Source of the DNA: Thermoproteota archaeon
Lineage (GTDB): Archaea > Korarchaeota > Korarchaeia > Korarchaeales > Korarchaeaceae
Length of the DNA: 64,000 nucleotides
Assembly (NCBI GenBank): GCA_030130125.1
Contig: JARZZM010000001.1
Span: 6,004-70,003, forward strand
Direction: 5' to 3'
Each line of letters begins with the position of its first letter. Within the stretch, counting starts at the first letter, position 1. A program made the position numbers and the translations under genes. Positions 1-64,000 of the stretch are shown one piece after another. The notes beneath the pieces were generated by a model. The model was not told where the DNA came from. It ran no database searches and was given only the letters and a program-made list of their open reading frames with translations.

Positions 1-278
1 AAGCAGTCCTTCATCGCGTCGACGACTGAGCGAGCAGGTAACGTGATTACAGCCAGATCGACTTCATCCGGAACATCGAGGAGGGAAGGATATGCCTTAA
101 GGCCTAGGATCTCGTCAGCTCTAGGATTCACAGGATAGATCTTTCCCGAGTATCCCGTCATCAGTAGGCTCCTCAGAGATTCGTGACCTATCTTGCCTGG
201 CTTGGAGGAAGCCCCTATCAGAGCTACGGCCTTGGGCCTGAAGAAGCAGTCCAAGGAGGGGTCTGATCTTCGCATCAT
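1..278 (-). CDS. acdA: ADP-forming acyl-CoA synthetase alpha subunit (CoA-binding domain); 3' part runs off the window
   Basis: Hand translation: MMRRSDPSLDCFFRPKAVALIGASSKPGKIGHESLRSLLMTGYSGKIYPVNPRADEILGLKAYPSLLDVPDEVDLAVITLP; classic CoA-binding motifs (IGAS..PGK.G, YPVNP, AYPSL.DVP..VDLAVI). Confidence 0.85.
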   Translation of the reverse strand, partial: MMRRSDPSLDCFFRPKAVALIGASSKPGKIGHESLRSLLMTGYSGKIYPVNPRADEILGLKAYPSLLDVPDEVDLAVITLPARSVVDAMKDC

Positions 279-372
279 GTGATCGACCCGACTACACGTA
301 AAAACGTAGCATCCGACGACTTCATGGGGATCTCGCAGGATTAAGGTTAAACCTTTCCTTGTTGATGTTTAG

Positions 373-1006
373 AGCGATCATATTTCATTTGAGATGCAGG
401 ATCACAATGTTGAGGAAACCGCAGTGTAGGCTCTAAGAACTATGAACTTAACACAAGGGTGGTTGACGAAAAAGGCACTTCCCTGTCCTGCACCGTCGAG
501 ATATCGATAAACGAAGTACTGGTCGGCTCGTATGGTGATGGAGATTCCCTGATAATTCAAGAGGGAGCTGAAGTCAAGGCATCTCCATCGGACTGCAGTG
601 GATACTCGTTCGATCACTGGGAACTCGATGGAAACGAGTTGGATGAAACCAGTCCGACATTTACGATGACGGAGGATATGACCCTGAGAGCGATCTTCGC
701 TAGATCTCCCACGAGGAGAAGCATCGCCCCCAAAGCCTGGTACGCGTCGATCTTCCCGGAGAAGTTCAGGTACGTGGCTGAGGGAGCGGATCTAGAGATA
801 AACACGGATTTTCTCTCCAAGACAGCCGGACCGTCGCTACCGGGCCAGAGGAGCATGTTGATAATACTGGGAGGCCCCGATGTCGTTCCTTACAACTGGG
901 GGGCTATTGGCGTGACCTATCGCTCGGGATAGAACTTCCTAGGGCGTTGCTCTCCGTACTCTCACTGCTATTGGTCTCCATGGCAAGAAGAAAGATTTCG
1001 AAGAGG
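373..1006 (+). pseudogene. Decayed cell-surface protein gene with InlB-B/Flg_new-type repeat (ORF 459..932 is its main fragment)
   Basis: ORF 459..932 has GYSFDHWELDG...TFTMTEDMTLRAIF; its frame is open upstream only to a TGA at 411; a repeat-like end (ISFEMQDHNV) lies upstream in another frame; a TM plus basic tail (GIELPRALLSVLSLLLVSMARRKISKR, 926..1006) lies in a third frame. Confidence 0.55.
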
Positions 1007-1012
1007 GATGGG

Positions 1013-1435
1013 TCAGTACTCCACAATCCTCTTCAATTTTTTAGCAGCTAGCACCCATGAGGCTACCTGCTTCTTGGTTGGAAGCCTTCTAACGAGCTTT
1101 TTCTTCTCGTTAACCTTCACTAGCTCCTCATACAAGTTCTCCGGATTCCTCCTCGCTAGTTCGACCACTGTATCGACGCCAGCCTGCTCGAGGAGGTCAG
1201 AGTACTCCTCGCCCACCCCCGGAATTCTAAAGAGATCCGCCCTGTTGACCCACTCGAGGACCCTCTTCTCGGATACACCTAAGGACTTGGCGAGTCTCCT
1301 CCTGTCAGACTTCTTGGCCCCCGCCCTGAGTAAATCGTCAACGGTCTTAATCCCTATTTCCTTCAGTTTTTTGGCGTACACGTTGCCTATGCCCTCTATC
1401 GCCTCTACAGGGTAGTTCAATCGTCTTCTGGGCAT
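1013..1435 (-). CDS. DUF4332 helix-hairpin-helix protein
   Basis: IEGIGNVYAKKL and ADLFRIPGVGEEYSDLLEQAGVDTVVELARRNPENL motifs. Confidence 0.85.
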   Translation of the reverse strand: MPRRRLNYPVEAIEGIGNVYAKKLKEIGIKTVDDLLRAGAKKSDRRRLAKSLGVSEKRVLEWVNRADLFRIPGVGEEYSDLLEQAGVDTVVELARRNPENLYEELVKVNEKKKLVRRLPTKKQVASWVLAAKKLKRIVEY

Positions 1436-1720
1436 GAGAACACCTGAAGGGTGAAGGCGGGTATACTAATAAAGTTTCCACACGGAAATCCCCATTGCTT
1501 CTAGAAGATTTTTCATCCAACATCAGAGCCACTAAAGTCGTTGGAGTGTGCACAGCTGCCGCAGGTCGACACGGATCGTTGTTCGCAAAGCAGTCACCTT
1601 TGGTTATCCAAGGGCTTTGGATTCCATCCTTACCTATACTCTCTAGGAGGTTGATGAAACTTTGAGACTAGGCTCGATTCTCAGACCGCTGAAACCTTTA
1701 TCCTATCTGATGCCTCTTGG

Positions 1721-3058
1721 TTGTGGGACGGTATATTGAGGATCACCTACGACAGAGGAACCCTACTGATAGAGGGAGTCAGCAAGCTCCCGCACTGCAG
1801 GTATGATCCTAGGGTCGGTAAATTAAGGACTCTCGCCTACAGATACAGGGAATTGAAGGAGCTCCTAACTCATGCAACCGATCAAGTTCTCGATCTCCTT
1901 CCTCAACCTGATTTGACTGAGAAGGTGACTCTAAGACCCTATCAGGAGGACGCCCTTAACTCTTGGTTGCGGAAGAAGAGGGGGATAATAGTCCTCCCTA
2001 CGGGGGCAGGCAAGACGTACATAGCGCTTAAGGCGATGGAAATACTGAGAGAACCGACTCTCATAGTCGTTCCAACCCTCCCACTACTCAAACAGTGGAA
2101 GGATTTGATAGAATCGATCTACGGTATAAAGGTCGGTGCGATAGGCGGAGGGAGCGAGGATCTGAGGTCTGTTACTGTGATAACGTATGACTCAGCTTAC
2201 ATCAGGGCCTCGGAGCTGGGAAACAAGTTTACCTTCTTAGTATTCGATGAAGTGCATCACTTGGCGGCTGAAGCGTACATAGAGATCGCTGAATATTCCG
2301 CGGCGCCCTTCAGGATGGGGCTGACTGCCACGCTGGAGAGGGAAGACGGGAGGCACGTACTTCTCTTCCCCCTAGTGGGCGGTGTGGTCTATCAGATCTC
2401 CCCCAAAGAGCTGGCTGGCGAGCACCTAGCTGAGTTCGACACGATCAGAATAAGAGTGGATCTGACTGATGAGGAGAGGGATAGATACGAGACATTGATC
2501 AAGGAATACAAGGAGGCACTCAGGCAGGCTGGGATAACCATGAGATCGCTTGAGGATTTCAGAAAGCTTGTCATGAGAAGTACGTCGAACAAGGCGGCTA
2601 GGAGGGCCCTGCTTGCATGGAACGAGGCTAGAAAAATAGCTATAAACTCCAAGAGTAAGCTAAATGTCCTTGAGAGCCTATTAGAGAGTCACAGGGACGA
2701 CAAGGTGATCATCTTCACTGAATATAACGAGATGGCCGAGGAGATAAGCAGAAGGTACCTGATCCCCCTGATAACCCACAGGACGAGCCAGAGGGAGAGG
2801 AACCGCATCTTGGACTCCTTCAGGGCGGGTTCGGTCACGAAGATAGTTACCTCGAAGGTCCTAGACGAGGGTATAGATGTGCCGGACGCCAGGGTGGGTA
2901 TAGTGCTCGGAGGCACTGGCAGCAGGAGAGAGTTCATACAGAGGCTGGGCAGGATACTCAGGAAGAGGGAAGGAAAGAGGGCCGTTCTCTACGAAGTGAT
3001 ATCAAAGGGAACGTCTGAGGTCAGGATATCCAGCAGGAGGAGGAAGGGATTGGGCTGA
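1721..3058 (+). CDS. xpb: XPB/Rad25-family SF2 DNA helicase
   Basis: LRPYQ, PTGAGKT, DEVHH, GLTAT, DEGIDVP, QRLGRILR motifs; coupled to bax1. Confidence 0.92.
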   Translation: MWDGILRITYDRGTLLIEGVSKLPHCRYDPRVGKLRTLAYRYRELKELLTHATDQVLDLLPQPDLTEKVTLRPYQEDALNSWLRKKRGIIVLPTGAGKTYIALKAMEILREPTLIVVPTLPLLKQWKDLIESIYGIKVGAIGGGSEDLRSVTVITYDSAYIRASELGNKFTFLVFDEVHHLAAEAYIEIAEYSAAPFRMGLTATLEREDGRHVLLFPLVGGVVYQISPKELAGEHLAEFDTIRIRVDLTDEERDRYETLIKEYKEALRQAGITMRSLEDFRKLVMRSTSNKAARRALLAWNEARKIAINSKSKLNVLESLLESHRDDKVIIFTEYNEMAEEISRRYLIPLITHRTSQRERNRILDSFRAGSVTKIVTSKVLDEGIDVPDARVGIVLGGTGSRREFIQRLGRILRKREGKRAVLYEVISKGTSEVRISSRRRKGLG

Positions 3059-4575
3059 TGCTTCCATCCCAGCTGTTGAGGGCCAGAGTCAGAGGATCGA
3101 TGCTGTTTCCCCTCTGGGCGAGGGGTACCGACGAGGAGATCGAGCTTGCTAGGGAACTGATAGCCACGTTCCAGCGGGGAAGAAGGCTCAGCGAGATCCA
3201 CGAGAGAGTCGAGGAGATAGAGGGGATGTACGAACTCTTGGGGGTGGACTATAGGTTTGTCAGGGGATTGGCCCTCCTCCTCGAGAGGATGAGCCAGTTC
3301 AGGAGGCCGGAAACCGCTATAGAACCGGAGAAGGCTAGAGAGGTGGTGTTTCGGCTGGTCAATGTCAAATACGGTGGTTTCGTAACTGAAGAAATTAGGG
3401 ATCAGGCACTGGAGGAGGCTGCCCAAGAGTTGGGGATCTCCAAGGAAGATCTGGAGGGTAGTCTGTGGGCCGACTCCGACGACTTTCAAGTGCTGATCTC
3501 TGGGCCTGAGATATCCCCTGAGGATCTCCTCAGAGGATACAACCTCTCACTGCTCCAGACATCCCTCTTCAAGGCCCTACATCTCAAGATAGAGACTAGG
3601 GCTCAAGGATGGGAGGTCAAGGTGTTCCTCAGGGCGCTCAAGCGCCTAGGCCTTATGTACACGGCGGAACGGTTTGAAGGGGGCGTGGCAATAGAGGTCA
3701 GCGGTCCCGCCTCCATACTCAAGATGACCACTAGATACGGTACGTCCTTGGCTAAGCTGATCTCCTACGTAGTCTCGATGTCCCACTGGAGGATCTCGGC
3801 GGGTATCTCTAGGAACAAGAGGGTGCTCTCGCTTAGGCTTGATTCCAGAGCCAGGGACCTGTTCCCGAACGGGGGTGTTGAGGAGCCCCAGTACGACAGC
3901 TCCCTCGAGAGGAGGTTCGCCTCAATAGCCGAGGCCGGCGGTTGGAGGGCCATCAGAGAGCCAGAACCTCTGGTGGCCGGGCGTTCCATCCTCATACCGG
4001 ATTTCTTATTAGTGAAGGGACCAGCTAGGGTTTACGTAGAGGTCATGGGCTTCTGGACCCCAGAATACATCGAGAAGAAGATCAAGAAGCTGTCCCTCCT
4101 GAAGGAACCCATACTTATCGTGGCGAGGAAGGACCTCCTCTGTTCTCGAACAGAGAGCCTGCCGAAAGATGTCTTCTACATCGAAGGGCGCATCGACAAG
4201 GTGGCTCTACTGAGGAAACTCAACGAGCTGGAGAGGAGAGCTATAGAAGAGATCGCACTATCGGATCGTGATCTCGAGGGAGATATCGTGGATCTCAGGT
4301 CTCTAGCGAAGGAGAGGGGTATGAGGATCGACCAGCTGAAGAGGGCCCTCTCGTTGGAGAGATATCAGGTATTGGGGGACTATGCGGTCCGGAAAGAGGT
4401 GCTGGAGTCACTTAAGACTAGGAAACTCCCTAGGAAGGTCAAGGAGCTGAAGGTAATGCTCAGGGAGGAGGGCCTGCCCGAGGATGTGGCCTTACCCTTG
4501 GCGTCGGCCTTGGGCTATGAGGTGGTGTGGCACGGGCTGGACGAGGATGAGGCCGAGCTGTACCCAGCGGATTGA
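3058..4575 (+). CDS. bax1: Bax1 (DUF790) endonuclease, XPB partner
   Basis: YNLSLLQT, GPASI...RYG, YDSSLERRF, IPDF...VEVMGFWTPEY motifs; start overlaps the xpb stop. Confidence 0.9.
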   Translation: MLPSQLLRARVRGSMLFPLWARGTDEEIELARELIATFQRGRRLSEIHERVEEIEGMYELLGVDYRFVRGLALLLERMSQFRRPETAIEPEKAREVVFRLVNVKYGGFVTEEIRDQALEEAAQELGISKEDLEGSLWADSDDFQVLISGPEISPEDLLRGYNLSLLQTSLFKALHLKIETRAQGWEVKVFLRALKRLGLMYTAERFEGGVAIEVSGPASILKMTTRYGTSLAKLISYVVSMSHWRISAGISRNKRVLSLRLDSRARDLFPNGGVEEPQYDSSLERRFASIAEAGGWRAIREPEPLVAGRSILIPDFLLVKGPARVYVEVMGFWTPEYIEKKIKKLSLLKEPILIVARKDLLCSRTESLPKDVFYIEGRIDKVALLRKLNELERRAIEEIALSDRDLEGDIVDLRSLAKERGMRIDQLKRALSLERYQVLGDYAVRKEVLESLKTRKLPRKVKELKVMLREEGLPEDVALPLASALGYEVVWHGLDEDEAELYPAD

Positions 4576-4590
4576 GAGGAAACTTTTTAT

Positions 4591-5463
4591 ATGCACCATT
4601 TGGGTTGGGACTGTGATGCCCTTGGAACGGACTCCGTCCTCCTAGTGGTCGATCATCCCAGATTAGAGGAGAAACTCATTTACAGCTCCTTGAGGGAAAA
4701 GGGCCTTGAAGTAGGGATCCTTAACGTAACTTCGACCCCGCTGCCGATAAACGGGGTGAAGATCCCGAGAGTAGCTCTCATAAGGACAGTGGGGATGTTC
4801 AGGGGAGTCAGATCGTCCGCAGTACTGGAATCCATGGGTTCTCACTCCGTAAACAGCAGCTCGACGATAATGACCTGTGGGGACAAGGTGCTCACCTACT
4901 CAGCCCTCTCCAAGTTCGGGATACCGATCCCCAAGAGCGTGCTGGCGCTGGGGAGGGACGCGGTTCTTAAGGCCTACGGGGAGTTCCAAGGAGTGGTCGT
5001 GGATAAACCGCCCCTAGGTAGCTGGGGAAGGATGGTTTCACTCATTAAGAACGCGGAGATGGCGGTACAGATCGCTGACGCAAGGGGAATGATGCCCAGC
5101 AGCTTGAGGGGGCATGTCATACAGGAGTACATCGAGACCGGGGGTAGAGACATAAGGTGCCTCGTCTTGGGCGAAAGGACGATTGGGTGTATGGAGAGAA
5201 TGGCATCCGTAGGCTGGAAGAGCAATGTGGCGCTGGGAGGAAAGGTGAGACCAATTAAAGCGACTAGCGAGATAGAAGAGCTCTCCTTGAAGGCAGCTGA
5301 GGCTGTGAAAGGGGAATTCGTGGCCGTGGATCTCCTTTCCAACGAGGAGGTTTTAGTGAATGAGGTTAATGGGGTCCCCGAGTTCAAGGGTTTCATCAAG
5401 GCTACCGGGATTGATGTAGCCAAAGAACTCGCCTCTTATACATGGGAGGTGCTGAAGTCTTGA
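4591..5463 (+). CDS. argX: Glutamate--LysW ligase ArgX (RimK-type ATP-grasp); start uncertain (TTG 4600 possible)
   Basis: Sulfolobus-ArgX-like segments CGDKVLTY, VDKPPLGSWGRMVSLI, GRDIRC, NVALGG, VPEFKGF; a distinct lysX is also in the cluster. Confidence 0.8.
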   Translation: MHHLGWDCDALGTDSVLLVVDHPRLEEKLIYSSLREKGLEVGILNVTSTPLPINGVKIPRVALIRTVGMFRGVRSSAVLESMGSHSVNSSSTIMTCGDKVLTYSALSKFGIPIPKSVLALGRDAVLKAYGEFQGVVVDKPPLGSWGRMVSLIKNAEMAVQIADARGMMPSSLRGHVIQEYIETGGRDIRCLVLGERTIGCMERMASVGWKSNVALGGKVRPIKATSEIEELSLKAAEAVKGEFVAVDLLSNEEVLVNEVNGVPEFKGFIKATGIDVAKELASYTWEVLKS

Positions 5464-6482
5464 GAGTGGCCGTATTCGGGGCTTCAGGCTATACCGGTGG
5501 GGAGCTACTGAGAATATTGATCTCCCATCCAGCCTTTACTGTGACAGTTATCACATCTAGGGAGTACGCAGGTAAGCCCGTCTACATAGCGCATCCCCAC
5601 CTGAAGGGGCTGCTCTCGCTGAAATTCGCCAAGCTGGAGGAGGCCTTAAATAAGGAGTTTGATTACGCGCTTCTCGCCCTCCCCCACGGCATCTCTAAAG
5701 AAGTGGTTCCCTTCCTGCTTGAGATAGGGGTGGGAGTGGTCGATCTGGGGGCCGATTTCAGGTTGAAGGACCCTTCCCTCTATGAGACGTGGTATGGGTG
5801 GAAACACCCGAATCCTGAACTGCTGGAAGAGGCGGTTTACGGACTGCCCGAGCTGCACAGGGATGAGATAAGGAATGCAAGGCTTGTGGCCTCACCGGGA
5901 TGCAACGCGACAGCCACGATTCTGGCCTCCGCCCCCTTGGTTAAGCTGGGGGCGAGGAGGGTGCTCGCGGACGTCAAGGTCGGCAGCAGCGAAGCAGGCT
6001 CCAAACCATCGAGGGGGACCCACCATCCCGAGAGGAGCGGAGTCATAAGGCCCTATTCACCCTCAGGGCACAGACATCAAGTGGAGGCGTCACAGGAGCT
6101 CTCCCTGCTAGCAGGGGAGGAGGTGAGGGTCAGCATGGTACCTCACTCCGTCGGTTCCGTCAGGGGGGCCTTCGCCAGCGCGCACGCGGAGCTGGAGGTG
6201 GAAGAGGGAGAGCTTTGGAGGGCATTCGCCAGGTTCTACTCCAAAGAGCCCTTCGTCAGGGTGATGCAGAGGGGATCCTACCCGAATGTGAAGAACGTGC
6301 TGGGGAGCAACTTCGCTGACGTGGGGTTCGCATCGGATCCCTCCCTTCCTAGGGTGTCGGGGTTCGCAGCGATAGATAACCTCATGAAGGGGGCGGCTGG
6401 GCAGGCCATCCAGTCCCTCAACCTGATGGCGGGCTTAGAGGAGACCACCGGTCTGATGCATCCCCCACTCAGTCCAGCGTAG
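5442..6482 (+). CDS. lysY: [LysW]-aminoadipate/glutamate phosphate reductase (ArgC family)
   Basis: GASGYTGGEL, DLGADFRL, ASPGCNAT, AIDNLMKGAAGQA. Confidence 0.92.
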   Translation: MGGAEVLRVAVFGASGYTGGELLRILISHPAFTVTVITSREYAGKPVYIAHPHLKGLLSLKFAKLEEALNKEFDYALLALPHGISKEVVPFLLEIGVGVVDLGADFRLKDPSLYETWYGWKHPNPELLEEAVYGLPELHRDEIRNARLVASPGCNATATILASAPLVKLGARRVLADVKVGSSEAGSKPSRGTHHPERSGVIRPYSPSGHRHQVEASQELSLLAGEEVRVSMVPHSVGSVRGAFASAHAELEVEEGELWRAFARFYSKEPFVRVMQRGSYPNVKNVLGSNFADVGFASDPSLPRVSGFAAIDNLMKGAAGQAIQSLNLMAGLEETTGLMHPPLSPA

Positions 6483-6490
6483 GTGGTGGC

Positions 6491-7273
6491 ATGATAGTTG
6501 TGAAGGTAGGAGGGAGGACCCTCGACAACTTCCCCTCTATAGCCAAGGACTTGGTGAGACATCAGCCGTTCGTGCTAGTCCACGGTGGTGGTGATCTGGT
6601 CACCGAGTACTCTAAGAGGATGGGAGTGGAGCCCAAGATAGTGGTATCGCCCTCAGGTATAAGGAGCAGGTACACCGACGAGGACGAGCTGGAGGTATTC
6701 ACTATGGTGCTTGCTGGCAAGGTCAACAAGGAACTGGTCTCCACGCTCCTCGACTTGGGCATCCAAGCTGTGGGGATTTCTGGCGTGGACGGTCCCACAT
6801 TGATCGCTAGGAGGAAGAGGAGGATAGTCATCTTGGAGAAGGGGAGAAGGCGAGTGATACCCGGGGGCTACACCGGGAAGATAGAGGAGGTCAGGGTGGA
6901 TCTTATCAGCCTCCTCCTAGATTCGGGGTACAGCGCGGTCGTAGCCCCTCTAGCCAGGGGAACGGAAGGCGAGATGCTGAACGTGGACGGTGATCAAGCC
7001 GCTTCCAAGCTCTCTATCGCTCTGGAACCTGCGTACCTCATCTTGCTGTCCGATGTAGAGGGGGTAATGTGGGAGGAGAATGTCGTGAAGAGGCTGACAC
7101 CCGTAGAAGCTGAGGAATTGGCTGCTAAGTTAGGGGCTGGCATGAACCGGAAGCTCATGATGGCCGCGGAGGTGGCGCGGTCTGGGGTGCGGGTCGCCAT
7201 CTCCAGCGGCCTAGTGGACGAACCCGTTACTCATGCCTTAAATGGCGCTGGCACGCATGTCGTTCCAAGCTAG
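6491..7273 (+). CDS. lysZ: [LysW]-aminoadipate/glutamate kinase (ArgB family)
   Basis: VVKVGG, VHGGG, GYTGKI, LNVDGD, GAGMNRKL. Confidence 0.92.
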   Translation: MIVVKVGGRTLDNFPSIAKDLVRHQPFVLVHGGGDLVTEYSKRMGVEPKIVVSPSGIRSRYTDEDELEVFTMVLAGKVNKELVSTLLDLGIQAVGISGVDGPTLIARRKRRIVILEKGRRRVIPGGYTGKIEEVRVDLISLLLDSGYSAVVAPLARGTEGEMLNVDGDQAASKLSIALEPAYLILLSDVEGVMWEENVVKRLTPVEAEELAAKLGAGMNRKLMMAAEVARSGVRVAISSGLVDEPVTHALNGAGTHVVPS

Positions 7274-7323
7274 GAATTTTCCATTATTTTCCGATATTCG
7301 TCCTGTATAGTTCGAGGATAACG

Positions 7324-7331
7324 TTTATATT
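7324..7331 (+). promoter_or_regulatory. Putative internal TATA box for lysWXJK
   Basis: TTTATATT about 32 nt before the lysW ATG, in an AT-rich 90-bp gap inside the cluster. Confidence 0.55.
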
Positions 7332-7362
7332 ATGAGGTATTCGTATCACATGGTGCGAAGAT

Positions 7363-7533
7363 ATGGAGGCCGAGTGTCCTATATGCGGTTCCCCCGTGGA
7401 ACTCCCCGACGATGTCATGGCGGGCGAGCTCCTCGAGTGTCCCTCCTGTGGAGCCACATTAGAGGTATACGAGCAGAATGGGACGTTTCTGCTGAAGGAG
7501 GCTGAGGAAATAGGAGAGGACTGGGGAGAATGA
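7363..7533 (+). CDS. lysW: Amino-group carrier protein LysW (56 aa, absent from the ORF track)
   Basis: Hand translation MEAECPICGSPVELPDDVMAGELLECPSCGATLEVYEQNGTFLLKEAEEIGEDWGE; two CxxC and the diagnostic C-terminal EDWGE; stop overlaps the lysX ATG. Confidence 0.97.
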   Translation: MEAECPICGSPVELPDDVMAGELLECPSCGATLEVYEQNGTFLLKEAEEIGEDWGE

Positions 7534-8363
7534 GGGTAGCCTTGGTCTATGAGAGGTTGAGGGAGGAGGAAAGGCAGCTCATAAGGGCCATTGAGGAGCT
7601 GGGGCACGAGCCAGTACGGTTGCACCTCAGCTCCAAATTCCTCCCGCTTGATCACGGGGAGACCTTCGAGGCCGAAGCGGCCCTGATAAGGGCGATCAGC
7701 GCCACCAAAGCGCACGCGTCGGCTGTGACCTTGTCAAGCTTGGGGGTAAGGGTGGTTAACTCGCCTGGGGTACTGTCGATCTGCGGGAACAAGCTGACAA
7801 CGACGGCCAAACTTTCAGAGGCCGGAATTCCCACGCCAAAGACGGCGGTAGCGTTCTCGCTTGAGGGTGCCTTGGAGGCAGCGAAGTCCATAGGATACCC
7901 CTTAGTGATCAAACCCGTCAACGGGAGCTGGGGTCGACTGGTGTCCCTAGCGCAGGACGAAGAGGAGCTGAGGACCATACTGGAGCATCGGGAGGCGATT
8001 CCCTCCCCCTACTACAGGATCCACTATATTCAGGAATTCATAAGGAAGCCCGGGAGGGACATAAGGGCTTATGGAACCGAGGAGGCCTTCATTACGGCCA
8101 TCTACAGGGTATCAGATCACTGGGTCACCAACACTGCAAGGGGTGCGAAGGCCGTACCGGCTGAGTACAGGGAGGAACTCGCTGATCTCGTTATTAGAAC
8201 CGCTGAAGCGATGGGAGGTGGGTTCCTTGGCGTTGATATAGCTGAGGACGAGGAGAGGGGACTCGTAGTGATAGAGGTGAATGGCGTCACCGAGTTCAAG
8301 AACGCCGCCCGCGTGACAGGCGTTGACATCGCGAGGGAGCTCGTGAGTTACGCGGTGAGATGA
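7530..8363 (+). CDS. lysX: Alpha-aminoadipate--LysW ligase LysX
   Basis: KPVNGSWGRLV, YIQEFIRKPGRDIR, HWVTNTARG, EVNGVTEFKN. Confidence 0.9.
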   Translation: MRVALVYERLREEERQLIRAIEELGHEPVRLHLSSKFLPLDHGETFEAEAALIRAISATKAHASAVTLSSLGVRVVNSPGVLSICGNKLTTTAKLSEAGIPTPKTAVAFSLEGALEAAKSIGYPLVIKPVNGSWGRLVSLAQDEEELRTILEHREAIPSPYYRIHYIQEFIRKPGRDIRAYGTEEAFITAIYRVSDHWVTNTARGAKAVPAEYREELADLVIRTAEAMGGGFLGVDIAEDEERGLVVIEVNGVTEFKNAARVTGVDIARELVSYAVR

Positions 8364-8367
8364 ATAG

Positions 8368-9513
8368 ATGGTCTCACTGATCTCATTCTACGGGTTCAGA
8401 GGACTCAAGCTCGTTAAAGGGGAAGGCCAGTACGTGTGGGACTCGGAGGGTAGACGCTACCTCGATGCCCACACGGGTCACGGAGCTGCTTTCCTCGGGC
8501 ACAGACCTCCTAGAGTGGTGAAGGCCATCCAGGAGCAGATGGACTCGATAATGGTGGTCACCCCTAGCTTCGTGAGCGAATCTATGGAGAGGTGCCTCTC
8601 CTCATTGGAGCGGGTTCTCCCCAAGGGATTGAACCATGTGTACTTCCAGAACAGCGGTACCGAAGCCGTGGAGCTGGCATTGAAGCTAGCCTTCAGAGCA
8701 ACGGGTAGGAAAGAGGTGGTAGCCTTCACGGGGAGCTTCCACGGTAGGACTCTGGGTTCCCTCTCCGCTACTTGGAACCCGAAGTACAGAGAAGGCTATC
8801 CCTTAATCGATGTGAGGTTCGGGAGATTCAACGATTCTTCTTCAGCTGATCTGATAGATGAAGAGGTCGCGGCGGTCATAGTAGAGCCTATCCAAGGAGA
8901 GAGTGGCGTCAGACCTTCGACACCAGAGTTCCTCAGGGCGTTGAGGGAGGCCTGTGAGGAGCACAGCTCCGTCCTGATATTCGATGAGGTCCAGAGCGGG
9001 TTCGGCAGGACCGGCGAGATATGGGCCCACAGGACTAGAGGAGTCGAACCGGACGTCATGACCGCTGGCAAGAGTATTGGTGGTGGGTTTCCTGTCAGCG
9101 TGGTGGCAGCTAAGGAGTGGGTAATCGAATCCCTCAAAGGAGGAGAGCACGGTTCCACCCACGGAGGCAATCCACTGGCCTGCGCTGCTGTCTATGGAGG
9201 TGTATCCACCCTGCTAGAGTATGACGTACCCTCCAGAGCCGCCAAGATGGGTAAGGAATTGATTAAGGGATTGAAGGGCATTGAATCGCGCCTAATAAGG
9301 GACGTGAGGGGAGAAGGACTCATGATCGGGGTTGAACTCAGGGCTGACGTCGGACCCGTCCTCAGGAGGCTGCAACAGAGGGGGATCTTGGCCCTCAAAG
9401 CGGGGAGGACCGTTCTCAGGCTGCTTCCCCCTTATCTGATAACCGAGGAGGACGTTAGGAGGATCGTGGAGGAGGTGGAGAGTGCCCTCATCAACGGAAT
9501 CGGGAGTCGATGA
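8368..9513 (+). CDS. lysJ: [LysW]-aminoadipate semialdehyde/glutamate semialdehyde transaminase
   Basis: Class III PLP motifs SFHGRTLG, DEVQSGFGRTG, GKSIGGG; cluster context. Confidence 0.9.
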   Translation: MVSLISFYGFRGLKLVKGEGQYVWDSEGRRYLDAHTGHGAAFLGHRPPRVVKAIQEQMDSIMVVTPSFVSESMERCLSSLERVLPKGLNHVYFQNSGTEAVELALKLAFRATGRKEVVAFTGSFHGRTLGSLSATWNPKYREGYPLIDVRFGRFNDSSSADLIDEEVAAVIVEPIQGESGVRPSTPEFLRALREACEEHSSVLIFDEVQSGFGRTGEIWAHRTRGVEPDVMTAGKSIGGGFPVSVVAAKEWVIESLKGGEHGSTHGGNPLACAAVYGGVSTLLEYDVPSRAAKMGKELIKGLKGIESRLIRDVRGEGLMIGVELRADVGPVLRRLQQRGILALKAGRTVLRLLPPYLITEEDVRRIVEEVESALINGIGSR

Positions 9514-10513
9514 GATTCTGATCAAACTCTTGAGGGCTTACAGCCCTACCGGCCAGGAGGACAACGCTAGGGACGTAATAGTGGAAATCTGCGAGGATCT
9601 CGGATTGAGGGTCGAGATTGACGAGGTGGGAAATGTTCTCGCTAGTAAAGGAGGAGGTGGAAGGGTGTGGCTCGTCGGTCACTACGACACGGTCCCCGGG
9701 AGGCTTCCCGTCAGGAGAAGCGGAGGCGTGATCTCCGGTAGGGGAGCCGTGGATGCGAAGGGGCCCCTCTCAGCAATGCTGATGGCGGCATCCCTCTCCA
9801 AATCGCCCGTGATGGTCGCGGCCCTCGTTGGTGAGGAGGGGGACAGCAGGGGGGCCAGACACCTGCTTACTAGGGAGCTCCCACCTTTCGTGGTAATAGG
9901 GGAACCTTCTAACAAAACCGGCGTCATAATAGCCTACAGGGGAGGGGCGCACCTGACCTTGAGGTGTAAGGCGGAAGGAGGTCACTCATCATCTCCCGGA
10001 GTATCTGCAGTGGATCTGCTTGTGGAGTCTATCTCAAAAATGAAAGAGGTGGCTCCAGGCGAGAAGTACGATGTTCCCAGCATTACCACCACCATGATAA
10101 GCGGTGGAGAGGCGCCTAACGTTCTTCCAAAGAGGGCCGAGGCAGTACTAGACTTGAGGGTCCCTCCGGGGATCGATCATTCGATGGTACTCGATGAGAT
10201 AAAATCTAAGCTCTCTGAAGGGTGTGAGGTGGCTGCCTTATGGGCTGTTCCACCTGTAGCGGTCAGACCTAGCGAACCAGTTCCTAGGGCGTTAATTAGG
10301 TCCATTATCTCCCTAGGAGGGAAACCCAGGCTCCTGAAGAAATATGGATCTAGCGATATGAACCTGCTTCACGGAAAGGTCTCGAGCATAGCGGCCTACG
10401 GTCCAGGCGATGGGAAGCTGGCTCACACCACCATGGAGTTCGTGAATACTAGGGACTTAGAGTTCGCTGTAGAGGTCTACCTAAAAACGATAGAGTACTT
10501 ATCGAACCTATGA
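9482..10513 (+). CDS. lysK: [LysW]-lysine/ornithine hydrolase (M20 family)
   Basis: GHYDTV, GRGAVDAKG, GEE, GEPS, YGPGD..LAH. Confidence 0.9.
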   Translation: MPSSTESGVDEILIKLLRAYSPTGQEDNARDVIVEICEDLGLRVEIDEVGNVLASKGGGGRVWLVGHYDTVPGRLPVRRSGGVISGRGAVDAKGPLSAMLMAASLSKSPVMVAALVGEEGDSRGARHLLTRELPPFVVIGEPSNKTGVIIAYRGGAHLTLRCKAEGGHSSSPGVSAVDLLVESISKMKEVAPGEKYDVPSITTTMISGGEAPNVLPKRAEAVLDLRVPPGIDHSMVLDEIKSKLSEGCEVAALWAVPPVAVRPSEPVPRALIRSIISLGGKPRLLKKYGSSDMNLLHGKVSSIAAYGPGDGKLAHTTMEFVNTRDLEFAVEVYLKTIEYLSNL

Positions 10514-10587
10514 CGTGCTGTGGAGCCCCGGAAAGTCACACAGTTTAGCGAGCTGACGCTTAAATTATAGTTTCGACTATTATAGTT

Positions 10588-11958
10588 GTGACTCGAAAAT
10601 TCATCGATAGGGAGCCGGAGCTTTCTCTGCTGGAGGATAGTTGGGAGAGAGGGGATCGCCTCATAATAGTGTACGGGAGGAGGAGGATAGGGAAAACAGA
10701 GCTCTTGAAGCAATTCATAAGGGATAAGCCAGCCGTCTATTACCTGTGCTCTCTTAGGAAGGTCCCTTACAATTTGAGGAGGTTCTCCCACAAGGTATCC
10801 GAATTCCTAAGGATCCCCAAAATCCAGTTTTCGAGCTTTCAGGACGCTTTCGAGGCCCTAAAGGGAAGGGGCAGGTTAATCGTCGTGATAGACGAATTCG
10901 GCTACTTGGTCAGGGATGATCCAGGAATTCTGAGCGATTTCCAAGAGATAGTGGACGAAAAGTTGAGGGGTTCGGGGATCACACTGATCTTATGCGGATC
11001 CAGCATCTCCCTGATGGAGACGAGGGTGATGGGGGCGAAGTCCCCCCTCTACGGAAGGGCCGACAGGTATTTGAGGGTGAGACCCTTCAACATGAGGCAA
11101 CTGACCTCCTGGTTCCCGAGTGCCGCCCCCGGAGACCTGATTAAGATATACGCGGTAACAGGGGGAGTGGCCAGATACCTGGAATTCTTTTCCGGAGTAG
11201 ACGTGGAGGCCGAGATCGAGAAGAACTTCTTCGATCCCTCATCCTTCCTGTATATGGATGCCATGACCATGCTGTCAGAGGAGCTCAGGGACTATGCTAC
11301 CTACCTACAAGTACTGGAAGCCATAAGCTTGGGGTATAACAAGGTGACGGAGATAGCTAACTACGCGTTCCTCCAACCCAAGGATGTTCACTTCTACCTC
11401 AAGGTGCTTTCATCTCTGGGCATAGTAAGGAGGATAGTCCCAGTCCTATCCCCTAGGAAAACTAAGAGGGGAGTATATGAGATAGGAGACAACTATTTCG
11501 ACTTCTGGTTCGGGTTCGTGTCACCATTCCAGTCCGAGATAGAGTCGGGGTACAAGGGCCCGGTACTGCGAAACTTCAGGGAAAAATTCCCAGCTTACTT
11601 GGGCAGGGTGTTTGAGAGGGTGGTTCGGGAATTGATAAGGCCGCTCCTGCCGTACAGACCGATACAGGTGGGTAAATGGTGGCATAAAGACGTGGAGATA
11701 GATGTGGTCGCGTACGACGACTCGCACATTGCCTTCTTGGAGGTAAAGTGGTCTAATCTCTCGATCAGAGCTGCAAGAGGGGCCCTAACTTCTCTGAAGG
11801 AGAAGGCTTCGAAGGTAAAGTTCGATGGGAGGAGGTATTACGGCCTCGTAGCTAGAAATGTTGATAAGAAGGAGGAGCTGTTGAAAGAGGGCTTTATAGT
11901 CTATGATCTCGAGGATATTTTAGCCCTTGGAGACCGTGGCACTCGCGAAAGCACGTAG
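10588..11958 (+). CDS. Archaeal ATPase with DUF234 / C-terminal PD-(D/E)xK-like domain
   Basis: FIDREPEL, YGRRRIGKT, VIDEF, LCGS, DNYFDFWF, GKWW...EIDVVA...EVKW. Confidence 0.88.
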   Translation: MTRKFIDREPELSLLEDSWERGDRLIIVYGRRRIGKTELLKQFIRDKPAVYYLCSLRKVPYNLRRFSHKVSEFLRIPKIQFSSFQDAFEALKGRGRLIVVIDEFGYLVRDDPGILSDFQEIVDEKLRGSGITLILCGSSISLMETRVMGAKSPLYGRADRYLRVRPFNMRQLTSWFPSAAPGDLIKIYAVTGGVARYLEFFSGVDVEAEIEKNFFDPSSFLYMDAMTMLSEELRDYATYLQVLEAISLGYNKVTEIANYAFLQPKDVHFYLKVLSSLGIVRRIVPVLSPRKTKRGVYEIGDNYFDFWFGFVSPFQSEIESGYKGPVLRNFREKFPAYLGRVFERVVRELIRPLLPYRPIQVGKWWHKDVEIDVVAYDDSHIAFLEVKWSNLSIRAARGALTSLKEKASKVKFDGRRYYGLVARNVDKKEELLKEGFIVYDLEDILALGDRGTREST

Positions 11959-11987
11959 AGTCGTCAGCGGACTCTGGAGGGATCTAT

Positions 11988-13115
11988 TTGCCTGAAGTGA
12001 GGCTATCTGAGCTGCTGAGGGTTAAAATAGCAGTAAGGGAGGAGTTAGCCTCTAAACTAGATAGAAAGGAGAGAAAGGAGGCTCTGGATGATAGACACGC
12101 CCACAGAGAGCCCAGACCCTGTGGGCTGACCGTTCATCCGGGTAGGGGATGCACTTACGCTTGCATCTATTGCTACGTGGAGGACATGGGTATGCCCCGG
12201 AGGCCGGAGCCGTCCCGCCTGTCAGGCTTGCAACTGGCCTATGCAATCGCTTCAAATCCATACACACTCCTCGGGAAGGGAGGGACATTTTTAGCGTTCG
12301 GTTCGGTCACTGAGCCATTTCTGCCAGCTATTAAGGGGAGGACCCTCGAGTACTTGGAGGCCGTATCCCGCTACTTGAGAAACCCGACCCAATTCTCGAC
12401 TAAGGCCTACCTCAGCGAGGAGGATGCTGAGAGGATCCTGTCCCTCGATCCCTCAGTTAGCGCCTTGGTCACCATCTCGGCACTTAGGTGGGCGGAGAGG
12501 CTAGAACCGAAGGCCCCCTCTCCAGAACTTAGGTTCAGGACCCTCAGTAACCTGCTACAGCGAGGAATACATGCATCGCTCTTCCTACGACCTCTGATCC
12601 CGGGAGTGAGTGAGGAGGATGGTCCTCTGATACTGAAGAGGGCCGCCAGCTTGGGTGTGAGGGGAGTAGTGTTAGGAGCACTCAGGGTGACCCGTCGCAT
12701 CCTTAGAGAGCTCGAAGCAGTGGGTCTGAGGGACCTAGCTAGCAAGATGGTCAGGGAACCGAGAAAACCCACTGATCAGGTGCCGCTGAACACAGGGGAT
12801 CTAAAGAGAATGCTCTCATCGAGGGCAAGGGCCTTGGGCCTCAAGGTATTCCCCTCAGCCTGTTCTGCCAACGTGGATGCCCATGATCTCGGGTGTCACA
12901 TGTGCGACATGGGTCCCTGCAACGGCCACCTGCCCGATTACGATCCTGAGGAGATAGAGCAGGCCCTAAGAGGTCTAGGAATAGAGGCTAGAATAATCCC
13001 AGAGGACAGGAAGATCCTCGCACTGGTGAAAGGGGGGTCGAAGAGAATGAGAAGGGTGAAGCACTTGGTCTCCACCGCTACCAAGAGGATGGTTACCGTT
13101 AGGTCGGTGAGGTAG
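11988..13115 (+). CDS. Radical SAM protein (spore photoproduct lyase-like archaeal family), function unknown
   Basis: GCTYACIYCY CxxxCxxC motif; GSVTEPF; FLRPLIPGV; extra Cys cluster CSAN...CHMC..GPC. Confidence 0.8.
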   Translation: MPEVRLSELLRVKIAVREELASKLDRKERKEALDDRHAHREPRPCGLTVHPGRGCTYACIYCYVEDMGMPRRPEPSRLSGLQLAYAIASNPYTLLGKGGTFLAFGSVTEPFLPAIKGRTLEYLEAVSRYLRNPTQFSTKAYLSEEDAERILSLDPSVSALVTISALRWAERLEPKAPSPELRFRTLSNLLQRGIHASLFLRPLIPGVSEEDGPLILKRAASLGVRGVVLGALRVTRRILRELEAVGLRDLASKMVREPRKPTDQVPLNTGDLKRMLSSRARALGLKVFPSACSANVDAHDLGCHMCDMGPCNGHLPDYDPEEIEQALRGLGIEARIIPEDRKILALVKGGSKRMRRVKHLVSTATKRMVTVRSVR

Positions 13116-13333
13116 GTATTGGAGGTGTGAGGGAACGACCATCGAACAGCTGCAGTTTGGGGACACATGCCTATTCGGCAAATCCCGTCCTCTTTATAGA
13201 TCGATTCCGTTTCAATATCCTAGGTATACTTAGTTCCTCAACATCCGCCATGTCAACACGTTTTTCCTCGAGATCCTTCGTTGCATCCATCCCTTACTTA
13301 TATGTCCATAACACTTACGTCCTTAATACAATA

Positions 13334-13588
13334 ATGCTGAGCGTGAGGATTGGTGAGGACTTGAAGGAGAAGATGTCCAAATATAAGCACGTGAATTGGA
13401 GTGAGGTGATAAGGAGGAGCATTAGGAAGGAACTGAAGAATTTAGAGAGGAGAGATCTGGCCAGAGCTCTGTTGTTAAATGAAAGGTACCTAGTAAAGCC
13501 CGATGAGGGTTTCTCCAGCGTAAAGGAGATCAGAAAGTGGAGGGAGCTTGGATGGTCAAGAGGGCGATCCCAGATGCTTCTGTCGTAG
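13334..13588 (+). CDS. vapB: VapB-type ribbon-helix-helix antitoxin (ATG 13334 preferred over the track start 13127)
   Basis: MLSVRIGEDLKEKMSKYKHVNWSEVIRRSI; directly precedes a PIN remnant. Confidence 0.8.
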   Translation: MLSVRIGEDLKEKMSKYKHVNWSEVIRRSIRKELKNLERRDLARALLLNERYLVKPDEGFSSVKEIRKWRELGWSRGRSQMLLS

Positions 13589-13984
13589 CCAAGTGGTATC
13601 TGCTCGAGGAGGACAGGGAACAGGCATTGAAACTGAGGGACGATTACCTCAACGGCCTAGTACAGATCTCTGTTCCTAGTACATCCTTCATTTCGAGGTC
13701 TTGAATGCTCTGAGATGTGTAGCAGTAGGGAGATATCTGAGGAGCAGTTACGTTGAATAGCTAGGAGCCTATCACTCTATGGCTTCGAGGTATACTATCT
13801 ATCGGATGAGGAATATGCTGACGAAGTAGCCAAATTATCTCTGATAAAGGGGATCTCTGTTCACGATTCAAGCTACGTAGCTCTCGCTAAGATGCTGAAA
13901 GCACGCCTACACACGGCAGATGAGAAGCTCCTCGAGAAGTTAGATGAGGAGAGATCTTTCTGCCATCACATACCTGATTACTGA
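13552..13984 (+). pseudogene. vapC: VapC PIN toxin pseudogene (two frameshifts and an in-frame TGA)
   Basis: Segments in shifted frames: MVKRAIPDASVVAKWYLLEE...; ILHFEVLNALR; EISEEQLR*IARSL...ISVHDSSYVALA...LHTADEKL. Confidence 0.85.
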
Positions 13985-14365
13985 GTATCGAAGGTCATCT
14001 CTACCTTTTCATTTTACTCCGTTATCACGCTCTTCAGATAAAACAATTAGCGGATTTATGCGCGCGCTTTGGGTAGGAACTCTTACCGCATATATGGGGT
14101 ACCTTCCTGATTTGATGGTAAAGACAGATAGTGGACGCCGTTCTAGGCCCCGGTTACACACCTCCTATGGACATATGCACTGCGTCTCGGTTTGCTGTAT
14201 CCACTAGTGTTATTGCTAGGATTTTGGTAGGATTGCGAATAATCTGCCAAATGTTTAGCGCAAACAACAATCAAACCCCATCATCAGGGTTATCCAAGAA
14301 AGTGGAGTTAGGGAACAATGTTCAGACGACAGCCCACTAAGCCCTCTTAAAGGCGATATTCACAA

Positions 14366-14569
14366 TCATCTCGGGACTAGCTTCTTCAATGCCTCCACAT
14401 TCCATGGATGGACAGTCTTCCTCCTCCTATCCACCGGTATTCCCTTTCTTCTCGCTTCTGTTATGGATATCCCAGCCTCCCTTAGCTCTCCTAGACTGAA
14501 TCCTCTGCCCAACCTTTTCCTCTTTTCCCTTCTAGTGGAGGTCAGGACCAAGGGGCTCAGCGATCTCAT
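14366..14569 (-). CDS. rpl13e: 50S ribosomal protein L13e
   Basis: RLGRGFSLGELREAGI...GIPVDRRRKT.H..NVEAL signature. Confidence 0.93.
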   Translation of the reverse strand: MRSLSPLVLTSTRREKRKRLGRGFSLGELREAGISITEARRKGIPVDRRRKTVHPWNVEALKKLVPR

Positions 14570-14637
14570 AGGTCATCAGGTAGAGCTGAGAGTAATAAAC
14601 CTAACAACGCGTCAAAGGGGTAATCTTCAAATAATAT

Positions 14638-15456
14638 TTGATCCTTCCGATGCGAGGTGTGAAGGTAGAAGAGGATTCCCTGGTTTCAAGACTCAAAGAT
14701 GTACTCCATCTGACGGAGTACGAAGCCAGAACATACCTAGCCCTGATCATGCACGGAAGCATGACTGTAGGAGAGCTAAGCAAGCTGAGCGGTGTTCCCA
14801 GAGCAAAATGCTACGAGACCTTGAGGAATCTCGTACGCAAGGGGATGGTGGTAATGGTCAGCAGTAAGCCAGCCAAGTACGCGCCTCTACCGGCAGAGGA
14901 AGGGATAGCTAACAGAATGGATCAGCTGAGGAAGGAGCTCGAAAGGAGGTTGATAGAGGCCGAGCAGCTCCTAGAAGAGATAAGAGAGGTAAGCGGCCAA
15001 GAATCCGTACGGGAGGTTCAGATGATGATCATCGAGAGCCACGAGGCCATACTCTCCAACTCTGTCAAGGATGCTGTGAACGCGGAGAGGGAGGTACTAG
15101 TAGCGCTCTCCAATAAACCTGCTAGGATAGACTGGAGTAAATACGTTAGGGATCTAGTTAGCTGCATGAGGAAGGGGGTGAAGTTCAGGTTCTTAGTGCC
15201 TTCCTTAAGTGTGTTCAGCAGTGAATTCAGGGAGGTACTGAAGGGGGACATGGTGGAACCTCCTTCATGGAGCGTTGAGGTTAAGGAAACAAGAGCTGTG
15301 AGGATACCTTTCCTAGTCATAGACAGAGACATAACCTATCTATACATATCAGATCCCGGGACGAACACTCTCAGGGCCGCTGTCAGGATAAGGGACAGCA
15401 GGATGGCGGATCAGATGAGGGAACTCTTCAACAGGTATTGGGAGATGAGTCGCTAG
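14638..15456 (+). CDS. TrmB-family transcriptional regulator
   Basis: LTEYEARTYLALI...ELSKLSGVPRAKCYETL..L..KG; C-terminal effector-binding domain. Confidence 0.88.
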   Translation: MILPMRGVKVEEDSLVSRLKDVLHLTEYEARTYLALIMHGSMTVGELSKLSGVPRAKCYETLRNLVRKGMVVMVSSKPAKYAPLPAEEGIANRMDQLRKELERRLIEAEQLLEEIREVSGQESVREVQMMIIESHEAILSNSVKDAVNAEREVLVALSNKPARIDWSKYVRDLVSCMRKGVKFRFLVPSLSVFSSEFREVLKGDMVEPPSWSVEVKETRAVRIPFLVIDRDITYLYISDPGTNTLRAAVRIRDSRMADQMRELFNRYWEMSR

Positions 15457-15773
15457 CTCTTGCCCTCCCGCTTCAGCCTGACGAGCTTGAAGACGACCGT
15501 CCCGCCGCATGTGAGTGGAGGTCCGGGATCGGGGCACTGCACGTGACCGATGTCTCCCTCACCTATCCCCAGTTGATCTGCAGGCACCCCGTGGGAGAAA
15601 GGGGACAGGAGGGTCACCATAGCAGTCAAGGCGTGGAGACAGATCCTCACACCTCCTGCTCCCTCTATGTAGAAGCCTCTCAGGGTGAAGGAATTGCCCT
15701 CGCGGTATCCAGCAGCGCAATGTCCTCGGACCTCCTCCACCTCTATCCTCACATCGTAAAGCAAGAGGCTCAC
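15453..15773 (-). CDS. TIGR04076-family Cys-containing protein
   Basis: V.EVRGHC.AGY..G..F, C.HAL, VQCPDPG...GGTVVF pattern. Confidence 0.75.
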   Translation of the reverse strand: MSLLLYDVRIEVEEVRGHCAAGYREGNSFTLRGFYIEGAGGVRICLHALTAMVTLLSPFSHGVPADQLGIGEGDIGHVQCPDPGPPLTCGGTVVFKLVRLKREGKS

Positions 15774-16360
15774 CTCAGGAGTATCTCATCCAGCCTGACT
15801 AGGACAGCTCCCTCTCTCACCATCTCGTTCTTGGCCTCCTCCTCGCCACTCGGGTCTATGCCCCTTATCGCATCCTCCACGACGAAGACCTCGAACCCCA
15901 ACTTCAGCGCATCTAGTACGGTGGCCCTAACGCAGTACTCGGTCGCGACACCTCCTATGAAGAGCCTCCTCACCCTTCTCTCTTTGAGGATCTCCTTAAG
16001 ATCGGTCCCCTCGAATCCAGAGTAAGCGTCCTTATCTCTATCCGTCGCCTTAGAGACTATCACGGCTTCATCAGGGACAACCAAATCTGGATGAAACTCT
16101 GCACCTTGGCTTCCCTGCATGCAGTGAGGAGGCCAGGGACCCCCCCTCTGCTTAAAGGATATGTGGTCAGGAGGGTGCCAGTCTCTAGTGTAGACCACGG
16201 TGAAGCCTTTCTTGGCGAAGTGGGAAATCAGGGCGTTAAGGGGTGGCACGACCTCGTCTCCTCTAGGGACTGGAAGGGCGCCCCCAGGCATAAAATCCCT
16301 CTGAACATCCACCACTATGAGCGCTGGATTCCGGACCGTCGCTACTCTCATATGATGCAT
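15770..16360 (-). CDS. pncA: Nicotinamidase/pyrazinamidase
   Basis: VVDVQRDFMPGGALPVP, DWHP..HISF, WPPHC, YSGF, GVATEYCV. Confidence 0.92.
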   Translation of the reverse strand: MHHMRVATVRNPALIVVDVQRDFMPGGALPVPRGDEVVPPLNALISHFAKKGFTVVYTRDWHPPDHISFKQRGGPWPPHCMQGSQGAEFHPDLVVPDEAVIVSKATDRDKDAYSGFEGTDLKEILKERRVRRLFIGGVATEYCVRATVLDALKLGFEVFVVEDAIRGIDPSGEEEAKNEMVREGAVLVRLDEILLR

Positions 16361-16414
16361 GTGAGTGTGGACCTCATAAACTTAGAAAGGTAAAGGTGAG
16401 AGAGGTATGGGGGA

Positions 16415-17461
16415 TCAGACCTCCAGCTCATCTAGGAAGTCGGGAATCCAAGAGAACATGTCTTGAGAGACCTTGGCTACCATGTCCACACCAACTACCT
16501 CGCTTGGATAGACTGGGATGTAAGACCTCACTAGGGGCCCAAGGTCCCTCTCTATCTCGGCCATGTAACCGAGCTGCTCCTTGTACTTGTTCCTTACGTA
16601 TTCGTTTGTCGTCGCCTCAGCTATGGCCTTCGGGATAACCTGATTCACGATGACACCGCCAACGGGTATGTCGAAGCCCTTCACCATCTTAATGAATCTC
16701 TTTACCACAGCTATTGGCAGGGACAGGGGCAGTGTGACGAAGAAGAACGCAGTGAGGTCCTCATTCAGCAAGATGTCCTTGACCCTGTTGAACCTGTCCT
16801 GCATCGATAGGAGGTCGGCCATGAGGGGGTCCTTCTTTATCTCCTCCATCACCTTCTCCTTGCGGAAGGAAAGCTTCACCCTGAGTGATAGGGCTTCTTT
16901 CCTGCTCTCGATCATCCTCTCAAGCCAGAGCCCGTAGATCTTGCTCAAACCTATCAGCCTAGCCGCGTTCGCGACTGCAGCGGTATCGAAGACCACTACA
17001 TCATACTCCTCACCCTGCTGGAGAACCACATCCATCATCTTGTCGAACATGGCCGACTCTTGGAACGCCGGGTTCGTGGTGGCTATGTCGATGAAGGGCT
17101 TGGGATCCATGGGTATGTCCGCCCATTTCAGAAACTCCGAAAGCCTCTTCGCTATGTTCTGTTTGTATTTCTCTACCACGTCGTCTATCTCCACCTCTAG
17201 GGCGTGGAGGTTCTGAGCCCCCTCCACAGGCTTTATGACTCCCCCTCTAAGGTCTTGCCCGAAGAGACTTGATAGCGAGTGTACGGGATTGAGAGACACA
17301 AGGAGAGTTCTCTTCCCATCTTTAGCAAACCTGTAAGCCAAACCAGCAGCAGATATTGTCTTTCCGACTCCTCCCTTACCTCCGGTGAAGAGGAACTTGA
17401 GCTTGGGCTTCTGAGAGAGGAACTCTGGCATTAATACCCTCTCCTCCAAGTTCACCACCAT
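16415..17461 (-). CDS. arsA: ArsA/Get3-family ATPase, catalytically degenerate copy
   Basis: Deviant P-loop GGKGGVGKT intact; switch I reads SLNPVHSL (D to N); switch II reads DTAAVAN. Confidence 0.85.
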   Translation of the reverse strand: MVVNLEERVLMPEFLSQKPKLKFLFTGGKGGVGKTISAAGLAYRFAKDGKRTLLVSLNPVHSLSSLFGQDLRGGVIKPVEGAQNLHALEVEIDDVVEKYKQNIAKRLSEFLKWADIPMDPKPFIDIATTNPAFQESAMFDKMMDVVLQQGEEYDVVVFDTAAVANAARLIGLSKIYGLWLERMIESRKEALSLRVKLSFRKEKVMEEIKKDPLMADLLSMQDRFNRVKDILLNEDLTAFFFVTLPLSLPIAVVKRFIKMVKGFDIPVGGVIVNQVIPKAIAEATTNEYVRNKYKEQLGYMAEIERDLGPLVRSYIPVYPSEVVGVDMVAKVSQDMFSWIPDFLDELEV

Positions 17462-18453
17462 AGTAGATCCCTCCTCGAGTGCATTAGGTCCTCAGCGACC
17501 TTCGCAATCATCCCTAACCCCTTTGGCTCCCTATCGTACATAGGAATGAGTGCCGCTACTAAGTCCCCGAATTTATCCCTTATTTCCATAAGATGATTCT
17601 CCTGCATCTCTATCTTCTTCCTCAGGAGTTCGGGAAGGTCGGGCTTGTCCAGCAGGTCCCTCGGGTATATCTGGTTGACCACCACACCGGACATCTCTAT
17701 GTTCAGCTCCCTGAACATCTCCAGCGCGCGCTCCGTGTCCAGTATGGCCATCTTCTCCGGTACCATCACCATAAAGAAGGCCGTCTTCTCAGAGTTTGTC
17801 ATCAGTTCGGTGAAGGTGGTCATCTTCTTTCTTATCTCCTCCAACTCCTTCAGAACCATGTCCTCGGTCTGCATCCCCCCTTTTAGGGTCGCTGCTACTG
17901 CCTCGTACTCGGCGGCCTCCTTTCTGGCCTCAGTTATCTTGTCCACCCAAGCGCTGAGGATCTCCGCCATCGCCACCATCCTGACCCCGTGACCGAATGG
18001 GGGCATGTCGAAGACATAGAGGTCGTACTCGCCTGACGCCACCAGATCTGCCATCGCATCGTAAGTTGCGGATTCGTACATCGCAGGCTCGGCGGAGGTG
18101 CTGTCTATATACTCCTCGATCTCCTTAGGAAGCTCCTCCAGTCCATACATGTCCAGTATCCTTTGCTTGATCTCCTGCTGATACTCTGCTATCTTCCTGT
18201 CAGCATCTATCTCAACCACGTAAAGGTTGGGCGCCACCTCCACTACTCCCTTACCGAAGAGGTCTCTCTCAAAGATGTCGCTGAGGGAAGCTTGGGGGTC
18301 TGTGCTGAAGCAGAGGACCTTCTTTCCCTCATTCACGGCCATATGGTAGCTAAGGGCAGCGCTGCTGGTGGTCTTTCCCAAACCGCCCTTCCCAGCGAAC
18401 ACCACCACCTCTATATTCGGCTTCCTCTCGAAGAATTCAGCTAAACCCACCAT
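17452..18453 (-). CDS. arsA: ArsA/Get3-family ATPase, motif-intact copy
   Basis: GKGGLGKT, STDPQASLSD, DMPPFGH, VPEKMAILDTER. Confidence 0.88.
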   Translation of the reverse strand: MVGLAEFFERKPNIEVVVFAGKGGLGKTTSSAALSYHMAVNEGKKVLCFSTDPQASLSDIFERDLFGKGVVEVAPNLYVVEIDADRKIAEYQQEIKQRILDMYGLEELPKEIEEYIDSTSAEPAMYESATYDAMADLVASGEYDLYVFDMPPFGHGVRMVAMAEILSAWVDKITEARKEAAEYEAVAATLKGGMQTEDMVLKELEEIRKKMTTFTELMTNSEKTAFFMVMVPEKMAILDTERALEMFRELNIEMSGVVVNQIYPRDLLDKPDLPELLRKKIEMQENHLMEIRDKFGDLVAALIPMYDREPKGLGMIAKVAEDLMHSRRDLLWW

Positions 18454-18472
18454 GGAACCACTCTCCCGCTCC

Positions 18473-18787
18473 TTAGCCGCTCAGCAGATCGGTGAAGTCC
18501 CTCTCCCTAAACAACCTCTCCTTCCACGACTTTATGTTGGGAACGACGTAGGGCAGGATCTTCAGCGAGTAGTAGGGTGGGATTATCGGGAAGCCCAGCA
18601 TGTCGCCCAAAGTCATCAGCATGAAGAGGTGCTCCATGTGCATCCTAGTCTTCAGGGCCGCGGTAGCCGCCCCGTGGACAGCGAAGCCATAGAGCACGCC
18701 CTTAAGGGCCTCGGAAATCCCTTCCTCCTTCTCTTTCTTCTCCTTTCTACTAAATAAAGGGATAGAGATCACCTCCCAATCGAACAT
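18473..18787 (-). CDS. Small CstA-associated protein (paralog 1)
   Basis: Lies between cstA and arsA on the same strand; shares an LG.P...L..LPY..P.I..WK.R..RERD.T motif with 20662..20946. Confidence 0.75.
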   Translation of the reverse strand: MFDWEVISIPLFSRKEKKEKEEGISEALKGVLYGFAVHGAATAALKTRMHMEHLFMLMTLGDMLGFPIIPPYYSLKILPYVVPNIKSWKERLFRERDFTDLLSG

Positions 18788-18807
18788 GAAAAAGGGAAAT
18801 AAAAGGT

Positions 18808-20541
18808 TTAGGGAGAGACGGCCTTAGCCTCTACTTCTCCTTTTCTGACCTTAAAGTAGGCGCTCCAGAGGGCGTAGCTCATATAGATGCCCAGCACGAA
18901 GAGTATTATGCCTATGACGAAGAAGAGCGCGTTGAGGGCCCACGCTGCCCCGGGGTACTGGGTCAGCGGCGGCTTGGCCAGCGGCTTCTTTATACCGAAG
19001 GTGCTCAGTCCGAAGGTGTATGTCTCCCAGAGGAGGGCGGAGAGTGTAACAACGGTCATGAACGCGGCTGGCACGGCGGAGTACCACGAGGGCTTGTTCA
19101 TCTTGGCCACGTAGAAGGCCACCAGCGTGAGGGCCATCGCAGCGAGCAGCTGGTTGCTGCCACCGAAGTATATCCACAGGTTTATCCAACTGCCAGTGAG
19201 CGCGAATATGATGGGCAGTATCAGACCTACCACGGTGGCCACATACTTGTTCCCGAGCCACTCCCAAGAGCCCTTGAAGAGCTCGGCGCTGAACACACGC
19301 CAATACCTTGTGACGAGGGCCTGCACGGTTATAGCGTAAATTACGAGGAATATCGAGAAGAATGTCAATAGATACGCCTTGGAAGCATCTCCTCCGAGGA
19401 ACGGGGCGGTCAGCAGTGTGGCTCCGTTCACGAAGGCCGATATCTTACCCTTGGCTATGAGGTCCGGTGAGACCACCATGTAAGCGGCGAGGGCCGATGT
19501 GGCGAGCAGCCCCTCGGTGAGCATCGCCCCAGCTCCCACAGGCCTAGCATCGGTCTCCACATCGAGCTGCTTTCCCGTCGTGGAGGTGCTGACAAGGCTG
19601 TGCCATCCTGATATCGCACCGCATGCTATGGACACGAAGAGTATTGGGAATATTGGACCTACATTCTGGACATACCATCCCTTGAACGCTGGCTGGATGA
19701 GCTTTATGCCAGTGGCAGGAGATATAAGGGCCCCGAATATTATCAGGAGGACCCCTCCTATGGCTGGGAATACTGCCACGAAGTTCATCGGAGTGATGAA
19801 CTTGGGAAGCGGGACTATGGCTCCGACGAAGAGTATTATCGCTAAGATTATCGACCACACCTGAATGGACCACGGGCCGAAGAAGTCCTTCGGCGGCCAA
19901 GCCACGACAGTACCTATCCCAACGCTGATCAACGTCAGCGCTATAGCCAAGGCCGTCACACCGAAGATGTTAGCCTTGTACTTGTAGAGGAGCTCTCCCA
20001 CTATGAGGCCGGTTATTATGATGCCTATGGTGGCAATGAAGGATCCGGGGAAGACGTTCCAGAAGAGCGACACGAGGTAGATGAACACCGCCGAGATTAT
20101 CAGCAGGTAGAAGAGCAAGTAAGCCAGCAGTATCTTCCTTCCCCTCTCTCCTATGGCGTTATAGACGAGAGGACCCATGGATCTGCCCTCGTTCCTGACT
20201 GTGAGCATTATGGTGCTGTAATCTTGGACCCAACCGATGAACATGTTCCCTATCACTATCCAAATGAGCGCTGGCAGCCATCCGTAGGCGACGGCTATGA
20301 ACGGTCCCAAGATGGGCCCCAAGGCAGCTATGCTCTTGAACTGGAATCCATAGAGGACGTATCTACTTACTGGAAAGTACTCAACTCCATCTAAGTACAT
20401 GTGAGCTGGTGTAACTCTCTTCTCGCTCACCTCCCAGATGTGCTCGTCGACCCACTTGGCGTACACGTAGTAGGCGAATCCATAAGCAACTAGGGCCCCG
20501 ATTATCCAGAGGGAGGGGGTCTCCAAGAACGCTACCTGCAT
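18808..20541 (-). CDS. cstA: Carbon starvation protein A family transporter (peptide/pyruvate)
   Basis: TPAH...DG..Y.P, GPILGP, GWLPALIWI, IACGAISGWHSL, GAMLTEG, FGGSNQLLA; many TM helices. Confidence 0.93.
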   Translation of the reverse strand: MQVAFLETPSLWIIGALVAYGFAYYVYAKWVDEHIWEVSEKRVTPAHMYLDGVEYFPVSRYVLYGFQFKSIAALGPILGPFIAVAYGWLPALIWIVIGNMFIGWVQDYSTIMLTVRNEGRSMGPLVYNAIGERGRKILLAYLLFYLLIISAVFIYLVSLFWNVFPGSFIATIGIIITGLIVGELLYKYKANIFGVTALAIALTLISVGIGTVVAWPPKDFFGPWSIQVWSIILAIILFVGAIVPLPKFITPMNFVAVFPAIGGVLLIIFGALISPATGIKLIQPAFKGWYVQNVGPIFPILFVSIACGAISGWHSLVSTSTTGKQLDVETDARPVGAGAMLTEGLLATSALAAYMVVSPDLIAKGKISAFVNGATLLTAPFLGGDASKAYLLTFFSIFLVIYAITVQALVTRYWRVFSAELFKGSWEWLGNKYVATVVGLILPIIFALTGSWINLWIYFGGSNQLLAAMALTLVAFYVAKMNKPSWYSAVPAAFMTVVTLSALLWETYTFGLSTFGIKKPLAKPPLTQYPGAAWALNALFFVIGIILFVLGIYMSYALWSAYFKVRKGEVEAKAVSP

Positions 20542-20628
20542 ATTTACCCCCCTGAAAGTGACCTTTAAGTAGGTAGGGCTAAGGTTAGCTAATTAACTTT
20601 GCTATATACGTCTTTTGCTTATAGTATG

Positions 20629-20640
20629 GAAAGATCTTTC
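20629..20640. promoter_or_regulatory. Perfect 12-bp palindrome GAAAGATCTTTC upstream of cstA; candidate operator
   Basis: Exact self-complementary sequence about 90 bp upstream of the cstA ATG, in an AT-rich gap. Confidence 0.4.
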
Positions 20641-20661
20641 ACAAATTGAGTGAATGGATTT

Positions 20662-20946
20662 TCATACGGTCTCCGGGACCTCCTCCGTTAAGTCCCTCTC
20701 CCTGAGCTGCCTCTGCTTCCAACCCTCTATCTCGGGCAACAGATAAGGGAGGAGCCTCAACATGATGGGTGTGGTCATAAGCGGGAGGCCCAGCAGTTCC
20801 CCCATGATCAGGAGGTTTACCGCGTCCCTCAGCTTAGCCGCCTCCTTTCTCGTCTCCCAATATAGGTCGAAGTAGAAGAGCCCGAAGAGGAACTCCTTGG
20901 CAGCTCTCTTAAACTCCTCCCATCTCATGGCAGAGAACACCCACAT
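20662..20946 (-). CDS. Small CstA-associated protein (paralog 2)
   Basis: KEFLFGLF...LIMGELLGLPLMTTPIMLRLLPYLLPEIEGWKQRQLRERDLT is homologous to 18473..18787. Confidence 0.75.
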   Translation of the reverse strand: MWVFSAMRWEEFKRAAKEFLFGLFYFDLYWETRKEAAKLRDAVNLLIMGELLGLPLMTTPIMLRLLPYLLPEIEGWKQRQLRERDLTEEVPETV

Positions 20947-21382
20947 CTTCGAGTATCTTCATCACATCTAGATCTGACGGGCCCTTAAACATTATCTGAA
21001 TGGTCCTATCCGTGACATCGCAGTAATGGACCGTGAACAGATGGTTCTTACTCCTACCCGTTATGATCCCCCTCCCCACGTAGTACGCGGCGGGATGGCC
21101 CCCCATCTCCGTTTCACCAGTCTTCTCTATCCTGATCCTAGGTCTCAGATCCTTCCTGCCAGGTCTGACTACGATCCTCATGTCCACGGTGTAGCTTGGG
21201 GTCGCTAGTACATGATAGCTCTCCCCGTAGGTCACGTAAGCTAGGTGGCCCCTCCTCTCGTACTGAGTGATGTCCGATCCGTAGGCCGTGGCCATGACCT
21301 CCGCCTCATCCGGAACGGTGAGTGTCAGGAAGTCCACCGTACCGAAGAGGGAACTGACTGCCCTTATGTGTGCCCGCTTCAT
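20909..21382 (-). CDS. Hypothetical protein
   Basis: 157-aa ORF overlapping the next co-oriented gene; no family recognised. Confidence 0.6.
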   Translation of the reverse strand: MKRAHIRAVSSLFGTVDFLTLTVPDEAEVMATAYGSDITQYERRGHLAYVTYGESYHVLATPSYTVDMRIVVRPGRKDLRPRIRIEKTGETEMGGHPAAYYVGRGIITGRSKNHLFTVHYCDVTDRTIQIMFKGPSDLDVMKILEDVGVLCHEMGGV

Positions 21383-21429
21383 CGCTCTAGCCTCATCGCG
21401 GGTAGGCTTTATCCTTTACTCGATGCACT

Positions 21430-21939
21430 TTGGGATGTATGTACGAAATCGAGGTAGTGATAGCAATATCGGCCGTGCTAGCTGGCTGGTATTTCTTGGG
21501 CTCCTACCAAAATAGGAAGCTAACCTCCAAAGTGTGGACCGCAGTGCTGGAACAGATGGAGGAATTCGCCTCCGAGATTACTGTCAGGGAGCTTGGGGGC
21601 TCAGCCTTCATAGCCGTGGCTAAGGGAACTCGATTCCCATTCAGAAGGATTGAGATGGCCTATACGAGCCTTCCGAGGGAGATCTTGATCAATTACCTCA
21701 TATCGAAGGCGATGGGGAGGAAGGACCTCCTCACAGTGGTGGCCGATTTCAACACCACCCCAAAGGGCGAGAGAACCCTGAGGGACTTCCCAGATCTGGC
21801 AGTGGATGCGCTCTCCCTAAGGATTCAGTGGAGGAGCCCCAACCTCAGGATAATCATGTCGGCTGAGCAGGCAATGAACGGCTCCCTTAAGAGGGTCCTA
21901 TCAGCGGTCAGGACGGTATGCAGCTCGGGCCTGTGCTGA
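21430..21939 (+). CDS. N-terminally anchored membrane protein, weakly CCDC47/DUF1682-like
   Basis: TM helix followed by YFLGSYQNRKLTSKVW and LPREILINYL...GRKDLL; family call is pattern recognition only. Confidence 0.55.
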   Translation: MGCMYEIEVVIAISAVLAGWYFLGSYQNRKLTSKVWTAVLEQMEEFASEITVRELGGSAFIAVAKGTRFPFRRIEMAYTSLPREILINYLISKAMGRKDLLTVVADFNTTPKGERTLRDFPDLAVDALSLRIQWRSPNLRIIMSAEQAMNGSLKRVLSAVRTVCSSGLC

Positions 21940-22344
21940 TCATTCGAGCTCAGGTATGAAGACCCTAACAGAACCCCTATCCTCATAGGAGCTGAAAATC
22001 TCTCCTGCTTTCCTTATCCCGCTCAAGATAGATCCGAAGAACTCATCAGCGCTCATTCCCAATCGATCAGCCGACTTGGCGACCTCCCCAGCTCCCCTGA
22101 CCCAGAAGGTGACCATGCCGGTGTAGATGCCCAGCCTCAGGTGGGTGGGCACGGGACTCCCCATGGGGAGGAACGCGTAACCCTCGGCCCTCCTGCTGGG
22201 CAGAAACCCCAGTTTCTCCATTTCTCCCACTAACTTCGATATCAGACCCTCCAGATCCTTGGGATCTAGGTAAGCGTACATCTCCACTTTTATGAGGAAG
22301 CTCTCGTAATCCATCTCAATCTTGGATAGGGATGGGACCACCAT
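21940..22344 (-). CDS. Hypothetical protein
   Basis: 134-aa ORF 11 bp downstream of ubiA on the same strand. Confidence 0.6.
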   Translation of the reverse strand: MVVPSLSKIEMDYESFLIKVEMYAYLDPKDLEGLISKLVGEMEKLGFLPSRRAEGYAFLPMGSPVPTHLRLGIYTGMVTFWVRGAGEVAKSADRLGMSADEFFGSILSGIRKAGEIFSSYEDRGSVRVFIPELE

Positions 22345-22355
22345 AAAAATGCAGC

Positions 22356-23195
22356 TCAGTGGGGGAGGAGATCCAGCATGAGCCCGAATCCCAAGAGTAG
22401 GCTCACCACCAAGTTGACATTGAAGGCCTTGGCGTACTCCCCCCTCCTAGCGAGGTAGTGTTGATAACCAAGCAGCCCGGCCGTGAGGCCTATTGAGATC
22501 GCAGAGAACACGCCATTGATTGCACTCAACAGCAGGACCAAGACCGTACCCACATGTAAGAGGAGCGAGAGGTTGAGGGCTACTTTCTCCCCGAAGCACG
22601 CCGGAACCGATTTAATCCCCAGCCTCCGATCTATATCCACATCCTGCACCGCGTACACCATGTCGAATCCTGCTACCCACATGGCCAAAGCGATAGAGTA
22701 GCCCCAAGGCAGGTTGGACACACTGTTCGACATGGCTATCGCTCCCGCAAGCGGAACCGCTCCGAGTACGGCGCCTAGGTGGAAATGAGGGAAGCAGTGG
22801 ATCCTTTTAGCGAAAGGGTAGGTTACCTCCGCGAGTATTATGGGAAAAGCTAGTAGGAAGGCTAGCCAGTTGAAGTAGAGTGCGCTAAGGGCGAATATGG
22901 AGGAGAACAGCACTATAAGTAGGACCACGGTCAGAGCCCTCGCCTCCCCGGTTACGAGGGGCCTGCTGGCCGTCCTAGGGTTCAGGGCATCCAAATCTCT
23001 GTCGAAGAGATCGTTAGACAGTAAAGCGACGGATCTAGCTGAGAAGAGGGCGACACCTATCATCAAAGCGTCCAGCCAGTCGCTCAGTCCGAACATCAGC
23101 GCTCCGACGTAAGCGAAGGGTAGGCTGAAGAGCGTGTGGTGAATCCTTAGCATCCTCACGTAGGCCCTAAATCCCAAGCTCGGACCACCTCTCAT
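22356..23195 (-). CDS. ubiA: UbiA-family prenyltransferase (MqnP-like); ATG 23195 preferred
   Basis: HTLFSLPFAY, NDLFDRDLDALNPRT..RPL, WVAGFD..YA.QD...D. Confidence 0.88.
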   Translation of the reverse strand: MRGGPSLGFRAYVRMLRIHHTLFSLPFAYVGALMFGLSDWLDALMIGVALFSARSVALLSNDLFDRDLDALNPRTASRPLVTGEARALTVVLLIVLFSSIFALSALYFNWLAFLLAFPIILAEVTYPFAKRIHCFPHFHLGAVLGAVPLAGAIAMSNSVSNLPWGYSIALAMWVAGFDMVYAVQDVDIDRRLGIKSVPACFGEKVALNLSLLLHVGTVLVLLLSAINGVFSAISIGLTAGLLGYQHYLARRGEYAKAFNVNLVVSLLLGFGLMLDLLPH

Positions 23196-24585
23196 CCACT
23201 CTCCTCGCAACCTCTGGATCTGGGGCGACGGGCTCGGGCCAGTCCCTCCCAATCTCCTCCCTTAGCTTCCTAGTCGCATCCATTATCATCTTCCCCCCCA
23301 TCCTAGGGGCAACGCTCGCGTGGTCTAGCTCGTCGGCGACGGCGTTCTCCACGATCTGCACATCCCTCTGGGGATCCACAGTAGAGGCCACCGCGTACAT
23401 CACCTGATTCAAGTCGTGCACATCCACATCGTGGTCCACAACAACTAACATCTTGGTCAGGGAGAACTGCCCTAGGCCGAGTAGCCCCATCGCCACCTGC
23501 TTAGCATGGCCGGGATACCTCTTCCTGATGGACACTACGGCAATGCCGTGGAAGAGCCCGTACTCCGGTAGGTTCAGATCCACCACCTCAGGCATGAGCA
23601 TCCTCACGAAGGGTAGGAAGATCCTCTCCACCGCCTTCCCTAGAACGGCGTCCTCGAGCCAAGGATAGCCCACAACAGTGGCGTGAAATATCGGGTTCTC
23701 CCTCGTGTACATCCTCCTCACCCTGAAAACCGGGAAGGGGGCTGGTGGAGTGTAGTAGCCCATGTGATCCCCGAATGGTCCCTCTATGCGGGTTTCGCTA
23801 GGTGGAACAGTGCCCTCCATTACTAGCTCGGCTGATGATGGGATTAAGAGCCCACTCTCTCCCCTAGCTACCCGTATCGACCTCCCAGCCATGACTCCAG
23901 CGAAGAGGTAGCTGTCTATCCCTTCAGGCACGGGTGCCACTGCTGCGAAGGCTACGGCCGGATCAACGCCCACAGCTACAGCTACAGGCATCTCCTCACC
24001 GTACTTCTCGTAGTAGGCTGCCCCCCTCTTGTGTATGTGCCAGTGCATCCCCGTAACGTCCTTCCCCATTATCTGCATCCTGTAAACCCCGAAGTGATGT
24101 ATCCCCGTCTCCGGATCTCTAGTGATGACGATGGGGAAGGTGAAGAATCTTCCCGCATCTTTCGGCCATGTTCTGATTGCTGGCACCTTATTCAAGTCGG
24201 GCTCATCCCATTCATTGTCCTTCCATAGGGCTTTGGATATCTTAGGTAGATATCTGCCGAAGCTAGCGGCTTCCCTCAGGGTCCTGACCTTCTCCCCTAA
24301 GGTGAGAGGGGGCGGTCCCCTAGCTAGTCTAGTGAACCTCTCTCCAGCATCCTCCAGCCTCTCCACTCCCAGAGCAAGCTTCACCCTCTCTATCTTCGAA
24401 AACAGGTTGCCAGCGAGTCTCCAACCCTCGAAACCCTCGATGTTCTCGAAGAGGAGTGCCGGTCCACCTCGTGCGACTCTCCTCAGGATCTCCGCTATCT
24501 CCAGCTCCACACTGACCGGAGCTTTTACCTTTCTTAGCTCTCCTCTACCCTCAAGCCTCTCCAGAAAGCTCCTGAGGTCTTCCAA
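23167..24585 (-). CDS. ubiD: UbiD-family prFMN-dependent decarboxylase (MqnL-like)
   Basis: WPKDAGRF.T, YRMQ, HWHIHK, EGPFGDHMGYY, ELDH...G.KM..DAT. Confidence 0.9.
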   Translation of the reverse strand: MEDLRSFLERLEGRGELRKVKAPVSVELEIAEILRRVARGGPALLFENIEGFEGWRLAGNLFSKIERVKLALGVERLEDAGERFTRLARGPPPLTLGEKVRTLREAASFGRYLPKISKALWKDNEWDEPDLNKVPAIRTWPKDAGRFFTFPIVITRDPETGIHHFGVYRMQIMGKDVTGMHWHIHKRGAAYYEKYGEEMPVAVAVGVDPAVAFAAVAPVPEGIDSYLFAGVMAGRSIRVARGESGLLIPSSAELVMEGTVPPSETRIEGPFGDHMGYYTPPAPFPVFRVRRMYTRENPIFHATVVGYPWLEDAVLGKAVERIFLPFVRMLMPEVVDLNLPEYGLFHGIAVVSIRKRYPGHAKQVAMGLLGLGQFSLTKMLVVVDHDVDVHDLNQVMYAVASTVDPQRDVQIVENAVADELDHASVAPRMGGKMIMDATRKLREEIGRDWPEPVAPDPEVARRVDERWSELGI

Positions 24586-24607
24586 CTTTCACTCCCACGG
24601 AGTAGTC

Positions 24608-25114
24608 TCACGTTAAATTAAGTGTTTGCCGATCCTTTCCCTCAGTTCTCAGCTTCCTCCTCAGGAGTATTTTAGCCATCTCGCTCAAATTCCACCTTCC
24701 ATATCTGTTGTAGAGGACATAGTCCTCCCGGCTCAATTCCCTCAGGAAGGATGCTATCAAGGAATCTACGTTGATCCTGTCTATCAGCACCCTGTAGCCT
24801 AGGGCCAATCCTGAGAGGAATGTCCCAGGAGAGAGGTTATCCCTAAAATCACTCAAACCCATTACATGAACATCGATAGGGGGGAGACCTCTCCTGAGGG
24901 CCCGTGAGGATATCTTGTACTCGACCTCCATCTTTTCCTTGGGTCTCAAGGATCCTTTCACAACTATCAGGAGATCGACATCCTTGGCATCCCTCCAGTA
25001 GATCAAGCTCCCAAAGACAAGTGCCGCTAGGACCCTATCTCCCAGCTCCTCCAGTACGAGATCCTTCAAATCCTTATATAATTCCCTTCTTCGCGAGATA
25101 CCTCCTCGCAACAT
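24608..25114 (-). CDS. Minimal nucleotidyltransferase (MNT) domain protein
   Basis: LVFGS...DVDLLIVV; overlaps the HEPN gene. Confidence 0.8.
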   Translation of the reverse strand: MLRGGISRRRELYKDLKDLVLEELGDRVLAALVFGSLIYWRDAKDVDLLIVVKGSLRPKEKMEVEYKISSRALRRGLPPIDVHVMGLSDFRDNLSPGTFLSGLALGYRVLIDRINVDSLIASFLRELSREDYVLYNRYGRWNLSEMAKILLRRKLRTEGKDRQTLNLT

Positions 25115-25505
25115 CCAATACCTCCCTAGCTCTCTTAAGAGCCTCTTCAGCTACCTCCCTATCGATGAACTCGTCGGGCGACACAACCTCACCTCTTAAG
25201 AGGAACGGATACCTGCTCCTAGTGTAGTACTCAGTGAACCACCCTATTATATCCAGAACCCTATCGAACTCATCCCTCCACTCATCCGAGAACGCTTCCG
25301 AGAATGCGGTCCCCAGCATTGGCCCGTGATTGTACACGTATTTCTTTTTGGCCTCTATCATAGCCTTCACAGCCTTCTCAACGCACTGTTGCAGGTGGAA
25401 AACCGACTCTGAGTAGTCTTCGAACTCAATTGATCTTAAGGCTCTTTTAAGGTCTTTCTCCGCTTCTTCGAAGTACTTTCTGGCGAACTTCTCGTAGAAT
25501 ACCAA
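25074..25505 (-). CDS. HEPN domain protein (COG2250 type)
   Basis: AEKDL..A, FHLQQCVEKAVKA, Y...RYP motif. Confidence 0.85.
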   Translation of the reverse strand: MVFYEKFARKYFEEAEKDLKRALRSIEFEDYSESVFHLQQCVEKAVKAMIEAKKKYVYNHGPMLGTAFSEAFSDEWRDEFDRVLDIIGWFTEYYTRSRYPFLLRGEVVSPDEFIDREVAEEALKRAREVLDVARRYLAKKGII

Positions 25506-25615
25506 ACGTGTCCCTTTCTTGTCAGATAAGGCTTCAAACTTATATTTATCGATCGCAGCGGGATGCCACCACCATTATTTTATGACAGAGTGAAGGGAAG
25601 GGAAGTGGGGAGAGC

Positions 25616-26515
25616 ATGAGAAGGCTCCTCCACCTACTAGCTCTCGTCGTAATCGTCTTGATAGCCTACGCTCTGATACCCAAGCAGCGGAGCCCCGTCA
25701 CAGCTGCCACCATACAGGGGGGAATCAGCACACTCGACCTGATGGAGGGCAAGGCCGAGTGGCTAAAGGTGATGAGGTTCGATAAACCCTTGGACGTGGC
25801 CCAGGCCCTGTCGAAGGGCGAGGTCGATGTGGCAGTCATAACCTCGGAGATGTACGCGAAGTTCGCCCTCTCCTCCAAGGGGGAGCTGAAGATAATCGCC
25901 GCTGAAATGCTGCAGAATCAGGCGGTGGTAGGAGTGAGTGACCTGAAGGACTTGGAGGGTAAGAGGGTAGGCGCCACAACGGCCAGCGGGACCTACGCGA
26001 TGTTTCAGGCGTACACGAGGCTCGCAAGTGTGAAGGGATATGAGGTGGTGGACATGCCCCCACCCCAGTTAGTGGCGGCACTGGATAGAGGTGATATAGA
26101 TGCGGCGGTGGTCTGGGAGCCCATGGCCTCCAAGCTCATCGCCAAAGGCTATGAGCACGTAGATTTCGTTGACCTCGCTGAGAGGCATGTGGGTAAACAG
26201 CCAATAATGCTGGTGTGGGTCGCCACGGAGGACTTCCTGAGGAAGACCGACGATGTGAAGGCCTTCCTCGAGCTGAGGGAGGAGGCGGCTCGACGGTGGG
26301 ATGAGGAAGCCCCCTCGATCCTCAAGAAACTCTATGGCCTGAATGACGATGAGGTAAGCATGCTGATGGCGAGGGTGAGGCTGTGGACCGATGATCTAGA
26401 GGGGGCGAGGGAGGGCATAATCTCCGCTTGGGAACTGGCTCGTCAGGGAGGATACCTGAAGGTAAGCGAGGACGCCCTAAAGGAGCTCGCATCTAAGGCC
26501 TTCTGGGGAGGCTGA
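25616..26515 (+). CDS. NitT/TauT/SsuA-family ABC substrate-binding protein
   Basis: N-terminal TM; DLKDLEGKRVG, ALDRGDIDAAVVWEP. Confidence 0.85.
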   Translation: MRRLLHLLALVVIVLIAYALIPKQRSPVTAATIQGGISTLDLMEGKAEWLKVMRFDKPLDVAQALSKGEVDVAVITSEMYAKFALSSKGELKIIAAEMLQNQAVVGVSDLKDLEGKRVGATTASGTYAMFQAYTRLASVKGYEVVDMPPPQLVAALDRGDIDAAVVWEPMASKLIAKGYEHVDFVDLAERHVGKQPIMLVWVATEDFLRKTDDVKAFLELREEAARRWDEEAPSILKKLYGLNDDEVSMLMARVRLWTDDLEGAREGIISAWELARQGGYLKVSEDALKELASKAFWGG

Positions 26516-26564
26516 TCCTTCGACCCCCTCCTCTTTCCCGACCAAATCCTTAAGAGCCTTCTCG

Positions 26565-27368
26565 ATGGTTGCTCCCGTTGGTGAGAGGTCAGGCACCATG
26601 ACTCAGGGAAGGAAGGGGGCCGGTAAGGGACGGGAAATCGCTTTCAGGACCGGAAGGATACTCGCTGGCCTCTTCGTCTTGGCGATATGGATCTCAGCAT
26701 CAGCGACGGGCATGCTCCCTGATCCCGCGGAGGTGCTGGCATACCTCCTCAGCATGAAGCTGGAAGATGTTGCGCCTCAGGTGCTCAAGACGCTGTACAA
26801 CAGCATTACCGGATTCTCCCTGTCTTTCCTGGCCTCCATGGTGCTAGGTCTCCTGTCCCACAAGCTTTCCTTGGTCAAGGGGTTCTCGGAGGCCCTCTCC
26901 GAGATATTCAACAGCACCTCCGCCTTGGTCTGGTCTTTGGTCCTAGTGGCCACCCTAGGCGTGTTAAGCCCCCTCCCACCGATACTAGTGGTCGCAGCCG
27001 TGACGCTCCCCCATGTACTCACAGCTACGGTATCGGCTCTGTCCTCGGCGGACCCGGGTCTGCTGGAGGCCGTCAGATCGGTAGGAGCCAAGCCCTCTGA
27101 CGAATTCTTCGAGGTGATCTTACCCAGCTCCGTACCGCTCTTGGCCTCGGCCTCAAGGGTCGGGTTGGGGACCGCCCTGAGGATAAGCGTGGTGGCCGAG
27201 GCCTTCGGATCAAGCGGCGGAGTAGGCTACATGATAATCAGGAGCTACAACTTGGCTGATGCCTCGGGGGTACTGGCTTGGTCCATCGTGCTAATTGCTC
27301 TGGTCCTAGTACTGGATCAGCTGATCCTCAAACCCCTAGAGAGGAGGGCCAAGAGATGGCTAGAGTGA
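26565..27368 (+). CDS. NitT/TauT-family ABC permease
   Basis: Multi-TM protein; EAA-like loop LLEAVRSVGA, VVAEAFG...GVGY. Confidence 0.85.
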   Translation: MVAPVGERSGTMTQGRKGAGKGREIAFRTGRILAGLFVLAIWISASATGMLPDPAEVLAYLLSMKLEDVAPQVLKTLYNSITGFSLSFLASMVLGLLSHKLSLVKGFSEALSEIFNSTSALVWSLVLVATLGVLSPLPPILVVAAVTLPHVLTATVSALSSADPGLLEAVRSVGAKPSDEFFEVILPSSVPLLASASRVGLGTALRISVVAEAFGSSGGVGYMIIRSYNLADASGVLAWSIVLIALVLVLDQLILKPLERRAKRWLE

Positions 27369-28069
27369 TGTTAGACATCTCCTCGGTATACAAGAGCTTC
27401 TCAGAACCTGTCCTAGTTGATATAAGCCTTAACCTGAATGGAGGCGAGGTCTTAGGGGTCGTGGGACCCAACGGATGCGGGAAGACGACCCTCCTGAGGA
27501 TAATGGCGGGACTGGAGTTGCCCGACAGGGGGAGCGTCAGGAGGGAGGGGAAGGTCGGCATCGTGTTTCAGGAGGACAGGCTCCTTCCTTGGAAGACCCT
27601 CTGGGAGAATGTGGCCCTAGGGCTGAAGTATCACGGGATGAGGGGGGAGGAACTCGCCAAGAGGGTTAGGGAGTACTCGAGCATGGTGGGGCTCACCGAC
27701 TCCGACCTGTCACTCCACCCTAGGAAGGCCAGTGGCGGCACTAGGAGGAAGGCAGCCCTAGTTAGGGCCCTCGTCCTCGAGCCGGAGATACTCCTCTTGG
27801 ATGAACCGTTCACCGGACTCGATGTCAAGGCTAGGGCCTCCTTGAGGGAAGCCCTCAAGTGGATCTGGGACGAGTACGGACTCTCGACGGTGATAGTCTC
27901 CCATCAACTGGAGGAGCTGCTGCTCCTAGCCGATAGGGTCTACGTGCTAACTCCAAAACCAGCTAGAGTAGCTGAGGAGATAGATTTGAGGGGCATGGAT
28001 TTGGAGAGGAGGCTGGAGAGAGTGAAAGAGGCCCTCTTTCACATATTATCGAGATCTGGAACGGAGTGA
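27356..28069 (+). CDS. NitT/TauT-family ABC ATPase (ATG 27356 preferred)
   Basis: GPNGCGKTT, VFQEDRLLPW, SGG, LLLDEPF. Confidence 0.9.
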   Translation: MARVMLDISSVYKSFSEPVLVDISLNLNGGEVLGVVGPNGCGKTTLLRIMAGLELPDRGSVRREGKVGIVFQEDRLLPWKTLWENVALGLKYHGMRGEELAKRVREYSSMVGLTDSDLSLHPRKASGGTRRKAALVRALVLEPEILLLDEPFTGLDVKARASLREALKWIWDEYGLSTVIVSHQLEELLLLADRVYVLTPKPARVAEEIDLRGMDLERRLERVKEALFHILSRSGTE

Positions 28070-28804
28070 TCTCCTAAGGAACCACCAGATGACTGGAATG
28101 GTGGCTACGACTGTCATGCCGATTCCCGTGGCCATGAACTGGGAAGTACTGTCCTCGAAGGGGATGTAGGCGCCGCATACATCCATCACTGCATGCAGCA
28201 TGGAAGGACCCGCTATGTTCCATCCGAAGTAGTAGTAAGCGGCCAGCACTATGCCCGCCGCGAAGACCGATAGCAGGTGCAAGCTTACCTCTCTAAGACC
28301 GTATTTAGCAACTAGAAGGTCTATTGGAAGGTGACTAAGGGCAAAGAGGAGGGAGCTGAGCGAGGCAGCGGTCCAAAACTTCCATCTCCCCTCATAATCC
28401 GAGGCCATCATGGAGAAGTAGTATCCCCTGTCCACCAACTCCTCCGCTGGACCAACGACGAGGAAGAGGTGGAGAGTGCCCAGCAAGTTGAGGTCGGGCT
28501 TACCCCCCATCGCCAAGTGTATCGAGAGCAAGGATACGGAACCTAGAGCAGCGAGGGAGAGGGATTCCCCTATACCCCTCCTAGAAACGCCTACATCCTC
28601 CCAAGAGTCATCGAACCATCTCAGGAAGAGGTAAACCAGTCCAAATGAGACTGCAAGCTTGACAACGGATTCCACAAGCAGGGGGAGCGGCTCTGGAGTC
28701 AGGACCCCCCAACCGAGCATCCCGGTCACATAGCGGTAGGGGGTCCATATCAGGATGAACGCAATGAAGAGTTTCAGGGACTTGACTAGGCCTTCTTTTC
28801 CCAC
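28046..28804 (-). CDS. CPBP/CAAX-type intramembrane glutamic protease
   Basis: AEELVDRGY, FALSH, LHAVMD motifs; multi-TM. Confidence 0.8.
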   Translation of the reverse strand: MGKEGLVKSLKLFIAFILIWTPYRYVTGMLGWGVLTPEPLPLLVESVVKLAVSFGLVYLFLRWFDDSWEDVGVSRRGIGESLSLAALGSVSLLSIHLAMGGKPDLNLLGTLHLFLVVGPAEELVDRGYYFSMMASDYEGRWKFWTAASLSSLLFALSHLPIDLLVAKYGLREVSLHLLSVFAAGIVLAAYYYFGWNIAGPSMLHAVMDVCGAYIPFEDSTSQFMATGIGMTVVATIPVIWWFLRRSLRSRSR

Positions 28805-28878
28805 AGGAACACCGGGAAATTTGATGGCATCATATTAAAACTGGTCCTGATCGATTTTTGGACGCTTTCTGGTGTAAG

Positions 28879-28900
28879 AGCATACAAGTATGCTTATATA
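28879..28900 (+). promoter_or_regulatory. Inverted repeat AGCATAC-AA-GTATGCT abutting a TATA box; likely VapBC autoregulatory operator
   Basis: Perfect 7-bp arms at 28879..28894, TTATATA at 28894..28900, ATG at 28921. Confidence 0.6.
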
Positions 28901-28920
28901 CAAGAACCCCTAGGTATCGT

Positions 28921-29130
28921 ATGCCCTCCACTACCACAATCAGGATCAGCAGATCCACGCTAAGGATGCTGGAGGATCTAAAGAGGAGAAAAAGGGCTCG
29001 AAACTACGATGAACTAATTATAACGCTCATTCAAGAGCTCAGAAATAGGGAACTGGACGCTAACTTCGGGATAGACAGGGGAAAGATCTCGAGGTTCACC
29101 GAGGAGGATAGAGGGGATGCTAGGATCTAG
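28921..29130 (+). CDS. vapB: VapB-type antitoxin (ATG 28921 preferred)
   Basis: TTIRISRSTLRMLEDLK...YDELI; overlaps the PIN gene. Confidence 0.82.
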   Translation: MPSTTTIRISRSTLRMLEDLKRRKRARNYDELIITLIQELRNRELDANFGIDRGKISRFTEEDRGDARI

Positions 29131-29542
29131 ACCACTTGTGGTGGATAGCTACGCGTGGATCGAATACTTCCTCGGCTCAGACAAGGGGAAAAAGGTGCTA
29201 GAAGAGTTAAGGAGGGCAGAGGAAGTGATCACACCTTCCGTAGTCCTAGCCGAACTCGCACACAAGTACTTCAGGGAGGGTATGGACAGGGCTCAGGTTG
29301 AGGAGAGGATAAACTTAGTGAGATCGGTCTCCGCAATCCGGGATCTAGATGACCAAGTCATCTTGGGGTTGAGAGAGGCGTACGGCGTGCTGCTGGATAA
29401 TGCGAGGAGGCAGGGCATGAGACGAAAACCAGCTTTAAACGATGCAATAGTACTCTCAACCTCCTTGATCGTTGAAGGATCCGTCATAACGGGAGATAGA
29501 CACTTCAAAGGGCTGAATAGGGTTATTTGGGTAGGAGATTAG
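29117..29542 (+). CDS. vapC: VapC PIN-domain toxin
   Basis: VVDSYAWIEYF, VLAEL, LNDAIV, VITGDRHF. Confidence 0.88.
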   Translation: MLGSRPLVVDSYAWIEYFLGSDKGKKVLEELRRAEEVITPSVVLAELAHKYFREGMDRAQVEERINLVRSVSAIRDLDDQVILGLREAYGVLLDNARRQGMRRKPALNDAIVLSTSLIVEGSVITGDRHFKGLNRVIWVGD

Positions 29543-29637
29543 CTCCCTCAGGGTACTCGCGGCTTATAAATCGAGATGAGTGTCTACATACCATACCCAG
29601 AATTAATTTAGATCCACTATAAGAACCTGATCTTCAA

Positions 29638-30981
29638 ATGAGGGTCTTCGGGACATCGGGATTCAGGGGATACGTTAACGGGAAGCTTAATCCTCTGAAT
29701 GTAATTAAGCTGGCTTTATCCTTCTCTTCATTCCTTTCGGGTGGCAGGATAGCGGTTAGAAGGGATGCTAGGCTGCGCAACAAGATCATCCACCCGACCT
29801 TCGTGTCCGGTCTCCTCGCGGGCGGTAGCGACGTGATCGACTTCGGTCTCACCTCGACCCCGGCCCTGCTCCACGGGATGAAGGGGAATAGCGAAGGAGC
29901 CGCCATGATAACGGGTTCTCACACTCCTCCGGACATACACGGGATCCTCCTCTTCAGGGGCGATACGGCGGAGATCTTCGGAGATGAAGAGAGGGAGATA
30001 GAGGAGATATTCGAGGGTGAGAGGTTTCGATTGGTCGGGTTGGAGGACTTGGGTGAAGTTGAGAGGGGAGATGCCCTCTCCAGCTACAGGGAGGACGTGA
30101 GAAGTGAGTTCCCTACCCTGGAGGGCAGGATAATTTTGGACTCAGGCCACTCCCCCGCGGTTAGGGACTTCCTCCATGTGCTGGATGATTTGGAAATGAG
30201 GGTTCTGAACGGAGAGATAAGGGGGGACTTCCCCAACAGACCGCCTGAACCGGATCAGAAATCACTGGGACTACTTGGAAGGATCGTCAGGGAGGAGAGT
30301 GCGATATTCGGGCTGTCGCTAGATGGAGATGGGGATAGGGCCATATTCGTCGACGAGAGAGGAGAGGTGGTCCCTCCCGATAGGTTGGGAATCCTGTTCG
30401 CCTTGGAGGAGGCGAGGAGCAGGGGCATAAGGAAGGTAGCGTGCCCTGTCAACACAACGGGAGCAGTGGAGATCCTGAGGGAGTACGGGATCGAGATTAT
30501 CTACACTAAGGTGGGCCCGCCAGCGATGGCTGAGGCTATACTGAGGAAGGGAGCGGGTTTCGCGTTCGAGGAGTCGGGGAAGTACATCTGGCCGGGGAAC
30601 ATCCTTTACGGAGATCCCGTCTACGCCACCGCCAAGCTGTTACGGGTATTGGATGGAAGGTCCCTCTCGGAATCGCTCTCATGGATACCCGAGAGGTACA
30701 CTAGGAAGGGCGCGATTCCCTGCCCTGATCACCTTAAGGGAAGGCTACTCTCCGAGATTGAGGCATTGGTCGAACCGCTCGGAGATCTGATCAAGATAGA
30801 TGGCGTGAAGGTGATCTTGGACGATGGAAGCTGGATGCTCCTCAGGCCCTCTGGAACTGAACCTGTATTCAGATATCATGTGGACGCACCCACGAAGGGG
30901 AGGGCTCTAGAGCTCGAGAGAAAGGCCCTGTCGCTGATCAGGAGTGCAGGGAAAACTGCAGGACTTGAGAACCTTAATTAA
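29638..30981 (+). CDS. Phosphoglucomutase/phosphomannomutase-superfamily mutase
   Basis: FGTSGFRG, catalytic TGSHTP, metal loop DGDGDR, FEESG, RPSGTEP. Confidence 0.88.
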   Translation: MRVFGTSGFRGYVNGKLNPLNVIKLALSFSSFLSGGRIAVRRDARLRNKIIHPTFVSGLLAGGSDVIDFGLTSTPALLHGMKGNSEGAAMITGSHTPPDIHGILLFRGDTAEIFGDEEREIEEIFEGERFRLVGLEDLGEVERGDALSSYREDVRSEFPTLEGRIILDSGHSPAVRDFLHVLDDLEMRVLNGEIRGDFPNRPPEPDQKSLGLLGRIVREESAIFGLSLDGDGDRAIFVDERGEVVPPDRLGILFALEEARSRGIRKVACPVNTTGAVEILREYGIEIIYTKVGPPAMAEAILRKGAGFAFEESGKYIWPGNILYGDPVYATAKLLRVLDGRSLSESLSWIPERYTRKGAIPCPDHLKGRLLSEIEALVEPLGDLIKIDGVKVILDDGSWMLLRPSGTEPVFRYHVDAPTKGRALELERKALSLIRSAGKTAGLENLN

Positions 30982-31002
30982 GATCCAGTAGCCCTTAACT
31001 CG

Positions 31003-32799
31003 GTGGTCTGCTTGAAGGGTTACGGCCTAATACAATGGGTCGATCTCTCATCGGGAGAGCAAAGACGTGAACCCGTTCCCGACGATCTGGCTCTCAAATT
31101 CATAGGTGGTAAGGGTCTCGGAGCAAAGTTGCTTTACGATATGACCGACGAGGGGACCGACCCGCTTAGCCCGGACAACCCTCTCATATTCGCGATAGGT
31201 CCCTTCACCGGGACGGCCGTTCCGTACTCCGGTAAGGGGACTTTCATCTTCAGATCTCCCCAGACGGGGATCATAGGAGAGTCCGTCGTGGGAGGTACCT
31301 TCGGGGCCGCCTTCAGGTGGGTGGGCTATACTGCCTTGGTAATAACGGGCAGAGCGGAGAAGCCCGTTTACTTGGTCGTGAGGGAGGATGGCGTAGAGGT
31401 GAAGGACGCCAGCTATCTCTGGGGGAAGACCATATACGAGACCGAGGATACCCTAAAGAAGGAATATGGACGCAGCTCCGTAGCCTCAATAGGCCCTGCT
31501 GGAGAGAACTTGGTGAAGTACGCGGTGATAGGTAATGAGAAGTGGAGGCAGGCCGGTAGGACCGGTGGGGGAGCTGTAATGGGATCAAAGAAGCTAAAGG
31601 CCATAGTTATCGATTACGATACCATGAAGTGGGACGCAGCGGACCCGGACGGTGTGAGGAAGTACACCTCAGAGGAGATAATACCTAGGGCTAGGGAGGA
31701 GCTGAAATCGTACTTCGAGAAGGGGACGACGGGCTTAGTCGAACTAGCCAACGAGTGGGGGTTCTTCCCCAGCTACTACTGGTCGAGGGGCAGCGTAGAG
31801 GGATGGGACAGGATAGCCTGGGATGCAATTGAGAGAGAGGTATTCGTACACGCAAAGGGATGCTTCGGCTGCCCGACCCCCTGCGGAAGGTACAGCAAGG
31901 TGAAGGAGGGGAAGTACGCTGGAAGCGAGGTGGAAGTGGAATACGAGACCGTTTACTCGATAGGCGGCCTAGCTGCCGTCACCGACATAAAGGCCATAGT
32001 ATGGTTGAATGACCTCATTGATGGGCTGGGCATGGACACCATCACAATAGGCAACATATTCGGCTTCGCAATCGAGGCGTACAAGAGGGGCAAGCTTGAT
32101 CCCGGCTTCAAGCTCGATTACAGCGAGCCCGAATCCCTGTACGAGATCACCAAGATGATAGCTGAGAGGAGAGGAGTGGGAGACCTGCTTGCCGAGGGAG
32201 TTAGAGCTGCCGCTGAGAAGCTGGGCCTCCAAGATCTTGCGATTCACGTGAAGGGACTGGAGCCCGCGGGCTACGATCCCAGAACCCTGAAGAGCATGAT
32301 CCTCAGCTACGGAGTCTCCTCTAGGGGCGCCTGTCACCTGAGGCTCACCGGCTACTTCGCCGACATAAAGGGACTTGGAGGAGACAGGAAATCTGTCACA
32401 AAGGAGAAAACTGAAGTGTTAGCGGATCTTGAGGAGAAGGGCGTACTAGAGGATTCCTTCGTGATATGCAAGTTCACCAGAACCCTGATAGACTGGGAGC
32501 AAATGGCCAAGTACTACACGCTCATAACCGGAAGGGAAACAAGCATAACTGACCTTAAAACTGCCGCTAGGCGCATAATAAACCTAGTGAGGATGTATAA
32601 CGTGAAGCTTGGCGTGAGGAGGAAGGATGACAGACTACCTAAGAGGCTGTTCAGGGAGTCCTTCATCCACGAGGGAGAGGAGAGGAAGATAACTGAGGAG
32701 GAGCAGGAGAGGTTCCTTGACTATTACTACGAGCTCAGGGGATGGGACAAGGACGGAGTCCCCAAAGAGGAGACCTTGAAGGAGTACGACCTGATCTGA
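31003..32799 (+). CDS. aor: Tungsten aldehyde:ferredoxin oxidoreductase family protein
   Basis: GGKGLG, IGPAGENLV, GAVMGSKKLKAI, GCFGCPTPC, EYET, G.DTI, RGACHL, ICKF. Confidence 0.9.
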   Translation: MVCLKGYGLIQWVDLSSGEQRREPVPDDLALKFIGGKGLGAKLLYDMTDEGTDPLSPDNPLIFAIGPFTGTAVPYSGKGTFIFRSPQTGIIGESVVGGTFGAAFRWVGYTALVITGRAEKPVYLVVREDGVEVKDASYLWGKTIYETEDTLKKEYGRSSVASIGPAGENLVKYAVIGNEKWRQAGRTGGGAVMGSKKLKAIVIDYDTMKWDAADPDGVRKYTSEEIIPRAREELKSYFEKGTTGLVELANEWGFFPSYYWSRGSVEGWDRIAWDAIEREVFVHAKGCFGCPTPCGRYSKVKEGKYAGSEVEVEYETVYSIGGLAAVTDIKAIVWLNDLIDGLGMDTITIGNIFGFAIEAYKRGKLDPGFKLDYSEPESLYEITKMIAERRGVGDLLAEGVRAAAEKLGLQDLAIHVKGLEPAGYDPRTLKSMILSYGVSSRGACHLRLTGYFADIKGLGGDRKSVTKEKTEVLADLEEKGVLEDSFVICKFTRTLIDWEQMAKYYTLITGRETSITDLKTAARRIINLVRMYNVKLGVRRKDDRLPKRLFRESFIHEGEERKITEEEQERFLDYYYELRGWDKDGVPKEETLKEYDLI

Positions 32800-32983
32800 T
32801 GGTCCTTCTTCACTCTTTTTAGTTCTCGAGAAGGTCTGGACATCCATCTCTACCTCCACTGGCAGGGTGGATCGGTTTGCAAACTGGTCACCATCGACCG
32901 TGCCTAGAACCCATTCGTTCCGAAAAATCCGAAGCTCGACTCAACGTAACGCTTCTTTTAATTTTACCTATATAAATCCCAGA

Positions 32984-33003
32984 CAAGCTTATATTAATCA
33001 GAT
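32984..33003 (+). promoter_or_regulatory. Promoter of peptide ABC operon 1
   Basis: CAAG-C-TTATATT-AA-TCAGAT; TATA ends 44 nt before the ATG; near-identical element before operon 2. Confidence 0.6.
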
Positions 33004-33038
33004 CGGAGTGTTCCTTCGCCCCAAAAGGGGGTGTCACA

Positions 33039-34706
33039 ATGAGCGGAAAGGACTGGGGTATAGCGATAGTTCTACTTATTTTAGGCCTACTGATAGGCTA
33101 TTTCGCAGTTGGACCGGGCAAGACGATCACTACCACCGTCACACAGACATCTGTCAAAACCGTGACGGTCACGCAAACAGCGGGCGCCCCTCCACCCAAG
33201 ACCACGACAACCCAGACCACGCCACCCAAGAAATACGCTGACACCATAGTGATAGGAGTGACCGATAAGGTTTCCGACCTAGATCCGGCCAATGCATACG
33301 ACTTCTATACTTGGGAGGTGTTCAACAACATAGGGGAGGGTCCGTTCAAGTACAAGCCAGGAACTACTGAGCTGATTAAGGGAATAATAGAGGACTACGA
33401 GGTCCAGGAAGGAGGTAAGGTCTACATACTGAAGCTCAGGAAGAATCTGAAATTCGCAGACGGGACTCCCTGCACCGCCAAGGACCTGAAGTGGTCCATA
33501 GATAGGGTGGCTAGGATAGAGGGAGACCCCGCGTGGTTCGTGCTCGACTTCGTCAACAAGACAGAAGTAATCGACGACTACACTCTAAAGATAGTGCTGA
33601 ACCAGCCCGTGGCCTTCTATCCAGCGGTGCTGGCCGTCCCCACCTACTTCCCCATACCACCGGACAAGTATCCTGCCGATGAGATTTCCTCCGACAACAC
33701 CGCTGGCAGCGTCGGTCCCTACAAGATAACCAAGTGGGTCAGGGATCAGGTCCTTATACTGGAGGCCAACCCCTATTACTACGGAGAGAAGCCCAAGACT
33801 CCCAAGGTTATAGTCAAGTTCTACAAGGACGCCACCACCCTCAGGCTGGCGCTGGAGAGCGGTGAGATAGATATAGCTTGGAGGACCCTGAACCCCACTG
33901 ATATAAAGGACCTCACGAAGAAGCCCGACATCCAGGTGATAGAGGGTAAGGGCTCCTTCATAAGGTACATCGTGTTCAACACGAAGATAAAGCCCTTCGA
34001 CAACAAGAAGGTCAGACAGGCCCTCGCCGCCGCCCTCGACAGGAAGGCCATAACCGAGAGGGTCTTCTTGGGCACGGTGGATCCTCTCTACAGCCTCGTT
34101 CCCATGGGCATGTGGAGCCACATAGACGCCTTCAAGGAGAAGTACGGGGAGGCCAACATAGAGCTGGCCAAGAAGCTGCTCAAGGAGGCTGGCTACTCCG
34201 TGTCCAACAAGCTCAAGGTTGAGCTGTGGTACACGCCTTCCCACTACGGCGATACTGAGGCCGATGTCGCTGCTCTGATAAAGGAGGCTTGGGAGAAGAC
34301 CGGAATGGTCGAGGTGACCGTGAAGAGCGCCGAGTGGAGCACCTATCTGGAGCTCACTAGGAAGGGCCAGCTACCTGTGACCCTCTACGGCTGGTATCCC
34401 GACTACATAGATCCCGACAACTACCTGTTCCCGTTCCTCCACACCGGATCCAACAGGTGGCTCGGTGAGCCGTACAGCAACCCCGATCTTGACAAGATAC
34501 TGGAGAGGGCCCAAGTATCCCTAGACCAGAAGGAGAGGGAGCGGCTGTACAAGCAGGCCCAGCAGATATTGGCTGATGATGCTCCTATAGTGCCCATATT
34601 CCAGGGCAAGCTCTACGTTGCTGCGAAGAAGAACGTGCACGGTATAGTACTCGACCCGATAATGCTGCTCAGGTACTACCTGATATACAAGGAAGCTGGT
34701 AGCTGA
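33039..34706 (+). CDS. dppA: Oligopeptide/dipeptide ABC substrate-binding protein (family 5)
   Basis: LDPA, LKFADGTP.TA.D, GPYK, GWYPDY.DPD; TM anchor plus Thr-rich linker. Confidence 0.9.
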   Translation: MSGKDWGIAIVLLILGLLIGYFAVGPGKTITTTVTQTSVKTVTVTQTAGAPPPKTTTTQTTPPKKYADTIVIGVTDKVSDLDPANAYDFYTWEVFNNIGEGPFKYKPGTTELIKGIIEDYEVQEGGKVYILKLRKNLKFADGTPCTAKDLKWSIDRVARIEGDPAWFVLDFVNKTEVIDDYTLKIVLNQPVAFYPAVLAVPTYFPIPPDKYPADEISSDNTAGSVGPYKITKWVRDQVLILEANPYYYGEKPKTPKVIVKFYKDATTLRLALESGEIDIAWRTLNPTDIKDLTKKPDIQVIEGKGSFIRYIVFNTKIKPFDNKKVRQALAAALDRKAITERVFLGTVDPLYSLVPMGMWSHIDAFKEKYGEANIELAKKLLKEAGYSVSNKLKVELWYTPSHYGDTEADVAALIKEAWEKTGMVEVTVKSAEWSTYLELTRKGQLPVTLYGWYPDYIDPDNYLFPFLHTGSNRWLGEPYSNPDLDKILERAQVSLDQKERERLYKQAQQILADDAPIVPIFQGKLYVAAKKNVHGIVLDPIMLLRYYLIYKEAGS

Positions 34707-34707
34707 A

Positions 34708-34733
34708 CCTCCCCTTTCCTTTTTATCTTTCCC
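34708..34733 (+). terminator. C/T-rich pyrimidine tract after dppA1; putative internal terminator
   Basis: CCTCCCCTTTCCTTTTTATCTTTCCC immediately after the stop. Confidence 0.5.
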
Positions 34734-34750
34734 GCTAGGGTGGATTCCAG

Positions 34751-35761
34751 ATGTCACTAAGGGCCTACGTGATAACTAGAATTCTTATGACGATCCCCAT
34801 GATCCTCATTTTGCTGACGTTGGTCTTCCTAGTAATGAGGGTCCTCCCAGGAAATCCTGTGATAGCCATAGTCGGGATGAAGGCCTCTCCAGAGTACATA
34901 AAGAAGCTGGAGCATCAGCTGGGTCTCGATAAGCCCCTTTGGCAGCAGTACCTCGACTACTTGGGGAACCTGCTGAGAGGAGACTTGGGAAGGTCGATGA
35001 TATGGGGGAAGAGGCCCGTCATCCAAGAGATAATGGACCACTTCCCCGCAACTCTTGAGCTGACCATAGGCGGCTTCTTAGTCAGCGTCCTATTGGGCTT
35101 AGCCACGGGAATGCTTGCGGGGATAAGATCAGGTGGAAAGGTAGATGCATCCATGAGGATCTACAGCATCGTCGTGTATTCCCTCTTCATACCCCTGCTT
35201 GGAATGATGCTACAGCTCGTGTTCGGAGTCTGGCTCCACATGCTACCGGTAGGTGGGAGGATAGATCCGGGTATGGAACCTCCATCGATGACGGGCCTGT
35301 ATGTCTTGGACTCGATCATAAGCCTGAAGATGGATAGCCTGCTCAACTCGTTGGCTCACTTGGCGCTGCCCTCACTCACCTTAGGGCTGGTCCTCTCCGG
35401 CATATACACTAGGTTGGTGAGATCCAGCCTGATGGAGGTGCTGGGTCAGGACTTCATAAGGGCTTGCAAGGCTAGGGGCCTCCCAGGAAGGGCCATCCTG
35501 TTCAAGCACGCGCTGAAGAACGCTCTCATCCCAATTCTCACCATGATGGGTCTTCAATTTGCTCTCCTGCTGGCCGGCGCAGTTCTCACCGAGACCACGT
35601 TTTCATGGCCGGGAATGGGCACCTTCCTAGTCGAGAGGATAACGTATAGGGACTTCACAACCATACAGGGGGCAATAGTGTTCTACGCCCTCTTCGTGGC
35701 CTTGGTCAGCCTGATCGTTGATCTGGTGTACGCGTACGTCGATCCTAGGATAAGGTACTGA
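34751..35761 (+). CDS. dppB: Peptide ABC permease
   Basis: GLDKPL..QY, GDLGRS, RACKARGL...HALKNALIP, DPRIRY. Confidence 0.9.
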   Translation: MSLRAYVITRILMTIPMILILLTLVFLVMRVLPGNPVIAIVGMKASPEYIKKLEHQLGLDKPLWQQYLDYLGNLLRGDLGRSMIWGKRPVIQEIMDHFPATLELTIGGFLVSVLLGLATGMLAGIRSGGKVDASMRIYSIVVYSLFIPLLGMMLQLVFGVWLHMLPVGGRIDPGMEPPSMTGLYVLDSIISLKMDSLLNSLAHLALPSLTLGLVLSGIYTRLVRSSLMEVLGQDFIRACKARGLPGRAILFKHALKNALIPILTMMGLQFALLLAGAVLTETTFSWPGMGTFLVERITYRDFTTIQGAIVFYALFVALVSLIVDLVYAYVDPRIRY

Positions 35762-35767
35762 GGTGAT

Positions 35768-36628
35768 TTGATGAGGACGTTCAACCTCTCTCGCTTCCTC
35801 AGCTCTGTGAGGGATGCCGGGCTGGACGGTTACATGATGGTAGTCGGTCTGATTATGGTGCTGACCGTTTTAGTGATGGCCGTATTCGCCGAGTTCATAG
35901 CGCCCTACGATCCTGTCAAGACCGTGGGCATGCCCGTAACCCCTCCGTCCCCCGAATTCCCTTGGGGCACCGATACCATAGGAAGGGACGTATTCAGCCG
36001 CGTCGTCTACGGTTCTAGGACCATAATGGTGGTGATACTCATGTCCACCGCCCTGTCCATGGTGGTGGGCATACCTCTGGGCCTCATCTCCGGATACGTC
36101 GGAGGCCCACTCGACAGGGTATTCTCCCTAGTGATGGACAGTATATACGCCTTCCCTGGGCTCATACTCGCCATTGCGGTGGCTGCAATGCTCGGGCCCG
36201 GTATATACAACACGTCCATATCACTGGCCGTGGTATACATCCCCACTTACTTCAGGATGGTGAGGGGGCAGGTCCTCTCGCTGAGGGAGCAGCTCTTCGT
36301 GGAGGCAGCTAGGGCCTTGGGTGCGACTGACTGGAGGATACTCCGCAAATACATATTCCCCAACGTGTTCTTCATCATAGCGGTGGTGTTCTCCCTGAAC
36401 GTGGCTGATGCCATCCTGACCGAGGCGGGTCTGAGCTTCCTAGGACTTAGCGTCCCGGCCCCAACGCCTGACTGGGGATTCGACCTGAAGAACGGCCAGA
36501 GGTACTTCCTATCGGGCAAGTGGTGGCCCGTCGTGTTCCCGGGAACCATGATAATACTGCTGGCCTTGGGCTTCGGTCTCCTCGGTGAGGGACTCAACAG
36601 GATGCTTGGGCAGAAGGAGGTGAGATGA
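35768..36628 (+). CDS. dppC: Peptide ABC permease
   Basis: GTDTIGRDVFSRVVYG, FVEAARALGA, LSFLGL. Confidence 0.9.
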   Translation: MMRTFNLSRFLSSVRDAGLDGYMMVVGLIMVLTVLVMAVFAEFIAPYDPVKTVGMPVTPPSPEFPWGTDTIGRDVFSRVVYGSRTIMVVILMSTALSMVVGIPLGLISGYVGGPLDRVFSLVMDSIYAFPGLILAIAVAAMLGPGIYNTSISLAVVYIPTYFRMVRGQVLSLREQLFVEAARALGATDWRILRKYIFPNVFFIIAVVFSLNVADAILTEAGLSFLGLSVPAPTPDWGFDLKNGQRYFLSGKWWPVVFPGTMIILLALGFGLLGEGLNRMLGQKEVR

Positions 36629-37579
36629 GTGCTCTTGGAGATAGAGGACCTCCATGTCTACTACTTCACCAAGAGGGGCGTGGTCCGGGCGGTCGAGGGG
36701 GTCTCCTTCGAACTCGACAGGGCCGAGATACTGGGGATAGTGGGTGAGTCGGGAAGCGGGAAGAGCACGCTCGGACTGGCGATAATGAACCTAGTCCCCT
36801 CCCCAGGGAAGATAGTTAGAGGGAGCATCAGGCTGGACGGGAAGGATCTGACCAAGATGAGCGAGAAGGAGCTAAGGGATATCAGGGGCAAGGAGATAGC
36901 TATGGTCTTTCAGGATCCAATGACCTCCTTGGACCCCCTCATGAGGATAGGCGATCAAATAGTGGAGACTATCTTGGCCCACGAGGATGTGAGCAAGGAG
37001 GAAGCTAAGAGGAGAGCCCTTGAACTACTGGAGGAGGTGGGGATCTCCAGGGATAGGTTCAACGACTATCCCCATCAGCTCAGTGGAGGGATGAGGCAGA
37101 GGGTGATGATAGCAATGGCCATCTCCCTGAGCCCCAGGCTGATAATAGCTGATGAGCCCACTACGGCCCTCGACGTTATAGTGCAGGATCAGATAATGGA
37201 GTTATTCTCTAAGTTGAGGGACGAGTTCGGCGTGGCGATAATCCTAATATCCCACGATCTAGCTCTAGAGTTGGAGGTATCTGACAAGATAGGGGTGATG
37301 TACGCCGGGTGGCTCATGGAGCTCTCGAAGTCGGAGGAGCTAGCTAAGAAACCCCTGAACCCATACGCTAGGGAGCTGCTAAAGGCAATACCGAATGTGG
37401 AACTTGAGGAGCAGGAGCTCGTGTCCATCCCTGGGTCCCCACCAGATCTCCACGATCCTCCAAAGGGATGTCGGTTCCACCCTAGGTGCCCTGATGCGAT
37501 GCCTATCTGCTTCAAGGAGGAACCACCCACCAAATCGATTGACGGGAGGCTCGTGAAGTGCTGGCTGTACGGAGGGTGA
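36629..37579 (+). CDS. dppD: Peptide ABC ATPase
   Basis: GESGSGKS, YPHQLSGGMRQR, C-terminal GCRFHPRC. Confidence 0.9.
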   Translation: MLLEIEDLHVYYFTKRGVVRAVEGVSFELDRAEILGIVGESGSGKSTLGLAIMNLVPSPGKIVRGSIRLDGKDLTKMSEKELRDIRGKEIAMVFQDPMTSLDPLMRIGDQIVETILAHEDVSKEEAKRRALELLEEVGISRDRFNDYPHQLSGGMRQRVMIAMAISLSPRLIIADEPTTALDVIVQDQIMELFSKLRDEFGVAIILISHDLALELEVSDKIGVMYAGWLMELSKSEELAKKPLNPYARELLKAIPNVELEEQELVSIPGSPPDLHDPPKGCRFHPRCPDAMPICFKEEPPTKSIDGRLVKCWLYGG

Positions 37580-37583
37580 TCGC

Positions 37584-38561
37584 ATGCTGCTAAAGGTGGA
37601 GAATCTGAAGAAGTATTTCCCGGTCGCTAAGACCTTCATAGAGCGGCTCCTCACGAGGGAAGAGAGGTACGTCAGGGCGGTGGACGGGATAAGCTTTCAC
37701 ATAGAGGAGGGAGAGGTCTTCTCACTAGTCGGGGAGTCGGGAAGCGGGAAGACCACAACTGGTAAAGTGGTGCTGAGGTTGATAGAGCCCACCTCCGGGA
37801 GGGTCATCTTCCAAGGGAGAGACATAACCTCCTTGGGCAAGAAGGAGCTCCGACTGATGAGGAGGCACATGCAGATAATATATCAGGACCCATACGCGTC
37901 CCTCAACCCTAGGATGAGGGTCGGAGAGGCCATAATGGATCCCCTGCTCATCCACAAGATAGCTGAGGGGAGAGAGGCCAAGGAAATGGTGCTGGAGATG
38001 CTCGAGAAGGTGGGACTCACGCCCCCGGAGACGTTCTTCAACTCCTATCCAGCTTACCTCAGCGGGGGACAGAGGCAGCGTGTCGCCATAGCTAGGGCCA
38101 TGATCACCAGACCCAAACTGGTGGTTGCTGATGAGCCAGTCAGCATGATCGACGTCTCACTGAGGGCTTCCATCTTGGATCTGATGATGGATCTCAGGAA
38201 GGAATTCGGCGTCGCCTACCTCTTCATAACCCACGATTTGGCCGTAGCCAAGTACATCTCTGACAGGATAGCCATAATGTACCTTGGCAAGATAGTCGAG
38301 CTAGGAAGGACGAAGGACCTATTCAAGAACCCCCTGCACCCCTACACCAAGGCTCTGCTGAGCGCCATACCCGTCCCTACCCCGGGCAAGAGGAAGGAGA
38401 GGCTGAGACTGGAGGGTGAGATCCCTTCAGCTATAGACATCCCTCCTGGATGCAGATTCCACCCGAGATGTCCCATGAGCTTCGAACCGTGCAATAAGGA
38501 GGAACCCGAGCTCATGGAGGTGGAGCCGGGTCACTTCGTGGCCTGTCACCTGTACACGTAG
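37584..38561 (+). CDS. dppF: Peptide ABC ATPase
   Basis: [24 protein letters not shown]...VACHL. Confidence 0.9.
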   Translation: MLLKVENLKKYFPVAKTFIERLLTREERYVRAVDGISFHIEEGEVFSLVGESGSGKTTTGKVVLRLIEPTSGRVIFQGRDITSLGKKELRLMRRHMQIIYQDPYASLNPRMRVGEAIMDPLLIHKIAEGREAKEMVLEMLEKVGLTPPETFFNSYPAYLSGGQRQRVAIARAMITRPKLVVADEPVSMIDVSLRASILDLMMDLRKEFGVAYLFITHDLAVAKYISDRIAIMYLGKIVELGRTKDLFKNPLHPYTKALLSAIPVPTPGKRKERLRLEGEIPSAIDIPPGCRFHPRCPMSFEPCNKEEPELMEVEPGHFVACHLYT

Positions 38562-38900
38562 AAAAATTTAACACTCCTTTTTTGAAGTAGCTAGCTGAGA
38601 GTAAAGCCATTTTGGGATAGTTGAGGCTTCCTAGGATGGCCATCGATCGCCAGAATGAATCTCCCCCCTAGAGTGAAATCCTTGGTGACCTATGCTGTAG
38701 CTGCATGTGAACCCTAACTTCTCATCCCTCACTGACCGCTCCGTGTGGTTTCCTTTCATTTGTAAGACCTCAGATATTAAATCCTCAAGATTCACCTTCG
38801 CGGCCAACAGGATCCATACCAGACGCTCTCGGCAGCCACTATATATAAACCCCCAGAAAGGTTTAAGAGCCCTAAAATTGATGGAAAAAGAGGAGGTTGA

Positions 38901-39206
38901 GTGAGAAAAACGGTAAGATCACTCGATGAGATCAGGACCATCCTCAAAAAGCATGAGAGCGAACTGAGGGAGAAGTACGGTGTGAAAAGAATCGGCATCT
39001 TTGGATCCATTGTCAGAGGAGAAGCTGGAGAGGAAAGCGATGTCGATATACTCGTCGAGTTCGAGAGGCCTATAGGACTCCTCAAATTTCTCGAGTTAGA
39101 GGAGTACATGAGCAACTTGATAGGTATGAAGGTTGATCTCGTATCTAAAAAGGCGCTTAAACCCCACATTGGGAAATACATCTTGGAAGAGGTCGTTATG
39201 GTGTGA
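38901..39206 (+). CDS. mntA: MntA-type minimal nucleotidyltransferase antitoxin
   Basis: GS-X10-DXD motif FGSIVRGEAGEESDVD. Confidence 0.85.
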   Translation: MRKTVRSLDEIRTILKKHESELREKYGVKRIGIFGSIVRGEAGEESDVDILVEFERPIGLLKFLELEEYMSNLIGMKVDLVSKKALKPHIGKYILEEVVMV

Positions 39207-39547
39207 AGAGGTCTTATAGGGACTACATCCTCGACATTCTCACATCTATTGATGAGATCGAAGAATTTACCGAGGGCATGGATTTCGAAGAGTTTATCGG
39301 AGACAGGAAGACTATAAACGCTGTTATCAGAAGCTTAGAAGTCATGGGAGAGGCCGCTAAGAAAATTCCACGCAAGATCAGAGAGAAATATCCAGATATT
39401 CCTTGGAAATACCTCGTAGGTATGAGGGATAAACTGATTCACGAGTACCATGGAGTAGACTTGGGGATCGTTTGGGAGGTCGTCAAGACCGAAATCCCCC
39501 CTCTGAGGCCGAGGTTTGAGAGGATTTTGAGAGAACTTGAGGAGTAA
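39203..39547 (+). CDS. hepT: HepT/DUF86 HEPN RNase toxin
   Basis: R-X4-H-X-Y motif GMRDKLIHEY; 4-bp overlap with mntA. Confidence 0.87.
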   Translation: MKRSYRDYILDILTSIDEIEEFTEGMDFEEFIGDRKTINAVIRSLEVMGEAAKKIPRKIREKYPDIPWKYLVGMRDKLIHEYHGVDLGIVWEVVKTEIPPLRPRFERILRELEE

Positions 39548-39678
39548 CCTCACTGCTCTCGTGATCTATTTCCTTCTATTCTCTCCCTTGCGCGGGACAT
39601 CCTCTTGCGGGAATGAGGAGTCAGCTTTCAGGCTGGAGGGAAGTACCGCTGGGAACTCAAAAGATAAGAGGGCTGGGC

Positions 39679-40566
39679 TCAGTGTTCGCCCTCCCTTCTA
39701 CCCTCCTTGGAGAGCCAGTCCTTCACGATCTCCATCAGCTCCATGGGTATCAGGAACTTTGTAGCCTCGGAGGAACCTATCACCTTCAGCCCATCCAAGT
39801 ACTGAAGCTTCATGGTCTTCTCATCCAACGCCTTCGCGACCTCGTCTATGGTCTTGAGGGCCAAGGCGTAGCCCTCAGCCTTGAGTATCTGGGCCTGCCT
39901 CTCACCCTCGGCCTTCAGTATGGCCGCCTGCTTTTCGCCCTCAGCTACCCTTATTGCCGCCTCCTTCTTTCCCTCAGCCTCTGTTACCATGGCCCTCCTG
40001 TTACGTTCAGCAGCCATCTGCTTTATCATGGCTTCCTGGACCGTTTTAGGAGGTAATATCTCCCTGATCTCTACGTTAGTTATCTTGACGCCCCATCGCT
40101 CGGTCACCTCATCGAGCTTAACTCTCAGGATGTTGTTTATCTCATCTCTCTTTGCTAGGACCTCATCAAGCATCATCTCACCTATGACCGCTCTCAGTGT
40201 GGTGGTAGCTATTCCTATTGCCGCCCCCTTGAAGTCCGACACGTTGAGGACGCTCGCCATGGGATCCACCACCTTGTAGTAGACGATGAAGTCTATATCG
40301 GTGGGGGCGTTGTCCTTCGTTATGCAGGTCTGATGCGGCACATCGAAGTAGCTCTCCCTCAGGTCTATCCATATTATTTGGTCAATTATAGGAACCCTGA
40401 ATACTATACCGGGCCCTTTCACCCCTAGAAACCTGCCCAGCCTCAGAATTACAAGCCTCTTGAACTCAGGCACTATTTTAATTGCCGAAGCTAGGAACAG
40501 GATCAGGATAAAGACGACAACAGCTATAAGGAACTCTGACAGACCCAAAACTACAGCTTGGATCAT
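39679..40566 (-). CDS. SPFH/stomatin (band 7) protein
   Basis: RLGRF, IDLRE, ITKDN, TLRAVIG, WGVKI..VEI; coiled coil with AEG repeats. Confidence 0.9.
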   Translation of the reverse strand: MIQAVVLGLSEFLIAVVVFILILFLASAIKIVPEFKRLVILRLGRFLGVKGPGIVFRVPIIDQIIWIDLRESYFDVPHQTCITKDNAPTDIDFIVYYKVVDPMASVLNVSDFKGAAIGIATTTLRAVIGEMMLDEVLAKRDEINNILRVKLDEVTERWGVKITNVEIREILPPKTVQEAMIKQMAAERNRRAMVTEAEGKKEAAIRVAEGEKQAAILKAEGERQAQILKAEGYALALKTIDEVAKALDEKTMKLQYLDGLKVIGSSEATKFLIPMELMEIVKDWLSKEGRREGEH

Positions 40567-41840
40567 TCTCTCACCACCTTGACCTTAAAACCTTCAATAT
40601 CAACTATCCTCACCCTCTCCCCCTCCTCTATGCTCTCATTTGAAACGGCAGTCCAGAGCTCAGAGCCAACGAGTACCACCCCCTCTCTATCCGGCCTTAT
40701 AGCGACCTTAACTACTCCTGTTTTACCTATTACGTTTTCTGGACTAAGGGGACTTGTTCTTTTAGACAGGATCTCCCTTATCTTGTACAGATAGAACCCG
40801 ACAAGTCCGGAGAAAACAACTAGAGATACAATCACGGCTTCGACACTTAAGGTGGGTGCTATCAGTGGTCCAGATTCGTACACAAGCAGCAGGCCAATAG
40901 CGGAGATCACAGCACCCGTCAGGGCTAGGAAACCGTGACCGGTCTTCAACTCGAGGAATATGGTCGTCGCTCCCATCACCATGAGTATTATAGCCGCTAG
41001 ACTCGCCCCGATAAGGCCGAACGCGTAGAGGCCCAGCACTATCATTATGGTTCCACCGGCCTCCATCACGAAGGTCGGGTGCGTCAGTCCAAGCAGCACG
41101 AGTATTATGCCCAGAATGAATATGACCCAAGCGTTCAGCGGATCCGTTATGACGAGGAGGAGGGATACCCTTACATCCGGGTAATATTCCTCTGTATCTC
41201 TGGGCCAGCCCATCCTCTCCAGCGCTTCTAGAGAATTCTTCGCCGTGCAGTCCGCTATTCCGTACTTCGAGGCCTCCTCAGCGGTCAGAGCCAAATTCTC
41301 CCTAACGAACAGTTCCGCAGCCGTTGAGTTCTTACCTGAAACCTCAGCTAAGCTCTTCATCCAGCTGGAGAGGGCGTTCACCACCTTCTCATCTCTCGGT
41401 CTAGGTTCAGCCGCCCCTATGGAAGATCCAGGTCCCATACATATCTTATCCGCGGACAGTGCTATGAAGGCGCCAGCCGAGAATGCCCTCCCACCGGATG
41501 GGATGTAGACGGCCACCCTCACCGGTGAAGAGCTGATTGTCCCGACTATCCGCTCAGTCGGCTGGAGGAACCCTCCATCGGTGTTGAGGACTATGAGCAC
41601 ATCCATGTCCCTGCTCTCAGCAAGCTTCACTCCGGACGCGATGTACTCCGCCACGCCCTCTGTGATGGTACCTTCTATCCTCAGTAAGAGGGCTCTACCA
41701 CCACTGGAGGCCTGCAGGAGAGGGGGAAGCATGAGTGAGAGCATCAGTAATACGGTAAGCTTTGACCTTCTCATGGCTCTACTCATGAACAGTAAGTATG
41801 GAAATTTAACCGTTGTTTTTTGGAGAGCTCCTGATACCAC
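40563..41840 (-). CDS. nfeD: NfeD long form (ClpP-like serine protease, TM region, OB fold), stomatin operon partner
   Basis: LNTDGG, AFSAG..I, GAAEP, C-terminal G.V.VGSELW.A. Confidence 0.88.
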   Translation of the reverse strand: MVSGALQKTTVKFPYLLFMSRAMRRSKLTVLLMLSLMLPPLLQASSGGRALLLRIEGTITEGVAEYIASGVKLAESRDMDVLIVLNTDGGFLQPTERIVGTISSSPVRVAVYIPSGGRAFSAGAFIALSADKICMGPGSSIGAAEPRPRDEKVVNALSSWMKSLAEVSGKNSTAAELFVRENLALTAEEASKYGIADCTAKNSLEALERMGWPRDTEEYYPDVRVSLLLVITDPLNAWVIFILGIILVLLGLTHPTFVMEAGGTIMIVLGLYAFGLIGASLAAIILMVMGATTIFLELKTGHGFLALTGAVISAIGLLLVYESGPLIAPTLSVEAVIVSLVVFSGLVGFYLYKIREILSKRTSPLSPENVIGKTGVVKVAIRPDREGVVLVGSELWTAVSNESIEEGERVRIVDIEGFKVKVVRE

Positions 41841-42069
41841 GAGTTCTCCTTAAAGGGACGGGAAGCGTGGATGACACTTAGACACCTAGCTGCGCTAATT
41901 CTATGTTACTATGTCGAAAACCTGTCCTATTGATAGAGGATCGTCGATAGATGTATGGAAAGATGGATCTCTCTGAGGCGTACGACCCCTCCCTCGAACC
42001 GGAAAAACTTTTTGTTGAAAAAGGGAAAAATACATGATCTATCCAAGCCTGTGCTCCCCTATCTGAGGT

Positions 42070-42090
42070 CAAGATTTATATTTGTCAGAT
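42070..42090 (+). promoter_or_regulatory. Promoter of peptide ABC operon 2
   Basis: CAAG-AT-TTATATT-TG-TCAGAT; TATA ends 43 nt before the ATG. Confidence 0.6.
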
Positions 42091-42124
42091 TTTAGGGCTT
42101 ATCTAACCACACTGGGTGTTCTAG

Positions 42125-43828
42125 ATGAGTGGGAAAGATTGGATAATCGTTATAGTCCTCCTGATCGTGGGGCTCCTCATAGGGTATTTTGCCGCGGGCC
42201 CCGGTAAGACAACCACTGTCACCGTGACACAGACCTCTGTCAAGACCGTGACCGTGACCCGGACTGCTGGCGCCCCTCCAGCTCCCACCACGACTAAGAC
42301 GACCACCACCCAGCCCAAGGCCCGGATGAAGACCCCCGCTGATACCCTGATAATAGCTATGGATACCAGCGATGCGGTCTCTATGGATCCGGCTAGGGCT
42401 TATGAGTTCACCTCATGCTTCGTTGTCAACCAGCTTTATGATAAGCTTGTGGATTTCGAGCTTCCTGATCTGGTCAATGTTAAGCCCGAGGTCGCTGAGA
42501 AGTGGGAAGTCAGCGAAGATGGCAAGGTTTGGACCTTCCATATAAGGAAGGGTATTAAGTTCGCTAGCGGTAATCCCCTCACCGCCGATGATGTCGTTTA
42601 CTCCCTCCAGAGGGTAATCAAGCTTAAGCAGACCGCTTCTTGGGTTCTTACCCAGTTCGTCTCCACTCCCGAGCAGATAGAGAAGATCGATGACTACACC
42701 GTCAAGATAACCTTAGATAAGCCAGTAGCTCCGAGCTTCTTCCTCGCTACCCTGACGTTCACGACTTCCGCAGTCGTAGATAAGCAGGTGGTCGAGGCCC
42801 ATGCGAAGAACGGGGACATGGGAAGCGATTGGATGACCGATCACAGCGCCGGTAGCGGTCCGTTCGTCCTAGAGAAGTGGGATAGGGAGGCCGAAATAGT
42901 CCTTAAGGCCAACCCATACTACTGGAAGCCAGGTCAGCCAGCTGTGAAGAGGGTGATCATAAAGCATGTTCCCGAGCCCACGGATCAGCTCCTCCTGATA
43001 AAGAAGGGGGATGTTGACATAGCAACTGACTTGACCGCAGAGCAGGTCAAACAGGTTGAGGGTACGCCCGGAATAAACGTGATAAAGGTGGAGAGGACTC
43101 ACATAGTCTACTTGGGAATGAACGTTGCCGTGAAACCGTTGGACAAGGAAGAGGTTAGGGATGCGATCAGGTACTGTATAGACTATGACAGCATAATAAA
43201 CGACATCCTGCTTGGAGCAGCGATAAAGTGGCAGACTGTCATTCCAAAGGGTCTGCTCGGAGCGAACCCGAAGACCCCCTACAAGAAGGATGTGGCCAAG
43301 GCCAAGGAACTCTTAGCTAAGGCCGGTGTGGCCAATGGATTCACCATAGAGCTGACCACGCCGCCGACCTATCCTCAGATAGACATAGCAACCAAGATAC
43401 AGGCAGACCTGGCCGAGTGCGGCATCAAGGTGAAGATCGTGCAGATGACCCAGTCCGAGATGTACGAGAAGTATAGAAAGCAAGGTCTTCAGCTTGTGCT
43501 CGCAGGTTGGGGATCTGACTATCCGGATCCGGACAACAACGCTAAGGCCTTCGGTGACTACAGGGTGAAACAGCTCGCTTGGAGGAACTCTTGGTACGAT
43601 GACCACGCCGCCGACCTCGCTGAGAAGGCGGCCGTGGAGTTCGACAACAGTAAGAGGAAGCAGATGTACCTCGAGCTCACTGACTACATACTCGACCACG
43701 GACCCTACGCGATCCTCTACCAGACCCTCGCCCAGCACGTAGCGAGGGACTACGTGAAGAACTATCTGCCCGATCCGACGTTCTTCCTCGAGGACCTCTC
43801 TAAGGTGTCAAAGGCTGGAGGGAGCTGA
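42125..43828 (+). CDS. dppA: Oligopeptide/dipeptide ABC substrate-binding protein (family 5), second system
   Basis: MDPA.AY, LYDKL, KFASGNPLTADDV.YS, GSGPF, GWGSDYPDPD. Confidence 0.9.
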   Translation: MSGKDWIIVIVLLIVGLLIGYFAAGPGKTTTVTVTQTSVKTVTVTRTAGAPPAPTTTKTTTTQPKARMKTPADTLIIAMDTSDAVSMDPARAYEFTSCFVVNQLYDKLVDFELPDLVNVKPEVAEKWEVSEDGKVWTFHIRKGIKFASGNPLTADDVVYSLQRVIKLKQTASWVLTQFVSTPEQIEKIDDYTVKITLDKPVAPSFFLATLTFTTSAVVDKQVVEAHAKNGDMGSDWMTDHSAGSGPFVLEKWDREAEIVLKANPYYWKPGQPAVKRVIIKHVPEPTDQLLLIKKGDVDIATDLTAEQVKQVEGTPGINVIKVERTHIVYLGMNVAVKPLDKEEVRDAIRYCIDYDSIINDILLGAAIKWQTVIPKGLLGANPKTPYKKDVAKAKELLAKAGVANGFTIELTTPPTYPQIDIATKIQADLAECGIKVKIVQMTQSEMYEKYRKQGLQLVLAGWGSDYPDPDNNAKAFGDYRVKQLAWRNSWYDDHAADLAEKAAVEFDNSKRKQMYLELTDYILDHGPYAILYQTLAQHVARDYVKNYLPDPTFFLEDLSKVSKAGGS

Positions 43829-43830
43829 GA

Positions 43831-43853
43831 CTCCCCTTCCCTTTTTCTCTTCC
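43831..43853 (+). terminator. C/T-rich pyrimidine tract after dppA2; putative internal terminator
   Basis: CTCCCCTTCCCTTTTTCTCTTCC right after the stop. Confidence 0.5.
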
Positions 43854-43865
43854 GGGGGGTAGCTG

Positions 43866-44879
43866 TTGGACCTTAAGACGTACATATTGAGGCGTCTGGC
43901 CCTAATGTTGTTCGTCCTATTCGGAATAATTGTGATTACGTTTATCGTGTCTCATGTGATTCCTGCTGATCCGATAGGGGCCATTCTGGGACCTCAAGCT
44001 CCTCCCGAGCTTATAGAGAAGGTTAGAAGGGAGTGGGGATTCGATAAGCCCCTTCCCGAGCAGTTCGTTGACTACATGGTGAACTTACTCCACGGTAACT
44101 TAGGCAAGTCCATAAGAACGAATAAGCCGGTGGCAGAGGACCTCATGAAGTTCTTTCCCGCGACGATCGAACTGGCGACGGCGGCGATGATAGTTGCCAT
44201 AGTGATAGGGATACCCCTCGGTATAATCTCGGCCGTGAAGAAGGACAAGTGGCCCGACCACATCTCCAGAATATTCGCCCTTATGGGAGTGAGCATGCCC
44301 GTCTTCTGGCTGGGTCTCATCCTGCTCTTCGTCCTCTACTACCAGCTGGGGATATTCCCAGGGCCTGGTAGGCTGGATCCAGGGATAGAGACCCCACCCA
44401 GAATAACTGGTATCTTAACACTCGATAGCCTGATTACCGGGAACTTCGAGGCGTTCACGAATGCCGTATGGCATCTCATACTCCCCTCATTCGTCTTGGG
44501 CTACTACGCATCTGCATCAATCACTAGGATCACTAGGACATCCTTACTCGAGGTCATGACCCAAGACTTCATAAGGACGGCCAGAGCTAAGGGCCTGTCC
44601 GAGAGGGTCGTGCTGTTCAGGCACGCCCTGAGGAACGCGCTCATACCCACTACGACCGTCATAGGGATGGCTTACGGAAGCCTGCTAGAGGGTGCGATAC
44701 TCACGGAGACCATATTCGCTTGGCCCGGATTGGGGAGGTACTCAACAGGTGCGTTCCTGTCCGTGGATTTCTTGGCGGTTATGGGGTCCACCTTGCTGAT
44801 AGCGGTGATCTACTCAGTGGCCAACTTGGTCGTGGACATACTCTACGCGTTCCTCGATCCGAGGATAAGGTACGCCTGA
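43866..44879 (+). CDS. dppB: Peptide ABC permease
   Basis: GFDKPL, GNLGKS, RTARAKGL...HALRNALIP, DPRIRY. Confidence 0.9.
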   Translation: MDLKTYILRRLALMLFVLFGIIVITFIVSHVIPADPIGAILGPQAPPELIEKVRREWGFDKPLPEQFVDYMVNLLHGNLGKSIRTNKPVAEDLMKFFPATIELATAAMIVAIVIGIPLGIISAVKKDKWPDHISRIFALMGVSMPVFWLGLILLFVLYYQLGIFPGPGRLDPGIETPPRITGILTLDSLITGNFEAFTNAVWHLILPSFVLGYYASASITRITRTSLLEVMTQDFIRTARAKGLSERVVLFRHALRNALIPTTTVIGMAYGSLLEGAILTETIFAWPGLGRYSTGAFLSVDFLAVMGSTLLIAVIYSVANLVVDILYAFLDPRIRYA

Positions 44880-44891
44880 GGAGGTGCTCTC

Positions 44892-45776
44892 ATGAACGTA
44901 GGGGAGAAGATCAGAGGTCTGATGGAGTACTTCAGATCCGAGGACTTCAAGATAACCCTTATACTGGTGAAGAAGAGCCCTCTCACGGTCTTGGGACTCG
45001 CTCTGACCATATTTCTAGTGTTGGTGGCGATTTTCGCACCCTTCATAGCACCCTACGATCCCATAAAGCAGGACCTCAAGAACAGGCTCCAGCCCCCCAG
45101 CTGGGAGCACCCCTTCGGCACCGATCAGCTCGGAAGGGATATATTCAGCAGGGTGGTCTGGGGATCTAGGATCTCACTGTTTATAGCCCTTATAGTTGTC
45201 GCTATCTCATTCACCGTCGGAACTACCATAGGCATAATCTCCGGCTACTTCGGGGGTAAGGTCGACGAGGTTCTTATGAGGATCACGGACATGTTCATGG
45301 CATTCCCCAGACTGGTACTCGCCTTGGCCGTGGCTGCCGCTCTAGGACCCGGGCTCTTCAACACCATGCTCGCCATAGCCTTCGTCTCTTGGGTCTACTA
45401 CGCCAGGCTGGCTAGGGCCAGCACCCTCCAGATAAGGGAGGAGGTGTATATAGAGGCAGCTAGGGCGATAGGGGCCAGCGACAAGAGGATACTATTTCTC
45501 CATGTCCTCCCGATGGTCATCGCGCCGGTAGTAGTTCAAGCCACCCTTGACATGGGCGGGACCATCCTCACCGCAGCCGGCCTCGGTTTCCTCGGACTGG
45601 GTGTCCAGCCCCCCACCCCGGAGTGGGGAGTCATGGTCAGCGAGGGGAGGAGGTTCATAACTGAGCAGTGGTGGGTTTCCACATTCCCCGGTTTCGCGAT
45701 ACTCTTGGCAACGCTGGGCTTCAACCTGCTGGGCGACGGGATAAACGACATACTGAATGTCAGGGCGAGGAGGTGA
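44892..45776 (+). CDS. dppC: Peptide ABC permease
   Basis: HPFGTDQLGRDIFSRV, YIEAARAIGA, PEWG. Confidence 0.9.
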   Translation: MNVGEKIRGLMEYFRSEDFKITLILVKKSPLTVLGLALTIFLVLVAIFAPFIAPYDPIKQDLKNRLQPPSWEHPFGTDQLGRDIFSRVVWGSRISLFIALIVVAISFTVGTTIGIISGYFGGKVDEVLMRITDMFMAFPRLVLALAVAAALGPGLFNTMLAIAFVSWVYYARLARASTLQIREEVYIEAARAIGASDKRILFLHVLPMVIAPVVVQATLDMGGTILTAAGLGFLGLGVQPPTPEWGVMVSEGRRFITEQWWVSTFPGFAILLATLGFNLLGDGINDILNVRARR

Positions 45777-45780
45777 TTGA

Positions 45781-46770
45781 GTGAGCGGCAACGGGAAAGG
45801 AGAGAATCTCTTGGAGATCAGGGATCTGTACGTTCAATTCCACACCCTGAGAGGCATAGTCAAGGCCATAGATGGCGTCAACTTGGAGGTGGGACATGGC
45901 GAGGTCTTGGGTCTCGTGGGGGAGACTGGCAGCGGCAAGACGGTGACGGGCCTCAGTATACTCAGGTTACTGGAGCAAAACGCCGAGATCACCGGAGGGG
46001 AGATAATATTTCAGGGGAGAGACCTGCTCAAGCTGCCCCTCAAGGAGATCCTGAAGATAAGGGGGAGAGATATCTCAATGATTTTCCAAGAGCCGAAGGC
46101 CGCCCTGAACCCGGTCATGCAGGTGGGTGATCAGGTGGCCGAGTCCTTCCTAGTGCACGAGGAGATCTCCAAGAAGGAGGCGAGGGAGAGAGTCCTAGAG
46201 ATATTCAGGAGGGTGGGCCTCCCCGACCCCGGAAGGGTGTACAAGAGCTATCCCCACGAGCTCAGCGGGGGAATGGCTCAGAGGGTCGTGATATCGATGG
46301 CGCTCGCCCTGAAGCCGAAGCTGCTCATAGCCGACGAACCTACCTCCGCTCTGGATGTGACCATACAGGCCCAGATAATGGATCTCTTTCGCGAGCTGAT
46401 AGATGAGATGGGAACCAGCGTCATCTACATAACCCACGACATGGCCCTAGCTGCGGAGATAAGCGACAGGATCGCGGTGATGTACGCCGGTAGAATAGTG
46501 GAGGTGGCCGACACTGAAACGATATTCGAGAATCCCCTACATCCCTATACCCAGGGGCTGCTGAAATCCATACCCAAGCCTAGATACAGGGGGAAGCTCT
46601 TCTCGATGGAAGGGGAGATACCCCCCCTGATAAATCCGCCCTCGGGCTGCAGGTTCCATCCTCGCTGCCCGAAGAGATTCGAACCGTGCGACAAGGAGGT
46701 GCCCAAGCTGATAGAGGTAGAACCGGGGCATAAGGTGGCCTGCTTCCTGTTCGGGGGTGCGTCCAAATGA
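45781..46770 (+). CDS. dppD: Peptide ABC ATPase
   Basis: [28 protein letters not shown]. Confidence 0.9.
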
Positions 46771-47762
46771 TGCTGGAGGTTCAGGATCTCAGGAAGTACT
46801 TCCCCGTCCGCGGTGGCGTGATGATGAGGGTGATCGGTCACGTGAAGGCGGTAGACGGGGTCTCCATATCCATAGAGAAGGGAGAGATCTTCGGCCTGGT
46901 GGGCGAGTCGGGAAGCGGTAAGACGACCTTGGGCAGGACGGTCCTCAAGCTGACCGAGCCCACTGGTGGTAGGATAATCTTCGATGGGAGGGACATAACC
47001 GATCTCTCGGGCAAGGAACTCATTCCCCTGAGGAGGGAGATGCAGATAGTCTTCCAGGACCCGTATAAGGCCCTTCATCCGAGGAAGAGGGTGAAGGACA
47101 TAGTTGGTGAACCCCTGATCATACACGAGGGGGCCAGCGATACGGAGGTGAGGAAAAGGGTAGCGGAGATACTCAAGCTGGTGGGACTGAATGTAGAGCA
47201 CATGGACAGGTACCCGCACGAGTTCTCGGGAGGGCAAAGGCAGAGAATAGTCATAGCTAGGGCCCTGATCCTGAGGCCCAAGTTCATGGTGCTCGATGAA
47301 CCTACCTCTGCCTTGGATGTGAGCGTTCAGGCTAAGATACTCAACCTGCTGAGCGATCTCAAGGAACAGTTCGACCTCACCTTCCTGCTGATAAGCCACA
47401 ACTTGGCAGTAGTACAGCACATGAGCAACAGGATCGGCGTGATGTACCTCGGGAAGCTCATGGAGGTAGCTTCCTCGCAGGAACTCTTCGAGAAACCGCT
47501 TCATCCCTACACGAAGGCCCTGATATCGGCCATCCCAATACCCGACCCTAAGCTGGCCAAGAAGAAGAGGAAGATGACCCTCAGGGGAGAGATACCAAGT
47601 CCCCTGCACCCGCCCTCAGGCTGCAGGTTCCACACTAGGTGCCCGTTCGCCGAGGAGATCTGCGAGAGGGAGGAACCACCTCTGAGGGAGGTGGAGCCAG
47701 GCCATTGGGTGGCGTGTCACTTCTGGGATGAGTTGAGGGAGGTGGAAGTGTTAAATGCCTGA
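46767..47762 (+). CDS. dppF: Peptide ABC ATPase
   Basis: [28 protein letters not shown]. Confidence 0.9.
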
Positions 47763-47884
47763 GGATGGGGATGAGGAGGTTGAGCTCGAGTGGAAGGATT
47801 ACTTAGCCTTCGTGATCGCCCTCTTAACCACAAACCTCCTCCCCCTCATTCTGATAGGGATCCTAATGGTGATCCTCTCGTACT

Positions 47885-49165
47885 TCATCGTTCAGCTCTT
47901 CGGCTGACCTCCTCCAACGACTTTTCGATTATGGAGAGGGCCTCCTCCACCTGTTCAGCCGTTATCGTTATCGGTGGCGTCAGCTTGATCACATTGTGAT
48001 GCCTGCCCACGGTTATGGCCAGCAAGCCGTTTCTGAAGAGGGCGTCCTTCAGCTCAGACGCTAATCTCTTCGAGGGCCTCCCACCCTCCAGTATCTCAAT
48101 TCCCTGCACGCATCCGATCCCCCGGGCATCGGCTACATGATCGTATCTGCTGACGAACTCCCTCAACCCTCTCATCATCTCTTCTCCTCTTCTCAGGGCA
48201 TTTTCCAAGAGATTTTCCTCTCTGATCGCCTCTATAGTCGCTAAGGCGGCCAAAACTCCCAAGTAGTGGCCAGCGTATGTGCCGAGGCTGCCGCCGCTAC
48301 ACAGATACCACTCCTCCACGAGATCGCCCCTGAAGGCAATAGCCGCTAGGGGAAGACCACCTGCTATTCCCTTGCCCATGACCACGATGTCGGGCTCCAC
48401 TCCGTGATGCTCTATCCCGAACCACCTACCCGTCCTTCCGAAACCCGTGTAGACCTCGTCGACTATGAGTAGAGCGCCTGTCCTCTCCGCAATCCCCCTG
48501 AGACCCCTGAAGAAGCTGGAGGGTGGGAATAGTATACCCCCATGAGACTGGAGCGGTTCCACTATGATCCCAGCCAAGTCCTCGGGTTCCACGGCCCTAC
48601 CGAGGACCTCCTCCTCTATGAAGTTCAGTACGGCATGAGAGCACTCCTCGCAGTTATCAGCCTTTAGAGGACATCTGAAACAGTTAGGGTAGGGCGCATA
48701 CACAGCTTCAGAGGTCCGAGGTGCGACCCGCCTCATCCCCTCCGTGGGAGAGGATTGCAGAGCATATCCAGTGAGCCCGTGATAGGCACCGTAAAAGGAG
48801 AGGATGACCTGCCTTCCGGTGACGAACTTGGCCAGCTGAATAGCGAAATCACTCGCCTCGCTTCCAGTGGTGGCATACGCTATGGAAGCATTCTCGACGG
48901 GAACGAGAGACCTGAGTTCCTCCCCGAGCTCCAAGAAAGGCTCGTTCGGGGCCAGTAAACCTGAGAAACCCGTTATCTTCCCCACCCCCTCCTTCACTTT
49001 CGACACTACTTTGGGGTGGGCTTGACCGAGGGAGGTAGCTGCCCCGCTGAAATCCAAGAACCTCCTCCCTTCTCTCGTCCATATTTCCGCCTTAAACCCT
49101 CTTTCGACGACGATTGGAAAGGAGGGAGGGCACTTGAATACCCTCGGGTAGAAATCTTCCAGCAT
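47885..49165 (-). CDS. Class III PLP enzyme (GabT-like aminotransferase or amino-acid racemase)
   Basis: AYHGLT, EPLQSHGG, DEVYTGFGRTG, MGKGIAGGLPL. Confidence 0.8.
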   Translation of the reverse strand: MLEDFYPRVFKCPPSFPIVVERGFKAEIWTREGRRFLDFSGAATSLGQAHPKVVSKVKEGVGKITGFSGLLAPNEPFLELGEELRSLVPVENASIAYATTGSEASDFAIQLAKFVTGRQVILSFYGAYHGLTGYALQSSPTEGMRRVAPRTSEAVYAPYPNCFRCPLKADNCEECSHAVLNFIEEEVLGRAVEPEDLAGIIVEPLQSHGGILFPPSSFFRGLRGIAERTGALLIVDEVYTGFGRTGRWFGIEHHGVEPDIVVMGKGIAGGLPLAAIAFRGDLVEEWYLCSGGSLGTYAGHYLGVLAALATIEAIREENLLENALRRGEEMMRGLREFVSRYDHVADARGIGCVQGIEILEGGRPSKRLASELKDALFRNGLLAITVGRHHNVIKLTPPITITAEQVEEALSIIEKSLEEVSRRAER

Positions 49166-49205
49166 AAGGATACGCGATCCTCATTCCTAAATACCTTGAA
49201 GGGAT

Positions 49206-49832
49206 TCAGCCTCCGGCCATGTAGATGGCCTCCTCAGCTATCTGGACCGCGTGGTCCGCCATCCTCTCGAGGTATCTGAGGATGAGTGTCATGGCCACAG
49301 CGCAAGCTGGGACCTTCTCAACACCAGTCAGGACTCTTTCTCTCAGGTAAGACTCGTAGGCCCCATCCACCTTGTCATCCATCTCCATAACCTTCTTGGC
49401 CAACTCTATATCCCTAGTCTCCACCGCCTTCAGGGCCTCCTTCACCATGGTCTCAGTTATCTCAGCTGGCTCAACCACGAGTTGGATGTCGCATTGGCTC
49501 ATGTCCCTGAACAGGACTAGGGTCTGGGCTATGTTCCTAGCGTACCTGCCAAGCCTGACCAGCCCGTAACTTATCTCCATGAGGGATATGAGGGTTCTCA
49601 GGTCCGACGCCATAGGCTGGAACCTGGCTAGGATCTCACTTATCTTGATTCTTAACTGTCCGTGGGTGAAGGACAGGATCTGGGCTCCCCTATCAACCTC
49701 CTCCAAGACGGTAGTAGGATCTGCTCTGCCTAGGAAGGCCTCGACGCACTTCTTGGTTAGTGAGAGGGATAACTCGCTCGACTTGACGACCTCGGAGAAG
49801 GCGGATTTTATCTCGGCATCCAGTAACGCCAT
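49206..49832 (-). CDS. phoU: PhoU-family helical regulator (ATG 49832 preferred)
   Basis: ARFQPMASDLR, MDDKVD, RYLERMADHAVQIAE. Confidence 0.88.
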   Translation of the reverse strand: MALLDAEIKSAFSEVVKSSELSLSLTKKCVEAFLGRADPTTVLEEVDRGAQILSFTHGQLRIKISEILARFQPMASDLRTLISLMEISYGLVRLGRYARNIAQTLVLFRDMSQCDIQLVVEPAEITETMVKEALKAVETRDIELAKKVMEMDDKVDGAYESYLRERVLTGVEKVPACAVAMTLILRYLERMADHAVQIAEEAIYMAGG

Positions 49833-49905
49833 TTTCACATATCCCTTGGACGAACTTACCCGCCCGATTTTATTATGTTTCCGCATGCTCAGGTAGGGGA
49901 TCGAT

Positions 49906-50241
49906 ATGAGCGAGGAGGGATCTTCTGGCTTAGTATTTGTGGCCTTCATGTTCATAGGAATGGGCGTAGGTTATCTGCTCGGGAACATAGCTGCCGGGCT
50001 CTTCGTGGGGATGGGGGTGGGGTTCTTGGCCATGGCCTACCTCAAACCTAGGGAGAAGGGGATGGACCTGAGGAAGGAGCCTTGGGGCTCGGTGGCACTT
50101 ACTTTGGTGGGCTTGGGCTTCATCTTGGGTGGGGCATCGCTGCTTCTGGGCTTCGAGATACCTTGGGATAAGTTGGGAGGGATGTTCCTCATACTGATGG
50201 GGTTGGCCTTCCTGGCCATGGCTCTGGGAAGGAGGGGTTAG
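49906..50241 (+). CDS. Small Gly-rich four-TM membrane protein
   Basis: Two hydrophobic hairpins joined by a basic linker. Confidence 0.7.
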   Translation: MSEEGSSGLVFVAFMFIGMGVGYLLGNIAAGLFVGMGVGFLAMAYLKPREKGMDLRKEPWGSVALTLVGLGFILGGASLLLGFEIPWDKLGGMFLILMGLAFLAMALGRRG

Positions 50242-50243
50242 AG

Positions 50244-51398
50244 CTAGCCGAATATGGCCCTACCGAAGCTTTCCCTCTCCCTCAGTAGCCTGTATCTGCC
50301 GCCCTCAAGGGCGACGACCGCTGGTAACGGTCTGAGGTTGTATCTGCTGGCCATGGAGAACCCGTAGGCCCCGACATCGGCAATTACCACGAGGTCCCCC
50401 TCCCTGACTCTCGGCAGGTCGTACTCGCCGAAGAAGTCCGCTGACTCGCAGACAGGACCGGCGATCAGCACTTTCTCCTCAGGACCCTCGGACTCCACCA
50501 GAATCCTATGTTTGGCTCCATAGAGCGCGGGCCTGAGGAGGTCGTTCATTCCAGCATCCAGCAAAACCCACTTTCTCCCACCTATCTCCTTTACGTAGTT
50601 CACCCTAGCAACGAGATAACCCGCGTCTCCAACTATGTACCTGCCGGATTCCACGAATATGTGAACCCCTAACTCCCTAGACGCCTCACACACGATTTCA
50701 GCGTACTCTCCTAGGGGGAACTCTCCCGACCCTTCATAGGATATGCCCAAACCGCCTCCCAGATCAAGCACCTCCACCCCACCGAACTGCTCAACTAGGG
50801 ATCGGAGCACATCCAACGCGTTGATAAAGGGTTCAACGCTCATTATCTGACTCCCCACGTGTGTGTGAAACCCCCTCGTATTCATATCACCTCTCAAGGA
50901 CCTGAGGAGTGAGAGGGCCCTTTCAGGGGGGAGACCGAACTTCGTTCCTGGCCCCGCCGTCACGAGGCTCGGATGAGCCCCAGCTCCCAGTCCGGGGTTC
51001 ACCCTCACCATGACATCCACTCCTCCCACATCTCTAAGGGTTCTAGCCTCGGATTCGCTCTCGAGTGAGACGGTGGCTCCATAGCTAGCCGCTTCCGCGA
51101 GGTCCTGCCTTGAGGGGCTCGGACCCACGAGTACCACCTTCTCAGGGGGGACACCAGCCCATCTGGCGAGCATCACGCCGTAACCGGAGGGAACGGTGGC
51201 TCCAGAACCTAAGGAGGAGAGCATCCTCACGAGCTCCGGCTCGTGATTGGCCTTGTATGCGTATGCAATCGTATGGGGGCATTTCAGAGCGTCATTCAAC
51301 CTCAGGAAATTCTCTCTAATCCTGTCCATGTCTAGCAGGTAAATGGGGGTCCCGAACTCCTCCACCACATCTCTAACATCGATCCCGGATACTCTCAA
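50244..51398 (-). CDS. lysA: Diaminopimelate decarboxylase (fold type III PLP)
   Basis: YAYKAN, HTHVGSQI, DLGGGLG, ESGRYIV, DAGMNDLLRPALYG, GPVCESAD, GAYGFSMASRYN. Confidence 0.85.
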   Translation of the reverse strand: MRVSGIDVRDVVEEFGTPIYLLDMDRIRENFLRLNDALKCPHTIAYAYKANHEPELVRMLSSLGSGATVPSGYGVMLARWAGVPPEKVVLVGPSPSRQDLAEAASYGATVSLESESEARTLRDVGGVDVMVRVNPGLGAGAHPSLVTAGPGTKFGLPPERALSLLRSLRGDMNTRGFHTHVGSQIMSVEPFINALDVLRSLVEQFGGVEVLDLGGGLGISYEGSGEFPLGEYAEIVCEASRELGVHIFVESGRYIVGDAGYLVARVNYVKEIGGRKWVLLDAGMNDLLRPALYGAKHRILVESEGPEEKVLIAGPVCESADFFGEYDLPRVREGDLVVIADVGAYGFSMASRYNLRPLPAVVALEGGRYRLLRERESFGRAIFG

Positions 51399-51490
51399 GG
51401 GCTCACCCTACGGCACAGAAACGTACCTGTACCCGTTAATTATCCTGATCCGTCGACACGCCTCGTCCACACCGACACTTCACCCTTTAT

Positions 51491-52090
51491 ATGTTGGTGG
51501 GGAACCCCTCCCCCGGTGGTCCATTGAGACTCAACGTCAAGGTCATAGCACCAGTGATCATGGCCGCCATCATGCTTATCGGAGTGATCAGCATGAGCTC
51601 CCCACCCTCCCCCTTGGGGGGTGAGGAGTGGCCCCTCCCCCCAGCAGACACGCCTCTCGAGAACATAACCTCCAACATGAACATCTCCAATTTCGTCTTC
51701 TTCGGGGGTCAGCCCGTAGCGAGCTTGGGAACTGGGTTGGACTTCCCGCTGGGGAGCACGGCCTTCTACTACGTTGGAGCTTACAAGAACAATACCTTCG
51801 TGGCATTCGTTGTGGCCAAACTTCCAGATCCGCAGTACTCGGTTCAGTTTGGCGGAAGGGCCCTGAACTCCCTGAAGGAGAACCTCCCTGAGGAGAATGT
51901 GAGGTACTTGGTTACCAACGAGGGAGGCTTCTTGCAGTACCAAGGCACCAATCAGACCCTAGTGCTGTGGTACGGTCACTCTTGGTACTTCGAGATCATG
52001 GCGGGAAAGGGAGGGGACTTGGGGAGGGAAGCAGTTCAGGCGATTAAGAGGGCCATCTACGAGGCTATACAGAAGGTTCAGAGGGCCTGA
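51491..52090 (+). CDS. Hypothetical secreted/surface protein
   Basis: N-terminal hydrophobic segment, Pro-rich linker, N-glycosylation sequons (NIT, NIS, NNT, NQT). Confidence 0.6.
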   Translation: MLVGNPSPGGPLRLNVKVIAPVIMAAIMLIGVISMSSPPSPLGGEEWPLPPADTPLENITSNMNISNFVFFGGQPVASLGTGLDFPLGSTAFYYVGAYKNNTFVAFVVAKLPDPQYSVQFGGRALNSLKENLPEENVRYLVTNEGGFLQYQGTNQTLVLWYGHSWYFEIMAGKGGDLGREAVQAIKRAIYEAIQKVQRA

Positions 52091-53199
52091 ACCTTACCTC
52101 CCTCCTCGAAAACTGCCTTCAGCTTGAGCTTCTCCTCCTTCACCTTGAGATTACCCAACCCGGGCCCATCCGGCACTGTCCTGTACCCGTCCTCGTAACC
52201 GGCTCCACCCTCGACGAAGTCCTCCTTGAGCGATATGTCGGAGTCCAGATCCGTCGTTACCAAGTTCCTCGTGGCCGCAGCGAAGTGGACTCCAGCGGTT
52301 ATACTGACCCCTCCCTCCATCATGCACCCTATCATGTTGGGTATACCTGCCGCCTCGCTTATCGCAGCTATCCTCCTAGCCTTGAGGAGGCCTCCCGCCT
52401 TCGTCAGCTTTATGTTGATGTAGTCGGCGGCTCCCATCTCCACAACTTCGAGCGCGTCCTCAGGGGTGTGCACGGACTCGTCAGCCATTATCGGGATTGG
52501 GCTCATACTTGTGAGAACGGCCATGCCCTCGAGGTCATCCCACCTAACGGGCTGCTCCGCCAGCTCCAAGTCGTACCTGTCCATCTCGGTGAGGGCCCTC
52601 ATGGCCTCTTTGACGGTCCATCCCTGATTAGCGTCTATCCTCAGCCTTATGTCCTTCCCCACAGCGTCCCTCACCGCCCTGACCCTGGCCACATCCTCCT
52701 CCACTCCGGTTCCCACCTTGAGCTTGATGACCCTGAACCCCCTCTCAACTATCCTCAGAGCCTCCTCGGCCATCTCCTCCGGGCTCTTTATCCCTATGGT
52801 GAAGTCCGTCTCGACCCTGTCCCTGTACCCGCCCAGCAGGTCCCTCACCGTGACTCCGAGGATCTTCCCCTTGAGATCGAAGACAGCCGTTTCTAGGGCG
52901 AATTTCGCTGAATTGTTACCCAAGATTGCCTTGTCCATCTTCTCCTCTATTCTCTCGACATCCATTGGGTCCTCCCCTATCACCGCCGGGGCTAGGGTGT
53001 GCATGGCAGCTACTATGGTGTGCTCGCTCTCACCGATTATCCTCCTCGCTGGTGAGGCCTCGCCCCACCCAACTCTGCCCTCATCATCGAGTACCTTTAC
53101 AACTACATCCGTGCTGCTCGTGGAAGTGCCCAGCGAGATGGTAAACGGCTGTAAGTAGGGAAGATCGACGGTATAGACCTCTATCCTCTTGATGGACAT
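52078..53199 (-). CDS. Dipeptide epimerase (enolase superfamily, L-Ala-D/L-Glu epimerase-like)
   Basis: KLKVG (KxK), DANQ, EQP, DES, NIKLTKAGG, GCMME and terminal DLD motif. Confidence 0.85.
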   Translation of the reverse strand: MSIKRIEVYTVDLPYLQPFTISLGTSTSSTDVVVKVLDDEGRVGWGEASPARRIIGESEHTIVAAMHTLAPAVIGEDPMDVERIEEKMDKAILGNNSAKFALETAVFDLKGKILGVTVRDLLGGYRDRVETDFTIGIKSPEEMAEEALRIVERGFRVIKLKVGTGVEEDVARVRAVRDAVGKDIRLRIDANQGWTVKEAMRALTEMDRYDLELAEQPVRWDDLEGMAVLTSMSPIPIMADESVHTPEDALEVVEMGAADYINIKLTKAGGLLKARRIAAISEAAGIPNMIGCMMEGGVSITAGVHFAAATRNLVTTDLDSDISLKEDFVEGGAGYEDGYRTVPDGPGLGNLKVKEEKLKLKAVFEEGGKVQAL

Positions 53200-53296
53200 G
53201 AGACCCCCTGAGGAATCACGCTCGTTAGGGATAAAGTTACCCGCTCCGTCAACTTTCCCGTAGGAGAACCTTTAATCCCGCGAACTTCCCGATTCA

Positions 53297-54385
53297 TTGA
53301 TGGCCAAGAAGTGTCCCGATGATAATCCGTATCATGTGGTGGCCGAGCTTCAAGAGCCTCTAGGAGATGGAAGGGTTAGGTGCCTGGCCTGCCCAAGGAA
53401 GTGCATAATCCCACCGGGAATGTACGGCCTGTGCAAGACAAAGCTCAATGTGGACGGTACGCTCTGCGAGGTGAACTACTCTAAGGTCAGCAGCGTGGCC
53501 ATGGATCCCATAGAGAAGAAGCCCTTCTTCCACTTCATGCCGGGCAGCTATGCCTACAGCATAGGCACGGTGGGCTGCAATCTCTTCTGCGAACACTGTC
53601 AGAACTGGGTGATAAGCCAGTCAGATCCCGAGAGCTTCCGCTACCTCAGAGACCTGCCCCCAGAGGAGGCTGTCAGGGAAGCTGTGGAGCTTGGAGCATC
53701 AAGCATAGCCTTCACCTACAACGAGCCCACCATAGTGAGCATGGAATGGGTCGTCGACGCGGCCAAGCTGGCCAAGGACTTCGGTCTCGCAACTCTCAGC
53801 GTGACCAACGGTTACTGGAGTGAGGAGGCTAGGGAGAGGTTAATCCCCCTGATAGATGCCGCCAATGTGGATGTCAAGGCATTCACCGACGACTTCTACA
53901 GGAAGGTGACCAAGGCCCCGTTCCTGAAGCCCGTCTTGGACACTGTACTCGCTCTTAAGAGGGCTGGAAAGCATGTTGAGGTGACTTACCTCATAATACC
54001 CACCCTAAATGATGGGGAGGAGGAGATCAGGGCCTTCACTAGGTGGATAGTTCAGGAGGTCGGAGACGACACTCCTGTTCACTTCTCACGTTTCTACCCG
54101 CATTTCAGGATGAAGAACCTACCCCCGACCCCGATCGAGACCATAAAGAGAGCTATCAGGATAGCTAGGGATGAGGGTGTTAAATTCGTTTACTCAGGGA
54201 ATGTCCCGGGCGATCCAGACGAGAACACCTATTGTCCAAGGTGCGGCACTCTACTGATAAGAAGATACGGATTTACCATAGAAAAGTGCAATCTTTCTGA
54301 GAACTCGAGGTGCCCTGAATGCGGCGAATCCATACCCATAGTGGGTCCTTGCACCGAATCCGGGGGCTGGCTCGGTTACTTATGA
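53297..54385 (+). CDS. AmmeMemoRadiSam-system radical SAM enzyme (PflA-like)
   Basis: C.ACPRKC, DPIEKKP..HF.PG, GCNLFCEHCQNW.ISQ, FTYNEP, C-terminal CPRC/CPEC. Confidence 0.85.
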   Translation: MMAKKCPDDNPYHVVAELQEPLGDGRVRCLACPRKCIIPPGMYGLCKTKLNVDGTLCEVNYSKVSSVAMDPIEKKPFFHFMPGSYAYSIGTVGCNLFCEHCQNWVISQSDPESFRYLRDLPPEEAVREAVELGASSIAFTYNEPTIVSMEWVVDAAKLAKDFGLATLSVTNGYWSEEARERLIPLIDAANVDVKAFTDDFYRKVTKAPFLKPVLDTVLALKRAGKHVEVTYLIIPTLNDGEEEIRAFTRWIVQEVGDDTPVHFSRFYPHFRMKNLPPTPIETIKRAIRIARDEGVKFVYSGNVPGDPDENTYCPRCGTLLIRRYGFTIEKCNLSENSRCPECGESIPIVGPCTESGGWLGYL

Positions 54386-54405
54386 TCGGTTGATCATTTT
54401 GCCAG

Positions 54406-56376
54406 TTGACACGGGTTTCACCGAAAGCCTTTTTAAGCAATACCCTTAATGTCCGGCGGCCGGTGAGATCCTTGGAGACAATCGTGGAGGCCGGCGTCGA
54501 TATATTGGGGAAGATCCCTTGGAAGGACGCGCCTTTTGAGGAGAAGGTACAGGCTCTGAACGAGATGTGGAAGGAAGGAGAGCAGATTAAAAAGCTACTA
54601 GAGGAGAGCACTGATCTAGAGGAGGCAAGGAAGAAAATCTATGACTACTTGGCATCGCTCGAATGGGAGCTCAGGGTAGGCAGGATAAAGCTTCATAGGA
54701 TCGATTACTGGCTTGCATTGGAGGCCATAAAGAACTTCAGGAACATAATCTCACCAGAGAATGAGAAGATAGCCACCTTCAGCACCTTGGAGTATCTGTG
54801 GCGGCTAGCGAAGGAAGGAGAGAGGCTCCTCGACAGGGTAAGCATGGGCTTCATCCTCGAGTTCAAGTACCTTTTCAAGGCCATCCACGGGAACTCTAAC
54901 TACGCCAAGGGATGGATCCACGATCTCTTGGGCGAGGAGAAGGCCAGGATAGTCCACGAGTTCCTGAGGATAGGCGGAAGGGAGGGCGCCATCCTCAGGT
55001 CTGAGTACCTCGATGAAGTGGCCAAGCTGGTGAAGCAGTATTTTGGCAGGTTCACCTTCGGCCTAGATCCCAAAGTCATAGAGAAGAGGGAGCAGAACAT
55101 CCAGAAGATCCTCGACTACTTCGGAGCCACTAGAGACGACTGGATGGACTACAAGTGGCACTTCAAACATGTGTTCAAGAGGCTGGAGCATGTGGACATG
55201 CTGAAGGAACTGGTTCCCCTGACAGAGGAGGACGTCGAGAACATAAAGATGGCCATAGAGAACAGGATACCCTTCGGCATCACCCCATACTACCTGCACC
55301 TCTTCGACTTCGAGAGGGCCGACAGGAAGTGGGATCCCCAGGTCAGGGCTCAGGTGATCCCGCCAAGGTGGTACCTCGAAGAGATGATCAAGCACAGGCA
55401 GGACAGGAACTACGTATTCGACTTCATGAAGGAGCACGATACCTCCCCGCTGGAGCTCGTTACTAGGAGGTATCCGATGATAGCCATATTGAAGGTGGCC
55501 GACACGTGTCCGCAGATATGCGTCTACTGCCAGAGGAACTGGGAGATAGAGGAGGCCTTCAGTCCGGTGGGCATACCGCCGAAGGCCCTAATAGACAAGG
55601 CCATAGAGTGGTTCGCCAACCATGAGTCCATGATGGATGTGCTCCTCACCGGCGGCGATCCGGCTGTCCTAAACGACAAGTATATGGAGTACATAATGAG
55701 CCGCCTCGCCGAGATCGACCATATAAAGAGCATAAGAGTAGGGAGCAGGATAGTAGTCACCGTCCCCATGAGGATAACCAAAGAATATGCTGAGATGCTG
55801 AGCAGCTTCATAGAACCCAACAAGAGGAACGTGATGTTCGTCACCCACGTGGAGAGCGCAGAGGAGGTCACCCCGTACATGGCTCAAGCCGTGAAGACCC
55901 TAAGAGACCACGACATCTACGTGTACAACCAGCAGGTATACCAGTTCGCCACATCTAGGAGGTTCCAGTATGTCCTCACTAGGATAGCCCTCAAGATAAT
56001 AGGTATAGATCCGTACTACAACTTCTATCCGAAGGGCAAGTTCGAGCAGAGGGACTTCCTCGTTCCCGTCGCGAGGTTAGCTCAGGAGAGGAAGGAGGAG
56101 GCTAGGCTCCTGCCCGGTCAGTACAGGACCGACGAACCGGTGTTTAACGTCCCTGCTCTTGGAAAGAACCACATAAGGGCTTGGCAGGATCGTGAACTCA
56201 TAGCCATAATGCCGGAGACTGGAAGCAGGATATATGTGTGGCATCCGTGGGAGAAGGGCATAGCTCCGGTTGATCCTTGGCCCTACGTGGATGTCCCCAT
56301 CTACGACTACCTGATGAGGCTTAAGGAGGTCGGGGAGGACATAAAGGAGTACGAGAGCATCTGGTACTACTACTGA
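54406..56376 (+). CDS. Long-form KamA-family radical SAM aminomutase-like protein; start uncertain
   Basis: IPFGITPYY, VTRRYP, CPQICVYCQRNW, DVLLTGGD, IRVGSR..V..P.R, GIDPYY. Confidence 0.82.
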   Translation: MTRVSPKAFLSNTLNVRRPVRSLETIVEAGVDILGKIPWKDAPFEEKVQALNEMWKEGEQIKKLLEESTDLEEARKKIYDYLASLEWELRVGRIKLHRIDYWLALEAIKNFRNIISPENEKIATFSTLEYLWRLAKEGERLLDRVSMGFILEFKYLFKAIHGNSNYAKGWIHDLLGEEKARIVHEFLRIGGREGAILRSEYLDEVAKLVKQYFGRFTFGLDPKVIEKREQNIQKILDYFGATRDDWMDYKWHFKHVFKRLEHVDMLKELVPLTEEDVENIKMAIENRIPFGITPYYLHLFDFERADRKWDPQVRAQVIPPRWYLEEMIKHRQDRNYVFDFMKEHDTSPLELVTRRYPMIAILKVADTCPQICVYCQRNWEIEEAFSPVGIPPKALIDKAIEWFANHESMMDVLLTGGDPAVLNDKYMEYIMSRLAEIDHIKSIRVGSRIVVTVPMRITKEYAEMLSSFIEPNKRNVMFVTHVESAEEVTPYMAQAVKTLRDHDIYVYNQQVYQFATSRRFQYVLTRIALKIIGIDPYYNFYPKGKFEQRDFLVPVARLAQERKEEARLLPGQYRTDEPVFNVPALGKNHIRAWQDRELIAIMPETGSRIYVWHPWEKGIAPVDPWPYVDVPIYDYLMRLKEVGEDIKEYESIWYYY

Positions 56377-56406
56377 TCCTCCCCCTCCCTATTTTCCCTA
56401 ACATTT

Positions 56407-57369
56407 TTGATGGAATCGCCTCAGGCTAGTGGTATGAGGAAAATCCTAGCCATAGCTCTCATCTCATTATTTCTGACTCCCCTCGCGCACACCTTAGCGC
56501 AACCCATAGCGATAGCCGAGCTACCCGTAGGATCCAAGCTTACATACAAGTTGGGAGGAGTTTACGTCGGTAACAAGACCTACGAGGTCTTGGACTGGTC
56601 TTCCTCCCAGGGCAGGAGATGTAAACTGGTCAAAGTTAGTCTCTCCGTTAACGCCTCCGGAAGCTTCTTCTACAGGGGGATAAACTCCACTTCCGAGTTC
56701 TGCTACGACGAGAGGGGAAGACCCCTGGAAGAGGTCCTGTACATCCCACAGGAATTCAACTCGTCCTACACGAGGGTCGAGATAACCTATTGGTGGGAGG
56801 ACGAAGAGGTATTTCCTCACAGATCTTTGATAAGTCTGATAGGTGAGAAAAGGGAGAACTATGATGTGCTTCTCAGTGAGGGACTCGTGATCAAGGAATC
56901 AGGTGGAAAGACTGAGAAGTTCAGGGTGAGCAGCAAGAATCTCTCGAAGGTACTGCCTTTTGTTCCCGAGAGGCTAACGGAACCATACGTCGACCTGTCA
57001 TCCATCAGGCTGAAGGAGGGTTACGCGAGGAGGTACGGAGACTTCGAGGTGAAGGTGCTCTCCCTGGAGAATGTTCAGACTCCAGCTGGTCTGTTCCCTT
57101 GTTATAAGGTGCTTCTCTCCGGTTGGACCGAGGACGGCCTTCCATATAACTCGACAGTTTACGTCACAGTGAAAGAACCCAGATTCACCACCTACTATAT
57201 TACCAACATAATTGGGATAAAGCAAACTGGATACGTGGTTGAGGTCAATATCCCCGAGCAGGGGTTGAATCAGTGGATAATCTATCTCGTAATGGTACTG
57301 GTGTTCGCGGTACTCGCGTTCTCACTCAAAAAGAGGAGGAAGGCGGGAGAGAAACGAGTTACTTCTTAG
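56407..57369 (+). CDS. Secreted protein with a C-terminal membrane anchor (beta-rich, TPAG.F motif)
   Basis: Signal peptide, VQTPAGLFPCYKV, several sequons, C-terminal TM plus KKRRK. Confidence 0.65.
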   Translation: MMESPQASGMRKILAIALISLFLTPLAHTLAQPIAIAELPVGSKLTYKLGGVYVGNKTYEVLDWSSSQGRRCKLVKVSLSVNASGSFFYRGINSTSEFCYDERGRPLEEVLYIPQEFNSSYTRVEITYWWEDEEVFPHRSLISLIGEKRENYDVLLSEGLVIKESGGKTEKFRVSSKNLSKVLPFVPERLTEPYVDLSSIRLKEGYARRYGDFEVKVLSLENVQTPAGLFPCYKVLLSGWTEDGLPYNSTVYVTVKEPRFTTYYITNIIGIKQTGYVVEVNIPEQGLNQWIIYLVMVLVFAVLAFSLKKRRKAGEKRVTS

Positions 57370-58459
57370 AAACTTCCTCCTCTATTTTCAGCTCCTCTCC
57401 CACGTCCCACTCGCTAGATTTGGAGAGCTCTAAGGCTGGTGTCTCTACCGGACCCTCCGGTATGGCGCCCTGTGGCCTGAACATCAGGACGAAGATTATT
57501 ATCAGCCCTATTATGATATATTTCATGTAGGTCACGTCGAACTCAACCCTTATTCCCAAGAGGCTCAGGAAAGACGGCGAGATGAACTGGTCCAAGGCGG
57601 TCATTATCAGGGTTCCCACGATCACTCCCTTGTTGTTGGCCATGCCACCCAGTATCACCATGGTGAGGACCAAGAAGGTTATCAGAGGCTGGAAGTCGTC
57701 AGCAACTACTCCCTGTATGTAGAAGGTCCTGAGGACACCAGCTATTGCTGCTAGGGCGCTTCCTATGATCATCACCTCTCCCCTCACCCTAGGTACCACC
57801 TTGCCTAGAGCCATCGCTGCAAGGTCATCGTCCCTCACCGATTTGAGCAGCCTTCCGAACGGGGATTTGGCCAATCTCTGCACATACACGTACGCCAAGA
57901 CTGCGAAGGCTACCACGACCACCGTGTAAGCGAGGCTCCTCATGTGCACGTCCTTTATGAATGAGAGAGGATTAGCTATCCCGGTGAGGCCGGTAAGGGC
58001 GCAAACGATCCCCTCCTCGTTTCTGGCTATGATCCTCCCCATGTCTCCTATGAATATGAGGGTTATCGCTAGGAAATCCTCCTTCAGCCTCAGCGCGGGA
58101 TAGGATGCGGCATATCCGAACAGACCTCCCACGAAAGCTCCCAGCACGAGAGAGGCCACAAAGAGACCTATGGCTTCGGCTGGATGAGAGCTCAGGTACT
58201 CAGTCCTCAGCACGGATGCTTGCCCTGAACAGTATCCTGCTTTAATCCCGGCTATGTAATCCACCACCCTAGCCGTGAGGACGCCAGCCATGTAGGCTCC
58301 AACCGATATGAAGAATACGTGGCCAAAATTGGGTATCCCGCCGTAGCCGTACTCCATGTTCAGGCTTAGCGCAGCTATAAGGTAGATGGCGAACAGCACA
58401 ACGAAGGATGTGAAGATGGGTACGTACGACAATAGGAACTCTATCTGCACATCATTCAC
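57359..58459 (-). CDS. livM: Branched-chain amino acid ABC permease
   Basis: GIPNFGH, LRLKEDFLAI, SPFGRLLKSVRDD, GGMAN. Confidence 0.88.
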   Translation of the reverse strand: MNDVQIEFLLSYVPIFTSFVVLFAIYLIAALSLNMEYGYGGIPNFGHVFFISVGAYMAGVLTARVVDYIAGIKAGYCSGQASVLRTEYLSSHPAEAIGLFVASLVLGAFVGGLFGYAASYPALRLKEDFLAITLIFIGDMGRIIARNEEGIVCALTGLTGIANPLSFIKDVHMRSLAYTVVVVAFAVLAYVYVQRLAKSPFGRLLKSVRDDDLAAMALGKVVPRVRGEVMIIGSALAAIAGVLRTFYIQGVVADDFQPLITFLVLTMVILGGMANNKGVIVGTLIMTALDQFISPSFLSLLGIRVEFDVTYMKYIIIGLIIIFVLMFRPQGAIPEGPVETPALELSKSSEWDVGEELKIEEEVSKK

Positions 58460-59381
58460 CTCCCTTGCTCATCTTCTCCTTTATCCACCCGATCACATCG
58501 ATACCGGCGAAGCCCGTCGGCTTGAGCAGCAGGACTATGACGAGTATTACGAAGGATATCAACGGCCTGTAGGCCGTGCTCACGTGGAAGTACGTGTTCA
58601 TGAAGGTGATGCCGAAGTTCTCAGCGAAACCGACTATCAGACCTCCAGCTATAGTCCCCCAGAAGCTGACCAGCCCTCCAAGTATGGAAGCCGCGAATAT
58701 CCTCAGCAAGGCGTACCATCCTATTTCGGGGGTTATCACGGAGTAGGCTGACCAGAGTCCGCCAGCTATACCGGTTATCCCACCCGCGATGAACCACATG
58801 AGCCTCCTGAGCGTGTATATCTTAACTCCAGAGACCCTAGCAAGGTCCTCATTGTCGGCCATGGCCCTCAGAGCCTTCCCTGGCTTGGTGTAGTGGAACA
58901 TAAGGTGCAGGAGCACGACGCTCGCTATGGTGATGGGGAACACCCATAGGTGTATGGTTGTTATGCCCGCTCTACCGAACCTCCCTATCAGCTGGACATT
59001 CGCCTTCGCTTGTACGGTAATCACCGCATTGAGATCCGCGTAAATGAATAGGATGTACCTGACCAGCAGACCTATGCCAATACTGGCGACTAAGAGGAAG
59101 AGCGGCCTCGATCCCCTCTTGATCATGGGCTTGAAGACTCCCTCGTCCATCGCGACCGCAAGCAAGGCGGAGGCGAAGAAGGCAGCTATCAAGGACTCTC
59201 CCAGTCCGTATCCCATCCAGTTCACGAGCAGGGCCGTGACGTATCCTCCGATAGTGACCAGCTCGGCGTGAGCGAAATTCGCTATCTTCGTGACCGAGAA
59301 GGACATGGTGAGGCCCAAGGCCATGAGGGTGTACAAGCTCCCTAGGGTCAGGGAGTTCATCAACGGAACCGACAGATCCAT
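58452..59381 (-). CDS. livH: Branched-chain amino acid ABC permease
   Basis: ALGLTM, NFAHAE, GKALRAMADN..LA..SG. Confidence 0.88.
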   Translation of the reverse strand: MDLSVPLMNSLTLGSLYTLMALGLTMSFSVTKIANFAHAELVTIGGYVTALLVNWMGYGLGESLIAAFFASALLAVAMDEGVFKPMIKRGSRPLFLLVASIGIGLLVRYILFIYADLNAVITVQAKANVQLIGRFGRAGITTIHLWVFPITIASVVLLHLMFHYTKPGKALRAMADNEDLARVSGVKIYTLRRLMWFIAGGITGIAGGLWSAYSVITPEIGWYALLRIFAASILGGLVSFWGTIAGGLIVGFAENFGITFMNTYFHVSTAYRPLISFVILVIVLLLKPTGFAGIDVIGWIKEKMSKGGE

Positions 59382-59396
59382 AACGTCACCTCCTAA

Positions 59397-60122
59397 TCAC
59401 TTCTTACCCAAAAATGCCTCAACGAACTTCTCGTCCGCTAGAAGATCCTTTCCTGGGCCCTTCATCACTATCCTACCACTGGAGAACACGTAGCCCATGT
59501 CGCAGAAGCTCAACGCCCTCTTCGCGTGCTGCTCGACCAAGATGACCGTGACACCCGTATCGACTATGTCCCTTATCTTCATGAAGATCTGAGTGACCAC
59601 CTTGGGAGCTAGAGCTGCAGCTGGCTCATCCAAGAGGAGTAAGGTAGGCCTGCCCATCAGGGCCATCGCCATGGCAAGCATCTGCCTCTCTCCACCGCTC
59701 AGGGAGCCAGCTTTCTGCTTCTGCCTCTCCCTGAGAATGGGGAATATGTCGAGGATCTCCTCCATATCTTTTCTTATCTCCTCCTTGTCCTTCCTAGCAT
59801 AGGCGCCCATTTCCAAGTTCTCCCTGACTGTCAGGTTGGGAAATACGTTATTCACCTGAAACACGAATCCCAGACCTTTTCTAGCCCTCACCTCAGGCGG
59901 GAGCTTCGTGATTTCCTCTCCATTGAATATCACACTTCCGTTGAACACCCTAGTCAGGCCGAAGAGTGTTTTGAGGAAGGTAGATTTCCCAGACCCGTTT
60001 GGTCCAACTATGGCCGTGATCTTACCCTTCTCGGCTTTGAAGTCTACGTCTTGAATAATTACGGCCTTCCCATAACCAGCAGTTAGATTCCGGGTCTCCA
60101 CAATGTACTCAACCATTTTCAC
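59397..60122 (-). CDS. livF: Branched-chain amino acid ABC ATPase
   Basis: GPNGSGKST, AGSLSGGERQMLA, LLDEP, VEQH. Confidence 0.9.
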   Translation of the reverse strand: MKMVEYIVETRNLTAGYGKAVIIQDVDFKAEKGKITAIVGPNGSGKSTFLKTLFGLTRVFNGSVIFNGEEITKLPPEVRARKGLGFVFQVNNVFPNLTVRENLEMGAYARKDKEEIRKDMEEILDIFPILRERQKQKAGSLSGGERQMLAMAMALMGRPTLLLLDEPAAALAPKVVTQIFMKIRDIVDTGVTVILVEQHAKRALSFCDMGYVFSSGRIVMKGPGKDLLADEKFVEAFLGKK

Positions 60123-60877
60123 TCACCTAGATAGGCGTCTATCACCCTAGGGTCTTTGTAAACGCCGTCAGGATCCCCGTCGTATATTAGCTCTCCGTAA
60201 TTCATCACTAGAACCCTCTCCACATAATCGAACAGAATATCTAGCCTGTGCTCTATTATCAGGAATGTCAACCCATACTCGTCCCTTATCCTGACTATGT
60301 GGCTGAAGATCTCCCTAGCCAGCTTGGGAGCTACACCGGCCGCGGGCTCATCCAATAGGAGAACCCTAGGCTCGGACATCATGGACCTAGTGATCTCAAC
60401 GAGCTTCATCTGTCCGCCACTCAGCTCTGTGGCCCAGTTGTTCCTCACCCTAGAGAGACCAAACTCCCTTATCGTCTCCAAGGATTTCCTAGCGTAATCC
60501 AATTCTTGCTCCCTCCATAGGTGGTGGAAGGGAGCGATAATCGGGTTCTCACCCCTTTGATTCCTGTGGGCCACCATTACATTTTCAACGACGAGCATCT
60601 TCTCAAATAGCCTCGGCACCTGAAAGCTTCTGACCACTCCCTTATGGTAGATGTCCCATGGATCCAGCCCTGTTATGTCCTCTCCCCTGAAGAAGACCTT
60701 CCCCCTGTTAGGCTTGTAGACGCCCGATATCACGTTGATAAGCGTGGTCTTCCCGGACCCATTAGGTCCAATCAGACCAACTATCTGACCCTCATTCAAG
60801 TCAAAAGTGACGCCGTCAACGGCTCTAATACCACCAAAATACTTAGCAACATCTCTAACCTGTAGGATAGCAGTCAT
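60119..60877 (-). CDS. livG: Branched-chain amino acid ABC ATPase
   Basis: GPNGSGKTT, LSGGQMKLVEI, LLDEPAAG, IEH, YLG. Confidence 0.9.
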   Translation of the reverse strand: MTAILQVRDVAKYFGGIRAVDGVTFDLNEGQIVGLIGPNGSGKTTLINVISGVYKPNRGKVFFRGEDITGLDPWDIYHKGVVRSFQVPRLFEKMLVVENVMVAHRNQRGENPIIAPFHHLWREQELDYARKSLETIREFGLSRVRNNWATELSGGQMKLVEITRSMMSEPRVLLLDEPAAGVAPKLAREIFSHIVRIRDEYGLTFLIIEHRLDILFDYVERVLVMNYGELIYDGDPDGVYKDPRVIDAYLGE

Positions 60878-60886
60878 ATTATCACC

Positions 60887-60909
60887 AAAAAGGGAGGAGG
60901 GGAGAAGGT
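60887..60909 (-). terminator. C/T-rich tract after livK; putative internal terminator
   Basis: Minus strand reads ACCTTCTCCCCTCCTCCCTTTTT right after the stop. Confidence 0.5.
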
Positions 60910-62247
60910 TCAGGGCTGTTCGTAGAAGGTCGTGGCCTTGGTAGTTCCATCGTACTTACCTATGGTCTTGAAGGTCCACTGACCATCCACGACCCTTGGG
61001 GCCACTATGTCGTATATAGGCACTGCAGCGTCACCGTACTCGTCGAGCAGCTTCCATCCGGTCACTCCGTAGAAGTGTTTGCTTATGTAAGGCACCAGTT
61101 TCTGGAAGACCCTGCCGTCGTACTTGTGGGCCACTAGTACGGTTAAGCCAGCGACCCAGGCGGCATCATAAGCATAGAACGCATAGGTGCTGGCCTCAGG
61201 AGACTCACCGAACCTCTTGGTGTACTTCTCTATGAACTCCTTCACTAACGGGTTTTCCTTGGATCCCACTGCCGGAGTAGTGGCCATGAAGTGCACGCTC
61301 TGCAGGAACTTGGCTATGTCCTCCTTGGCCTTGGGAGGCAGGAAGGTGGCCCTCTTCATGGAGTCAGGTCCGAACCACCTGACCTTGCTGAGCGTCGGGT
61401 CGAGCCTAGCAGCCTCGAGGATCTTTATTCCGTCATCGTCGAAGGCTATTATGACGACGCCAGTCTCAGCATCGGCTCCGAAGTCAGCCACGGCTGCGCT
61501 AGCCCTCTCCACATCAGCAGAGAGGTCAGGCTGGGTGTGGTCATATATTATCTTAACGACTTGACCACCCAGTTTCTTGAAGTTCTCCTCTATCAAATCG
61601 GCGAGGCCCTTGCCGTAATCGTCGCTCCTAGCCATTATGACCAGCTTCTTGATTCCCTGGTCCCATATTATTTTGGCCAGAGCGGGACCTTGGTACTTGT
61701 CAGGGGACGGCATCCTGAAGCAGTAATCGTTCTTCACCATGGCAGCAGTTCCGGTGCTGCTTGGGCTTATGGCGGTCATGTGGTGGGACTTGGCGTAGTC
61801 GAGAATGGCCTTGCACTCGCTGGTGGCGAGAGGACCGACGACCATCTGCACGCCAGCGGATGCAAGCTTCTCATAGGCGGCTATAGCACCCTCGGCGGAG
61901 GTCTTGGTGTCCTCGTGGATGTACTTGAGTCTGACAGGGGATCCAGCCTCCTCCAGCATGGCGTTTATCTCCTCTATGGCTAGGATTGCCGCGTTTCTCC
62001 TCCTAGGACCGTCCACCGCGTAACCTCCGGTGACAGCGATGGCCAATCCGATCACATATTCCTTCTGCTCAGGCGCTGCAGCAGTTCCCGTCACGGTGAC
62101 TGTCTTGGTGATAGTCTGGGCGCCGGCACCGCCCACGGTGACGGTGGTGGTGGAGACGCTCACCTTACCAGGGGCGGCCACGTAGCCCAACAGGATTCCT
62201 ATGATGAAGAGGGCAATAGAAATTACTCCCCACGCTTTCGAACTCAT
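60910..62247 (-). CDS. livK: Branched-chain amino acid ABC substrate-binding protein
   Basis: DTKT, VVGPLAT, ISPSST, FRMPSPD..QG, YAYDA; TM anchor plus Thr-rich linker. Confidence 0.85.
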   Translation of the reverse strand: MSSKAWGVISIALFIIGILLGYVAAPGKVSVSTTTVTVGGAGAQTITKTVTVTGTAAAPEQKEYVIGLAIAVTGGYAVDGPRRRNAAILAIEEINAMLEEAGSPVRLKYIHEDTKTSAEGAIAAYEKLASAGVQMVVGPLATSECKAILDYAKSHHMTAISPSSTGTAAMVKNDYCFRMPSPDKYQGPALAKIIWDQGIKKLVIMARSDDYGKGLADLIEENFKKLGGQVVKIIYDHTQPDLSADVERASAAVADFGADAETGVVIIAFDDDGIKILEAARLDPTLSKVRWFGPDSMKRATFLPPKAKEDIAKFLQSVHFMATTPAVGSKENPLVKEFIEKYTKRFGESPEASTYAFYAYDAAWVAGLTVLVAHKYDGRVFQKLVPYISKHFYGVTGWKLLDEYGDAAVPIYDIVAPRVVDGQWTFKTIGKYDGTTKATTFYEQP

Positions 62248-62664
62248 TTACTCACCCCTTACAGGGCTTCTTAGGGAGCCTAGCGGTATCCCCCATTCTG
62301 ATACTCTTAAAATTTACGGTAAAAGTATGAATGAGGCCATAAGCAGGCTCCTCCTATAAACGGATTAAAATAAATTGAAGAGACCCCCCCATTCAAAAAT
62401 TACGTTTACATCTTCATCAGCGACTTGGAGACGACGTCATTAAGTCCCAGAACGGCTGTTTCCATGGTAGGACCTTCAGGGTACTGTAATACCCTAATTC
62501 CCTTCAGAACTAATGTTAATTGTCTCGTATACATACGCCAAGGCGAAATTGGAAGGGGCTCCAATTTACGACATGTTGACGATGCTTTAGGGGGTCTGGG
62601 AGAGTCCCTCTCCCTTAGGTAAAAATAGTTTCATTACTCGCTTGTATTATTTTTACACAAAGGA

Positions 62665-63567
62665 TCAGGGAGTCTCCGCTTGATTAGTGTGAGATTTAAG
62701 CCTTTTGTAACCGATCCAAGCCAAGGACGCGACTAGTAAGGGTATCGCTAGGAAAGCGGTCCCGACTACCAAGATATATATGGAGCCCATCAGGGCCCTG
62801 CCCGCATCCTCGATTACCTTATCCCAGAAGCTCTTTTCCTTCGTACCAGCCCCTCTCTTCTGGAGATCCACGTTAACGGTGGCGTAGTCCACCCTCTTAC
62901 TCATGCTCTCTCTCATCGCCTCCAGCCTCTCTATTCTCTCCCTGACAGCTGAGAGGCGATCCTCTATCTCGAGTATATCCCTCACATTCTCCGCCCTGTT
63001 CAAAAGATCCAGTAACCTCTGCTCCTCCGACCTAGCGTTCCTCAACCTAGCCTCCAGGTCAACGATAGCATCCGTCAGATCTACTGTGTTTATCTCCTCC
63101 AGTTTCACCTCACCCAAGGACCTCAACTGAGGGATCGCAGCGTTTAAGTTGCTCTTAGGTACCTTGATGGTGAGATACCCCCTGTCCTTAGTCACACTGG
63201 AGTGCTTAACGTAACCACCAAGCGAGTAGGCCAATTGTGCCACCTTATTTGCCGCATTCCTCACATCCTCTACTTCTAAAACCATGGAAACCGTGATAGA
63301 GATCTCTCTACCGACCTCAAAAGTTCCTGGGATGAAATCGGTCCCAGCAGAGGACTTGTCGTACTCCCCAGCGATAGCAGTCGTTCTGACTGTCTCTGGC
63401 TGGGGAGTCACGGAACCATAGCCACCTTTCCCTTCTAACATTTCTCTGGTCCTTACTCTTGGGAATTCCCTCTCTGTTTCCGGATAGTAGATATATCCCG
63501 CCACGATCAGCGTGAGAAAGGTTAACACCGCCACCAAATACCTCTTATTCATGTAGCCCCCAAACAT
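62665..63567 (-). CDS. DUF4349 domain protein (start at 63567 or 63552)
   Basis: GGYV..S, L.VP, DLT..IVDLEARL, DILEIE..LS.VR..IE, VDYATV.V.L; N- and C-terminal TM. Confidence 0.82.
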   Translation of the reverse strand: MFGGYMNKRYLVAVLTFLTLIVAGYIYYPETEREFPRVRTREMLEGKGGYGSVTPQPETVRTTAIAGEYDKSSAGTDFIPGTFEVGREISITVSMVLEVEDVRNAANKVAQLAYSLGGYVKHSSVTKDRGYLTIKVPKSNLNAAIPQLRSLGEVKLEEINTVDLTDAIVDLEARLRNARSEEQRLLDLLNRAENVRDILEIEDRLSAVRERIERLEAMRESMSKRVDYATVNVDLQKRGAGTKEKSFWDKVIEDAGRALMGSIYILVVGTAFLAIPLLVASLAWIGYKRLKSHTNQAETP

Positions 63568-63625
63568 AGGCAACTCATCCAACCTAAAAAAGGAGGGGGA
63601 AAGGTTCGATGAGGATTGAACCATT

Positions 63626-64000
63626 CTATTCCAGTATATTTGGATGGAACAAGAGGTGATCGGCCGCAACGGTCAGGACCCTCCCCCCGTACTCCTTCAA
63701 CACCTCCTTAGCTACCTTGTAGTGAGCACCTGTTGACATTCCTCCGAGCACCCCCCTCTCCACTAACCTCCTCGCCCATAAGATAGCCTCATCAGGACTG
63801 ACAGCCCTCACTTCATCCACTATAGACAGGTCTAGGTTCTCGGGTATGTGGAAGGAGTCGTAACCATCGATCTCACCTCTAAACTCCCCCTCTATCCCGA
63901 ACTTCTTGGCGATCTCCGAACCTACCGGCGTAACTGCAATTATTCTGGTATCATACTCCTCCTTGAGTATACGGCCGACGCCCGTGATCGTCCCACCAGT
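63626..64000 (-). CDS. cysK: Cysteine synthase-family PLP enzyme, 5' part outside the window
   Basis: Hand translation TGGTITGVGRILKEE...V.P.GS...VDEVRAVSPDEA..WARRL...G...G.STGA. Confidence 0.75.
   Translation of the reverse strand, partial: TGGTITGVGRILKEEYDTRIIAVTPVGSEIAKKFGIEGEFRGEIDGYDSFHIPENLDLSIVDEVRAVSPDEAILWARRLVERGVLGGMSTGAHYKVAKEVLKEYGGRVLTVAADHLLFHPNILE

What the first reader, a model, noticed from the sequence alone, without database searches (positions are those of the whole stretch)
50244..51398. DAP decarboxylase in a genome that makes lysine via LysW/aminoadipate
Seen: full LysA motif set including DAGMNDLLRPALYG and CESAD, 40 kb from a complete LysW cluster, with no dap genes in the window. 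Known: the AAA and DAP routes are normally alternatives, and meso-DAP is a bacterial peptidoglycan residue. Inferred: if dapA/B/L/F are absent, LysA scavenges external meso-DAP or decarboxylates another substrate such as a D-amino acid.
Basis: partly seen in the sequence, partly recalled or inferred. Interest (0 to 1): 0.55.

Follow-up and report, generated by a model that had tools for sequence, protein, structure and literature searches.

The report
Archaeal salvage enzyme for bacterial DAP
A hot-vent archaeon that has no bacterial-type cell wall and makes lysine by another route keeps an enzyme that most likely turns diaminopimelate, a building block of bacterial cell walls, into lysine, which suggests it feeds on bacterial wall debris.

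Summary
Confirmed. 50244-51398(-) is an intact LysA-family decarboxylase in a 96%-complete Ca. Korarchaeum genome. The genome has a LysW/aminoadipate route but no DapB, DapF or Ddh; DapB is missing in all 36 family genomes searched. The protein keeps the DAP-binding residues R289, Y293 and E318, which the D-Orn/D-Lys decarboxylase DokD lacks, and is under purifying selection. It belongs to an archaeal subfamily with a fixed motif change (T68/G74 for D-or-E/E). Members in other archaea lie beside wall-recycling genes (MurQ, PBP4, YkfC-like NlpC/P60, D-aminopeptidase, Dpp importers) or directly before a full LysW operon. Here it sits beside a Dpp importer, a dipeptide epimerase and a racemase-like enzyme. 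Best reading (0.7): salvage of meso-DAP from bacterial wall peptides into lysine. Gap: this genome lacks every wall-peptide hydrolase family I searched, so how DAP is freed is unknown. No activity or expression data. lysA beside LysW has a precedent (Deinococcus radiodurans), and this scan reached the same reading on another korarchaeon (e1-5198388).

The parts
50244..51398 (-). LysA-family (fold III PLP) decarboxylase, 384 aa, archaeal 'GAT' subfamily; catalytic K49, H180, S183, E250, R253, C317, Y345; DAP-side R289, Y293, E318
51403..51407 (-). GGTGA ribosome-binding site, 4 nt before the TTG start
   Evidence: sequence; orthologs start at the same place (384 aa)
52078..53199 (-). Enolase-superfamily dipeptide epimerase; lacks the Arg of Ala-Glu epimerases (FTISLGT vs FKTALRT)
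   Evidence: kept in 18/20 genus genomes; orthologs next to NlpC/P60 and MurQ/PBP4
47885..49165 (-). Class III PLP enzyme closest to solved Ala/Ser and broad-substrate racemases, with His where they have the catalytic Asp
42125..47762 (+). dppABCDF dipeptide/oligopeptide ABC importer; binding protein closest to DppA structures
49206..49955 (-). PhoU-like gene, the most constant neighbour of lysA, probably unrelated in function
49906..50241 (+). 111-aa membrane protein of no known family, convergent on lysA
51491..52090 (+). Protein with an N-terminal hydrophobic stretch, no known family, divergent from lysA
4591..10513 (+). LysW cluster: argX-type ligase (L-M-V-GF signature), lysY, lysZ, lysW, bifunctional-type lysX (Y-I-T-NA), lysJ, lysK

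Best explanation
The gene is a working meso-diaminopimelate decarboxylase used for salvage, not biosynthesis. Shown: the cell cannot make DAP by any known route and has the genes to make lysine through LysW; the enzyme keeps a DAP-type active site. Inferred: wall peptides or free DAP released by bacteria are taken up, probably through the adjacent Dpp importer. D-residues are inverted by the dipeptide epimerase and the racemase-like enzyme, and LysA removes the carboxyl at the D-centre of meso-DAP to give L-lysine, sparing the ATP-costly LysW route or feeding amino-acid fermentation. Speculative: lacking an LD-carboxypeptidase, Korarchaeum may import the dipeptide DAP-D-Ala, epimerise it to DAP-L-Ala and cut it with an ordinary M20 peptidase.
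For: Family cut-off and fold: TM 0.92 to H. pylori and M. jannaschii DAPDC at 33-34% identity, DokD 0.87-0.90 at 23-24%. R289, Y293, E318 and S183 match E. coli and methanococcal LysA; Salmonella DokD has D, no Tyr, D and D there. dN/dS 0.06-0.11. DapB 0/36 and DapF 1/36 family genomes. The gene can be lost: it is cleanly missing at the syntenic site in G009, and G003 has an in-frame stop, which fits an accessory role. Same-subfamily genes elsewhere: with PBP4, epimerase, a NagK-like kinase and MurQ; near PBP4; head-to-head with an SH3-NlpC/P60 whose best structures are YkfC gamma-D-Glu-DAP amidases and beside a Dpp importer (PMC4600125); beside an M55 D-aminopeptidase; directly before lysM-lysW-lysX-HCS-hacAB-hicdh-lysY-lysZ. 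In a sister genus without LysX or HCS, a canonical LysA sits next to an LD-carboxypeptidase.
Against: This genome lacks NlpC/P60, S66, M14, M55, S12 and S58 families and shows no PBP4 or MurQ ortholog, so no known enzyme here frees DAP from the gamma-D-Glu bond. lysA is flanked by opposite-strand genes and is not co-transcribed with the epimerase; its most constant neighbour is phoU. The epimerase lacks the Arg typical of Ala-D-Glu epimerases. The T68/G74 change removes two acidic residues near the PLP lysine, with unknown effect. Neighbourhood examples come from a few related lineages and are not independent counts. No expression or activity data.
Confidence: 0.7

Rival explanations
1. It decarboxylates another D-centre substrate (D-Lys, D-Orn, meso-lanthionine, D-aminopimelate), working with the racemase-like neighbour as in the Salmonella DokD-racemase-permease locus, to give diamines.
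For: A racemase-like enzyme and an epimerase are neighbours; DokD is a structural relative and sits by a racemase; a subfamily member has CV instead of CE.
Against: DokD score 96 bits vs cut-off 700; the distal-carboxylate residues R289 and Y293 are kept in 77/77 and 76/77 subfamily members and are absent in DokD.
Confidence: 0.12
2. The T68/G74 change has weakened or altered the chemistry, so the protein is a slow or re-purposed enzyme (or a PLP/DAP-binding protein), as in antizyme inhibitors.
For: The two acidic residues are invariant in 96/96 canonical relatives and replaced in 77/77 subfamily members; from my own knowledge the equivalent D88/E94 of ornithine decarboxylase hold the PLP lysine during turnover.
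Against: All other catalytic residues are invariant; purifying selection; the change is shared across several archaeal lineages in lysine or wall-recycling operons.
Confidence: 0.08
3. Korarchaeum makes DAP de novo with unrecognised replacements for DapB and DapF, and the LysW cluster mainly serves ornithine/arginine, as in haloarchaea.
For: Aspartokinase, Asd and two DHDPS-family genes exist; one subfamily member lies after AK-asd; a non-homologous DapF2 is known (PMC13759103).
Against: No DapB in 36 genomes; both DHDPS-like genes are below the cut-off and unlinked to lysA; lysX has the aminoadipate-accepting Y-I-T-NA signature; the HCS-hacAB-hicdh set is present in 19/20 genus genomes and its orthologs lie inside LysW operons; lysA can be lost.
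Confidence: 0.06
4. It is a polyamine-pathway L-ornithine or L-arginine decarboxylase.
For: It is the only fold III decarboxylase in the genome, and no pyruvoyl ArgDC (PF01862) is found.
Against: speA and nspC scores are 44 and 41 bits; the genome has two SpeD-family genes, the crenarchaeal pattern of SAM plus arginine decarboxylase (assignment from own knowledge); CE rather than CD and the RPxxY helix are DAP-type.
Confidence: 0.04

Closest known systems
meso-Diaminopimelate decarboxylase LysA (TIGR01048; structures 1TWI, 2P3E, 2YXX, 2QGH)
   Same: Fold, PLP lysine, HxGSQ, GGG loop, ExGR, RPxxY helix, CE loop, GAY motif; passes the family cut-off.
   Different: No upstream DAP pathway; T68/G74 replace D-or-E/E; about 30-40 aa shorter than most; long branch in the tree.
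Bacillus subtilis dpp-ykfABC and Bacteroides YkfC/YkfB stem-peptide recycling (PMC4600125)
   Same: Dpp-type importer and enolase-family dipeptide epimerase next to the gene; YkfC-like and LdcA-like genes beside relatives in other archaea.
   Different: Host has no peptidoglycan; this genome has no YkfC, YkfA/LdcA or MpaA; epimerase lacks the Glu-binding Arg; LysA is part of the neighbourhood.
Deinococcus radiodurans lysA alongside the LysW/aminoadipate route
   Same: lysA-like gene together with LysW-route lysine synthesis, with no DapB or DapF in the controls.
   Different: A bacterium with its own ornithine-type wall; I did not examine its gene context or substrate.
Salmonella D-ornithine/D-lysine decarboxylase DokD (NF052544; 6N2H)
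   Same: Same fold, acts on a D-centre, racemase nearby.
   Different: 24% identity; lacks R289, Y293, E318 and S183 equivalents.
Archaeal peptidoglycan hydrolases (PMC12352652)
   Same: Archaea carrying genes aimed at bacterial walls; that paper leaves scavenging versus killing open.
   Different: This is a cytoplasmic downstream step; no lytic hydrolase was found here.

Membership tests
LysA / DAPDC (TIGR01048) | Score above curated cut-off | tested here: met
   358.5 > 297.9 bits; note DokD reaches 295.9, so the cut-off alone is weak
LysA / DAPDC (TIGR01048) | Fold III barrel plus beta domain | tested here: met
   pLDDT 91.7; TM 0.92 to 2QGH and 1TWI
LysA / DAPDC (TIGR01048) | PLP and catalytic residues K, H, GGG, E, R, C, Y | tested here: met
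   K49, H180, G214-216, E250, R253, C317, Y345
LysA / DAPDC (TIGR01048) | Specificity helix R..Y and CE glutamate | tested here: met
   R289, Y293, E318 as in E. coli LysA, unlike DokD
LysA / DAPDC (TIGR01048) | Conserved acidic pair in G-A-[D/E]-x-x-S-x-x-E (conserved, not known to define substrate) | tested here: not met
   T68 and G74, fixed in 77/77 subfamily members; hence filed as a variant
LysA / DAPDC (TIGR01048) | Decarboxylates meso-DAP to L-lysine | not testable with these tools
   needs an assay
De novo DAP lysine pathway | DapB reductase | tested here: not met
   0/36 genomes
De novo DAP lysine pathway | DapF or Ddh | tested here: not met
De novo DAP lysine pathway | DapA synthase | tested here: inconclusive
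   two DHDPS-family genes at 199.9 and 201.6 bits vs 206.15
De novo DAP lysine pathway | DapL or DapD/C/E | not tested
   not searched; DapB absence already breaks all known routes
LysW/aminoadipate lysine pathway | lysW, X, Y, Z, J, K with an AAA-accepting LysX | tested here: met
   signature Y-I-T-NA
LysW/aminoadipate lysine pathway | Homocitrate synthase, homoaconitase, homoisocitrate dehydrogenase | tested here: inconclusive
   four-gene set on C44, below HCS cut-offs, but orthologs lie in LysW operons
DokD (NF052544) | Family score and active-site residues | tested here: not met
   96 vs 700 bits
ykfABC / mpaA-ycjG stem-peptide recycling system | gamma-D-Glu-DAP amidase (NlpC/P60 or M14) | tested here: not met
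ykfABC / mpaA-ycjG stem-peptide recycling system | LD-carboxypeptidase S66 | tested here: not met
   0/21 genus genomes
ykfABC / mpaA-ycjG stem-peptide recycling system | Ala-D/L-Glu epimerase | tested here: inconclusive
   closest structure is B. subtilis YkfB, but the Arg is missing, as in the E. faecalis dipeptide epimerase
ykfABC / mpaA-ycjG stem-peptide recycling system | Peptide ABC importer | tested here: met
   dppABCDF adjacent; ligand unknown

The most novel reading that the evidence does not exclude
An archaea-specific LysA subfamily (T68/G74) is a marker of a peptidoglycan-eating habit spread over several wall-less hot-spring and vent lineages (Korarchaeum, Thermoprotei, some Nitrososphaerota). 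Korarchaeum frees DAP without any known wall amidase, for example by epimerising DAP-D-Ala or with an undescribed hydrolase.
Probability: 0.3. Interest if true: 0.75.

Novelty: new variant of a known kind. Interest (0 to 1): 0.5.

Why it matters
Whether archaea use bacterial cell walls as food is an open question (PMC12352652, Discussion). A decarboxylase that can only get its substrate from bacteria gives a direct, cheap test and a marker gene. It would also explain part of the diet of Korarchaeum, which has not been grown alone (own knowledge), and it warns that automatic annotation will wrongly credit these genomes with DAP-route lysine synthesis. The enzyme itself is a familiar kind, and orphan lysA genes have precedent, which caps the surprise.

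Tried and rejected
Assembly gap as cause of missing dap genes: rejected, the single-contig G012 genome also lacks DapB and DapF. Contamination or recent transfer: rejected, GC 57% and GC3 66% match neighbours and orthologs are in 17/20 genus genomes. Searches for a DAP-releasing hydrolase in this genome (NlpC/P60, S66, M14, M55, beta-lactamase/S12, S58, PBP4, MurQ) found none. The 199-aa neighbour gave only hypothetical clusters in the Atlas. The promoter scan was at chance level and models bacterial promoters. The AU test did not reject a tree joining Korarchaeum LysA with the sister-genus LysA (p 0.059), so I make no claim on donor or order of transfer. The first tree run failed and the second had one row in the wrong strand; one search is the one used. 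The DokD structure paper and the K. cryptofilum genome paper were not held. Literature searches found no paper on Korarchaeum lysA. No complex prediction was run.

Full report
Observation. It passes the curated lysA cut-off (358.5 vs 297.9 bits) and scores far lower on DokD (96), SpeA (44) and NspC (41). Its closest solved relatives are DAP decarboxylases. The AlphaFold model (pLDDT 91.7) matches H. pylori and M. jannaschii LysA at TM 0.92. It is the only fold III decarboxylase in the genome. The LysW cluster is at 4591-10513, 39.7 kb away.

No DAP supply. The genome (96% complete) has no DapB, DapF or Ddh. Across 36 genomes of the family, one of them a single contig, DapB is found in none and DapF in one. 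Two DHDPS-family genes fall just under the DapA cut-off and are unlinked to lysA. From established pathway knowledge, all DAP routes need DapB. DapL and DapD were not searched.

The aminoadipate route looks complete. The second ligase has the signature Y-I-T-NA, the bifunctional AAA/Glu type, and the first has V and GF, the ArgX type (against PMC12998189). A homocitrate-synthase-like gene with hacAB and a dehydrogenase lies on contig C44. It is below HCS cut-offs, but its orthologs sit inside LysW operons in G030 and two other archaea, and 19/20 genus genomes give a match.

The gene is old, selected and dispensable. Orthologs occur in 17/20 genus genomes; dN/dS against four relatives is 0.06-0.11; base composition matches the neighbours. 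G009 lacks it at the exact syntenic site and G003 has an in-frame stop, which may be an assembly error.

Active site. K49, H180, S183, the glycine loop, E250, R253, C317 and Y345 are invariant. The specificity helix and cysteine loop set substrate choice in this fold (PMC7857480). There the protein has R289, Y293 and E318, like E. coli and methanococcal LysA. Salmonella DokD, fetched and confirmed as such, has SDSQH in place of RPALY, CD for CE and GDQ for GSQ. One departure is real: T68 and G74 replace an acidic pair. In 175 aligned relatives, all 77 with T68 have G74 and all 96 with D or E have E74. These sequences, with two 'GAA' rows, form one side of a branch at 98/98 support. An AU test does not reject joining the Korarchaeum genes with the canonical LysA of a sister genus (p 0.059), so I draw no conclusion on origin.

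Neighbourhood here. On one side lie phoU, a class III PLP enzyme whose best structures are archaeal Ala/Ser and broad-substrate racemases and a dppABCDF importer. On the other lies a dipeptide epimerase closest to B. subtilis YkfB but without its Arg. This set stays together, with rearrangements, through the genus. lysA is flanked by opposite-strand genes here; in G015 and G005 phoU, lysA and the class III gene run in series, and in G003 lysA is followed by the class III gene. Within one genus synteny may be plain inheritance, and phoU is the most constant neighbour.

Neighbourhoods elsewhere are more telling. One has PBP4 directly upstream, then an epimerase 51% identical to the window's, a NagK-like kinase and MurQ. 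A second has PBP4 4 kb away. Three, two of them labelled Nitrososphaerota, are head-to-head with an SH3-NlpC/P60 gene and beside a Dpp importer. The best structures for that gene are the YkfC enzymes, which cut gamma-D-Glu-DAP (PMC4600125). One abuts an M55 D-aminopeptidase. Two closely related ones stand just before a whole LysW operon. One follows AK-asd and a peptidase. Two further look-ups showed nothing relevant; one of these is a close relative of the second case, so I count ten, not eleven. In G030 the ortholog of the window's epimerase is head-to-head with an NlpC/P60 gene. In sister genus g3, which lacks LysX and HCS, a canonical LysA adjoins an LD-carboxypeptidase.

The gap. This genome has no NlpC/P60, S66, M14, M55, S12 or S58 peptidase and no PBP4 or MurQ ortholog. 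It cannot be called a member of the ykfABC system. It would depend on DAP or short peptides freed by other cells, or on an unknown hydrolase. The epimerase is in 18/20 Korarchaeum genomes with S66 in none, whereas g3 has S66 in 2/5 and no such epimerase. This suggests, only as a hypothesis, that epimerising DAP-D-Ala replaces the LD-carboxypeptidase; M20 peptidases are present.

Rivals. A D-Lys/D-Orn role is disfavoured by the active site. A polyamine role is disfavoured by scores, residues and two SpeD-family genes, though PvlArgDC is absent. A hidden de novo route is disfavoured by the LysX signature and by loss of lysA. An impaired enzyme is disfavoured by selection, but the motif change is unexplained.

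Relation to what is known. It works like LysA and meets every sequence and structure test but the acidic pair, so it is a variant. lysA alongside LysW has precedent in D. radiodurans (no DapB or DapF in controls). I found no paper on the korarchaeal gene. PMC12352652 leaves open whether archaea scavenge peptidoglycan. This scan noted the same idea on another korarchaeon (e1-5198388) and on this window (e1-5274028), and a lysA-led salvage operon in Marinimicrobia (e1-2403377). I had reached the reading before seeing them and do not count them as support.

Verdict. Observation confirmed; salvage of meso-DAP is the best explanation (0.7); new variant of a known kind; interest 0.5.

Noticed in passing
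window 47885-49165 (-): Racemase-like class III enzyme has EPxQSH, with His at the position of the catalytic Asp of solved archaeal racemases, in every Korarchaeum ortholog read; found in 15/20 genus genomes and no other genus of the family.
   Followed up: partly
window 54406-56376 (+): 656-aa KamA-family radical SAM protein, below the lysine, glutamate and arginine 2,3-aminomutase cut-offs, 97% conserved in marine relatives; could consume lysine but the substrate is unknown.
   Followed up: no
window 39679-41840 (-): nfeD-stomatin pair; the same pair is inserted in or follows the LysW/homocitrate operon in three other archaea (L083, L131, L133).
   Followed up: no
L014:1243-5286 (G000 contig C44): Divergent homocitrate-synthase-like gene with hacAB and a dehydrogenase, below all NCBIfam HCS cut-offs yet embedded in LysW operons elsewhere: a likely unnamed archaeal homocitrate synthase clade.
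   Followed up: partly
L102:3567-11329: Complete-looking archaeal wall-recycling locus (MurQ, NagK-like kinase, dipeptide epimerase, PBP4, LysA) beside dsrAB/dsrC and a homocitrate synthase-like gene.
   Followed up: partly
L080:3568-7242 and L068:7971-10271 (G022): Only DapF in the family, among amidohydrolases and an M20 deacylase, on the same contig as LD-carboxypeptidase and lysA in a genome without DapB or LysX: suggests salvage of LL-DAP as well.
   Followed up: partly
L137:5083-11266: Aspartokinase, asd, a 334-aa protein of no family, a PepT-like M20 and a T68/G74 LysA in one run.
   Followed up: partly
L145:9665-12209, L146:8573-10824, L147:7843-8886 (G030): Three further divergent fold III decarboxylases, each after a conserved 385-aa unknown gene; two precede a class III aminotransferase.
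   Followed up: no
L148:7378-12207 and L149:5645-11852: Second, sub-cut-off LysA-like gene in genus g3 in a run with an amidohydrolase, a homolog of G000 C18:64396-65337 and a DHDPS-family gene.
   Followed up: no
L077:7945-12963, L078, L085: K. cryptofilum-like genomes carry the LysW cluster without argX, while marine members have both ligases.
   Followed up: partly
window 1721-4575 (+): XPB-like helicase and Bax1 endonuclease pair directly upstream of the LysW cluster.
   Followed up: no
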